A program made the position numbers and the translations under genes. 64,000 nt of DNA from Podarcis bocagei (Eukaryota), in the NCBI GenBank assembly GCA_964188305.1, contig OZ076896.1; one strand, 5' to 3'. The notes under the pieces were generated by a model. The model was not told where the DNA came from. It was given only the letters and a program-made list of their open reading frames with translations, and ran no database searches. Shown here in pieces: positions 1 to 64,000 of this stretch. How positions within the stretch are numbered: position 1 is the first letter of the stretch; the number at the start of each line of letters is the position of its first letter.

Positions 1-1894
1 AGGATCCTTCCACTCACCTTCCTCTCACCTGCTGTGATGTACATCTGAACTGCAGGATAGGGCAAGGGGACAGAAAAAAGATGCCTATACTGAGACTTGG
101 CCAGGAATCATACATGCAAACAGAAGTGAATGGTAAATACTGCAAAGTAGTATATTTCCGATTCCCTGATAATTTAGTCCATTGCTTTATCTTCAAATAC
201 GCTTTTGGCTTAGTTCCACTTGGTTAAACATGCAAGTATTTGGATTGAAGATGATGTGATCCTACTCAGTTCAATAGGATTAAACTGATATGAATCCAGA
301 TCCCTGAACTTTTTTTTAATGAGCTTTGGATTGGGCTCTTGGTCTTTTTGTGCTGCTGGCCTCTCCATTTTCTGAGTTCAGCTGCCCTGTGTTTTAAGAC
401 TGTTGATAGGACTATCAGAAGCTGCCTTATATCAAGTCAATTCCATTGGAACATCTAGCTCAATATTGTCTACTCTGACTGGCAGCTGCTCTCTGCAGTT
501 TCAGACAGGGAACATTTCCAGTCCTACATGAAGACACCAAGGATTAAACCTAAGACCTCTAGTCTACAAGCTATTTCAAAATTTTCTATTACTATTTATT
601 ATCTGCTTTGTTTTATAAGTGGAATTATTGTTTTCCCGGTATATGTGTACCCCCAATCCTAAAATCAATTAGATATAGGATTAGGATTATCAGTATTTAA
701 ATGAATGAATGGGCCTGTTCCAGTTTGGCAAACCCTGAGTCCCTTTGTTGTAAACGAAATGGTTCTCTGTTTGTTAGTAGTATTGAGAATATCAGTAGAA
801 AAGCTAATCAACCAAAACCCACCCAAATTCCTTTTGTTACAAAAATAAAAAAAATCTTACCCCTGTTTTGTAATTATTATGCTCATTTTTCAAGCAAATC
901 CGAATGGCAGCATCCTCTTCCCCCAAATTATATATTTTTATTTGATTAGCTCATGTCATCGAATCACTTCAAAGCTGTTATTTTGCCAATGTAAATGTTT
1001 AAGGGATGTTAATGTTTTCATGGTGAATTATTCCTCCTGCTGAAGGGAAAAGAGTATGGTTTAGTTTGCCTTGAGTCAGTGAGCTCTGGATGTAGCTGAA
1101 CATGTACCAGATGTGATTTATAGGGTTTGGTGGTGCAAGTGACATAAATCATGTGCTGCACACAGGTAAGGCAAGCGCCATGCTCACTGAGTTCATGTCA
1201 TAAAACATTTTAATGTTTCTGTCAGTGAACTTAATGCTCATCTCCAGACGGCAGGAACGGCATGGAATATTCAAGCAACAAAGAAGAAGGAAGGATGAGG
1301 AAATTAACCTAACATAAACTACATTAAAAGCATATTTATGATCTGGTATGACCTTTCAAAAGGAGAATAAATCTACAGCCTAAAGATCCCACTCTCATGA
1401 TTTTGGCCGCAACGGGGCATCATTCTTCAAGCAGCCAAAAACGATTAGGAGTTAGCCAAGATGAGGTGGGTGTCTTTCTTCCTAAATAACATTTTCAGTT
1501 TATCATTCCAGTGAAATATCTTTTTTTTCCCCTAAAGATGAAAAGTACGTATTTGCAAGCTTTGGGTTTATTTTATTTTTAAGTTAGAGTCCAATTAAAT
1601 ATGACGCTCAAGATAGGGGAGAAAAGAGCCAAGCCTGCTGTTTTTTGATTCACATTTGTCAAATAACAGCTCCCCTCGCTCCCCCACTGGCTTAAAAAAC
1701 AAAACATTGAGGGCTGTTTAAAAAAGCTGTTTGTGATGCGGCATTGAGGTTGGGGTTCTTCTATTTTTAAAAACATCAATTCTAAGCATATTTGCTCAGA
1801 AGCAAGTCCAACTATGGTTGTCTGTGTATGAATGGTTTAAACGCAGCTAGGTTGTTCTTTTCTCAATTTGGATTGAAGCTGATGGGGTGAGGGC

Positions 1895-2232
1895 AGACCC
1901 TCCAAGTGTCCCTACTTTCCAGGGACATCCCTGATTCAGAGAAGCCATTCTGGTTTCTGATTTGATCCCGGAATGTCCCACTCTTCCTTAGGATGTCCCT
2001 ATTTCCACTGGAGAATTGTTGGAGGTTATGGAATTATCCAACTCCCTGAGCCGTCTGAAGGCAATCTTGTATAGGGAAGGTTTTTTATGTTTAATATTTT
2101 ATTATGCTTTTATATATATATTGGAAGCTGCCCAGAGTGGCTGGGGCAACCCAGCAAGATGTGTGGGGTATAAATAGTAAAATTATTATGGAATGGGACA
2201 TCCCTATTTTCACTGGAGAAATGTTGAAGGGG
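1895..2232 (+). mobile_element. Non-autonomous DNA-transposon-like element containing an L2 3' end fragment
   Basis: Repeated TCCCTATTT(C/T)CACTGGAGAA motifs flank a segment (about 2050-2185) matching the L2 3' ends at 8.4 kb and 55.3 kb. Confidence 0.5.
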
Positions 2233-5187
2233 GGGAATGCATCAAAACACATTATTTCTTAAGAAGCAGAAAGGGTAGAGCATAGATATCAGCGATGGGA
2301 ATGTGCTGGATGCAGATTATATGAGAGTGAGTAATACACAGGCTCAGTTCAATGGGGCTTTCTCCCAAACCAGTATTTTCATGGAATCACAGTGAAGTGT
2401 GGGTGGGCTCAGGTATGACCCAAGGCCAAGATTCAGCTCCGAAAGGATTCATCACAACACCAGGAACAAGAAAAACAAGAATGACAAATAAGGGCACTTG
2501 GCCCAGTATATATACCTTAAGCCGGCCCAGTAAAAACACACACATCACCTGTGATAGGTCACCTTAATGCTGCAATTAGCGAATCACAACACTGACTGGC
2601 CCTATCTCAGCAGGGATTGGCTGCCTGCCAGCTACTAACAATGTCACTGGAGGGTTTTATAATCTTCTCTGTCTTTTGTTATGCCGATGAAGCTCCTGAG
2701 CTGCAGGAAGCCTGAAGACCTAGGCCTACATTGCATACAGCTTGGCTTCAGTCTACAATGGCTGCATACATAACACACAGCACGTTAAGGCCTTCTGCGG
2801 ACACAGTACAAGCCTTTGGGGGCAACTAAACATGCTCTCTAGATCCTCACAATATTAGCCGCCCCGGGGAGAAAGGTTGATTTAATTTAACTGTTTCCAT
2901 GGCTATGCTGTTTTCATTGTATCTTTTTGAATTTAAGGGTGTTTATTGTTCATCTTTGGATCACATTGTTGTGTATTTTAACTTTGCACGCCTTTATTTT
3001 TTTATAATAGTTTATAGTTGTAAACTGTAGAGTAGCCATTTTGGCAAGTATGTGGAATATACAACACAGTAACAACAACTACATATATAGAAGTGGGGCT
3101 AATTTTTGAAAGGGTGAGAATTTCTAGCCATACAAATTCAAACAGAGCACAATTCAGTGGACATAGTTAGGTATATAAGAGCATAAGAAGACCTGTGCAG
3201 GATTAGGCCAATGGCCCATCTAGTCCAGCATCCTTTTCTGACAGTGGCCACCCAAGCGCTTGTGGGAAGACCATAAGCAGGACTTGAGTTCGAGAACACT
3301 CTCCCTCCCTGAGGTTTGCAGCAACTGGTATTTCTATAAAGGAGACAGATTTGTTTGTAAGCTGAATGATGTCCATGTATGCATGAATCAGGCCTGACTC
3401 TTTATTCCCAAGTATACCAGAACCCAGCAGTCAGTGTGAAAGAACCAACAATGGTGTTGATAGCAAGCAGCAGCTTGGACAGCCTGTGAGCTCACGGTCA
3501 CACGATGTGTTTGCAAAGAAGAACTCGTTAGAAGTCCTTTGCATTCCAAAATCAGCCTCCCGGAAACAGCATGATTCTCTCTTTTTTCTCGCCTGCGCTC
3601 CTGGATGTGTGTATGAAAGATGCGCTGTTTATTTTTCTGGCACAGAGCTAACTTTAAAATGTGATTACTTTAATTGAAGAAAACATTTCCTGACAGCTTG
3701 AGAATCAACATTTGAAGCAAATCATCCCCATTTGCTTATAGGGAAGGCGAGTGCACTCTAGCCTGTTTAATCCCCCATGAATCGCAGGCGAATTCATGTT
3801 AACTGCAAAGCCATTTGGTTGCGAAAACAAAATGTTGCAGAGCCGTGTGAAACAGCTTGCCCTCAATTATACAGCTTTGCCCAGGCATAGTGTTTGGCTA
3901 ATTGTATTTATTTTGCAAAGGGTCTGGCATAATTCCTTTGAAAATTCTCTAGCAACACAGACATAATGCAGTGTGCTTTAGATGACTGGCTTGCAGTGGG
4001 AGAGAGAAAAAACCCTTTGTAATGTTCTCTGCATTGATCTGAATTGGTATGTGTGTGGGGAGAAGGCATATTCCTTAGACTCTAATGTGGGGCCCAAAAC
4101 ACAAATGCTCAGTTTTCGCAATGAAATTGAGCATCACCTGTTATGGTTGCCTTTGGATTGGTGTGTGTGTATGTGAATGACTTGCTCCTGTACTTTGAAC
4201 AGCAGCTTGATGTGTAGGAATTAGTGGGTAAAGTGTTTCATACATCTGCTAATGTTTGCATGTTAATTCATAGGAGCAGGGGCACATTATAATTTTTGCT
4301 GCTGCTGCTGCTGCTGCTGTTGTTATTATCATATCCCGCCCATCTGACTGGGTTGCCCCAGCCGCTCTAGGCAGCTTCCAACATATATACAGTAACAGCA
4401 TAATAAAACCCACAATTCTTTTACCACGTTATCCGTCATGGCTTCTACCAAATAATCCTTGGAGCTGTAGTGTTTTAAGAGTGCCAGGAATTGTAGCTCT
4501 GAGAGTGGGGGTCCTCCTAACTGCTGTCAACCCTCTTAACAAAACACAGTTCCCAGAATTCTTTGGGGGAAGCCATAACAAGTGGTAGACAAGTGCTTTA
4601 AATATCTGGAGTGGATGTGAGTGGTTGACGCTGTAAGAATGCATTCATGATGGATCATTGATACTGAACAGTCAATGCGTCACTCTGCTTTGTTAGTTGT
4701 GTTGTGGTGCCATTATTGTCATTTGGAGGGGCAGAAAACAAAACAAAATCACAACCACACCCAGAATATCTGTTGTATAAAAAGGTTACAAGTTGTTTAC
4801 CAGGAAGCTATGGGACAGACACCGATTAGAAACGGAAGCAATATGATCACCCTAAACCTTTTGCAAGTGCAAAAATGGGGTCGTGTGTAACTGCCCCAAT
4901 ACCATCATAAACACAAATCATCATGAATGGACAATTTTAAGAAGGGATGTCTTCGGGGGCCTTCAGAGTTGAGCAATGATTTGTACCTGGATTTCCCACA
5001 CTCAGATTCATTACTCTAGCCCCTACCTCCACACGCCCTCCAAGCTTTCCAAGGCAAATCCTTTTATTCCAGTGTAGTTTATCCCTTTAAACTTAGATGC
5101 ATAAGCTGTCCTGGTATAAAAGGCTCTTTGCTGATCATCACTGAGCTTTTCCATCTATAGCTGCAGATGAAACCTCAACATATTTAT

Positions 5188-5324
5188 TAAGGTTACCAAG
5201 TTATTATTTTTCAATGAATCCGGGGACACTTTTCAACTTCCTACTAAATGGATGATTTTTGTGAGGGGACTGATTTGTAAATCTGGGGACTGTCCCCGGG
5301 AAACAGGGGTGTCTGGTAACCTTA
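5188..5324. mobile_element. Short MITE
   Basis: Terminal inverted repeat TAAGGTTACCA (5188-5198) / TGGTAACCTTA (5314-5324). Confidence 0.6.
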
Positions 5325-5460
5325 GCCTAGGTCTGCTGTGGTCCTGTTGTTTTGGAGGAACTTTCCAAACTGCTTCACTACAGATACTAACCAGTTGTGA
5401 CAATTCAGCAGATTCCAGGTGAAAATGTGCTGCTTGAAACTTTGGGATTTTGAAACAGTA

Positions 5461-5685
5461 CAGTGGTACCTCGGGTTAAGTACTTAATTCGTTCCGGAGG
5501 TCCGTTCTTAACCTGAAGCACCACTTTAGCTAATGGGGCCTCCTGCTGCCGCCGCGCCGCCAGAGCACGATTTCTGTTCTTATCCTGAAGCAAAGTTCTT
5601 AACCTGAAGCACCATTTCTGGGTTAGCAGAGTGTGTAACCTGAAGCGTATGTAACCTGAAGCGTATGTAACCCAAGGTACCACTG
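5461..5685 (+). mobile_element. Tc1/mariner (Tigger/pogo-like) MITE, copy 1
   Basis: TIRs CAGTGGTACCT...AGGTACCACTG, TA target duplication, internal TAACCTGAAGC repeats; near-identical copies at 29908 and 62555. Confidence 0.9.
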
Positions 5686-8296
5686 TAGTAGGAAATGTAC
5701 AGTAAAGAGTATTACTCAATTTTAATCCTTTGTACTCCCAAGCATTTGCTGTTACTTAATTCCAGGTGTAGTTAGCTGCTCAGGTACCCAGGATGGCACA
5801 CACGCTCTGTGCCCGGGGGTCTGGGCACGCTGCACGGAGCCTCCATGGAGTCCACCCACCGCCTCCCCCTCAGTAAATAAGCCATATATCATAAAAACAC
5901 TACAGCCTCTGCTGTCCCTCATTCCAAGGAAACCGAAGCCTGTGTAAGTACCTGGAACAAGTGGAATCTCGCACTGTTCAGAGACTGGGGTAGTGTGCAA
6001 TAGCATTTTTAAATTGTTCAACTTTACCCCTTAACAAGCTACAGTTCCCATGATTCTTTGGGGGAAGCTAGATGCTTTACATCTGCTTTAAATGTATAGT
6101 GTGGATTCGCCCATGGAATGCCTTCAATAGGCAACAACTGCTTCTTCGTTTAGGGACATGTTCCTTGGCTTCATACTAGAACCCTCCACATATTATTTCA
6201 GACAAATCCCCCATCATTGCCCATGCCTATTGGTCCTACTGGCTGGGACTGGTGGAAGCTATATTCCAAAACATCTACATAGTGTACTAGGGTGTTGAAG
6301 GCTGGGCTAGAGGTTGGGACCCAAAGCCCCTGAACCCATTGGAGTGACTCTACAAATCTCAGCCCCCTTACCAGTTCCCTTCAGAAACATTCAAATGACC
6401 GGGAGTGTGTGTGTTCTTTCCTTCGACTTGCCACGTGTGAGATGATTCTGCCCTTAGGTATTCCTTCCAGAGTACCTAAGCACAAAAGGAAAACACAGCA
6501 CCAACCCTTCCTCTAGCTAGAGCAGTGCAAACATTTCGTTAAACCTTCGTATCTCAAGGGGGAAATTGACAGAGTAAACTTTTCACCCAGAAAGCCCAGT
6601 TTAGACAGCCCTGAGGTTGAATCCTCCACCTCGTCCCTGCACTCTTACGTCATTGATTTATCCTCTATCCAGCCAGTAAAAGCAAACCCTGTTCTTTGAT
6701 TCCAGCTTTATTACAATGGAAAGGAGGCCAGAGCCAATTACTAGGGCTGTATGTTTTTACGAATGGAAAAGAGGTGCGGAAGCCAGCAAAGTTCCAGCCC
6801 CTCTGCTTGTTTTGCTATTGTCGGCTTGAACACCTTCCCACAAAGTTGGTTGGTTGTGGAAAAGGGTACACCAATCCTCTGGAAGGCAGTAACAGTGTTT
6901 GGATAAGGCTACATCCATTTTAAAGGTCTGCTAAAGCTCATGCTTGCTTCATATTTTTTCTTATAGCCTGTGGCTTCATTGAGGTTCTGAGCTCAGTAGT
7001 TCTGGTTCCTTAAGGGAAGGGCTATAAGAAGCTGATTTATATCAGGTCAGTCCATTGGCCCATTTGGCTGAGTCATGTCTATTGCACTGACTGGCAAGAA
7101 CTGCCCAGGGTTTCAGATGGGAGCAATTGCCAGCTCTATCTGGACGTGCCAGGGAAGAACCTAGGACCTTCTTCCTGCAAAGCATGAGCCCTTCCACTGA
7201 GGTATTGCCCTTCCTCTAAGCTTAGTGGTGGAGCACATGTGAAAGGTGCCAGGTGAAACCACTGGTATCGCCAGGTAGGCAGGGCAGGTCCAAGACATTA
7301 TGGCACCTGAGGTGGACCCCAAAATGGCAACCTCCTCCCCACTGGGAAGAAGGGGTGAGAGAAGATTTACATCAGGAACAAGTGGGAAAAGAAAGACTGA
7401 CATCAGGATCTACTGCCCTGGTGAATTCTGCCGCCTGGGGCAGTCGCCTCACCTTGCCTCCTGGGTGGGCCAGCCCTGCAGAGCTCGGAAAGACTCCTGC
7501 TTCATCCCTAGAGAGCCCCTGCCAAAATGTACAGGCATTCACTGAGCTAGATGGACTGACATTCTGACTTCCCTCATTCCTGTCTCTTGACTCCTTTGCA
7601 TGTTGCTTCTCGCCACTCATAATTGTTATTCTGTGAGTTATTATCAAAGGAGTCAAGAAACAGTGTTAATAAGAAGTCATTGATAGGGAATCATTGCCTT
7701 TGGAGAGGCGTTTTGTTGCATGTCCTGAAATGCAACCCTCAGCTCAGAAACTGGAGCAATGAGATCAACTCCTGGCTGCGAGCAGAGTTTCATTCAAGCC
7801 ATGGGAGTGTGCACTTTGCACAGCATACAGGAGACTACAGGGGGTGCTGAATAAATGTTTATGATTCCTGTTACTGGTGTTACATTTGGTACCAGGAGGA
7901 ATTATAAACATTTATTTGGCATGTGCAGTGTTGTAACAGTTGTAGTAAAATGTATTTATACGTTGTAATACCCCATTCATATATTGCTGTTAAGCAAGGA
8001 GAAGGTTCAAGATCCAAAAAGGCCCTTTAGGTGATAGCAAGTACATTATGCACATTCAGTGAAGTTGTTCTGGTTTATTTTTGTATATCTGCCACTCCCC
8101 CTGCCATCTAGTCTGACCCTAAGCAGATACACCGAGAACTAAGGCCTGCTCTACACATACCATAGAATGAAGTAGGAATGAGGTGTTAAGAGTGGTGTAC
8201 TGTACTACTTTTGGACAATGCGTGGGTCACATTTTTTGACATAGCCCCCTTCACTCAAGTGAACAGAAACTCCTGGCAAGTCAAAACTAACACTGA

Positions 8297-8300
<4 letters not shown>

Positions 8301-8345
<45 letters not shown>

Positions 8346-8800
8346 TTATCCTCTATCCAGCCAGTAAAATAATAATAATCTATTTCATCAGCCACTCTGG
8401 GCGGCTTCCAACAGAATATTAAAATACAATAGTCTATTAAACATTAAAAGCTTCCCTAAATCCCTAAACAGGGCTGCCTTCAGATGTCTTCTAAAAGTCT
8501 GGTAGTTGTTTTTCTCTTTGACATCTGGTGGGAGGGTGTTCCACAGGGCGGGTACCACTACCGAGAAGGCCCTCTGCCTGGTTCCCTGAAACTTGGCTTC
8601 TCGCAGTGAGGGAACCGCCAGAAGGCCCTCGGCGCTGGATCTCAGTGTCTGGGCTGAACGATGGGTGTGGAGACGCTCCTTCAGGTATACTGGACTGAGG
8701 CCGTTTATGGCTTTAAAGGTCAGCACCAACACTTTGAATTGTGTTCGGAAACATACTGGGAGCCAATGTAGGTCTTTCAAGACCAGTGTTATGTGGTATT
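8301..8800 (-). mobile_element. L2-clade LINE 3' fragment with (ATT)n tail
   Basis: Translation HITLVLKDLHWLPVCFRTQFKVLVLTFKA...RAFSVVVPALWNTLP...FRRHLKAALF is typical of an L2 ORF2 C-terminus; microsatellite tail at 8301-8345. Confidence 0.88.
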
Positions 8801-10739
8801 CACTCCTTATATTTGTAGGGAGGGTCGCTGAAGTAGTGTTCTGAAATGCAGGGTGCCTTTCTAGGCTGTTGCTATTTTGCACGTCTAAGGAGAACAACCG
8901 TACATGTGCTGATCTCTGTGCCTGTAGAGCTGAAGAAGTGCATCATCAGGGCTGACCTGAGACATTCTGCTGCCTAAGGCAGAGCAGGAAATTTTGCTTG
9001 CTCCCAAGTCAAGGTATATATAGTACTGAAATCCAGACACATTATTTTGGTACTAGAGGCAGGTGAAAAAGTCCTGCAAGCGGCCCCCCTCCCACCTCTC
9101 AGCATTGTTGTGGCGCCCCCTGCAGCACAAAGATGCTACCCTAAAACCGCCTCTGTTCCTAATAAATGGGCTTAGTGATGATCCCACAGAGACTGCATCA
9201 TCCAGTGAGAGCAACTGGAAAATTGCCCCCAATTTGGGTGCCTTTCTCCCCTGCAACGACTTTTCAAACTCGCCAATAGGATCAGTGAGAAACATGTTTT
9301 ATTTGGCAATCAAGTACTTCAAAGTGGTACTTAAAATCTATCTCCAGGATGCAACTTTTTATGTTTACAAAGTAAGCTGGGTTTTGTAAGAGGCTGTCTT
9401 CACCCTGCCCAGGACCTATCAACATTAAAAACTCCCTCTGGTCTCAGTCAATAGTTTCACAGTGCAGTTTTCTTAGGTCAGCCAATGAATTTTCCATCTT
9501 AGTAAACAGACTCTCCCCAGTCTGGGGAGAGAGGGGGGTGGAAACCTACTCTGTATCTGTTAAAGAGAATGTGACAGATTTTGGTCTGATTCAACAATGC
9601 AGTGCCTGCCTTCTGTTCTAGGACAGGGATGGGAAACTTGTGGTCCCACAGAGTTATTGGACTCCAACCCCATTAGCCTCAGCCAGCATGGTCAATGGTC
9701 AGGAATAATGGAAGTTGTAGTCCAATAACAGCCAGAGGGCTACAAGATCCCCACTCCTGTCCTGGTGCTCAAGATCCAAAGAACTATGCTAAGTTTAGTT
9801 GAACTTGGGGCCGACCCATGGGAAGATGGTGATGTACATATTTAAATCTTTGAACAGCAGGTCCCCCACCTCTATCCCCATGCAAAAGCAGATTGTGAAA
9901 TGGCAAGCAAGTCCTCTCAGGGCCAAACAAGACATGATGTTTTTCTCATCTTTCTTTTTTAATGGCTCTTGGTTTCTTATTCTATTTTTTAGCAAATAGA
10001 AGCCAACACACACACACACACCAATTCAGATTGGGAGCACGAAAGGGACATCATTAAAGCTACACACACACACACACCACGGTCCCAATCCACTCCCAGC
10101 CGCACAAAGGGCTAAAAAGGTTGGCCTTCCGTTTCAAAAGTCAGCTTGCCATGTGGCAAGGTGGTGGCATCTGTTACTCAAGAAAAATAATCCCCCAACC
10201 CCCTAGAGTGCTTTGGAACAATTTGTGCTGTTCTTAAGACTTTTGTCTGCTAGAGTGTCTATCTTTTATAGTTACTACCAAACAACCCAAAAAAACCACC
10301 TTTGAAACAAACGATCAAATCTTAAGAGGCTACAGATGGGAAATACTAATTGCGCACATCTGAAATGGCCAGAATGAAACCATCAGTGGCTCTGGGACGT
10401 CTTGTATCATAATACGCCTATATTCTTTAGTACAATTCCACGGATGCTAGATTGGCATCAACAATTAGTGGACTCCTGCTGTAATAGCTGGTCCCTTCCT
10501 CAGCTGCAATCCTATACTCATTGACCTGATGTAAACCCCATTGACATCTTTGGGAATTACTTTTGAGTAAACATCTATAGTATTGAACTGAACACAGGAC
10601 TCATACCTAACAGGAATCCAAATTTCCTTACTCTGGGTGAAATAATTTGTCCATCTTCCATCTACCTCACAATGTGGTTTGCGCTGACTGGCAGTGCCTT
10701 TCCATTGTTTCCTGTAAAAATCATTCCCATCACCAAACA

Positions 10740-10863
10740 TAGTTCAGTCAGTAGAGCATGAGACTCTTAATCTCAGGGCTATGGGTTCAAGCCCTATGCT
10801 GGGCAAAATATTCTTGCATTGTAGGGAGCTAGACTAGATGACTCTTGTGGTCTATGATTCTAT
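10740..10863 (+). mobile_element. tRNA-Lys(CTT)-derived SINE with CR1-like tail (Squam3-like), CpG-decayed
   Basis: GTAGAGCATGAGACTCTTAATCTCAGGG head with A/B-box remnants; tail ends TATGATTCTAT. Confidence 0.75.
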
Positions 10864-11547
10864 TTTTCCTGCTGTTTGGGGAAGTATTAAGGCAGGGATT
10901 GAACCTGAAGCCTTCCGCATGGGAAGCTGGTTCTCTGCCAGTGCACTATCGTCCCTTCCCTACTCAAATATGGAAAGCCTGCCTCCCACTTCTGGTGTGT
11001 AGGGATGGACTGAAATTACTCCACACTTGCTCAGTGATACTCATTCATTTTGATATCTAGTGATATCCACTGGAAGGAAGCGAGTCCTGGGTCTGGTTTA
11101 AATTAAGACCAAGCTCAATTTAAGCTTCTCCTAGGGAGCAGTTTAATCCAAGCTCTGAACCGAGGCTGTGTACACACTACAGTATAGTCTTGTTACTTTG
11201 TGAGGGTTAAATGACTGTGCTCAGAATTATCTGAGGGAAAGAATGTGCTTCAAATGTGTTTCAAAAGTATATACCGTTAAAATACATTCCAAGCGCATTA
11301 TTCCCCTCAAAGACTTCTGGGAGCTGTAGTTCACTTCTTGCAGAATTGCAGTTCCCAGAAACTGTGAACCAAACTACGGTGCCCATAATTCTTTGAGAGA
11401 AAGAATGTGCTTTAAAGGTATCAAGCTTATAGTTAATGTTTAGCTAGGCTGCAGTGAATGAGAGATGTGAGGCTTGTGTAGGGAAGTTAATGGCACCTGA
11501 CAGTCGCACTTGTATACACAAACTGTAATTGCTGTAAATTCCCATTG

Positions 11548-11770
11548 AGAGCCAGTGTGGTGTTCAGGGCTAAAGGACTGGACTTGAGCCAAAGAGAGCT
11601 TGGCTCAAATTCCTGCTCTGTCATCATGAAGCAAATGGGGTGGCCTTGGAGTGGGTGAGTTTGCACTTCCCTTCTCGGCCTAATTGACCTCACAGGGTAA
11701 CTGGGAGGATAAAATGGCGTCCTCCTCCCCAGGCAGTTTGAGCTCTTTACGGGAAAGGCAGGATCAAGGG
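11548..11770 (+). mobile_element. Old MIR-like/CORE tRNA SINE
   Basis: GCCAGTGTGGTG head and CCTCACAGGG...GAGGATAAAATGG core; related copies near 27940-28085, 28650-28790, 34545-34735 and 62220-62350. Confidence 0.6.
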
Positions 11771-13369
11771 TGGTGAAGAAATATCTGCTTCTCTCCTGAG
11801 ACTCAAGTACAAAAGATGATGTTTTCTTCCCAGAATGGAATAAACATTATTGCCATCTGTAAAAGTATTACAAGGCACTCGAAGTGGGAACAACAAAGAA
11901 GCTGAGACATAAAATAGCAAGCGCAGTCCTATAGGGCTGACAAGTGCCTATGATTCAATTTATCTTTTTTTTAAAAAAGATTCCTTCAGGACTGCTGTAG
12001 TTTGTTATGCACTCCCATTTGTTTCATAGAGATAAGTTTGATTCATGAACTATTTTTAGGAGAGGGTTTTTTCCCTTCTCTTTTTAAGGCCTTGACGTTT
12101 CCAATATGTCAGTCACTTTATATATTGCAGTGTGGCATGTGAATTTATAGCAGGTTATTAAAATGTCCATGTAGGATCTCCATCGCAGCTTGCTCCTACA
12201 TCCTTTTTTTATTACAAGCCGCTTTTTTCAAAAAAGAGAGAGAGAGAATTTGAAAGATTGTGGCTGTACATTTGATGACCTGCGTATGTTGATCAAGGAT
12301 GCTAGAGGGAGAAGGCGCAGTGCAGGAAATCCCATCTGAACATTCAACTGCTGGTTGGCAGGAGTACGTTAACCTGTCAATCACGTCGCTGACTTTGAAT
12401 GTGCTCCGTAGTAAAGCGTCTTCTCTGAGGAATCTGGCTTCATAAAAGTTTTGCTGGTCCTTGATGTTCTCAGCAGAGGATAGGAAGGAAAACATGGCTC
12501 TGAATAGCTCACATTGATTGCAGCAAATCGAGTGGAGGAGGGCAAGCTGCGGATCCCTGCTCTGAGCCGGTGCGTTACAGAACTGAACGTCTATTCATAG
12601 CTACTGGACTGGCTCCAAGTCCGGAGCATAAATTTGCTTGTATCATCTTTTGCAGAGAGGAATTGTAGTCCCCAGTGCCTCCCGTTTGATTCGGGAAGAC
12701 TGTTTATTTGTTTAGGCCTGTAATGATATTATCCACAGGGCTAGAGCCACACAGGGAGGATCAGGAATTCCTGGAGGAGAAACTGTGTGTTTTATTACCC
12801 TGACAGCCTTTCGTGACACAAGCCAACAGTGACTTTTGTTTGTTGTTACTCTCTCGACGGCTGTTGCTCCTTCTCCAGGCAAAATAGAGGGAGATCCTCG
12901 AAGAGCGAGCAAGCAAAGCAAAATCTGGTCTGGCATCTTGCAGTCAATAAGTCAGAGAGGACTTCTGCTTTCCCCACTTAACTGTATAGTTTGTTTTATA
13001 ACCCAGTGAAGCTGCACAGCAAGGACTTTATAGAGGGTGGACCCCCCCCCCAAAAAAAGGCCTGGACATTTCTAATGTGGCATGGCATCTAATGTATCCC
13101 ATGCATATTTACTCATAAATATGTCCCAAACTGTTCAACTGGGGTTCCTCTTTCATTAGGTGCATGTTACAAGGCTGGTAAGCTTTTTTCACCCTAAGGT
13201 TCCCTTCTGGACAAGCTTTCAAGGGCCACATGCAAGTGGTGGTTGGGCCAAAGGCAAAAGTGGACAAAGCAAGAAGTGTACATTTTACCTTTGTATGGTA
13301 GGCTGGTTTCTACACCCACAAACACACACATACCCTCTGTATCCTCCATGCAGGAAACCAAGAATTAAT

Positions 13370-13630
13370 ATCTAAAGGGTTGTCCCATGGAAGAAGGAGC
13401 AAGCTTGTTTTCTCCTGCTTTGGAGAGGAGGTTCTGAACCAATGGCTTCAAGTCAGAAAAAAGGAGATTCCGATGAAACATCAGAAAGAACTTTGTGACA
13501 GTAAGAGCTGTTTGACAGAGGAAGGTGCTGGACTCTCCTTCCTTGAAGGTTTTAAGCAGAGGTTGGGTGGCCATCTGTCATGGATGCTCTGGTTGAGATT
13601 CCTGCCAGCTCTACAATTCTATGGTTCTAA
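13370..13630 (+). mobile_element. CR1 LINE 3' fragment
   Basis: Typical CR1 3' sequence (...GACAGTAAGAGCTGTT...GGTTTTAAGCAGAGGTTGG...GGCCATCTG) ending ATTCTATGGTTCTA. Confidence 0.8.
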
Positions 13631-16506
13631 GAGGCATTATCAGAGTTCAATGGAGCATTCCAGCCAGGCCAAAACAGGGTCTGAAGCAAGGCCAGTGAGG
13701 GGTGTGGCCTGAGTACAGGGGGTGTGGCCAAGGGTTATTTCCAGACTGCAATTCCTATAATCTTTGAGGAGAGAAGTGCTTTTAAAGCACATTCTAAATA
13801 AATGCCTCTATGCTGGCCAAGAACCTTGGGAACTGTAGTCATGGACTTACATTTCCCAGCAGCCTTAACAAACTACAGTTCCCAGGGTTCTTTGGGGTGC
13901 AGAATGTGCTTTGAAGGTGTTGTGTGTAGTACAAAGTTAGCAGCTGCAAACACATGCCATGCTTTTAAAGCACAGATATATATCATAGCATGATTTCCAT
14001 TGTAACCGTAGGGACTTTGGGGCAGGGGTGAGGTGGGGAAGAGGCAGCTATTTAATGAAAATCAGACATTTTCTGCTGTGCAGTTTATATCTAAACAGCC
14101 CTTCAAGGGTCTTTTAACAAGTCTATAAACAGTCCTGGAGTTCCCAAAAACCATTTACAAATAAAGCTTTTCAAGAGCCATGTCCAATCTGAGCAAAGAA
14201 TACGGTGCTTTTCTCTCTGCGCATCTCTCTCTCTCTCTCCCTTTCTTTCTTTTAATAAATATTTAGCTTCAGGGAAGGGTGGGGGGAAAGGCCAAGGGTA
14301 ACAGAGAGCATCGGTTGTTTAGATTGCCTGGCCCAGGCTGGAACTCCCTCTTCGCAGCTGACCAGTGCTACATATAGGTTAATTTCCACATGGAGCTGTA
14401 GAAATTCTATCCCTGGTTTGTGAAGTTTGGGTCAAGCCAAAGCATGTTAATCTGTTTAGCATGTGTGCTTCGTGGAGGAGCCAGACCACCACCAGGCAAG
14501 AGAAGCAGCAGCCGCCGCAGCCGCAGTCCTTGGGGGTAGTTAATAAAGAGCTGAAGGGGGAGAGACAGCTTGGAGAAGAAAAAGAGAGAGGCAGAGTTCA
14601 GCTTGCGAGGTGGGGTGGCGCAGGGCATGTGTTTAAAGTTTCCAGCCTCTCAGAAAACTGAGAACTCTATAGATTGCTTAGAGCAGCAGCCACATGGCCA
14701 AATGCAGAGGGGATTGGGTTGGAGCAGCCAGAGGGAGAGGCTGGAAGAAGGATAGTTGATGGAGCCAACCTGATTGAAGAGGTGTTAGAAACTACTGTTG
14801 CCTCAGGAGATGCCCCTGAAGAGTTTAGGCTGGCCTTTGCAAACCTGGCACCCTCCAGGCAACTGAACAGGCTTGGAACTGGTTTTACATGTGTAAAACA
14901 CACCCTTTATATCCTTTGCCAGTTGGGACTTGCTTTCAATTGGTGTTCTTGGATCAGGGATGGGGAAGCTGTAGCACTCTAAATTTTGCTGAATTGCAAC
15001 TCCCATCATCCCTGACCATTGGCCATGCTGGCTGGGGCTGATGGAGTCCAACCACATCTGGTGGGCTACGGCTTCCCTGCTTAAGATTAACAGCACCCCC
15101 ATCCTATGAACATTTCCCTGGAAGCAAGCCTCAAACAATATGGGATTTCTTTCTTAGGAAATTTCCACAGGATCCAGCTGCATGTCCCACCAATTTCAGT
15201 GAAACTTAACCTTCAAGCAAGAGCATGTCTACAGTATAAACTTAAACCAGTTTCAAGTTTGTTTAAAAATTATCTTGGCTCCTAAACCTGGAAAACTGGG
15301 AACTGTAGGGTTTAGAGTTCTCTGATGAAGAATTTCCAGCATGTTCACAAAAAACTAAAATTCCCAGGGTACAGTTTTTCGGAGCAAGAGATGAGTTGTT
15401 TATGTGGTTGCCAAACTGGTTTAAAAGTTGAAGTTCAGATGTGCCCTAAATGAACTGAATAGGGTAAGCTGGAAATCATTTGGTATTGGCTATAAACTTC
15501 CAGCTCTCTCCCTCTCCCTCAACCATCCCTTTTACTGAGGTAGACACTTAAAGCATTTTAAGCTAATCAAAATATTTGCTGATGAGTATTTATTTTTACA
15601 AGGTCTCGCTTTTGGCTTTAGACTTCCCTTCAAACAACATATAGACTGCAGTATTAATTTGTTATAAAACCAAATGTGGTTGAGATTATTCTGCCCTGAC
15701 TCTGGAGATCAATCACTGGTGAAAATATATCTATTAGGGTAAAATAAGCTGCAAGAAGCACATCTTTCAGCAATTGACAACATAGCTTACCATGCGCTGA
15801 ACACATGTTCCCAAAAGATTTTTTAAAACTCTACTTTTCTGTTCCATAGAAGGTCTGACATTAAATCACTAGAAGCACCAATCCTATATAATTTATTGAT
15901 TTATAACGCTTAGATACCATCGCACATAAGAGCAAATCTCTAAGCAGTTTATGAAGAATATAATACATAGGAAAATCACAGCCAACCAACGGCATCAAAT
16001 AAAATGGTTGTTTTACATTCCTGTATACCCCAGAGAGGGCTTGAGGGTGTCTTCATCCAATCTGCATTACCCAATTTGTTTCTGCATGCCTGCAAACCCT
16101 CCCCCCACCCCGGGCTCTTGTTCAATAAAGCAGTTATCTGCACATGTGCAATAGCTGCCTCAAATGTACACACCTCAGCTTGACCACAGCTTGGTGGTAA
16201 ATTCTGAAGTGCTCCTCATGAGCCACCTCAGCCCCCAAGGAGAATCCAGAATGCACACAGCTGTGTCCATCCATCATTACTGTATGCCTGCACACGTCTG
16301 TCAAAGAGCAATAGTGCACAGTATACTGTATATCCTATTTATTAGAATTAGGGTGACTGCGATCCTTTTCATAATTTCCTGGGAGTAAGCCCCACTGAAG
16401 TGAGTAATGTTTCCTTCTGATTCAACTTACAAAATGCACCTTACCTGCTTCCAAAATATATCAGTAAGCAACAAATTTGCAAAAGAGGGCAATGCCGTAT
16501 TTATAG

Positions 16507-16857
16507 GTAAAGGTAAAGGGACTCTGACCATTAGGTCCAGTTGCGGACGACTCTGGGGTTGCGGCGTTCATCTCGCTTTATTGGCTGAGGGAGCCGGCAT
16601 ACAGCGTCCGGGTCAGGTGGCCAGCATGACAAAGCCGCTTCTGGTGAAACAGAGCAGCACACAGAAACGCCGTTTGCCTTCCCACTGGAGTGGTACCTAT
16701 TTATCTACTTGCACTTTGACGTGCTTTTGAACTGCTAGGTTGGCAGGAGCAGGGACCGAACGACGGGAGCTCACCCCGTCGCGGGGATTCGAACCGCCGA
16801 CCTTCTGATCAGCAAGCCCCAGGCTCTCTGGTTTAACCCACAGCACCACCCGCCACC
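16507..16857 (-). mobile_element. Sauria SINE, full length
   Basis: tRNA-like head, (ACCTTT)n tail, 14-bp TSD TGCCGTATTTATAG (16493-16506 / 16858-16871); homologous to the copy at 60991. Confidence 0.92.
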
Positions 16858-18846
16858 TGCCGTATTTATAGCCTTCAGCTATTAGACTCTAAGGTTATCA
16901 ATGGCCGCTGTATACCCTTTTGTATACCAGTTGTTGGGTCTCACAAGCTCCTGCTTGTGGGTTTCCCATAGGCCACTGTGAGAACATGATGCTGGTCTAG
17001 ATGAACCCTTGTCCAGATATACAGCCAGGCTGTATGCTCTTATCCTTTTCTCAGACAAAATATACTCTATATACCATTAATTGCCAAGTGTTCATGACTT
17101 AGAACATGTTTTCATCTATTTCCTTTCCCCTTTTGGTCTTGAATACATAAACAAAAACGGAACTTCTCTGCAAATAGGAAGATCCTGTCTTGTGTTTTTA
17201 GCCAAGATAAAAGCCACGGGGGTCAAAAACCGAAGGAGGCAAAGAGAGCAAAATGAATAGTCTGGTGCAAAAAGAAACTCAATAGAGGCATGTCTACTTT
17301 TCAGATATCGAAGGTGACATAGAATTCTGACTAGTCCATTTCCACTTCAGTAGTTTAGCCCCAAGTGACACAAAACTATATTTTTCTATATCAAAATGAA
17401 GTAGGTAGATGCATACTAAACATCAATGCACAGAAGACAAATGTTGTATCAAAATCTGCAGTAACTTTACTGGTTCAGACCTTGTGGCTAAGTCTAGGTC
17501 TCATCCTCACTCCTGATTTTGATCAGTGTGGCTGACCACAGACTCAGCCTTTCTCTGTAGTAGTTTTGTTTGCATAAGGGAAGTGATAGATTGTGCCTAT
17601 CATGTGCACATCAGTTCTGCTCTGTCAGATCAGCTGGGGACAGACAAAATGTCAAGATAGATCTCTATACTACGTATAATTAATGATTTTTTTTTAAAGA
17701 AAACTGTTATGTAGAGGAAAAGGTACAATCTGCATTGGCAATTTATTCACCTATTAAAATGGACATGGTTACACTTTTAGGCCAAATTTCCAGTTATCGC
17801 AAACATATGCTGACACATCATCTGCAAATAAGGCAGCAAGTCTGAAGCATACTTGTTTTAAACTCAGTGGAATTTACTTCTGATAATACATATCTGTTTA
17901 TTTAAAAGATTGATAACCTGCCCTTGATTGGTATCGACAACAGGATGAAGTACTACAAAAAAAATGTTTATTATTAAATTTGTATACTGCTCTTCATCTG
18001 TAGATCTCAGTGCAGTTCATAGCATAAAAATACAGGATAAAGACACAAAATATGTAATAAAAACAAGAACAAGACCAAAGCAAACCGATAATCCCCCCGC
18101 CTGCACCCCCCCCAGTTATAAGAAAGTATTATCAACATCATTAACAACAGCAGCACCAAACATGCAGCTAAAACAGCAACACGGATCTGAACACAGCAAG
18201 GGCTTAAACAGGTGCTTATTAAGAAACCTAAATGACTGAGCTCCAACATTTGTTTATTTTGATGGAACTTTCTTTCGCACATGTGGTCTCAGGAAAGAAC
18301 CCTTGTAGTATTCACCAGCATTCTGCAACCTTGTACCCCCCAGATGTTGTTGGACTCTATCTCCCATCATCCTTAGAGAGCTGGCTGGGGCTGATGGGCA
18401 TTGTAGTCCAACAACATCTGGAGGGCACAAAAACGGTCAGACCAATATTTATGTACGCAACTATGGCGGCAAGGTTATTGATTGCCAAAAATTGGAAAAG
18501 CAGCAGCGTCCCAACTAAAACAGACTGGTTATCTAAAATGATGGACTACTTCCATATTGCCAAACTAACAGGGAGGATAAGAGGAGATGTGGTACAAAAA
18601 GTGAATAAGGAGTGGGCTATCTTTAAGGAATACATCAAAATTTATGTGGAAAAAGTAGAATTTCTGACAGATATTGAGTGAATCCAGAAAATGATTAGAG
18701 TGAGAGTAAGTCAAGATAGAAGAAGAGATTAACGAAATAATGAAATGCGTTTAAGCTAGTTGGAAAAATAAAGTAGTGTAACAAGTCACTTGATGGGTGT
18801 CCGTGTGGGGTAGCAGTGTAGGTATGTTGATATGTATAGTATAGGT

Positions 18847-19836
18847 GGTGTTGTTGTTTAGTCGTTTAGTCGTGTCCGATTCTTCGTGACCCCATGGACC
18901 AGAGCATGCCAGGCACTCCTGTCTTCCACTGCCTCCCGCAGTTTGGTCAAACTCATGCTGGTAGCTTCAAGAACACTGTCCAACCATCTCGTCCTCTGTC
19001 ATCCCCTTCTTCTTGTGCCCTCCACAGGGACGCGGACTTATAGAAAATATTGGGGGGGCCCGGGAAAGCTCATGAATAATAAATAAGCTCATGAATATGC
19101 AAATAAAGTGGCTCCGGCCCTAAATAGGGCAAGCCACGCCCCCCAGCCAGCCGATTGGCTGGCTGGGAGGTGTGGCCAGTCGGGATTCCCCTGTTCTCGC
19201 GGGGGCTGAAACCGCCAGGAGGAAGGAAATTCCCCCCGGCAGTGCCTTGGCAGTGGCGGTGGTGCTGCGAAGCAGCGAGGCAGGAGCCCCCGCCCCCGGG
19301 GATTCCCTAATCTCGCGGGGGACGGCCGGGGCTCTCCGACTAGGGCGCGCGGCTGGCTGGCTGGCTGGCGAGGGAGCAGGTGGGGAGGAGGCGGGGGACG
19401 GCGGCGGCGCTCTTCTGGAAGGGCGCCCGAGATTATTGGGGGGGCTGAGCCCCCCCAAAAAATTTTTTGAGGGGGCTCGAGCCCCCTCAGGCCCCATGGA
19501 GTCGGCGCCTATGGCCCTCCATCTTTCCCAACATCAGGGTCTTTTCCTGGGAGTCTTCTCTTCTCACGAGGTGGCCAAAGTATTGGAGCCTCAGCTTCAG
19601 GATCTGTCCTTCCAGTGAGCACTCACGGCTGATTTCCTTAAGAATGGATAGGATTGATCTTCTTGCAGTCCATGGGGCTCTCAAGAGTCTCCTCCAGCAC
19701 CATAATTCAAAAGCATCAATTCTTCGGCGATCAGCCTTCTTTATGGTCCAGCTCTCACTTCCATACATCACTCCTAGGAAAACCATAGCTTTCACTATAC
19801 GGACCTTTGTTGGCAAGGTGATGTCTCTGCTTTTTA
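18847..19836 (-). mobile_element. BovB/RTE LINE 3' fragment, interrupted by a hAT element
   Basis: Translation KVRIVKAMVF...YGSESWTIKKADRRRIDAFELWCWRRLLR; (CAA)n-type tail; 11-bp TSD ATAGTATAGGT (18836-18846 / 19837-19847). Confidence 0.93.
19025..19513. mobile_element. GC-rich non-autonomous hAT element (489 bp)
   Basis: 8-bp TSD GCCCTCCA (19017-19024 / 19514-19521); imperfect 14-bp TIRs CAGGGACGCGGACT / AGTCGGCGCCTATG (10/14 match). Confidence 0.85.
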
Positions 19837-20814
19837 ATAGTATAGGTAGGTATTATATAGAGCAATGTAGGTATGTTTTATGTTATGAAAATAAGGTAGT
19901 GTGTTATGTATGTGTATTGTGTCATTGTATATGTATGTGTTTTATATGTTAATAAAAAAAATAAAAGAAAGGGGAGAAAATGGGGAAAAAACATCTGGAG
20001 GGCACCAGGTTGGGAAAGGCTGCATTAAACCATCAGGCCTAAGATTGTGCTTTGCATAGTTCCATCACAAGACCACTGTGTACACAAAAGAAGAGTGGAA
20101 ATCGAAACCTCTGTGGAACTTTCTTGGAGGTCCCTGCTCAACCAAAAATGCGCTTTTCTCATTACAGCTGAGCAAACAATACAGTTGGAAAGCTTGCTGT
20201 GGTGAGGCCTGTTCCACTAACTTCAAAGAAAATATCACTGAAATGAAATATTAACAAGCTCTCATATTTGAGTTTTACAAACAAAGAACGTCATGATTAG
20301 AAGTCCTTATAACTACTCCTGATCCCTTCTTGCAATCATTGTGTTAAAACTCAGGGCTCAATCTCCTGGAAGCTTCTCCAGCACAGATTTCCATTTAAAT
20401 GGAAGGAAGCTGATATCCAGAATCACCTCCATGAGCATCTCTTTGCAGAAGATGCCATTTTTGAAAAAGGAAGCTTTTTCTTGACCAGTGCTAGAGGGCA
20501 TAGCAGCCTGAGAAGATCATATAATCTAAACTGAGGAACCTGGAATCCCCCAGATGTGCCTGGCCTCCAGACCCCATCAGCAAGGACAGGGTAGAGGTTG
20601 TAATTCAGCAATATCTGGAAAGCTACAGGTTCTGCAAACTCTGATATAAAAACTCAAACCATCTTGACAACTTAGCCTTGTCGATGCCAATCCATTCCCA
20701 ATTCCTCTGTGATATCCACTCTCTGCTAAGTCAGCAGACTGATCTACAGACAGGACCATCTCAGTGGTGCCCTCATATTTGTGGAACTACCTCCCAAGGG
20801 ATATGTGTTTGGTT

Positions 20815-21018
20815 CAGGGCCAGCCCTACTGTTAAGCAGAGTGAGGCAGCTGCCTCGGGTGGCAGAGGCTGTGGGACAGGGAGTGGGGCCCTCTAAACAC
20901 CAATGTTGTGATGGAGAACACCATCAGTGTTCAAGTAAAAGTCAGCTTCCATACATGGAATGGAGGGCTAGGAGCTTCTCCTTCACCACAAACAGCAACA
21001 TTTCTTGTGCCAGCCCTG
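20815..21018. mobile_element. hAT-type MITE
   Basis: TIR CAGGGC...GCCCTG; 8-bp TSD GTTTGGTT / GTTTGGCT. Confidence 0.65.
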
Positions 21019-22723
21019 GTTTGGCTCCATTAGCCTTTTGGGTCACTTTTAGCTGAAGCAAAGAGCTGAATATTTAACTATTTAATGGTCTATAGTGCTG
21101 TTGGTTTATATAGTTTCAATAGGTTTACATACAAAGTGTTCTGCTGGCTTGTGAAACCTTTTGAACTGCTATTTTAAATTGCTGTAATTAATTAAAGCAC
21201 TGTTTTTGTCATTTTAAACATAAGCTGCCTTCTGATGACTTTACCCTTTAAAGGTGGCCTACACAGCACTTGGAAAGCACTGTGCAAGGGACTCTGACAG
21301 GTAAGTAGGACAACCCAGCTGTCAAGCTTCTGACATCATAATGACATCGGGTTATTGACAGGTGGGTTGTCCCATCCACCTGTCAAAGTTGGTTCAATAA
21401 GGATCTGGCCAGAAAAATGTTCCTCAAGCCTGAATGGAGTATCCTTAACATAAATATTTCATGTTTCAGCATTTGTTGCAGGTCCCCCTTGTTTTGGTAG
21501 AAGTCCATTCATAAGTCTGAGCAGCTTCTTTCAGCCAACCATTCAGAAGCCCTGGGAACTGAATCAAAGTCCATAGCTCATGAAGGAAATGTGGTAATAT
21601 ATTTCATTTTGAACTGAATACAGAGAGCATACATTTGTTACACAATCTCCCATGAACTTTTTTGACTTTGATTATGCCCAAGATCGATGGGGGGATGTGA
21701 CACTTTCCCTGTAAACTCCGGTCACAGAAATTCATATCCATTTGTTGAGCTTTCTCAATGACTTAGTCAAAATGTTTTATCATATGGCCAATAAAACCCC
21801 AAATATCAAACACCCACTAGATCACACATATTTTTACACTTAGAAATTACCCATCCGTAGTGAAAACATTTTCTGATTGGTTTTTGGAATTCATGGGTAC
21901 AGAGACAGACAATAAAAATTTACAAGCACAGGAGTAACAGAAGCCTGAAATATCCAGAACATGTTCCTTGAACAAATAACATAATCCTTGGCACATGGGA
22001 GCACATGGTTTGCTTCAAACATGTTTCATTTTGTCATCGCACCGAGTGCACAATCTCTCTCTTTGGGTGCAAGAGTGATTGATGTCCTTGGAAGAGTTGC
22101 TTGCAAGAACGAACGCGCAAGTTGCCAAAGCAAACACATTGGAGAGACGTGTACAGAAAGGAGAGCAGCACTCTTTGGGCGCAGATCTTGGTTTGGGGAG
22201 TTCACACAGAGGTCAGACAGCGAGCAGCAGAACAAATACAAACACTCTGCACACTTCATCTAAATAAATTATATGCAAAATTTGGCCTTCAGTAGATGTT
22301 AACAGAGCATTTACCACCCTTCCCTTGTGCCCATGGAGAATGTGGGCAGAATGCCAGCTTTCCCCCAGCTAATGATTTATCACCACTCCTTTTCATGAAT
22401 GGATTTATTGAGATTAAGAGCTCTTCCATTTTATTCCCCTCAAGCTGTTGCCATTCCAAAACAGATGATGTATCTTCTGATGGAGTTACCCTCTGTCCTC
22501 AGGGTTCAGCACTGGCTTGCTGGAGCACATTATCACACGTCGTTTGACTTTGGCTAGGTTGAGCTGGCCAAAGGAAGCTTTCACCCAGTGCGTTGATCCA
22601 ACTTCCTTTTTTGAACAAATCAAAGCACCTCTCAGAAGAAGTAGGGATCTGAATATGCACCACATCTTTTCAGTGATGGTTTAGGGTTGGGTCAACTTAA
22701 AAATCATGCCAAACAGAAAAACT

Positions 22724-24822
22724 GGTGTGTTTTTATTTTTATTATATGATATTTATTGAAAATTTTTGAATTACAGAGAAAAAACAAAGCAGAAAAAGAA
22801 AAGAAAAAACAAAGAAAAAACAAACCACATCAAATAATACAAATTCAAAAAACAAAAATACACCGCAAACAGACAAAAATAAATCCATCATTCTCAAATC
22901 CTCAACTCTCATTACCTTCTTTCTTTGACCTCCTCCTCCTCCCTTTTTTTGTATCCTGGTTAATAATTATCACAGCAAATCCTTTCCATATTTCATAGTA
23001 TTCTGTCATTACATTACCATAATCTATTTTCATCTTATCTTATAGAAAACCACCTTAAATCTTATTTTTACCGACTTCTCACAACCATAATATTCTTACC
23101 TAATTCTTTAAACATTTTTGCTAGAGCCAAGTAATTTCGTTCCAACATTTTTCTAACATTCATCAATTTTATAAAACAATCCTGGTAATAAAAAGAGAAA
23201 CAAAAACAATCCGATCTTCATCCAGCGTCCCTTCCTCCTGGTCCCGGGTTTTGTCAGTCCTTTTTATCCCATCGATCTAGTGCATTAACCTGGTAACCTA
23301 ATATCCGAGGCCCTTAACTCTCTTCCATGTCCCTTCCGCAGCTCTTCTTCATATTCTCCTTTCACTCGTGGGAACTCCAGCTTGGTGATATTTTTGACCC
23401 TTTTCAACAAATCAGCCCCTTTTCCATAGTCCAGACTCAACTCCATGTGGTATTTAAAAACATGTTTCAGAATCCCTCCAAAATTGAGAGCCCCCACAGC
23501 TCCAAAAATCTCACGGCCCATTGCCAGACTCAGAAAGTCCAAACATCCCTGCATAGGGGGGGGGGGGTCTATCCAACCCCCCATTTCCAAACCAATCCAA
23601 ACTTTATCTTTCCAAATCTGGCTTTTTCCAAGTTCATTTGTCAAATCCAAAAGCTCATGTTCCTGCAAGGCCGCAGCTCCCTCCATCTCTGGCGCCCAAG
23701 ATTCAGCAACATCCTCTTCTCTCATCTGCTCTGTCAGGACACACTCCTGATCTAATTCCTGGGTGGGCTCCACATAGTTTCCCACTGCCTGTTCAAAAAT
23801 TCTGGCCACATTAGTCATCAAATCCATCTTCTCACTTAACTGTTCCAGTAGGGCACTTGTTTTACAGAGAGCATACAACAGAGCCTCTGAATACATTGTC
23901 CTACAAGGTCACAAGTTCATTCCCACGATTGTAATCTGAGACAGCTGCAAGCTCCCTGGAATTAGTTACAGTTTCACAGTCTCCCTCTAGGGGGAGAACT
24001 TCTATTTGTTGTTGCAATAAAGTATCCTTTTTGAGATATTTTGTCAATATTTGTTCCTTTAAAGTGCCAAAGGAAACAGTGGAATCACTATGTTTCTCTT
24101 CCTTTAACTATCTGTCAAAAACGTTTGTCTCTGGTCAATGAGCTTCAAACGTCAGTCCTGACACCCCGCTCCAGGATCAGGACAGTGGAAAGTTACTTTA
24201 CTTTAAACTCACTTCTGCAGGTTTAAACAGTCCAAAAAAGATCCCCCTTCTTCTCCTGCTGCCGAAGGGGGGGTTCAACAATTTTAAATGATGAAAGCCA
24301 ATCCTTTAAAAGCGATTTTCTGAGCTCTAGTTTACGTTGTCTTTGCCTTATTCTGTCTACAAAGAAACAGAAGGCTGACTTCCTGTTTAGACCTTCCCGT
24401 TTCAGTACCAAATTGAAGTAAATTTTTAAGTCCAATTCCTTTCTGCTCGTAAGTCCTTATTTAAAGTCCGATTGTTCAAAGTTTAATTACTCACGGGTGC
24501 TTATTTTAGAAGCCAAATTGTCCCAGGAAAAAGGCAGCGCTCTCCGGCAACGGCTATGCGGCTTCGCTCCACAGAAATAGCAGTTGACTCACAGCACCGC
24601 GCCACTTCCCCCTCTTCACTTCGGAGCCCATTAGTGGGTTCCTTTGCAGGTTGGGGGGGCGCTAAGGGTGCCCGCTGAGTCCCATGGTCACAGGCTTCAT
24701 CCGCCTGTGATTTTTAGCAGGGTCCCCGCTTCGCCATAGCGGAAAAGACCCGTTTCACACAGAGCTAGTCCCTCCAGTTCAGAGGGAGTCCGCCATTGCC
24801 GATGGCGCCACCCCAGAAGTCC
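22724..24822 (-). mobile_element. About 2.1-kb L1-like retroelement lacking ORF2 (HAL1-like / non-autonomous)
   Basis: 10-bp direct repeat CAGAAAAACT at 22714-22723 and 24823-24832; CpG-rich 5' end beginning GGACTTCTGGGGTGGCGCCATC; one 203-codon ORF; AT-rich 3' region with AATAAA and an A-rich tail on the minus strand. Confidence 0.7.
23285..23896 (-). CDS. 203-aa ORF inside the retroelement, possibly a divergent ORF1p derivative
   Basis: ATG-initiated, sense to the element, helical and acidic N-terminal half; no motif confidently recognised. Confidence 0.3.
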   Translation of the reverse strand: MYSEALLYALCKTSALLEQLSEKMDLMTNVARIFEQAVGNYVEPTQELDQECVLTEQMREEDVAESWAPEMEGAAALQEHELLDLTNELGKSQIWKDKVWIGLEMGGWIDPPPPMQGCLDFLSLAMGREIFGAVGALNFGGILKHVFKYHMELSLDYGKGADLLKRVKNITKLEFPRVKGEYEEELRKGHGRELRASDIRLPG

Positions 24823-27460
24823 CAGAAAAACTATTTTAGATGGCAAGCAAGAAATCAACCTATAGCAATTAAAAAGATCCACACAGCATCTCAGGGACAA
24901 AGCTTATAATTCTTCCAGGCATAGTTTTGTATGCGCATGGAGTTTATGTTGAGATACTTGGGAAATACAAATCATGTGATTTCTCCCACCAACAGATTGA
25001 TGCAGCACAGAGAATCCAAGCAAAGTTTTACCACCTGATCTACAGGTAGGGATTCTGTGGCCCTCCAGTTGGTGCAGGATTCCAGCTCCTATCAGCCCCA
25101 ACCAGCATGGCCAGTGCTCGGGGATGGTAAGACTTGTAATTCAACATCTGGAAGGAAACACCTCTGCTTTGCCCCTTCTTTCTTGTGTTCCCCAGAACTC
25201 TCCAGCTTGCTATAGAACATCCTTCCCCAACCTGGTGTCCTTGAGATTCACACAGGATATTAGTGACAAAGCTGTCTTAGAACGCTTCTCCCGGATATGG
25301 TTTTAGATGTGCATGGTATTTATGTTTTAATACTTAGGAAGGACAAAGCATGAAACTTTCCCCACCAACAGATTGGCATAGTGCAGACCATTTATTATTT
25401 GCAAGTTTTCCCACCTACTATGGGGAGGGGGACTTGTGGCCCTCCAGATGCTGCTGGACTCACAACATCCTCAGTCAACATGGTCACTGATCATGGATCG
25501 TGTCAACTGGAATCCAGTAGTACCTGGATAGCACTGGTTCCACACACCTCAACTCTAACATTTCTGCCTTTGGAGAGGAAATTGTAAATTTTAGTATTAT
25601 GAGATGTTGGGAGGCTGGATACCAGCTTAAGAATCTGGGAGACATCCCACACCAATATAGCCTATATGTTTTTTAAAAAAAATTGATCCTGTTTGGCTTT
25701 TTATTTTTTCCACATCAAACCGTATTGCAAAGAAATATTGATTAAAGGATAAATATAAATTAACACCCTCTGATGGAGATGGATTAAGGATTGCATCTAT
25801 AAATTAACATTTAAAACTCAGCTCCTGTCACACATGTGTGGGAGAAACATGAGCGTAATAAACAGACTGTGAAGCCTTTTAAGCAGAGTCAAAACACTTT
25901 TGCACTTTTGCAGGTTACTGGAAGCTAAGAGTTAGGCAATTACACCTTTTATCCCTGTTTATTTGTGGTCTGTTGCCTTCCCTTCTTTGTCCCCACTGCT
26001 AAGAATGAGTCACACATTTTAGTAAAAACAAAAAGGTTTACTTACATTTCAATGCAGGCAGCAAATACATCAAAGTCACATGCAAGTTAAAAAGTACTTA
26101 TTAGTTGCAAAATACAAAATTGGTTTCCAAAATGGAGTCTGGGCTTTGATAGGAGCCCAGCCATGTATGTCTGCTCACATTCCTGCCAAACATTAGGGAC
26201 CTTATACATTTGCTTCTATATTGATTCAGGAACTCTATGAGTGTCAGCCCCTCATGTGCCTGTCTGGCAATCATGCATTTGTGATTTTGATTGGAAATCC
26301 TACACCCTCTTCCGCCCTTGAATAGTATTTCAAGATTCAGATTACATATATTTAAAGCACAATATATTCTATGCATAGAATGAATAATCTTCTATTTTAT
26401 TTATTTAGTTATAACATTGTATTTGATATACTATAATATATATTATGCAATACTAATGTTTCATTTACAGCCTTCTTTGTTTTATATAACCTGTAATCCA
26501 GACCAACACCTGAAGAAGAAGCAGGGCTTTTGAGCATGCACAGAGTGCAGGTCCCTAACCACCAAGTCACTACAGCCAACTCCCACGCAGAACTGGGGTT
26601 AGAGAGGAGAGCTGCCCAGGGCCTGACCCTCCAGCATTTTTTTTAAGAAACCCAGCACAATCCAACAGACCTTCTGTGCCTTTGGAGCACCCCTATCAGG
26701 CAGGTATTCATCAGGTGCATCTTTACCCCGGCATGGAGTTGCTTTGATGGGGGAGCCTTGACTTGCTCCGGTCCCTCTTCTTCCCCATGCACCCACCCAA
26801 TCCGACAGCTGCTAAACTGGGGGCATAGTAACTGAGCCCACCCACTCCCTCCCTCCCCGGGAGCAAAGGGGTCAGCAAGAACGATCTGAGTGGAACTGGG
26901 CCAAAGGCAGCAACAAGCTGAAACTCTCTCTCTCTCTTTCGTGCGCCGATCTCCAAAGGCAGGCAGAAGCAAATTGCTCCCCAGCGACCGAAAAGCAGCT
27001 CGGCTCAACCCTTCTTCGGATTTTATTCCTCCCCGGGCGAGCTCGAAGAATCCGCCCTTTTATTTATTTTGGTTTGTTTTCAGTGTTTGCCTTGCAATTA
27101 TTTGAAACAGCAGCGCGGAGGGGAAAGAGACAGGAGGTTACGAGGGTGCTTGGGAAGGGAATGTTCGGCTCGCGGCGCTCCCAGGCCCCGGCATTCTGGC
27201 CTGCGCGCCCGCCTCGCCAAACCCAGCAAGCAGGCGATCCAGGGACGCGTCGTGCCGCAGAGCCAGAAAAAGGCGAAGCGGCCTTCAGTCCATTTGAGTT
27301 CCTCGGGAGGAACGAGCCTGGAAATCGAAGCCCTGGGCTTTTCTATAGGGCAGGGTGGGACCCTGGCTCAGTGGTAGGACAGCTGCTTGGCAGGCAGAAG
27401 GAGGTTCCGGAGTCAACCCACCTGCCCCAAATACTGAAGAGCCGCTGACACCATGTAGAT

Positions 27461-27877
27461 GTTGTTTAGTCGTTTAGTCGTGTCCGACTCTTCGTGACCC
27501 CATGGACCAGAGCAGGCCAGGCACTCCTGTCTTCCATTGCCTCCCGCAGTTTGGTCAAACTCATGCTGGTAACTTCGAGAACACTGTCCAACCATCTCGT
27601 CCTCTGTCGTCCCCTTCTCCTTGTGCCCTCAATTTCTCCCAACATCAGGGTGTTTTCCAGGGAGTCTTCTCTTCTCATGAGGTGGCCAAAGTATTGGAGC
27701 CTCAGCTTCAGGATCTGTCCTTCCAGTGAGCACTCAGGGTTGATTTCCTTCAGAATGGAGAGGTTTGATCTTCTTGCAGTCCATGGGACTCTCAAGAGTC
27801 TCCTCCAGCACCACAATTCAAAAGCATCAATTCTTCGACCTTCTTTATGGTCCAGCTCTCACTTCCATACATCACTA
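27461..27877 (-). mobile_element. BovB/RTE LINE 3' fragment
   Basis: WCWRRLLRVPWTARRSNLSILKEI...YFGHLMRR...VTKSRTRLND; TSD ACCATGTAGAT / ACCACGTAGAT (27450-27460 / 27878-27888). Confidence 0.93.
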
Positions 27878-29653
27878 ACCACGTAGATAGTGCTGAGCTA
27901 AAAGGATCGGTATTAGGCGACTCTTTACGTTCCCTCCCTCCCCCCCCCTCCATTTTTCCCTCGCAACAACCCTGTGAGGTAGCTTAGGCTGAGAAATCAT
28001 GCTTGGGGCCCCGAGGTCGCCCAGCAATCTTCCTGTGGAGATTGGCACCCAGCTCTCCCCCAACCCTTGCCCAGCACACTCTTGATTTGAAGGCGGGGTG
28101 CACTATTCACTACTTTCCAATTGGGGAAAAATAAAGACTGTTCGTGCAATCCTAGACATCCTGTCAGGTCTATAGTGTGCGCACATTTGTTCGTTTGTTT
28201 AATATACCGCCTTTCTCCCAGCACAGGACCCAAGGCGGCTCAAAAAATAAAACGGATGCAACTAAAAGCACACAGTGATACAAATATTAGAAAACTATTA
28301 AATGAGTAGCCCTAAAAACAGAACTGTTGTGCTCCTTTGAACATAACAGAACATATAACTGAGGAAAGACGCATAAAATAGAATTGTGGAGTTAGAAACT
28401 TTCCATTTCCCAGAGTCTTAGAAGTCAGCTGCTAGGCATGTCTATTTGGAAGTAAATATCACTGACTCGCAGGCAACGGCAGCCTTGGTTCTGCCAGGAT
28501 AGATGATCGCGGTATGAGAGCGCGCTAAGTACGTTGTTATTTTACACATTCCAGGGACAGTCTCTGACATTTGTTTTACTTTCCTTGCTTCATCCCTTGC
28601 CTTCCCTCCGAGGGGCTGAAATTGGCTGCGTGGTCCTCCTCCCGCTCCCTTTTTCATCTCACAACAGCCCCATGAGGAAGGCTCGCCTGCAAGCTTGTGA
28701 AAGGTCCATCATCACCTAGGGAACTTCACAGCGGAGCAGGGATCTGAATCCGGTTCGGCCCCATCTGACACGCTCACCGCTCCACAAAGTTCTGGGGCAT
28801 GTCATTTTATTAGTTATATTTGTTTCTGATTGTATTTATACCTTGATCAATTAGCGTTACACCCATTTGCTTTTAACTTTTCACTGTATGGGTATTTTTA
28901 ACGACCACCTTATCTTGCTTCAGGTAAACCACTTACAGGTGCTTGTCCATTAAGCGGTATATAAGTCTTATCAAATAAACCAAACTAAGATTAAGAGCTG
29001 CTTTTTCTAATGCACTTCTATCCAAGCTGGGCAACGCGCAACTCAATCCTATGCCTCCCCCCCGCAATAAACTCCTACTGTTCAACGGGACTTGCTCCCA
29101 ATTAAACATGAATAGTTTTCAGTCTGTAAATGATGCGGCTGTTCAGCGCCTGACCACAAATATCCTAATAAACAGCTTCCAGCATAGAAGTCACAGGGCC
29201 GGTATTGTGTTGTTGTTGTTGTTGTTGTTGTTTTACTTTTGCAGGCTTAAAACGTTGGTTCCTTCTTCCTCGACGTCCAAATAATGTAAACGTGCTAAAA
29301 CCGGTGTTAAGTCATCCTCTACACTGATCCCCTCCTGCAAATCCGAATTTGGACATCCGTTTTATTTTAATGGATGCAGCTCCGCTTGCAAAACAACACC
29401 GGGGGCTTCCTCTTTCCCGGGCCTCCTTACTATTTTGCTCCTTCCTTGGTTGCGATTATCTTTAATTGGCCTTACCTCATCTTCCCCCCCTGGAAGGCAT
29501 AATAGCTCAGCTCCCTGGAGCTTGCGGAGGGCCTAAGGGCGAGAACTTGCAAGCATCGCTGTTCATGCCTCCCCAGCCCACCTTTGGAGCCCAGACACGT
29601 CTCCGTTAGGAGCCTGGTGTTATTTTGATGATTTGGATCCATAATAATTGAAG

Positions 29654-29790
29654 CATAGAATTGTAAAGTTGGAATGGCTCCCCAAGGGTAATATAGTCCA
29701 ACCCCCTGAGATGCGGGAATCTTTTGCCCAACGTGGGGCTCGAACTCACGACCCTGAGATTAAGAGTCTCCTGCTCTACCGACGGAGCAA
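29654..29790 (-). mobile_element. tRNA-Lys(CTT)-derived SINE with CR1-like tail (Squam3-like), CpG-intact
   Basis: Minus strand reads TCGGTAGAGCAGGAGACTCTTAATCTCAGGGTCGTGAGTTCGAGCCCCACGTTGGGC, then GGGGGTTGGACTA...ATTCTATG. Confidence 0.85.
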
Positions 29791-29907
29791 GTTCCATCGA
29801 AGTCAGTGGGGTTACTTCTGACTAGATACTTAGGGAATTGCGCAGTTAGAGTGCTGTCAGTGACTGCTAACCGTTTCCCCCTTTTATCCGCCTACATTCT
29901 AAATATA

Positions 29908-30136
29908 CAGTGGTACCTCGGATTAAGTACTTAATTCGTTCCGGAGGTCCGTTCTTAACCTGAAACTGTTCTTAACCTGAAGCACCACTTTAGCTAATGG
30001 GGCCTCCTGCTGCTGCCGCTGCGCCGCCGGAGCCTGATTTCTGTTCTCATCCTGAAGCAAAGTTCTTAACCTGAAGCACTATTTCTGGGTTAGCGGAGTC
30101 TGTAACCTGAAGCGTATGTAACCCGAGGTACCACTG
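29908..30136 (+). mobile_element. Tc1/mariner MITE, copy 2
   Basis: TIRs CAGTGGTACCTCGG...CCGAGGTACCACTG, TA duplication. Confidence 0.9.
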
Positions 30137-30420
30137 TATAAGGAAAGCCGAGGGTCTCTCTCGTAGTCTTGGAGCCATTCTGTATTAACAGCCACCCCGG
30201 AGGGCACGAAAACCTGTATTTGGCGGCCCAAACCGACCCCATAAGAAATGGCTACTATCAGCAGTATATCCTTCGCACGACGGAGAACCTGTTCTTCAAG
30301 CACAGCAGTGCATTGAAGTTTTCTCGTTTGCATTTCACCTAAACTACAATCTACAAAAGCGTCTCCATTTCTTCAAACTTTTTTTAATGCACCCTTTAAT
30401 CAGTGAAATTGCACCCCAAA

Positions 30421-30615
30421 ACATAGAAACGTAGGCAGCTGCCTTATACCGAGTCAGATCAATGGTCCATGTAGCTCAATATTGTCTACACGGACTGGCA
30501 ACAGCTCTCTAGAGAGTCTTTAAACAGGGAGTTTTCCCCGGACTTAAATAGAAGATGTCGATTAATTTAATTTGGGGCCTTCTGCAGGCTAAGCTGGTGC
30601 TCTGCCACAGAGCTA
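30421..30615 (-). mobile_element. Old SINE with CR1-like tail
   Basis: AGCTGCCTTATA...GTCCAT.TAGCTCAATATTGTCTAC...GACTGGCA motif shared with copies at about 415-560 and 7020-7215. Confidence 0.6.
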
Positions 30616-31395
30616 ACTTCCTCCCCTCTGTAAAAAGAAAATGGTGTAGGGTCGCCGGGGACCAGGGGAAAAAACCCTATTCTTGCCTGGGCAGCCCTTA
30701 ACCTTCCTGAATGGAGAGAAGGTCCATTGATTAAATGAATGGAGTTTAATGCGCACCTGACAGAGAAAAAACTTCTTGCAAACTTCTACCCGTTTACTTT
30801 AGGGCAAGCCCTTACATTCAGGCGCCCCGAGCTCTTAACAGCGGACATCCGTTGCAATACTGGATATTGAGAGGAAAGAAAGCAGGCGAGCTCCTAGCTG
30901 TACTTATTCCTTTTGCTGTTGTGAAATTGAATCATGACCTTAATACAGGAAGATTGAAGTTCCTACTTCTTTACGCGTCCTGGCTGGGGTTTGTTTGTTT
31001 GAAGAAAATCCCAGGACAAGCTATCCGGGTACACCTTACAGGTGTGATTTAGGAAGAGAAAGTTGGATTTGAGAGATCCTGCGCTTATTCTATCTCCAGG
31101 CATGGACTCTTTGTGCGGTCTAGTTCCCCTCTTGATTACCTAATGATCAAGCAGCATCAAGAGGTGGTGATCTGCACGTGTGAATGAGCCACCACGGATC
31201 TCCAGATACTAAAGACAGAACTGTCATATCGTCTCAAAATCGTCTTCTCCTGGAGAAGACTCGCAGATTTAGTTTCCAGCCAGCCAGCGCGCAGGAAGAT
31301 ACGCGTGCACGTGTGAACATTGCTGCGACCTGATTTATGATGAAAGGAGGGGGAACAGCATCACGACTATAAACAGGATACCAATTAAACATGGC

Positions 31396-31450
<55 letters not shown>
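31396..31450. repeat. (AG)n microsatellite
   Basis: Seen directly; one interruption. Confidence 0.95.
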
Positions 31451-31456
<6 letters not shown>

Positions 31457-34347
31457 CAGAAGTGGGTATTGACTAACAGATGTATTATGTACAAAGGAAT
31501 AATATTGCATCCGTTCCAGAACCATTTTTTCCCTTCGTCGCCCAGCGCAAAGCTAGTATCTGTCTAGTATCGCCGTCATCTGTGAAACTGACATAACCCC
31601 TGTCTAGGTTATGCGCCTCCCCTCTTGCTGCATGGAGTGGCTTTTTAAAAGAAAAAAACACTTCCTTGGAAGGGCCTAAAACGGCTCTCCTCGTTAGCCA
31701 GACAGAAGTATTAAGAGCCGCGACTGTGAGATCATGTTACACCTACAGTAGTTACGTCTGATTTAAAAAGGGGGGAAAATTAGAAGAGCTTATGGTTCAA
31801 GGAGTTTTGGAAACAGCATGGGCTGACATTTAGTTAATAACATCTTTTGCTTAGGTTCCCTTTTTCTAACCTAACAAGATTAAGAACATTGACCTGATGA
31901 TATTTCTTTGTACATCTGGCTCTTTTCCACTAAGAGGGATTATAGGAGAACCATAGGAAAGCTTCCCTCCGCCTTGCAAGATGGGAAAGTCTTTGCTTGC
32001 TACATCTTTAGAAACAGCCCATGCACAACTAAGCGGAAGATGGGGAGGGCAGGCGGCTGCGTCAGGTGCGCCCCCGCTCGCCTCTTCCAAGCGCGCTCTC
32101 TTTCTTTTTTCCTCTTCCTTCCTTCCAAAGGCATAGTTTGTTAGTACCTCTTCCCACGCAGCCCTTCTTTGGGACGGGAAAGAGCTCCAGCCAAGACCCT
32201 TTAAAACAGAAATATGCACTTCGTAGGGCGTGAAACCCCATCCTAGGTCCCCTGCAAAACCTCGCGGGTTCGATCCCTCGTAGCTCCATAAAAAAGGATG
32301 CAGAATGGGAACGATAAATGGTTCGAACCTGGCATATAAGAGGACAACATTTCTTACGTGGGCCTGCTGTTAACCAAAAGGCCCCAAAGCAGTAAATTAT
32401 TTGGCTTCAGCCCATTTGGCACACTTCAGCCACTCTGAGATGAAAGTGTAATTGATTTCAATAGGACTGATTGCCAGCTTTTTGCTCAGGACTTGGAAAT
32501 AACTTATTTGGGTGGAAGTAATTGATTTCTGAGGATGCCCGGATACCTTAATCCTTAACATGGGGCTTGATAGTTAAAAGTAAGAATTTCCGGAACAGAG
32601 TTTGGATCCCCACTGGAATGGATTGGCGAGGCTTTCAGCTACACACAGAGAGAGATGGGAAAATATTATTTCCATTAGGGGGAGGCCATCTAAACAGGGT
32701 GGAACTCGACGATTCGGATGAGGCTGGCTATGAACTGAGGTGTTGAGGAAATGGCAGATTAAAAGCAGACTTTACAAACGATTGGGGGTGGAGGCAGAGT
32801 TTCTGTCCTTTTGACGCACCCAGCAACAATCTCAAGAGTGCCTCCGAAACCCAAACCCCGGCTTTGCCGCCTGGAGAACTAGAACTCCCTCCTGTTCTCC
32901 CCTCCAAATGTTCCTGGTTAATGTCTAAATAGTAAGGCGTCGTGGGGGTCGGGCTAGATGATCCTTTGAGTCCCTTCTTCCAACGCAACAACCCTGAAAT
33001 TCTAAAAGGAGAAGAGCCCTTTCATCTACCCATAAATCGCTAACCCGGGCTGTGAAAGCTCTGTGACGCGCGAAACGCACTTTGCACGTGCTCAGAGGCT
33101 CTTTGCTTTTCCCCACTGGTTCCGGGGTTGAAGATTCTTTTCGAAGGAGTGGTCAGAAAGGACCGAGGAGTGTTTCCAAGAGACGCATCTGCGAGCTGCG
33201 GAGATGAAAGGGATCCGGTGGCCGCCTCTCTTCCCCCCCCCCGGGCGATGAAGGCCTGCATTCTCTGTCCGCCTTCAGATCTGCCCTGCGAAGGCAAGAA
33301 GGCAGGGAGGGGAGGTCCTTCTCTTCCCCCTTCGAGTGATCTCCCCGGGACCCCTAATTAGGGCGGGATCGGGGGCCGCGAAAGTTCCCAAACATTTTAA
33401 TCGAGCTCTTTTTTCAATGGCGAAGGGATAAATGGTGGCAACTGTTACTCCCCCACTGAAAAGCCGCCCTCCCATGGCGAGTATTCAGGGGGTCCTTTCA
33501 TAAACCAGAAGCACTTAGTCTGTGGGGCCCGCAGCAGGCCACAGATCTCCTAATTAGTCTAATTAGAAAGGTGGATTGATAGATGGCAAGGGAAGCTAGC
33601 GAGATACTCAGGCCTGCCAGCCCGCATTTGCGAGCTGCTAAGTCTCTGTTTAAAAAAGGTCGCGGAGCCTGACACGAAGGCAAAAGGGATTCACCGTGTG
33701 GCCAAGGCTGGGGAAGAATGGGTGGATCTGGTGGTGAAAAGCGACCTCCAGCTTTTCTTTGGGGCGAAGGGAAACTTCAAAGAGGCCACCCCTAGCGCGC
33801 GCTGGCCTCAAACTCCCTCCCCCTTCTGGGATGCCCACCGTGGCCTTAGAGCCCAGAGGAGGAGACCCGGGTCCAATCGCTTTTGCCATGGGACGAGTTA
33901 AGAGAGAGACACACCAAGGTCCCTCGTGGAATCCCAATTGCGTTGTTTTGTTACTCTCTTATCTGCGCTCCTTTTGGAGGAAGGGCTGGATAGAAACGCA
34001 ATAAATTCTCCTCCTCGTCATTTCTTTCTTTATTTTACTTTAGTTCATTATTATCGGTTGTGATCACATCAGTGCGCTAGTGGAAATAAACTATCCGATT
34101 TGTTTAAATTGGGACTGGTTGCCAAAGGATCCTAACTACTTTTGCGGCGGGATCCTATACATGTCTACTTAGCACTAAGCTTAGCAGGTTCGGCAAGGCT
34201 TACTTCCGAGGAGACGTAAGTAGGATTGCCTGTTGCTTAGAAACTCCGGGCTTCCATCGACTTTGCTAACAAGCCCAAATGTCGACCCTGTAGGATTCCC
34301 TTTTGTTTTGTGTTCAGTGATCCGTACTCCCCGCTAAATGTGTACAG

Positions 34348-34506
34348 AAGGCATGTCCACAGTCCGTTTCAGGGGCCTAATCCGGGCCGCCGGAAGCTCA
34401 ACAACTTCAATCCTACAAAAAAATAAGGTTAACAACTTTGGTCGGCCCTCACGGCCCTTCACTTCATCAAATCTGGCCCTCTTTGAAAAAAGTTTGGACA
34501 CCACTA
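34348..34506. mobile_element. hAT (Charlie-like) MITE
   Basis: 8-bp TSD GTGTACAG (34340-34347 / 34507-34514); degenerate TIRs GCATGTCCA...TGGACACCAC. Confidence 0.7.
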
Positions 34507-34544
34507 GTGTACAGGATTGTTCCACTGATTGATTGATTGCGTTT

Positions 34545-34735
34545 GTATTCCGCCTTTCTCTCCAAGGAGCTCTAGGTGGCGTACGTGAATCTTTCCTTCC
34601 CCATTTAAACTGAGTTTAGGCTGAGAGGCAGCGACTGGCCCAAGGCCACCCAGTGAGCTTCGTGGCCGAGTGAGGATCTGAACCCTGGTTCTCCCAGCTC
34701 CTAGTCCAACACTCTAACCACTACACCACAATGGC
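34545..34735 (-). mobile_element. MIR-like tRNA SINE
   Basis: CACTCTAACCACTACACCAC head (reverse complement) and GACTGGCCCAAGGCCACCCAGTGAGCTTC core. Confidence 0.7.
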
Positions 34736-36956
34736 TTTGCCTGTAGGTGCTTAGTTTGAACTGGGTCATACCCACAGAACAGAAACCATATTATGTGGGA
34801 CTTCATTCAGTGTAAGCAGGTATATTGTAAGCGCCTGGGAGGAGGGACGTGTACTGCTGGTTGTGTTATTCCTTCCCTACGGTTAGTGCCACGTGCATGG
34901 ATCTAGAATCAACAACTTAACTTAGATTGAACCGGTTGGCTTATCGTGCTGCGTGAATTGTTACAATGACCCGCCCTTGGTATTTAGGCGAGCATTATAG
35001 TCATATTGAATGCAAAGGGCTTTCAAGTCCAAGCAAGGCTGATGTTCAGCAGTTGGTGTAAGATGCTGAAGGTGAAAAATTTAGAAGTATTTATATGAAG
35101 CAACATAAAGCATAAGCTACATAGCATAAAAATTCTCCCCGATCCGCATTACAGGAGCCCTCAGCTCCCCCCAAAATAATTAATGATAGTAATGAATACT
35201 TCTGTTTGTTCGTTGACAGCAATGCCTCTCAAAATTCGGTTATACATTCGTTTAAACTAATCTTTACAACAGTACCGTGGGCTATTATTTTATCTTCACT
35301 GAAGTGTGTTGCCGCCTGTCTAGTCCTGTGTAAATAGCACTAAGAATGTTTGCAAACTGTCGGACTATTCCGATTCTTTCCTCCTTCACCATATTTCGCG
35401 GGGTACCGCTGGACTCGCGCGCGCCTGGACCTTTTAGGGGGGGGGGTAATGTTGCTTCTTCTTCCATAGCCTCACAAAGCGCAGGAGAATCGCCACGCCC
35501 ACCCGCCCTGATAAACGTTGCGCGCTGCCAGATGAGACGCCGGGGAGGTCTTTCGCATCCCGCTGGCTGGTGCGTTTCTAGCAAAGGGAGTTGCGGGCGG
35601 GGGGAAGCGGCGCGGGTGATTTGCGGAATGCTGAGCCTGGGCTATAAATCAGCCAGGAAGGAGGGCGAAGCAGGTGTAAAAACAGAGCGAGAACTGCCTG
35701 CTTCCCGGCAAGACTGGCGAGGGAGGGGATCCCTCTTCTGCCTCACCAAATGCCACCCCGAACGTGCAGCAACAGCAGGCCGCGCCTGGATGGAGGCGGG
35801 GATCTCGAGGCGCTGTAGGAGGAAGCTTCGCCTCCTTGCCCCGCCCGCGAACATGCCAATGCGCAAACAGCAACAGCATCAAACCCTCCTGCGGGCGCTT
35901 GGGGGTTGGCCTGCCAGTGCCTCCACCCAACTCTCCCATCTGCCTTCGCCACCACGCCTCCCACCCTTCACCCGGGGAGATTACGCAATCCGACCAGAGG
36001 GAAACCCCCAGCGACCAGCGTCCAATGCCGGCGCACTAGCCCAGCCACGACACACGCGACCTTTTCCTACCTTCTTCGCACGCAAGGCGCTCTCTCGCTC
36101 TCCCACTCGCTCTCCTCCCTCCATTTCTGTGGCCAGGATTCCTCCCCACCCCCCGCTTCCTTTTCCCAGGCATTGCTCAAAGATTAGGCATAATTCTGCG
36201 CACCGCCTGTTTTTCCAGCAGCAAAGGAGAAAGAGAAGATCCACAGTCCCGTTAAGTCGAAGGGGTTGGATTTAAGAGGATCATAGGTTGCAACGAGGAC
36301 TCCATTGGCTTTGATCCAAATACCTTGACTTACTTGGGCTCTATTTGCCTTCGACTGTTGCCGCTGTTTTCTTTACTGATGCCCAGGCCCTAACCTCAAC
36401 TGCTTTGAAGTAAACCTAGGTAAGACCCTCCCCGCCGCCAGAAACATTCCCAATCAGCCCATTCCTAGTCATCGAAGTCATTCCTAACTATGCGGTGTCC
36501 CAACGACTTCCAAGGAAACTCCAAGCGAATGAGAAGCTTAGGATTGTGAGCTTAATTGCATCCATAAACACGCGCGCGCCTTATTCCTTATTTATTTCTA
36601 TTAGATCCATTCCTTTATTTAGAGATAAATAGAGGCTCCTGTTTAATTAAAAATGTGGTCAAAGCGAGAGATTGGAATTGGGAACGTGCTGTGAGTTAGG
36701 TACATTTGGGGCCATTGTATTCCGTGGACACGGGAATCAGCACAGATGTGTAGGGTGGAATCTAAGGCTCCAGGTGCTCATTTGTATCCAAAGTGCACTG
36801 AACAACAGTGTATGCCACAACCGAAGGCTGCAAGAGCGTGAAGTCCAGCAGTTCCTCAAAGCCTCCAGCAGGGCTTCAGACTAAGGTCGCTCCCAGCCCC
36901 GCCTGGAGATGCCAGAGCAATGCTCTGACCACTGAGCCCATCTTAGGTCCTGGATG

Positions 36957-37125
36957 CAGTGGCGTAGCGTGGGGGGTGCAGGGGGGGCCGGCCGCACCGG
37001 GCGCAACATCTGGGGGTTAGGGTTAGGGGGTGCAAATCCACGGGTTAGGGGGCGCAAATCCACGGGTTAGGGGGCGTAAATTACTTGCCTTGCCCCGGGT
37101 GCTGACAACCCACGCTACGCCACTG
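36957..37125 (+). mobile_element. hAT MITE (169 bp) with internal TTAGGG-containing tandem repeat
   Basis: Perfect 17-bp TIR CAGTGGCGTAGCGTGGG; 8-bp TSD CCTGGATG (36949-36956 / 37126-37133). Confidence 0.92.
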
Positions 37126-40100
37126 CCTGGATGCCGCTGGCCTCGACGTGACTTTCGCCCACGTGACAGTGCAAAAGACCTGGCCTGACTGTGCTTAGGA
37201 TCCAATCGCTTCCAAATAAAAATATCTAGCACACGCTGCTGCAAAGGCACCTATTTGCCTGAGTGAACATCTGTTTCCTTGCTGTTAGGGCTACTGGAGC
37301 TTACACCCTTTCCCCGGTGGCTAGCTACTGGATTTTAAAATTTGGGAGCCCGGTGTGCGTAGGTGCGTGTTTCGCATTGAAAAATATACCGATTTGTGGT
37401 AGCTTAAACTAAGAACAAGGTGGTCCTGTCTCTTCTGTGTCTGGGCTTCCAAAACCTTCCCCAGTCACCAGCCTCCAGGGTTTCCCTGCGCCGCTGTAGA
37501 AGAGAGCGCCGAGCTCCAAGCGCCGAGGCGAATGAACGGCGTCTGTCCTTTCATCCGAAGAGCGTCTGGGAACACGTGGGGTGGATCGCGGATCTGCCAC
37601 GCGTCGCGAGAGACCCTCTTTCCTTCCCCCTATCTGTTCTGTAGGCGCCCGGTGTTAGGCAGCTCAAACCGTAATCAAGACTCCAAGAGAAATAGATAGC
37701 AGCGGGGGAAGCGAAAAGCGTGTAGCGGGAAACGCGCAAGAAAAACCAAGGAGGTGTAGGTCTGGCCTTATGCAGCCAACCCTTCCAGTAAGTTCTCCTT
37801 CCCTTGAGGGCGGCCCAGTTGGGGTTCGATTGCCCAAATTAGGAGCCCTAATCGGCACAGGTCAGTAGGATGGGGATAATGGACCGAACTCTGCAGAGAC
37901 TTCCTGTGGCTGGATCTGGTGTTGTATGTGGGTGAAGGTCTGGTGGGGGGGATTGTTTGTTTGGAATTTTTACTTTGGGGTTATTTATCGGTGTAATAGG
38001 GTTTATATTATTGTGTAAGAAAGTTTACTGTCTGATGGGTTGTTTTTGCTGTTGCTGTTTGAGGTTTACCTATTCTGTTCAAATAAATATAGTTCCCCTC
38101 ATATATTGACTACCAAAGATCCTTTAAAGAACCCGCAGAGTTAATTGGCACAACAAAGCGAAGGCTTTTTAAAAAATGCATTTAGAAAACAATCAAGGAG
38201 GAGGGAACCTGTCAAAAGTCCTCGTCAACTTTCTGGCAAAAGTACACCACGGGGGACTCGCGGGCCAGAAAGGCAAGAAACGGAAAGCCCGGTTAGATCA
38301 TTTTCTCAGGACATTGTTTATGGCCTTGGGAAGGATCAATCGTTTCGAAATGTTGCCAGGAGGAGAAAGAGAGAGAGAGAGAGAGAAATGATCCGGAGTG
38401 GAATGCGACTAATCCTCTGGATTCCTGTCAACGGTTTCCATAGAAGGAAGCCGATTTTTCAACCCAAAGATCCAGATTTTGTTTGGCCAGGGATTTGTGT
38501 GAGCTCCTGAGGCCATGAATTCGTCGTCCTCCGCCTCCGAGCCCCACTCCCCAAATAGGAGAACCTGCTGCTCTCTCTGAATACCTGTCTTGGGTGTAAA
38601 GCACATGCTTGCCGAGACTGGGTTTGACTGCAGTCTGTAAAAAGACTCACCCCAGAGCACTCCGGCTGAAGGCAATCGGATTGTTACCCAGGCGCAATGT
38701 ACACACACACACACGCTCACAGCACACTTATCCCGTGCTCTAACACGACTACAAACATTAAATCAGCTTGGCATCTTAGAGCTGTAAGTTTTGGGAGAGA
38801 CAACCCGGAAGTAATCTAGTCGAAACCCCCCCCCCCCCTGCTCAGGGCCAGCGAGTCTCTGCAACTCTAACCCCACTTACCTGGGAGGAAGCCCCGTTGA
38901 AGTCCATAGGTATTCCTTCCGAGTAGACATGGTTTAGATTGTGCTGGAAAGCGAAGTTCTGCTGTGATTCACGGTTTTAGAAAATATGCATAGGATCCGA
39001 CTGGGGTGAAGTTAGTCTGAAAGTAAGTTGGAATCAATGGCATAAGCAAATGTGTTTCCGCCTTGCTGTTTTTATAAACGGATTCATAAGTGAGGCATGG
39101 AGTCTACCCGTAGACGTTCTAAGAACAACTGTTTGAAAGTTTTCTCCGTGCTAAAAGCTGACTTTTTGGAAGCCAGCTACAAACATAAAGGAAGCTATAA
39201 CAAGCCAGCCCGTGCACACACGTTAATCCAGACTCTTTGGGTTTTAAACCGGATCATATATTTTCATCCCAACCCCGACTCGACAAAGAGCACAATTTTT
39301 GGGGTCTGCCCATTGAAATGAATGCCAGTGGAGAAGAAGATGGAGCGATTTGTTTCAAGGGAGTTTTGCGTTAGAACATTTCCCACTGAATTGGGCTTCT
39401 AAAAACCCATTTCCCCAAAAAACTAGTTTTCTTTTACTGTTTTTAAACCCTTTATAATTTACTCTAGCATGTTGATTTTTCTTGTAGAGTCTGCCCTATC
39501 ACTGAAGGCTTAAAGCAACCTGACTTTCCCCCTCTTCCGGCAACCCTGTTGTTTGGTAGACTGAGAGCTCCTGCCCTGAGATGGTCAGAGGAGAACATCA
39601 GGCATGTAATTTTTTAATAAGATAAAATAAAATAAAATAGGGCCTTCTTTGTGGTGGTGCCCGCATTTTGAATGTTACGCAGTTCCATTGTCCCTGAGCT
39701 GTATTTTTGTACACTGCTTAAATATTAATAAGTTTGGAGATGTGTTTAAATAAATAATACTCCTGGCACCAATCCTGTATTCTTTAGAGTGCCAGGTTAA
39801 AACCATTTTATTTGCCAATGTATTTTAGATGATGGTGTTTGTTGAATGTTTTATTATATTGCTGGTTTGTGTTATGTTGTATAATGTGTGTGTTTTTTAA
39901 TGTCTCTCCATACCACCCTGAAATTTATTTTTGAATGGTTTCGCAGTTGTTGGTTTATCGTTTCTAAACACTATTTGGTTTATCGTTTCTAAAATGAAGA
40001 AATAAAATTAAGGCAGGACCTTTACATAAATGGGATTTATTTCCGAGTAAACACACATTGAATTACACAGTTGCAGGTGATTTCCTCAAGTCAACCAAGT

Positions 40101-43100
40101 AACAATCTCAGAAACCAGACAATTAAACAAACAAAAAAAGGTGGGGACACAGGAGAGCATTGCGCAAGAGAACGGATCTCACTGGATAATTCGCAGGAGA
40201 ACTTCCCTGTGGTTTGTGCCCCTCTTCTGCACCATCCATATAATTTTCATAGAACAGCTTTCGGCAGCCTGGTGCCTTCCAGATGTTTGGGACCACAACT
40301 CCCATAGCTTCCATCACCCGCCGTCAGCACAGTTGCCAAAGGTCCAAAATGGTCTGCTCAGTCCAGTTTCTGCCAGTTCCAGAGTAACAGCGCGATGCCA
40401 TTCAAGTCCAACCGAGTTCGATGGCGCTTACTCCCGAGTAAATGCATCTAGAATTAAGGGGCTTACTTTCGAATAGGCATGTTTGCCCTGATAATTGCCC
40501 TGATAATTCAACTGCGGTTTCCTAGTGTAGGTAGGTCCCGCTAAACGCAGGATTTAATTTCTGTGTTCTTGGGTTGTTACTGTGGAAAGGTCTTTACGCC
40601 CCCGAAATGTATTATTCATCTCACTACTTTTATATCCTGTTTGACTGTCAGAAAACCTCAAAGCGGTTTACAAAAGGTCTTAATCCACCCAGGCCCGGAC
40701 CAGATCTTCCATCCTTTCTGTCCTTTGGGAAGGGTTGGTTGGCGCTGGAGAAAAAGCAGTTCAGGCCGTTGTGCTAAACCCAGCCCGGTGACTTAATGGG
40801 GGTTGCTGGGGGAGATTTGTTGCTGCGGGGGGGAGAGGAAACGAAGCCGGATGCTGCAGCCTAGAGGTAACAACACCCAGTGGGTTTGGGCCACCAATAC
40901 CACCGATGCTTAGCTAGCAGACACTCGCCCAGGCAGGTGGGCAAGCAGAGATTCTACCTCGGTGCGAGAGCTCAGCCGCTTTCCAGCTAGGAACATTCTT
41001 CTGCCGCCAGAGTTCAAGAGCGAGCGATATTTCCCCCGGTTCCTCCGTTGCCACTGGTTAAAGGGGCTTCCTCTAAGAGAGGTGGATCCCACCTTAAGGC
41101 AAAAATCAAGGCCAGCTCGCACGTGCTATGCTGATGCTGCGGGTGAATTTAGGAGTTTGATACTTACGTAAGTTCCATTTCGTGCAGCGGGAAAGTCGAG
41201 GCCCTTGAGTTTAAGCCAGGCCCTTGCAGGCTTGGGTTGTGGATTAGTTTGGAAGCAATACTTATGGGATGTTCTTCCGACTTCAACAGGAACCTCGAAA
41301 CCTAATGTTGATATTTCTTCCTTTGCCTAAATAATAATTATTTTTTTGAAAAGCAGAAAAAATAATTCAGTTGCTCGCTTTACTTGGTTTGGATGATTCT
41401 AGAGATTTAAAGCGCTAGTTGTCAGCGTGCGCTTTAAACACTATCTAAAGCGATTTGGGTATTTTACTAAACAGTTCCCTTAAGGTTGGGAAGCTCCAAC
41501 AACTTACTTCGTGTGACTATTAATGTATTTTTTAAAAAACGCACAGTACAATTTCTTGTACAGTACTTGTGGGGAGTTATAATAGTGATTCCGCAACAAC
41601 GCAGAGCAGTTAAATTTAAACCCACTGCCAAATCAGGCATCGGATTAAGTGGACTGTAGTCCAGACTCCAGATAAGTTTATGCCATAATAAATGTGTGTC
41701 CTTAAAGTCCTTAAACACTAAGGATCCACAGGGCTCTTCTTTGTTTCAGTTAAACCTGTTGGCACAAGTGGAACATTCACCTCATGCATGTGTTTACTCA
41801 GAAGTAAATCCCACTGTGTTCCATGTGCACTGGATCGTCGGAGGTTTTTTCTTTCTTTTCTTTTTCCCCAAATGCAAACCTAACAGGTCATGGCAGAAGG
41901 CAAGACAAGGACTATATAAACAGAAGCAGTTGGCAAGGTACACAAAGCGACCTGGGAGGAAGCAGCTTCGAAGCACTCCATAAAATGAGATTGGCAGATG
42001 GCCGGCTTTATTTCTTACTGACTTCTCGTACATCGGGTATCATCCGAGTCCATTGATTTCAGTGGGCCTCCTCTGAGCAGGAGTAACGTCGGCGATCGCC
42101 CTGCGCCCGTGCATCAGCCAGATTCACACAACGCCGAAGGTGAACAGAAGGCAGTGAGCTGACGCTTCCTCGATTCTAGATGCCACAACTAAAAGCGGTC
42201 GAAGGCTGCCATCGAATGCACGTCGACTCGAGAGTCAAGTTCTGCTGAAGTCAATGGGACACCTCTGGACAAACACGTAAAGAGTTGCCCTGATTCAGGA
42301 CAAAGGATGCTTCCTGCATACAGTTCAATGTATGTAGTTCGCGGGCAACTGGTTGGGGTTTTTGTTTTCTTGTTTGGGTTTAATTATTTACTTGTGTTTC
42401 ATCTTGTATTTTATTTTGTGAAACGCCCTGATATCTTTTTTTTTTTTTTGAAGGGCGGTATATAAATTTTAATAATAATAATAGGAATCCAACCTAAAGG
42501 AGACGACACTTTTAATTATCCACTGATAATATTAAGCCTTCTACTTGGATTTCAACACCTTACTTAGGAAGTGGAAGGGTGTCTGACTTACTTTACCAAG
42601 AAAGAACCCTTGTCACGTGCACATAAAGTCTTTATTTGCTCCCCAGTCTCGTATTAAAACAGAGGAACCGGATCGCACATTCCGATGGAAGACATTTACT
42701 GGCAAGTTTATATACAGACCTTGGAAAGTTTTTCCAACGCACTTTTATCCAGAGGAATGACTGAACAGCGCCAAGCCCAGTTCCCCATAGAAATAATTTC
42801 CTCTCTAATCATTTCTCTATATTGGGGATCTGAGAAATCTCTCGATCTGGCGAACGGGCCAGATTCAAATTGCACTCCTTGGCAATCTCTCACCTGAGAG
42901 CAAGCGAGCAAGGCTTGCTTCGGAAGGCAAGATGCCACCGGAGAACGGCCTGCTGGTTTTTCCCGGGCGGGGGAAAGGCGAATCTCTCTCCTGAACCCAG
43001 ACCCGAGTTCTGCGGACCGGTCACGGAGCTTGAATTAAGCGAGGGATGTTTTGATTTCGACTCCTGCCTCGTGGCAGGCTGATTACTCCCGGAGACCCCA

Positions 43101-46100
43101 AAACGTTTGGAAAGGCCTCGGAGGCAGCTCGTGAGGTCTGGTCTTGGAGGCTCCTCCTTCTTCTCAGCCATGATGTGCCCTTGCCTTTATTGAAGACCAG
43201 AAGGTGCTGCTAAGCAGCCCGTTCATTGGGGCTTCCCTCGAGGCTCCTTCCCATCTGTTCTGCCTGCCCCCACAAAAAAAAATCCTCACAACTCCTGTCC
43301 CGGGAGAACCAGTCCCAGCTCCGAGTGGAGCAGCTGGAGCCCCAGGAGCTTTTTCGCCAGGAGCCCCTTAACCGTCAGCCCCCCAGAGACCCGTTTAATC
43401 TGACTGAAGTAGATTGAAACCACAGGGGAGGAACAGCGACACGGGGGGGGGGGGGCAAACTCTCGTTGGTGCCAGAGGAATTTGCGATCCATCATGGAAG
43501 CAAACACAAAAAACTCCCCTGAAATAAATGGGATGTGTCCTACTCAGAGTAGACCCATTTAACTCAATGGATATGACCAACGGATCCATTAATACCAATG
43601 GGCCTCCTCGGCTGTTGCTTGGTTTCATGCAACCCAATGATGCTGCTTTGGAAACTGATATTTCTTATTTATTTATTTGTCCCATTTTATTTATACTGCT
43701 ATGCAAATAATGCTTGGGTCCAGTCTATCTGAAGGACGGTATCTCCTTAAATAAACCTGTCCGGACTTTTGGGGGACCCTTTTTTCCTATCCTGCCTCCA
43801 TTATGAATGCACGTTTGATGAGGCCACGAGAGAGGGCCTTTTTATGGGAGAGGGCATTTTCCTTTCTCTTCTCTCAGACTGTGGAACTCCCTTCCACTGG
43901 AGGCTAGGCTGGTTCCTTTTATGCTCTCCCTTTTTCCAACAAATACTTTTTTGCTCAGACAGGCCTTTGGCCACTAACTAGCTGGCTGCTGTGGCAAGGT
44001 GCAGGGAGGGTGTTGTACCTTTCCCCCCTTTTGCTGCTAAATGATTGTGTTTAAAGTGCTTTATTATTATTTTAAAATCATATTGATTGTACGTTTCTAG
44101 CTGCAATTCATGCTGCAAGCCCCACCCTCTGATCCTATATTAGGAGAAAGGCGGTATATTAAATACACAAACAAATAAATAAACAAATATCCTTCATGGA
44201 GTACAATGGCTCACATCAACCCTATTGAATCGTTTAGTCTGAGAGACAGATACTGGCCTAAGATCTGTCAATGAGCTTCATTGTTTAAGCAGGAATTTGA
44301 ATCGGGGTCTCTCTGTATTAAAATCACGCTTAGGATCAGGCTGCTTGTAGGTAAAGGATAATGAACCATACACCTCAGGACATTGTAGGGGAAATATTTG
44401 TGACTGGGAACAGGCAAGGCGCCCCTTTGAGGAAGGCAAACAACATTCAACCATTCCCGGCCCATAAGTGATTCTTATTGCGAACAGCACTGTGTCTTTG
44501 TCTCATCTGCGGCCTAAAATTAAAAGCCATTCATTTTTTAAATAGTCTTAAAACGCACTGTTTTTTTCTTTATGTAGAAATCTCAGATATGACTAACATG
44601 ATCCGAACGTCATCTTGCCCTCTGCTGAAATCTCGACGATGCACTGAATGGAGCCTGAATTTGGCCGGGACTATCCAGGGAGAGGAAACGATCTTGAGGT
44701 CGTTTGTGGACATCTCTCTCCACGTGAAGCAACATTAAAAACGGGGAGTGGTGGTGGTGGGAGACAGAGAGAGAGATTGTTAGGAACGATTCATGGAGGG
44801 GGTTGGAGATAAATCTGCTCGTCTCTGAATGCCTTTTCCTAAAAACAGAATTCTGAGTTCCCCAGGGACACGGGTGGTCCGTAGGGCTAAGGTTCAAAAG
44901 GAAGAACTATTGCAGAGTTATTGTATGGAATTTACTAAAACAAAATGTGGAGATAATCAGGCTTATAAAAAATGTTAGGGCACGTTAATGGCTGATCAGC
45001 TATTAACAGCAGTTAACCATAATAGCTAAAGTGTGGGTTATATGACAGGCAAAATATTTCTGAATACTGGATGATCGTGACAACCTATAATGGGCAGAAG
45101 GTCTTTTGAAGACAGGTTACAGACCTGCCTACCAAAAAGGTAAGGGAAACACCAGTCCCTTACCGTCCCACTTCTCCCAACGGGACTTACTCGTAGGTAA
45201 AGTGTTTAAGGTTGGGTACTATCCTGAAGCTGAGGCATGGAGTGTTGCGGATTTTACATTTGTGACATGGCTCCTATGCATTCAGAAGGAAACCCCCCTT
45301 CCCTTCCCCCTTATGTCATCCTAAAGTTGCAGTCATGAATTGAAAAGTGAGTCCTCTCAGCTTCAAAAGGGCCTGGCACCGCACTTGAAATGTATTTCCA
45401 CTGGACCCTAAACATATGGTTTGTTTGCTAGAAATGCCTGCAAACTGGAATCTCTTCGGAGCCACAAGACTTGGAAATAAAGCTCGCTGGTTTCTGTCTA
45501 ACTTCCCAAACGGTGCGATGGGAAGAGCTATGCCAGCCCGCTCTTGCCCCGTCCTTCTGCTCACTCGACTGCACACACACTATAAAGTTCACCCCCCTCC
45601 AAGAATCTTGGGAGCTGAGATTTACGGAGCTTCGATTCCCAGAACCCTTAACAAACCACAGTTCCCAGGATTCTTGCGGAGGTGCTTTAAATGTATGGCC
45701 CCCTATGCAGTCTTTACCCTGGCTTTTGACTCTTGAGATGCATATTTTTAGGACACCACCTTATTGTATTGTAAGTTGCGTGGAACGGTTTCTGCGTTGT
45801 GTTTTAATTTTTGCAGAAGGGTGGGATTATTATTATTATTATTATTACTGCAATGAGGTCTGTGTCACAGAAGGCAAGGCAAAGGCTGCCTGGCTCAGAG
45901 TCCCAAGGCAAGCCCAGTAAGTTAAGACCCGTGATAGGTGCAAGGCCCGGCCGGTTCTCGGCTGAGGCCAGGGCGCATGTGGACAGTTTTCGACGTCAGA
46001 GGCGCTTGCGTGCGAGCCGCGGCTCATCCGCACGCAGGAGCAGCAGCCTGTTTCTGCAGGCGGGTTTTTGTCTTTTCTGAAAGCAGCCTCTGGCTCTGGA

Positions 46101-49071
46101 TTTCCACTTTCACCCGCCCATCAAAATGCCTGCTGGACACTCATCGTCCTCTCCTGCAATTCCCATTCTTTCGAGAGCCTCTGTCTTTGTTTTAGAAGTC
46201 CCTTACCAGGAGCCAGGAATAAACACGAGGCGCAGCTTTCTTAGTGCATCTGGTGAATTTCCTCTGGAGGAGAAGCGGGGCGGGGGGAGTTGTTTCAGGG
46301 GCTCGCAGAGCTCCAGCAGGGAAAAATCCCAGAGGAAACAGACCCACAAGAAGAGCTGCAGGAGCATCTGTGCGAGGCGCATAAGCCGATGGCTGTGAAC
46401 CACGACACGATTGCAACTGAAAGCCATATAAATAAACCATTTGCAAGTGTGCGGTTTGCATGCCTTTCTCTTAGTCTCATCAACCGATTCCCCATCCGCT
46501 ACACGCCGATCTTTACACTTATCGCTCTGCATCTGGCTCTTGTTTATTGTAGCGGCGCAGATCCAACATTAATAGCTATCAGGCCTTGTTTCATTGAGAA
46601 TAAAACAAAGAGAAGAGACGTTCAGACAGATGTGGACGCGTTTCCTCTTCCTTTCTCACGGGCCCGGCATGGGAGTGGGAAGATGCCACTAAAATCCAGG
46701 AGACTCGTGTTCAAAGTCTGGGGACAGGAAGGAGCTTCCTCAGCGAGCGCCGTGCTCAGCCTGATTTGTCTCTACAGTCGCGCATCAGCAAGGAGAGGCT
46801 CTAACCACTCACCTTCGCTCATGCGCAGCTGGATTCTATCTAGGCTGCCAGGATGAAAAGCGCCCAGGACCTTGACAATCTCTGGTCCTGTGAGTGCCTC
46901 CCTCCTCCGCTCAAAGTCAAGGTGAGGGGAGGTTTAAAAGCAGCTGGGTCACTTTTTCTTCAGGTCAAGCCTCTCGCGAAAGCGCCAACGTGGAGCCCCA
47001 CCGCACGCTTACTAGAAAAAAAGCGAGTTTCCAGTTGGCCTTACTTCCGAGTAAACCTGCACAGCGACACTCGTTGCTTCACGGTGCTTTTGAGATGCTA
47101 GCGTTCTACACACCAAACAAAGTCTGTGTTCTGACGACTTAATATTTTTTTTAAAAAAAAGAATCGCAAGGGTGTGTATTTACGAGATGGTGGAGTTTTA
47201 GTCTGAGGCCGGCAGACTCAAACAAGGCAGGGAGCACAAACTGAAACCCACCTGCCTGCGAAGAAATACTGTAAAAAGTCAAGCCTACGCGCGTTATTTA
47301 TAGGCTCGCTCGCGGCCGCTTAGCCATACCATAAATACGCGTCTGCAAACGAGAGAGTCGACAGTCAAACTAAGCTAGGTAAAGTGGGATTGAGTTATGG
47401 GCACATAAATCCAAACTGGAAGGAACAGATGGTGGCCATGATCGCGTTTTACACCCACCCCACCCCGTTAAATAACGATAACGCCTTTCAGTGAAGGCGA
47501 CAGGAATACTCACAGGGACTGACGCAGGAAGGTTTTAAAGGCTGGGAAGCGGAAACCGGGCCTCTTCTCTCTCTCTCTCACCGGCGCGGGCTGAAGGAGC
47601 CGGGCGCGCTTTCCTAGGCGATCCTCAGGTCGCGGTGGTGGAAGGAAGAAGATCTCCTAGTTTCGCCACGCAGTTTTCTTTTCGTCCCAAGACGCCGACC
47701 TTGCCGAGTCCGAGCGAGATCCGGATCCACCGGCGGAAGGCTCCCCTCCGACGTGGATGAAGGAGATAACTGAGAAGCTAGAAGGTGCAGGCCGTTTCCT
47801 CGCCCAGAAGGGACCTAAATCCTCAGGAGAAGCGGCACATTTATTAAGCACTAAGGACTCGCGGGTGTGGGGTCGGAAAGAAAAGACAAGCCTATTTGTT
47901 TACGCCATATTCATAAGAAAGACCGTTATGGCCCAATAGTTTGTCGAAAAATCACCTGCTCGGTTAAGCGGATACACATATTGATAGGGAAAATCAGAAC
48001 CACCCGGTTTAAGTTAACCAGAAACATAGGAATTTACCCGTCCTCGATGCTAAGCACCTGGAATGGACGTCAACTCTAAGGATTTTTGAGGAACTTTCCT
48101 TCCAAAACAAGAAGACCTCCCGAATCCACAGTTCCAAAAGAAGTGTGACTTTGATGGCAGCCAAAACTGCACACATCCCAGGCACTTTTAGTCATTCCCT
48201 TCTCTCTTCCCAACCCCCGCCATTCCACCTAATGTTTCTCACTCGCCCTAAACCCAGTTTCTGTGGGAGCTCAGCTGGCGAATAACGCGGACCTTTTTTA
48301 TATATAGAGATCCATGGATGTAACAAAAGGGAAGAAGAGCCCGGCATGTTGGGGAGAATTGCGTTTTTAAAAGCTAACTATGAACAATATTTGGGGGCGT
48401 CGAGGGAGAAACAGCAGCCTAACCGAACATGAATAAATCACAGAACTATTTAGAAAACACACACACACACACACAAAAGCGGAGAGAAGCCTTGCTGGTT
48501 CAGAGGCGCCGTGTGTGGCATTCGTAAAATGCTTGCCTGCCTACAGAAGGGCTTCATTACGCTCCCAATAGATAACATTTGGTAAAGTCCATCCCCAGAT
48601 TAAAACGCTACATAATGGCACCGTAAACGAAGTCGTGGCTTTTTGTGTGGTCTTTGTGGGGGGTGGGGAATGGAAACATTAGCCTTTCCCTTAGCCCAGC
48701 CATTCCCTCCCAATTCAGCCCCAGTAATTCGCCTTCTCTCCGGCCCGCGGGGGATCTGATGAAGGGCCGGTGGGCGGCGAGAGGAAGGCGGGTGAATGAA
48801 TCCGCACTTTGTACTTCGGGGAGAAAAGAAGAGGAGGAGGAGGAAGGTGGGCTGCGAGGGCGCTTTGACACCGTCCCACCAGCTTGCTTTTTAGGGCCCA
48901 AGCCTCTCCACCCGGCTTGATCTCTTTCGCTGCGCCTTCAAAGCGAAAGGGGACCCCGGGGTCCATTTGCATGCCAGTGGGGAGCCCCTGTTCAAACGAG
49001 GTTGCTCGGAGTCCCATCAAAGGCTGCTCGGCCTTTGTTGCAGCAGCACCTGCTTGGGCAAACAGAGCCAG

Positions 49072-49072
<1 letters not shown>

Positions 49073-49111
<39 letters not shown>
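49073..49111. repeat. (CAG)13 microsatellite
   Basis: Seen directly. Confidence 0.95.
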
Positions 49112-49113
<2 letters not shown>

Positions 49114-49652
49114 ATAGCCTTGCTAGGCCCTTCTTGCTGGCTAAACTACCCTCCCAGGGCCGCCAGCCAGTAAGCAAGGCAAAAGAGAACGGTGCTGAGA
49201 AGCCGAGCCCCCCCGCCCCCCCGGAGAAAGCCCAGACATAACAAACACGACAATGTTGCGTCGGCCAGTTTGGAACCAGACTAAACACTCGCCTGCCCTC
49301 GTTTCCCCCGTACTAGCGGTTGCAAAGCAATATTTCCAACTCCGAGCTGCTTGTCAGGTGGAGGCCGCTGCCCAGATTGCACAGCCAATTGCTGATATCA
49401 GAAATGCAAGCCAGCGAATTGGGGGGGGGGGGGAGAGAGAGCTCCCTCGCCACAAACCTTAGAACACGATTTGCCTCTTAAGGAAGCCCAGGGGGAAACG
49501 CCAGGCACGCACACCCCGAGCATCACTATGAAGTCTCACGCCCTGAACCCAGGAGCGTTTTCCTCCCTCCTCCGCCTCACCAGGGGCAAACTAGGCTTTA
49601 TTTTACCCGGGTCAAAGACCCAGTTTGGGCACAATCCCCCCCCACGTGCATT

Positions 49653-49664
49653 TGCGCGCGCGCA

Positions 49665-49698
<34 letters not shown>
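49653..49698. repeat. (GC)n-(CA)n alternating purine-pyrimidine tract
   Basis: Seen directly. Confidence 0.9.
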
Positions 49699-49704
<6 letters not shown>

Positions 49705-52144
49705 GGGAGCCTCAGTGGCTAGTCCCCCGTAGCTATGGCTCTGGCCTCACTGTTTTGCTGTTCCTGTTGTTGGTAAACAAAAAAATGAAAAATAAAATCA
49801 CAAGATTACGAACTGGCTTGTGGAAGCCTTTTTTCAGGTTTGTGTGTATGTGTGTGGAATCAGATTATTGTGGTATTCTGGCTCTTTAGGAAATAATAAT
49901 ATTTACCCAAAGAAAGGGGCGCCGGGGTTTTCAACAGATCATCCTAAACACGAGTTACCCATGACTTGGAGGGGGGGGCGGGGGAATTGTATAGATTTCA
50001 GTTGGGAACATCCTTTCTGGGAAGCATCTTAAGACCGGAAACTTATTTAGAAGCAAGAGTCAAGGGAGAGGACGGGATGTTTTTACTTCCAAGTCAACGT
50101 GTGCCGGAGCGAGGTATTGAATTTTCAGAAATATCACTATCACCTTCTAACTCTGAATCCTCCCGGTGAGTCGTTAGAAATGAGGCACACAGATCTGAAG
50201 TTTTGCGGGACAGCTCCTTCAGGAGGGTGGTGGAAGTCAGCCGCGTTGAAGTCTGCGCAATTTCACTTCCAGGCGAACGAGCTCAGGGCAGGCAGAAGGG
50301 TCCGCTTCCTGTTTTCGCTGGCTGAGCACCTGCCACTTCCGGCATGCCACCACGTTTTTACAGAGATGATATGGAAAACTTCGTTGAAAATCTGTGGCTG
50401 CTGCAAGATTCCAGGCCCTGCGACCTTACCTAGCTGGGAGTACGTCTCAGGGGGTTCAGCGGGATTTACTTCAAAGTAGACATGCACAGGACTGGTAAGG
50501 TATTTCTCCTAGCACACGCCTTGCCCAAGTGCCCTTTGATATTCTCCATTGGTTACAATAACCTCACGATGCGAAAAAGAACTTAAATCGCACCACCTAT
50601 TTGTGCACTTAAAAAAGAAATAAACGTAGAGCGTAAACATTCTTAAAACGACTTCATAAATCACCTATACTGATGTGCAATACTTTCCCAAGTTTTTGTT
50701 CTGCAAGGAAATGAGTTGCATAATGTTGTTTATTTGCTTTCCTGAAAGGAGCACTTATATGCTGATCTTGAACACGCCTCAAAAACTCACCGACTTTTAG
50801 CACATTTTTTTAAAAGTTGGATTTCGACAATTACTGCATTAATTCAAAATAATAATTCCAACTCTGCGCTCCTAGAAGGCTAATCCTGTCTTACAATCTT
50901 GTAAAATAATAATAATAATATATGAATTCGCAAAATCCTTAAAAGGGAGTACTTCCTTCACCTCAATAAAGTAGTCCTCTTCAGGTTTGGGAAAAGTAGT
51001 GTCAGAATCCAAAAAATACTTGCGGGGGGGGCTATTCTTATTTGCAATGGAACTAAAATGTAGAACCCAAGTATTGAAACCGATCATTATGAACACTGAT
51101 TTATATATATAACGTTTTAATTGTTCAGCATCCTCATAAGCGACAAACCACCTCATACTTGTCTACCATTCTTTCAAATATTTAAAAGCAAAATGTGCTA
51201 TACTTATTGTCACCATAAACTTTAGCATAACTTCTTTTCTCTTTAATGCAATACTTTAATGATGCCCACATAGCGGGGTGACTGCAGTTCTAGTGTGATT
51301 ACCTTGCAAGGTGGGCACTTATTTGCGACACCGTCATAAAAACCTAAAAACCACAAACAATAACCCTCCCCCCCCCCATTATCTATTGTATAACCCTGGA
51401 GCGGGAGGAAACCCATAGCAATTGTGATGCGGTTGCAATGTAAAATACACTTTAGAAGTTCTTAAAAGAATCTACATTTATTTGATTCAAATACAAAAAA
51501 GGTGTATTTATAGAAGATTATAGCCTGCAGAAGGCTGAAATTATCCATCACCAAAACAGTTACTTTGTTTTCTTTGGTTAGTCATTGCTTGGGTTTACCC
51601 ATGTATTTTTAAAATTTATTTGTGAAGGCTTGAAAATCGTATTATCACTGTTTGGAATAACATAGCAGTTCCTAAACCAGGTTCCATGAGTGAGTGAAGT
51701 TTAATGCGGTCCAGAATTTAAGCTGGTTGGCGTCATGTCTGACTAGAAAGCAAGTCCCTTTCATTCCAGCTGAACTTCCCCAGAGAGAATTTTCAAGATG
51801 GCCGCGATCCTGAGTACCTATTTAGAAGCCCAACTGAAAGCTACTAAACCCGCATGTTTAGGGTACCAGTCCCATTGAGCAACATGGGGTCCAACATTAA
51901 ATGAAGGGATGGGGGGTTAAGTAAAAGGGGGCGCCCTCCAACATTGCTAGATTGTGGAGGATTCTTCTGAGTTAATTATTTGGTGGAAAGACATTTTGCA
52001 CTCTTTCTTTTCAAGCACAGATTATTAATCTACCCTGGATTAATTATTTTTTTAAAAAAAATCGTATTCCCAGGATCATAATTATAGGTTAGAAGTTCAT
52101 AGGGCAAAGCACTAAATAGGTGAAGGTCTAAAGCCAATTGTGGA

Positions 52145-52870
52145 ATTAATTTTGTTGAAAATTTATTGCTTTATTTTCAAAAATGTGTAAAAAAAAAGTG
52201 GTTTTTTGTTGTTTTTGTTTTACAATTAGAATGGTACAATAATACTCGGCAGTAATTTTAACAATATTCCTGGTAAAGAATATGCACAAAGTATAAAAGA
52301 AAAGAAAAACTCCACAAGCCTATTATGATACAAAAACAAACACAGGTTAAAATAAGAATTGATAATCTCGACTTTCTTCTGTGTAAACATGTTAATTTTT
52401 TTTATATATAAAAGTACATAAGACAAGTGAACTACAATGAAAGAAGATGGGTAAAGCTTCTTTTTGTCGTCCCCCCTTACTCCTATTCATCGTTATTATT
52501 TTTTTGGGGGGGATTGTTGTAGTTTAGCTGTAATTTAATTTAATCCTTGGACCCGGTAATCTCTGCCTTGGAATGATTTGCTTAGAATGCGCGTGTTTGT
52601 TAAAGGAAATAATTAAGGGCCACTTCTTTGACATTTAATCTTTCTGCCTATGCAGCATATCGAAATGGCTTTGCATAAATAGGAGGTACTGAAGAGGACC
52701 GAGCCAGGTGGGCCGAAAGACAAAACAAACAAACAAACAAACAAACAAAATGTGGCCTAAATAAAAAATAGAAACAAAAAGTTTCTTTGCCTTCTTTAGC
52801 CGGAAAAAAAAGCAAAAACAGCCCCACTGGGTCCTACCTTCGGCAAGACAGTTTTTTGTGTGTTTTGTTT
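52145..52870 (-). other. FOXD1: FOXD1 3' UTR with tandem polyadenylation signals
   Basis: AT-rich, repeat-free sequence after the stop. Two AATAAA on the minus strand at 52170-52175 and 52162-52167. The end coordinate is approximate. Confidence 0.7.
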
Positions 52871-54211
52871 TTAACAATTGGAAATCCTAGCAGTAAAGTT
52901 CTCGACGTTGGCCAAGGCTGCCCCTTGGTGCAGAGTCCCCAGCGAGGCGGCGACGGAAGAGGACGGAGGCGGCGGCGAGGCGAGCGCAGGCGACGAGGCC
53001 ATCAGGGACCTGGCCAGGACCGGCAGAACGGCCGCCTGCGAGGCGCAGCTGCTGGCGGCCAGGGGACTCAAGCCACCGCCGCCGCCGGCGCCGCCGATGA
53101 TGCTCTCGATGGAGAAAGGCGACCTGGCCAGCGCCGAGCTGCTGCTCTTGGCGGCCGCCGCCTGCAAGGAGGCCGCGAGAGACGGGCTGAGCTGCGCCGG
53201 GTAGCCGAAGCTGGTAGTCCTGGCCAGGTCGGCCGCAGGAGAGGCGGCAGCGGGAGGCAGCAGCGCGGGCGGCGCAGCCGGCAGGACGGGCCCGGCGGCC
53301 GGAGGAGGCGGCGGCCGCGCCTGGGGCTGGAAGGCGAAGAGAGCCGAGGGAGGCGGGTAAGGCGGCAGCTGCAGGCCGTAGGCGCAGCTATAGGGCCCGT
53401 AAGCGAAGGGGGCAGGCGGAGGCGCGGGCGGCGGGTGCTGCTGCTGCCGCGGCGGCGGCGCCTGGTTGGGGTGTTGCTGCGCCGCTTGGAGGAAGGCGGC
53501 GGCGGCGGCGGGCTCGAGCCCCCTGAGGAGCAGGTCGGGCGGCTGCNNNNNNNNNNNNNNNNNNNNNNNNNNNNNNNNNNNNNNNNNNNNNNNNNNNNNN
53601 NNNNNNNNNNNNNNNNNNNNNNNNNNNNNNNNNNNNNNNNNNNNNNNNNNNNNNNNNNNNNNNNNNNNNNNNNNNNNNNNNNNNNNNNNNNNNNNNNNNN
53701 NNNNNNNNNNNNNNNNNNGCCACGCGGGGAACTTCTCGCGGTAGTAGGGGAAGCGGGCGCTGATGAACTCGCAGATCTCGCTCAGCGTCAGGCGCTTCTT
53801 GGCGCTCTGCAGGATGGCCATGGTGATGAGGGCGATGTACGAGTAAGGCGGCTTCACCAGGCTGTTCTTGGCGCCCGCCGAGACGCCGGCGCCCCCTGAG
53901 GCGCTTCGGAAAGAGCCCTGAGGGGAAGAAGAAGAAGAGGAGGAAGAAGACGAGGAGGAGGAGGAGGAAGGCGACCCGGAGCCGGGGGACTCTCCTCCTG
54001 GCCCGCGCGCCCCGGGCGCCTCAGGCAGCGAGGCGGCCTCCTCGTCCTCGTCCTCCTCGTAAGGCCGGCGGCGGAGGGGCTCGTCGTCGTCGTCCTCGTC
54101 GTCCTCGTCGTCTCCCTCGTCGTCGTCGTCGTCCCCCTCGCCCACCACGTCGATGTCTGTCTCCTCAGCCAAGGCAGACGCGGCCTCGGACATCTCCGCG
54201 CTCAGAGTCAT
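52871..54211 (-). CDS. FOXD1: Forkhead box protein D1, single exon
   Basis: ATG at 54211 gives [25 protein letters not shown] (FoxD1-type N-terminus), then an acidic tract, the forkhead start [17 protein letters not shown]...[24 protein letters not shown], an eh1 motif FSIESIIG and the FOXD1-type C-terminus [11 protein letters not shown]. The track's start at 54256 is a non-ATG extension. N gap at 53547-53718. Confidence 0.96.
53547..53718. other. Assembly gap (172 N) in the FOXD1 forkhead domain
   Basis: N run. The frame is preserved across it (58 codons), compatible with the roughly 54 conserved residues QNSIRHNLS...RRRKRFKR plus a few more. Confidence 0.95.
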
Positions 54212-54930
54212 CGCGGGGCGCAGCCGGGCATGGGAGGAGGGGGCTGCCTGGCACAAGGCTGGCGGGGCGGCGAGGGGAGGGCGCCCCGGCTGGGCTCACA
54301 CGCTTCGCCCCCCGCCGGCCCGCCCGCCCGCCCGCGCTCCCGCCTTCACGCCACGGCCGGAGAAGACAGCGGCGCGAGCGAGGCCGGCGGCGACCAGCCT
54401 CTCCAGCTGGGCACCTCCTCGGCGCTTCCCTCTTCCTCGTCGTCCTCCTGAGGAGAAGGCGCTTGCTTGCTGCTGCCGCCGCCGCCGCCGCCGCCTCCCT
54501 CAGACATGAATGGGTCCAGGGTGGGAAAGGGAGAGCGACTACTATTGGGGAGGGAGAGCGGCGGGCGAGGCGGGCGGGGACGGGGTGGGGGGAAGAGGAG
54601 GAGGAGGAGCGGGCGGCGCCCGCGAAGTCTTGAGCAAGATCTTGGCAGCGCCCGGGCTGAGGCCGAAAGGGGGCGGCCTTTCCTCCTGCCCGCCCGCCCG
54701 GGAGGGGGCCGTCACGTGGCTGGAAACGTCACAGCCGCCGCTGAGAAAACATTCCAGGAATAAAAAAAGAAAAGAGGCGTGCGGAGGGGGGTGGGAGAGA
54801 GAGACTCGGAATTGCGAGCGGGAGAGGAGAGCAAATAAATAAATAAGCGCCCATCTCGCGCCTTGAATAGCCCCATTGTTGAGTTTTAGGGTGGCGGAGG
54901 GAGCCGGGAGAGGCAGCCCTTCCATCTCCA
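54212..54930 (-). promoter_or_regulatory. FOXD1: FOXD1 5' UTR and CpG-island promoter
   Basis: Very GC/CpG-rich. CCAAT (minus, 54544-54548), GC boxes, E-box GTCACGTGGC at 54711-54720, forkhead-like TATTTAT/TATTTGC cluster at about 54831-54846. TSS not determinable. Confidence 0.75.
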
Positions 54931-55033
54931 GCGGGCTACTGCTATCCAGTCAGCCTTGATCCCCTGTTTCACCACCCAGCTCCACCTCGACGGACCTTTC
55001 TGGCTTGGAAACGGGGTGTGTGTCTAATATACA

Positions 55034-55360
55034 GGTCCTGTATACCTGAAGGAGAGTCTCCACCCCCATCGTTCAGCCCGGACACTGAGATCCAGCGCCG
55101 AGGGCCTTCTGGCGGTTCCCTCATTGCGAGAAGTGAGGTTACAGGGAACCAGACAGAGGGCCTTCTCAGTAGTGGCGCCCGCCCTGTGGAACACCCTCCC
55201 TTCAGATGTGAAGAAAAGAAACAGCTATCTTCTCTTTAGAAGACATCTGAAGGCAGCCCTGTTTAGGGAAGTTTTTTTTATATTTGATGCTGTATTGTTT
55301 TTAAGGATAGGGACCCGCCCAGAGTGGCTGGGGAGACTCAGCCAAATGGGCGGGGTATAA

Positions 55361-55413
<53 letters not shown>
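55034..55413 (+). mobile_element. L2-clade LINE 3' fragment with (ATT)n tail
   Basis: REVRLQGTRQRAFSVVAPALWNTLP...FRRHLKAALFRE; tail at 55361-55413; same family as the 8.3-8.8 kb copy. Confidence 0.88.
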
Positions 55414-55414
<1 letters not shown>

Positions 55415-56598
55415 GCCGCCTTTGGAACGCCAGGACTCCACCGACACTATCCGATTCCCCCCCCCCCCAGAGAAAGAGAAAACGCTCGATCTGACCGAGG
55501 TGAGAGAGGTCTCCAGGCCCGCCCTGCGTAACGCAGCTGGCGAGGAGGAGGCAGGCAGGAGGCGGCCCCGCGGAGGTGCTCGTCGTCCCACCCCTGGACC
55601 GGACAAGCGGGTTTCCTGGTCGTGGGAAGCTGGACGGAGTGCCGCGTTTGTCAGAAGCCTGTGCTCCTCCTGCCGAGCTGAGTTTACGCCGGGGAACCGG
55701 GGACTGTCGTCCGCGTCTCCGGTGCGCTGTCAAGGGCTCCAGCTACACGCTTGCTGTCGAGGAAAAGGAGGAAGGCGCACGCAAACACACCAGGGGAAAA
55801 AGGTTTTAGGTCCAGCAACCATTTGAAAGGTTGCTCCCAGTCCCCTTAAGTGATCGTGTGCAAATAATTCCAGTGAAATTCGTCAAGAACTTTTCCAAGC
55901 TGGGTCCTCCGCATATGCAGCCGAAGGACACGATTCTGCGGGGACTTCTCCTGCGCAAGCAACGCTTCCCATTCATTTCAAGGAGGGGGCGTGTGCGGGA
56001 CAACTTCCCGAGGGCTTGTTGTTCCGAAAGAAACCGCTCTTAAAGAATAACAAATTATTTCCCCCCGGAAACAGACGACGGGGATTCGAAGCTAGAAATG
56101 TTCCAAATTGAAGAAAAGAAAATTAAACGGAGAATGTGGGAGATGAATAAGATCCAATTTATGTGAAGCACATGAAAGTATTTGGTTTACACACACACAC
56201 ATTCTATTTTACACCGTAGTGAAAGCAAAAGAACGCAATAGAAGGATATCAAAATAAGAGCTCGACACTCTGATCCTAAATGAATTCCCTCAGAAATTCC
56301 AATGGAATTAAAGAGAGTTCGCCAGAACAGGTTTGGGAGAGCAGAGAGCGCCTGATATTGTCATTCCTTTTATTCATTTGTTTCCGCGAATTTTTCCTGC
56401 CCGGTGAAGAAACCTGATCGTCACCGGTATCCTAAAGTTCAGGACCTAGAATAAACCTCTCGGAAAATCTTATTTATTTCCTTGCATCTTTTACTTCCGA
56501 CCAGAAGTCTTCAGAAATTATAGCTGCTTCACTGTTCTTAACGCTGCAGTCCATTAAGGGTGATTTAAAATATGGTTTGTTTGGGGATTTAATGAATA

Positions 56599-56761
56599 NN
56601 NNNNNNNNNNNNNNNNNNNNNNNNNNNNNNNNNNNNNNNNNNNNNNNNNNNNNNNNNNNNNNNNNNNNNNNNNNNNNNNNNNNNNNNNNNNNNNNNNNNN
56701 NNNNNNNNNNNNNNNNNNNNNNNNNNNNNNNNNNNNNNNNNNNNNNNNNNNNNNNNNNNNN
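56599..56761. other. Assembly gap (163 N)
   Basis: N run. Confidence 0.99.
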
Positions 56762-58604
56762 AAAAATAACTAACATATGAAACACGTTTCTTTTAAATCA
56801 GAACATTATTTACAATACACTGAATACAATACTACCCGCACAGCACAATCATTTGCCATATTTTTTTGGGGGGGGGGTGTGATAGTGTCGCATATAAAGA
56901 GTTTATCCTGAATAAAATATAATGATAGGAAACTTTCCCACAGATTCCTACCGCCCCAAAATATGACCAAAGGTTCCTGAAGTGAAATGCTGTCCTCGTA
57001 CCGGGAAGCCTAACTACTTTCTGTAGGAAGAAGATGCACATTTAGCAAATGAGTGAAAAGACAGAAGTCCCGCTTTTTCGTAAAAGTGTTCCAGGCGGTT
57101 TACAACACCATAATTTGGAGCCATCTAAGTGGTGGGATTCCCCCCTCCCCAAATTACGCCTGTAGCTTGGCCTTATGATCAGCCAGAACTCAGGCTGTCA
57201 AAATACAGTTAAGAATTAACAGATGTCACGAAAGTCGGTGGCGAAAGTCCCACATATCTTAACCGAGCGGGGCTTTAACATCAGGTCCTTCTAGTCAGGC
57301 TTGTTTGCCAACTAGTTTTATCACCAAATATTTTAGAATAAAACACCTACTCTCACAAGGAGTCGGGCATGGAGAAACGAACAATTTATAGCTATTTAGG
57401 ATGATGAGTAAGAAAGCAAGACGTTTATTTCCCTCTTATACAGCTTTTTAAAAAGAAATATACCAAGTTGAAAAGTCTTCTACAGTGATGATGATGATGA
57501 TGATGATGGTTTCACTTTTCCAAATGTTTAGTGTTTAGGTTGGAAGTAGGTGACCTGCGAGAGGCAGACTTAGAAGAATTTAGTTGGAAATGTCTGATAT
57601 TATGGGGTGCTAAGGAATTGCAGAAGGATACTATACCAAAGTCTTTAAATGCAACTGAAGAATGTATCTAAATTGGGATGGAAGCGGGTGCATATTTGCT
57701 TGGTAGTAAGTCGCAATGCAATCAAGAGGGCTTACACCCAAGCAAGCAAGCAAGCAAGCAAGCGGGTCTCAGCTTTGCCGCCTGAGAGTGAAGCCTGAAC
57801 TTATTCTCATTCACATCGCTGAGACTTGAAAAGGTTCATCTGGAAGTGGAAGATGTCTAAGAGAGCCAGGCAGGCGTAAGTCCCACCATCGTAGCCTCAA
57901 CCTGAAAGCATTTAATTGGGCACGAACCTCACCAATTTCAACAAAACATCCCTCCAAGTAAACGTGCTTAGGATCGCAGCCTAAACACCAAAGAAGAAGA
58001 GCCAAGATTAAAATACTGGGCGATCAGGTGAAACCCACCAAAGGCCCTCAGTCAATCAGACACAGAAATTCTACCCATTTCCTTTGGAAAGCTGCCTGCT
58101 GGAGATCTTACTTTTAGGTCAAGCCTGATCTCACCTCGGGTCGTATTTCTGGGGAAGAGAAGGTTGTATTGCTTTAGCGAAGCTCTCCCGCTCTTAAATG
58201 CTGCTGGAGAGCCGCTTTTCCCAACGTGGCGCCCGCCAGGAGTTTTGGACTCCAACCCCACCAGCGGCTGGGGATCATGGGAGTTGTAGTCCAAAGCATC
58301 CGGAGAGCGCCAGGAAGGCTGCTTTGGGGCTCCCTGTTGTAGCTCATCGATCACATCTGTCTCTCACCCTTCCTCCAAAACCTCGGTGGGGGAGGCGAGG
58401 CAAGCACCCAAGGCCACCCCCCATGAGAGGGGCGAGCAGAGGGGGATGCGGGAGTGTGGAGAGACGGGAAAAGGCCCGGTGCCCAAAGGAGGGCACTGCC
58501 AGGCTCTCCAGAAACTCCCAGCGCAAGGAAGGGAGCAGCGTCGTCATGGCCTTTGGGCTAAATCTTTGCTTGCTTCAGACGGTACCTTGCGAGTGAGCTT
58601 GCAT

Positions 58605-58723
58605 CCTCCCTCTAGTGGTTGTCTTGCGCAATTACCCGCCTTCCCTCCTGGCGCAGCAAATCTTTTTACCTTATTTTTTCCGGAGGTCCGACCTAGCAGG
58701 TGAAGAGCGCCATCTAGAGGCCA
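58605..58723 (-). promoter_or_regulatory. Two co-oriented CTCF-like motifs
   Basis: Minus-strand AACCACTAGAGGGAGG (58605-58620) and TGGCCTCTAGATGGCGCTC (58705-58723) in a small CpG-rich patch. Confidence 0.6.
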
Positions 58724-59184
58724 CGGGCCCGCAGGGAGCGACGGGCTGCTGCGCGAAACTTGACCGGTCTCACCGAGGGCGAATGCAAGTCAGACATTAA
58801 AAAGCATTGCCATTAGGCGTCCTCACGGCAGATTGCTTTAGACGCCTGTTGAAAACCGCTTTGCTTCTGTCAGCCTATCCAGACGCACGATGGGAGTTAG
58901 TCCGGGAGTGTAACCCGAGGGTTTGCCAAGCATATTGGAGTCAGAGCGGTGTGGTGTTTAGAGCGTTGGAATAGATGGTCAATTCTGCCCTCAGCCAAAC
59001 ACTATATTCATGCGTAAACCAGGGGCGAAACGAGGCTTTATTTCACACGGGTCAAAGACTAACTTTGGCACCCTCCCACGCGCAGCGGGAACCTCTGGAG
59101 GCTTCACCCAGGGCAAAAAACCTGGCTAGCTCCCCCCCCCCCCCGCCTAAACTACCTTACAGGGTTGTTGTGAGGATAAAATAT

Positions 59185-60082
59185 TGTTGTTGTTTAGTTG
59201 TGTCCGACTCTTCGTGGACCAGAGCATGCCAGGCACTCCTGTCTTCCACTGCCTCCCGCAGTTTGGTCAAACTCATGCTGGTAGCTTCGAGAACACTGTC
59301 CAACCATCTCGTCCTCTGTCGTCCCCTTCTCCTTGTGCCATCCATCTCTCCCAACCTCAGGGTCTTTTCCAGGGAGTCTTCTCTTCTCATGAGGTGGCCA
59401 AAGTATTGGAGCCTCAGCTTCACGATCTGTCCTTCCAGTGAGCACTCAGGGCTGATTTCCTTAAGAATGCAGAGGTTTGATCTTGCAGTCCATGGGACTC
59501 TCAAGAGTCTCCTCCAGCACCATAATTCAAAAGCATCAATTCTTCAGCAATCAGCCTTCTTTATGGTCCAGCTCTCACTTCCATACATCACTATTGGGAA
59601 AACCATAGCTTTAACTATATGGACCTTTGTTGACAAGGTGATGTCTCTGATTTTTAGGATGCTGTCTAGGTTTTGTCATTGCTTTTCTCCCAAGAAGCAG
59701 GCGTCTTTTAATTTCGTGACTGCTGTCACCATCTGCAGTGATCATGGAGCCCAAGAAAGTAAAATCTCTCACTGCCTCCATTTCTTCCCCTTCTATTTGC
59801 CAGGAGGTGATGGGACCGGTGGCCATGATCTTCATTTTTTTGATGTTGAGCTTCAGACCATATTTTGCGCTCTCCTCTTTCACCCTCATTAAAAGGTTCT
59901 TTAATTCCTCCTCACTTTCTGCCATCAAGGTTGTGTCATTTGCATATCTGAGGTTGTTGATATTTCTTCCGGCAATCTTAATTCCGGCTTGGGATTCATC
60001 CAGCCCAGCCTTTCGCATGACGAATTCTGCATATGTTAAATAAGCAGGAAGACAATATACAGCCTTGTCGTACTCCTTTCCC
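59185..60082 (-). mobile_element. BovB/RTE LINE 3' fragment with disrupted RT
   Basis: GIKIAGRNINNLRYANDTTLMAESEEELK (catalytic YADD reads YAND) plus frameshifts; (CAA)n tail; inserted into a MIR-like SINE core. Confidence 0.93.
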
Positions 60083-60990
60083 AAATATGTGCGGCTTTTT
60101 TGGGGGGCGGGGAGAGAAGTCATTGGAGGAAGAATGCATGAAAACGCCTCCTGCAACATGGTGATGAAACATTTGGACAACAGAGTCCTTGTCTCTTCTT
60201 GTTTTTGACTTGCTTCCTATTCCTTCATCCTTAGGTATGTGAGCTACATTATTTTCTTATTAATAGAAATGCAGAAACAAAGTAGGACATTCCAGTTTTC
60301 ACAAAGTTTACAAGCAATTATTTCACAGGAGAGTGTTATTGAAGCAGAAAAGTTAACTTAATTTCTCTGATTTCTAACCTACTGCATATAAAAATGATAC
60401 AAACTGATGAAAAACAGTATAGCGTATTGGGGTTTACTGCTTCCGCAATACTTCATTAAATGTGTTCCAAACCTGTTTTTCTTCTCCAGTATGTTAGGTT
60501 TGCCATGAGAGTGTAGTAGTCCCATAAATATCCAACCAGTCCTTCATAATATGCTGACTCCATTCTTCTTGCATAAAGTATTCCTGTCCACACCATAATA
60601 TCCTAGCAGCAAGAGACTCCAAGGGTTCCAGGGTTTGGTTTCCTCGAACACAAGGTCAATAGAGACTGTGGTGTCTTAAGGATAAATTGTTTTATTTACA
60701 CATATATACAACCTGAACATAGGGTGGAGGGACCCCAGCCGAACTTGCTTCCCTGTGAAGTTTCCAGGGAAGCCCCAACCACAGCCAACCCCAACCATGA
60801 ACACATGTACAAACTGACAGACAACCAAGTTACAAAAACATGTAGAATTTCAAGCAATTAATGCACACTACCCCATGGATCTACTCCTGAATGGACATGC
60901 ATAGAATTATGTTGTGAGGCCATTTTATGCAGACCCTGATGGTCCTATGAAGTTTTACTCAGTGTGGGAATATGCACATAGTAAGGAAAA

Positions 60991-61336
60991 GACGCGGGTG
61001 GCGCTGTGGGTTAAACCACAGAGCCTAGGACTTGCCAATCAGAAGGTTGGCGGTTTGAATCCCCACGAGGGGGTGAGCTCCCGTTGCTCGGTCCCTGCTC
61101 CTGGCAACCTAGCTGTTCAAAAGCATGTCAAAGTGCAAGTAGATGAATAGGTGCTGCTCCAGCGGGAAGGTAAATGGCGTTTCCGTGTGCTACTCTGGTT
61201 CGCCAGAAGCGGCTTAGTCATGCTGGCCACATGACCCAGAAGCTGTACGCCCCTCGGCCAATAAAGCGAGATGAGCGCCGCAACCCCAGAGTCGGTCATG
61301 ACTGGACCTAATGGTCAGGGTTCCCTTTACCTTTAC
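60991..61336 (+). mobile_element. Sauria SINE, full length
   Basis: GACGCGGGTGGCGCTGTGGGTTAAACC head, CCTTTACCTTTAC tail, TSD TAAGGAAAA (60982-60990 / 61337-61345). Confidence 0.92.
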
Positions 61337-62554
61337 TAAGGAAAAGAAAACAAAGTTTTCAGGTCATAAGATAAATATATTCCAAGTAGTTTTAATTGCT
61401 TTGTAGGATGAGGGTCAAAGTTCCAGCAATGCTGTTCAGATACTCCTAGGAAACCCAAAAGAGGAACAGGATGGAGATCTGCACTCCCTTGTTTGCCATC
61501 AACATCTGGTAACCAAAGGTGCATTTGATTATCTGTATGGAACATTAATACATAGATGATTCATGTTTGACGCTTGTGTCTGGAAGTCATTCCAAGTCTG
61601 AGTGCATTTCACTGAAAGTACTATTTATTTTCCACAGAAATTAGCTTGCAAATAAGCATTTCAGAAACACTTGGTATATATTGTTACTTGCATCTTATGT
61701 TTATATAAGGAAAACAGAAACTCAAATAGGAACTGAGAACTGTTGTACCAGTGTTGGATTGCGTCTCATTAGTAATGTACTTTTTGCATCTGGTGATTCT
61801 GGCTAATGTTCTTGTTTGCGAGTTTGTAGCTCAGCCACATTCCTGGATGTAATACTGGGGTGCCAGGTGTTACTGCCTCCCCAACTCTCCCTGCAAGGAA
61901 AAAAGTGAGTATCAGGGAAGAAGGTTCACCTTGCTTATTGCTGTGCTTGTCTTCTTCTTGCAGGGAGCTCTTTTTCCATAGGGAAATATTTAAAAAGTGT
62001 GCATGTGGACTGAACTTTGATTTTACCTTTAGCGCTAAGAGTTTTCAAAATTGCTTTGACTAAAGCTGTTGATGATGATGCCAACAATCACTTTCATTTA
62101 TTGCAACTTAGGTCTGTGTGGTGTGAATCAGGCTACCACAGGGATGGAATTCTAACTCAAGGTGGAGATATATGAAACACCAAAGACATTACAACTATCC
62201 AAGGCACCTCAGATGCCACAGGACTCTGGTTCAAATCCCCACTAGGCTATGAAGCTGAGTGAGCAATACAGGGCCAGTCATTCTCTCTCAGCCTAGCCTA
62301 ACCCACCCTCACAGGATTGCTGTGAGGGTTAAATGGGCAGGGTAGGAACCATATGCAATGCCAGGCCTATTTTTCAAGAAAAAGAGGTGCTGCCGGAACC
62401 CTTGTGCTCTTATAATGGGCAATGGTGCCCACCTGAGAGGTGCTGTGAGTTCCAGTGAGTTCTGGCTGAAAAAAATGCCTGTGCAAATGCCTTGTGCTTC
62501 CTGGAGGTTAAACTAATGTATTAATTCTGGAGCATTCTGAACCCTGCTGTAGTA

Positions 62555-62799
62555 CAGTGGTACCTTGGGTTACATACGCTTCAGGTTACGTATGCTTCAG
62601 GTTACAGACTCTGCTAACCCAGAAATAGTGCTTCAGGTTAAGAACTTTGCTTCAGGATGAGAACAGAAATCGTGCTCCGGCGGCACAGCAGCAGCAGCAG
62701 GAGGCCCCATTAGCTAAAGTGGTGCTTCAGGGTAAGAACAGTTTCAGGTTAAGAACAGACCTCCGGAACGAATTAAGTACTTAACCTGAGTTACCACTG
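62555..62799 (-). mobile_element. Tc1/mariner MITE, copy 3 (opposite orientation)
   Basis: TIRs CAGTGGTA...TACCACTG, TA duplication; reverse complement of copies 1 and 2. Confidence 0.9.
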
Positions 62800-63288
62800 T
62801 AAAGGTGTTAAACTGTATAGATATATAAAACAGAAAAGTAGACAGAAAGTTAATTATGTGAATACTTCAGTTGTGCTCTATTAACACAGAAACCTCTCAA
62901 TAAGAACTAAATGGCCTTCACAATAAATAGGTAGGCTAGGCGACCAGTTTCCCTGGTTTTCCTAATAGTAGTAGTAATTTGTTTATTTATTAAATTCATA
63001 TGCCACCCTATACCCACAGGTCTCAGGGCGGTTCACAGGATAAAATCACAGGATAAAAATCACAAAATACATAATAAAAACCAACCAACCAAGAACAACT
63101 CAATCATGCCCCCCTGCAAATCATCAGAGGGAAAACAGAATTTAAAACACACACACACACAATATTTGCAATGAAACATATAAAATTAAGCACCCATCAG
63201 GTATCGTCAAGGAATCTTTGAAAAGGTAAATTTAACTGTTTTTCAAATCCAAAGATTTTAGCCATTGCTTTCCCCCGCCGCACAATTG

Positions 63289-63407
63289 CAGTGGCGTAGC
63301 GTGGGGGGTGCAGGGGGGGGCGGCCGCACCGGGCGCAACATCTGGGGGTTAGGGGGCGCAAATTACTTGCCTTGCCCCGGGTGCTGACAACCCACGCTAC
63401 GCCACTG
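63289..63407 (+). mobile_element. hAT MITE (119 bp), short form of the 36957 element
   Basis: Same 17-bp TIR; 8-bp TSD CACAATTG (63281-63288 / 63408-63415). Confidence 0.92.
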
Positions 63408-63479
63408 CACAATTGTAACCATTCATAGAAGCTCTTTGATCCAATCTGTTAACACCACGATATGCCACGACCAGTCGTT

Positions 63480-64000
63480 GTTTTGCTGGACGGCGCGGCA
63501 ATCCAAGCTGACTGAGCCGTCCCGCGACCAGGACCTTCGCTTCCTTCTCGCCCCCGGGAGCCACGCGCCACACCGCCCTGCCTGCCTGCTCCCTCCTGGA
63601 GGCGGGAGCAGAGAGGAGCGCTAACTACGCTCGCGCACGCGCGCTAAAGCTCAGACTCCGGAGGATGCGCATCGAACGTTGGGGGGGTTGTTCGTGCGCG
63701 AGCGCGTAAGGGCGTCTTGCTTTCGTCACGACGGCGCCGCCGCCGCCTCCTGTTTTCCTTTCCGGCGGCCATCTTCGTTCCTTTTCCGCGTGCGCGCGTC
63801 AAGCTCCGCAGCCCTTCAGCTCCTCGCCCTGCCCAGGTCGGGCCGCTTCCTTCTGAGAAGGTACAAAGGAAGAGGCACCCGAGGGAGGTGGGCGAAGGGA
63901 GATAGGCGGGCCTGGAGGCGGCGAAGGGGGGAGCAGCGGCCGCAGGTGCGCCTGGTAGGAGCCCTCTGAGGCCTTTGAGCCGGGAAGAAGCCGCGGGCTC
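63480..64000 (+). promoter_or_regulatory. Housekeeping CpG-island promoter and probable non-coding first exon (about 63755-63860) of the next gene, probably BTF3
   Basis: NRF1-like GCGCACGCGC repeats, pyrimidine TCT-like initiator TTCCTTTCC at about 63755, YY1-type GCGGCCATCTT at 63765-63775, candidate donor AAG|GTAC at 63860/63861. Gene identity rests only on FOXD1-BTF3 divergent synteny in other vertebrates. Confidence 0.6.

Follow-up and report, generated by a model that had tools for sequence, protein, structure and literature searches.

Herein, we report that the 2,099-bp unit on the minus strand at positions 22724-24822 of the window (the whole analysed stretch of 64,000 nucleotides from Podarcis bocagei) is likely a complete, young copy of an abundant family of lacertid non-autonomous poly(A) retroposons mobilized in trans by L1 ORF2p, the proposed mechanism included. 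Our verdict is an L1-dependent non-autonomous retroposon family that has a HAL1-like architecture but fails the defining HAL1 test of encoding an L1 ORF1p. An earlier note on this DNA had called the element apparently full-length and L1-like, a label that should be taken as provisional, its only grounds being the motif at the 5′ end, the poly(A) tail, and the target-site duplications (TSDs).

Boundaries and layout of the element

The unit is enclosed by a perfect 10-bp TSD, as previously claimed: the 10-mer CAGAAAAACT on the plus strand occurs on the 3′-tail side (22714-22723) and identically on the 5′-end side (24823-24832). The element matches its paralogous copies from base 1 or 2 on, and the flanks do not match. 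Beside the 5′-side duplicate, read depth collapses exactly at 24823/24824, falling in run X1 from ~30,000 (bin 24720-24823) to 19 (bin 24824-24927). In a contig of run X6, which comes from another organism, 22713 is joined to 24823 with 10 letters that fit both sides, indicating an empty site with one TSD copy. Contigs from organisms E and J run across the empty site with no gap or surplus, and contigs of organism A cross both insertion junctions with 0-1 differences. Because the precise empty site is found in contigs of two other organisms, the insertion at 22724-24822 is young. The boundaries of the 2,099-bp unit are not due to chance.

In the sense direction, the element opens with a non-coding leader (5′UTR) of 926 nt (23897-24822, minus strand), which aligns with the copies L001, L002, and L005 from base 1. 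Its upstream ORFs are all short, and their frames are interrupted and unconserved among copies. The leader is followed by the ORF (23285-23896) and by an AT-rich 3′UTR of 561 nt (22724-23284, minus strand), which is alignable with the 3′UTRs of L001, L002, and L005. The 3′UTR contains a low-complexity pyrimidine-rich tract at about 22770-22860 and a sense AATAAA polyadenylation signal at 22752-22757 (minus strand), the latter inside the conserved TTCAATAAATATCAT. The ~0.9-kb leader and the ~550-bp 3′UTR with AATAAA and an A-rich tail described earlier were thus borne out.

The distance from AATAAA to the tail is the same in L001, L002, and L005 as in the window copy, and at the matching place these three copies carry pure A7-A13. 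The window copy ends in a degenerate A-rich tail (22724-22745, minus strand; sense ATAATAAAAATAAAAACACACC, end of tail ...AAAAACACACC), which is atypical, since it terminates in CACACC instead of pure A. Its nick site is also non-canonical.

A family of roughly a thousand copies

Three Podarcis lilfordi copies, which are 94%, 82%, and about 69% identical to the window copy, start at the same base and lie in unrelated flanks, each with its own AATAAA and poly(A) tail and its own TSD of 10-19 bp. TSDs of 10-19 bp flank every one of the four complete copies; pure poly(A) tails and TTTT/AA-like insertion sites are each found in three of the four, and in the three complete copies other than that of the window, pure poly(A) begins 12-18 nt past AATAAA. 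The search for copies sharing both ends, which the earlier note had recommended, therefore succeeded: they occur at unrelated loci with a common start and with AATAAA plus poly(A). Of the outcomes that, according to that note, would overturn its proposal, two were contradicted. The element is not single copy, given the unrelated loci and a depth of hundreds to thousands of times that of the flanks, and it is not a simple internal deletion, as the 2.1-kb architecture recurs with separate TSDs.

Abundance was assessed by aligning contigs of two DNA runs to the window, 2,932 for one run and 4,916 for the other. The summed depth over the element was 5,000-50,000 in X1 vs about 14 in the flanks, and 18,000-330,000 in X6 vs about 40-100 in the flanks. 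Depth indicates a family size on the order of a thousand copies. Within the ORF, depth peaks over the last about 27 codons. Contigs of runs X15 and X19, guessed to be RNA, could be DNA, and those of X15 cover the unique flanks too. The P. lilfordi annotation lists family copies as 'hypothetical protein' genes, and one spurious spliced model was also encountered. No L1 fragments were present in the window or in the copy loci examined; the reverse transcriptase pieces found there are of the CR1 and BovB type.

A CpG-rich, conserved head with a predicted fold

The first ~300 nt of the element (24523-24822, minus strand) have a GC content of 0.59-0.61 and a CpG observed/expected ratio of 0.65-0.70, consistent with the CpG-rich 5′ end noted before. 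This head is the segment best conserved among subfamilies, and read depth also peaks there. It is predicted to fold into a structure with covariation support. RNAalifold gave 100 pairs, including a 21-bp closing helix between nt about 10-32 and about 272-296. Compensatory changes occurred in 12 pairs, compared with 3.9 ± 1.5 in shuffles, none of 500 of which reached 12, and with 0-5 in controls slid along the sequence. The minimum free energy was −136.9 kcal/mol (z −3.47). These values come from five sequences, two of them diverged, and the same sequences served for both prediction and test.

The start of the element (24811-24822, minus strand) reads GGACTTCTGGGG here and GACTTCCGGGG in other copies, the window copy carrying a CpG>TpG change relative to them; the start is common to L001, L002, L005, and the window copy. 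The published 5′ consensus of Anolis clade-1 L1 is GACTTCCGGTG-N8-ATGGCG (PMC5381506). The element start, GGACTTCCGGGG...ATGGCG, is similar to it, but the spacing from GACTTCCGG to ATGGCG is unlike that of the consensus. The ATGGCG core (sense nt 27-32; 24791-24796, minus strand) is invariant in all five aligned copies and is preceded by an inverted GCCAT (24801-24806, minus strand). Both are candidate YY1-type sites, a role suggested by the L1 literature as far as it is quoted in PMC5381506.

A 5′ splice-site-like GTGAGTA lies just beyond the head (element nt 329-335; 24488-24494, minus strand), within an ACCCGTGAGTA that is invariant in 5/5 subfamily copies. We considered an intron running from this site to a TAG/G directly 5′ of the ATG and rejected it: the acceptor is unconserved in L005 and L006, and no matching splice joint was present among the contigs examined.

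A single ORF maintained by selection

The ORF (23285-23896, minus strand) encodes 203 aa, stop included, starts at an ATG with A at −3, and is open over its whole length, as the earlier note had stated; it is the sole sense-strand ORF of more than 80 aa. Its protein consists of an N-terminal heptad helix, an acidic middle, and a basic C-terminal third; its overall pI is acidic, at 4.8. In the helix (residues about 4-41) the a/d heptad pattern is conserved. The protein end is conserved as RD[LI]RASD[IL]R[LS]PG, and the C-terminal peptide, ...RDLRASDIRLPG-stop, is nearly invariant and maintained across synonymous changes. A run of 10 C in the sense strand (23550-23559, minus strand) encodes PPPP here vs PP in other copies; it is an in-frame 6-nt expansion private to the window copy or its subfamily, and contigs of run X19 have 6 letters fewer at 23556. 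An antisense ORF (23327-23755) was discarded as a conserved gene, as it is not open in diverged copies.

Both ORF integrity and dN/dS, which the earlier note had suggested checking, spoke for a coding family. Four deeply diverged lineages (subfamilies) with saturated synonymous sites (dS >1) have an open ORF, and dN/dS was 0.35-0.65 by four methods. Fisher p was ~1e-6 in four of the six pairs tested, and 6e-4 and 0.05 in the two closest. Selection on the protein is only moderate, since the nucleotides of the ORF are no better conserved than those of the UTRs. Decayed copies fit the expectation for a transposon, as L004 has a stop and L002 has frameshifts. All copies examined closely came from predicted proteins, which biases the sample towards open ORFs.

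AlphaFold2 predicted a helical protein with no beta strands at a pLDDT of 35 with 4 sequences and 40 with 10, which is no confident fold, so any role given to the protein is conjecture.

The protein matches only its own family

The earlier note could not assign the ORF to a family, and our searches led to the same result: no Pfam family, PDB entry, or protein outside its own family matches. Pfam profiles gave no match in the ORF and 10 diverse family members, and Transposase_22, RRM, and CTD were absent even at E up to 1-10. The PDB profile search returned only noise (E at least 0.2), with ORF1p not among the matches. An exhaustive HMMER search of 1.84 billion representative proteins yielded no more than five proteins, 174-251 aa long, each either a member of the family or a mis-spliced model lying over one of its copies. 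Word searches, one using a wider profile and one only the last 52 aa, retrieved nothing beyond the family; the latter, asking whether the tail is the end of L1 ORF2, covers proteins of about 110-350 aa. Two runs of the ESM Atlas feature search gave no usable match. Similarity to L1 ORF1p was thus detected in none of the Pfam, HMMER, word, or PDB profile searches, and the coiled coil, RRM, and CTD comparison that had been proposed turned out largely negative: RRM and CTD gave no signal, and only the N-terminal heptad helix is compatible.

The reported lack of endonuclease and reverse transcriptase (EN/RT) also held, with no Pfam EN/RT match in the ORF or in ten other sense-strand open stretches. 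Taken together, the multiple copies, the poly(A) insertions, the selected ORF, and the lack of an EN/RT match agree with the earlier proposal of a non-autonomous, protein-coding family in a lizard.

Comparison with known elements

HAL1 (half-L1) elements of mammals (Smit 1999; Bao & Jurka 2010), according to the summary in Kojima 2018 (PMC5753468), are defined by encoding L1 ORF1p. We found no report of HAL1 in squamates in the searchable literature. Like HAL1, the window element is a non-autonomous, protein-coding poly(A) retroposon that lacks ORF2, occurs in many copies, and is flanked by TSDs. HAL1 depends on L1 ORF2p in trans, as the window element probably does too, judging by its insertion marks, and both form long-lived families with their own subfamilies. 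The HAL1 comparison drawn by the earlier note therefore stands in part. ORF2 is lacking (a 2,099-bp unit with no EN/RT Pfam match), insertion is of the L1 type, albeit with an atypical tail and nick site in the window copy, and the family is multi-copy and amplified on its own. The part that does not stand is the encoded protein: the ORF1p of HAL1 is recognisable, whereas the ORF here matches nothing known, Transposase_22 is not found, and only the N-terminal heptad helix is compatible with ORF1p. The hosts also differ, that of the window element being a lacertid lizard.

Like the clade-1 L1 families of Anolis carolinensis (Boissinot & Sookdeo 2016, PMC5381506), the element has a long CpG-rich 5′UTR that is unusually conserved across diverged families, a 5′ extremity of GACTTCCGG... 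followed by ATGGCG, and many diverged lineages that are simultaneously active. Unlike them, it has neither a recognisable ORF1p nor ORF2, measures 2.1 kb vs about 6.4 kb, and has one CpG-rich block instead of two, in addition to the different motif spacing. It is not an autonomous L1, as it has no ORF2 with APE endonuclease and reverse transcriptase. Like type II L1 ORF1p (coiled coil, RRM, CTD; Pfam Transposase_22), its protein is encoded by the first ORF after an L1-type leader, here also the sole ORF, and carries at its N-terminus a heptad helix suited to multimerisation and, towards the C-terminus, a basic part. However, it has about 200 aa vs about 330, no detectable RRM or CTD, and no predicted beta structure, and it is acidic, unlike the RNA-coating ORF1p.

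With Alu and SVA the element would share the status of a trans-mobilised L1 parasite whose success is set by features of its own RNA, and its conserved folded head may stand, by analogy only, in the role of the SRP-like fold of Alu. In contrast to them, it is mRNA-like, probably transcribed by Pol II, protein-coding, and without a small-RNA-derived head, no part of it matching Rfam at E up to 1. Nor does it resemble a SINE, a class with a head derived from tRNA, 7SL, or 5S, a Pol III promoter, and no coding capacity: besides the negative Rfam result, it is 2.1 kb long and carries a selected ORF.

Alternative explanations

The alternative with most weight is that the ORF is a cut-down, strongly diverged L1 ORF1, namely its N-terminal and coiled-coil part, perhaps fused to the last ORF2 codons; this would make the element a genuine half-L1, with an origin in lizards separate from that in mammals. 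We regard this as possible but rather less than even in probability. The architecture and the L1-type start are consistent with it, helix 4-41 with its conserved a/d heptads resembles the coiled coil of ORF1p, and the high depth at the final ~27 codons could reflect a segment common to other L1-related families. Moreover, the N-terminal and coiled-coil part of ORF1 is too variable to be aligned even among L1s (PMC5381506), so failure to detect ORF1 is weak evidence. Nevertheless, 10 diverse members gave no Transposase_22, RRM, or CTD signal, HMMER and word searches returned the family alone, ORF1p is absent from the PDB profile matches, and the protein is acidic and predicted to be helical without beta strands. 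A more doubtful reading is that the protein is a new retroposon factor, captured or arisen de novo. Acting with the head and the C-terminal peptide, it would then enable a transcript resembling an mRNA to capture L1 ORF2p; one way would be to keep the ribosome during translation, or the newly forming RNP, at the 3′ end of the RNA that encodes it.

The remaining explanations concern the origin of the copies. L1-made retropseudogenes or retrogenes of one or more lacertid host genes, with no self-propagating family, could show the same mRNA-like layout (one ORF between a CpG-island-like 5′ end and an AATAAA with poly(A)) and the single transcription start and single poly(A) site common to all copies. 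But the family numbers on the order of a thousand copies by depth, its start resembles an L1 5′ consensus, and young insertions with intact TSDs come from lineages 6-31% apart, which under this reading needs several diverged source genes. The search of 1.84 billion representative proteins gave no sign of an intron-containing parent or of orthologues in other vertebrates: every homologue belonged to the family, and none was longer or spliced, apart from the mis-spliced model over a copy. A host-gene origin is very unlikely. Equally improbable is mobilization by another LINE clade, such as the CR1 or BovB/RTE of the window and L002. CR1 and BovB reverse transcriptase fragments do lie in the same loci and the tail of the window copy terminates in CACACC, but the other three complete copies have pure poly(A) 12-18 nt after AATAAA and 10-19-bp TSDs at TTTT/AA-like sites, the L1 signature, and no 3′ end is held in common with CR1 or RTE elements within the window. 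The L1-type 5′ start, the poly(A) tail, and the TSD would suit an ordinary L1 that suffered a single internal deletion, was dead on arrival, and never propagated itself, yet this is hardly credible: the 2.1-kb layout is found again at unrelated loci, each time with its own TSD, and across subfamilies whose identity goes down to about 69%, copy depth is high, selection maintains the ORF, and the differing flanks show that the copies are not segmental duplicates.

Proposed mechanism

For the L1-dependent retroposon family that we favour, the 5′ motif and the insertion marks in the sequence suggest a head shared with L1, L1 as the partner, and trans-mobilisation. Transcription would be mRNA-like and start at the element's own first base, the G of GGACTTCC. 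The CpG-rich head, whose beginning is like that of a lizard L1 5′UTR, probably holds promoter elements downstream of this start, so that every new copy would bring its own promoter. The transcript would be polyadenylated at the element's AATAAA, and an autonomous L1, the presumed enzyme source, would supply the endonuclease and reverse transcriptase that copy the RNA in trans by target-primed reverse transcription, which would leave the poly(A) tail and the 10-19-bp TSD. Two element-specific parts have been preserved across long divergence, the ~300-nt folded head and the ~200-aa protein with its coiled-coil-like N-terminal helix. The protein may multimerise and coat or mark its own RNA, as ORF1p does for L1, and together with the head it may aid this RNA in the competition for L1 ORF2p.

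Implications

These results indicate that protein-coding L1 parasites are not a mammalian peculiarity, with roughly a thousand copies in wall lizards, and that the family is still inserting, because close relatives have an empty site here. Species differences in these insertions can be used as phylogenetic markers, and lacertid annotations would be cleaner with a curated entry for the family. As the retained parts are only a ~300-nt folded head and a ~200-aa orphan protein, the family offers a compact natural system for studying what an RNA needs to compete for L1 ORF2p. If the protein is a new retroposon factor, the family would represent a class of protein-coding L1 parasites separate from both HAL1 and SINEs.

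Anatomy of the element and of its family

The element occupies 22724-24822 on the minus strand (2,099 bp) and is bounded by an identical 10-mer, CAGAAAAACT, at 22714-22723 and 24823-24832, the target-site duplication (TSD). Read in sense, it starts with GGACTTCTGGGG, and its first 300 nt have a GC content of 0.59-0.61 and a CpG observed/expected ratio of 0.65-0.70. The leader upstream of the ORF measures 926 nt, and comparison between copies revealed no frame in it that was open throughout or conserved. The ORF (23896..23285, minus strand) encodes 203 aa. The 561 nt 3'UTR that follows on the same strand contains a pyrimidine-rich tract, an AATAAA signal (22752-22757) and an A-rich tail, which is degenerate and finishes in CACACC. 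Pfam endonuclease and reverse-transcriptase models had no match in the ORF or in 10 other sense-strand open stretches, and Rfam had no family within the element. Since the checks of TSD, head, leader, ORF, 3'UTR and Pfam domains agree, all the features listed in the earlier note, including the missing endonuclease and reverse transcriptase, are real.

A word search confined relatives of the ORF to lacertid data, namely two Podarcis lilfordi 'hypothetical proteins' and several Logan contigs. Three complete P. lilfordi copies showed that the element is not single copy, as they have the same 5' start and architecture and TSDs of their own. L001, on a P. lilfordi chromosome, was 93.9% identical over element bases 2 to 2087, and its flanks had no match at all. 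L002 was 82% alike from base 2, and L005 was ~69% alike from base 1 with the head-leader-ORF-3'UTR order unchanged. Each ended in a pure A7-A13 located 12-18 nt after AATAAA, and the TSDs were GTATGACTCA[C/A]GCGA (L001), GAGATGAG[T/C]G (L002) and TCTATGGCGTGT (L005), with a TTTT/AA-like target site in all three. Together, these marks are what L1-type target-primed reverse transcription characteristically leaves. The tail and nick site of the window copy deviate from this pattern.

Two further observations concern the P. lilfordi loci. On contig CANTUW010000783.1 (L002 476-5042), the public annotation holds a 14-exon 'hypothetical protein' (P0004) assembled from a decayed copy (its leader, ORF and 3'UTR) and the repeats downstream; the retroposon family has thus given rise to a spurious gene model. 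In L005, 17 bp separate the end of a tandem C2H2 zinc-finger ORF (1866-3068; 401 aa, HTGEKP linkers) from the TSD-bounded copy downstream.

Abundance and age of the insertion

Contigs of four public runs were mapped onto 22224-25322. Contigs of the DNA run X1 (organism A) spanned both element junctions with 0-1 differences, indicating that organism A is the window's species. The depth of X1 was ~14 in the flanks versus a summed 5,000-50,000 over the element, and that of the DNA run X6 (organism E) was ~40-100 versus 18,000-330,000; summed contig depth is not copy number and is read as an order of magnitude. On that scale, it indicates that copies at least 90% alike number in the hundreds to thousands. 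The 5' boundary, between 24823 and 24824, is exactly where the depth dropped from ~30,000 to 19.

One X6 contig linked 22713 directly to 24823, with 10 letters compatible with both sides, and a contig of X15 (organism J, a run guessed to be RNA) linked 22711 directly to 24849. Both are empty sites. As the window and the X6 flanks are only ~1% apart, the insertion postdates the divergence of two close relatives, unless it is still polymorphic. In the head of the window copy, CpG>TpG changes (GACTTCTGG versus GACTTCCGG; CTGTGTG versus CCGCGCG) show some decay since insertion. In X19 (organism E, also guessed to be RNA), the head, leader and ORF were covered and the depth was zero over the distal 3'UTR (22724-23159), where the DNA run of this organism was deepest; the gap reflects either early transcript ends or assembly failure in the AT-rich UTR.

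Neighboring repeats and genes

A second high-copy repeat, probably a SINE-type element, lies at 25032-25135, ~200 bp from the 5' side of the element. Its depth was 3,772 (X1) and 33,372 (X6) versus ~10-100 nearby, and it is bracketed by a direct repeat (24910-24999 and 25286-25375, 76%). Another repeat has three copies that are 82-98% alike (19392-19836, 27460-27836 and 59172-59656), and its translation, RIDAFELWCWRRLLRVPWTARRSN, is the C-terminus of a LINE of BovB/RTE type; an RVT_1 fragment is located at 59611-60180 (minus strand). A short MITE-like element with inverted ends TGCAGTGGCGTAGCGTGGGG ... CCCACGCTACGCCACTGC, labelled a hAT MITE from its sequence alone, has two copies of 98-99% identity at 36955-37126 and 63287-63408. 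At 52871-54256 (minus strand), a GC-rich ORF encodes a Forkhead domain (Pfam E 6e-15) and is an exon of a FOX-family gene; the retroposon is thus ~29 kb away from a gene for a developmental transcription factor.

The ORF is under selection

Ten family members aligned with the window ORF over their full length at 27-92% identity, sharing an N-terminal helix with a heptad pattern. AlphaFold2 gave moderate confidence for this helix only (residues 4-41, pLDDT 55-68; whole model 40). The members also have in common an acidic middle and a basic C-terminal third (pI 9.2-9.6; whole protein 4.8). The C-terminal end, RD[LI]RASD[IL]R[LS]PG, is nearly invariant and was kept despite many synonymous changes, indicating selection as a peptide.

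Pairwise dN/dS was 0.34-0.55 by Nei-Gojobori, 0.35-0.72 by LWL85 and YN00, and 0.48-0.66 by maximum likelihood in six of seven pairs; the seventh (window versus L005; dS 10.2, ratio 0.08) was disregarded as saturated. The ratio was even along the protein. Fisher tests gave p ~1e-6 in four of six pairs; the two closest pairs gave 6e-4 and 0.05. Four lineages with saturated synonymous sites keep the ORF open between identical start and stop positions, which ascertainment alone cannot explain. Decayed copies also exist (a stop in L004; frameshifts in L002 and L008). An ORF open in four diverged lineages with dN/dS below 1 is thus under selection.

The ORF, which the earlier note could not assign to a family, stayed unassigned in all searches. 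Pfam, PDB and ESM Atlas searches gave no match for the family protein. When 1.84 billion representatives were searched exhaustively with HMMER, the only hits were five proteins (174-251 aa), each either a family member or a mis-spliced model over a copy. A word search with a wider profile found nothing outside the family, and neither did one with just the last 52 aa, which covered proteins of ~110-350 aa.

The conserved head starts like an Anolis L1 5'UTR

Conservation between subfamilies peaks in the first ~345 nt (92.7% versus L002 and 71.5% versus L005, compared with 85% and 62% for the ORF), and the highest contig depth of the element is also found there. Anolis 'clade 1' L1s have CpG-rich 5'UTRs of ~1.3 kb whose conservation between diverged families is unusually high, most of all in the first ~120 bp, with the 5' extremity GACTTCCGGTG-N8-ATGGCG (Boissinot & Sookdeo 2016, PMC5381506). 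Aligned copies of the retroposon family start with (G)GACTTCCGGGGTGGCGCCATCGGCAATGGCGG; the motifs are the same, but their spacing differs. The shared motifs are good, though indirect, evidence for the head being that of an L1 5'UTR. RT fragments in the window and in the loci of the relatives were of CR1 and BovB type only.

For five copies, RNAalifold predicted 100 pairs, in which a 21-bp helix closes nt ~10-32 on ~272-296. Twelve pairs retained pairing through two-sided changes (shuffles 3.9 +/- 1.5, 0/500 reaching 12; slid controls 0-5), and the head of the window sequence alone folded at -136.9 kcal/mol (z -3.47). As the sample comprises three close and two diverged sequences and the structure was derived from the sequences it was tested on, the covariation is suggestive of a structured head. 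The splice-donor-like ACCCGTGAGTA is invariant at nt 325-335 (window 24488-24494, minus strand), at the same place in L001, L002, L005 and L006, and marks the end of the conserved head in every subfamily; the copies showed no conserved acceptor, and the mapped contigs no splice joint.

A HAL1-like design with an orphan protein

Mammalian HAL1 (half-L1) is by definition a non-autonomous L1 derivative encoding ORF1p only (PMC5753468), whereas the lizard protein has no recognizable ORF1p similarity. Since the family protein has no library match, the defining feature of HAL1 is not found here. Of the HAL1-like L1 parasite proposed in the earlier note, the enzyme-less, protein-coding design and the L1-type insertion marks stand, but ORF1p was not recognizable by searches. 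The ORF may derive from ORF1, through its hypervariable N-terminal portion. The literature that could be searched contained no account of a HAL1-type element from a squamate.

The element is real and well delimited, HAL1-like in design with an orphan protein. It forms a discrete unit whose ends are fixed and whose insertion marks are of L1 type; its copy number is high, the window insertion is young, and the unit encodes no enzymes but carries an ORF under selection. Transcription would begin at its first base, driven by promoter elements within the head, and L1 ORF2p would mobilize it in trans. The protein, acting in cis, and the folded head may aid it in the competition for ORF2p.
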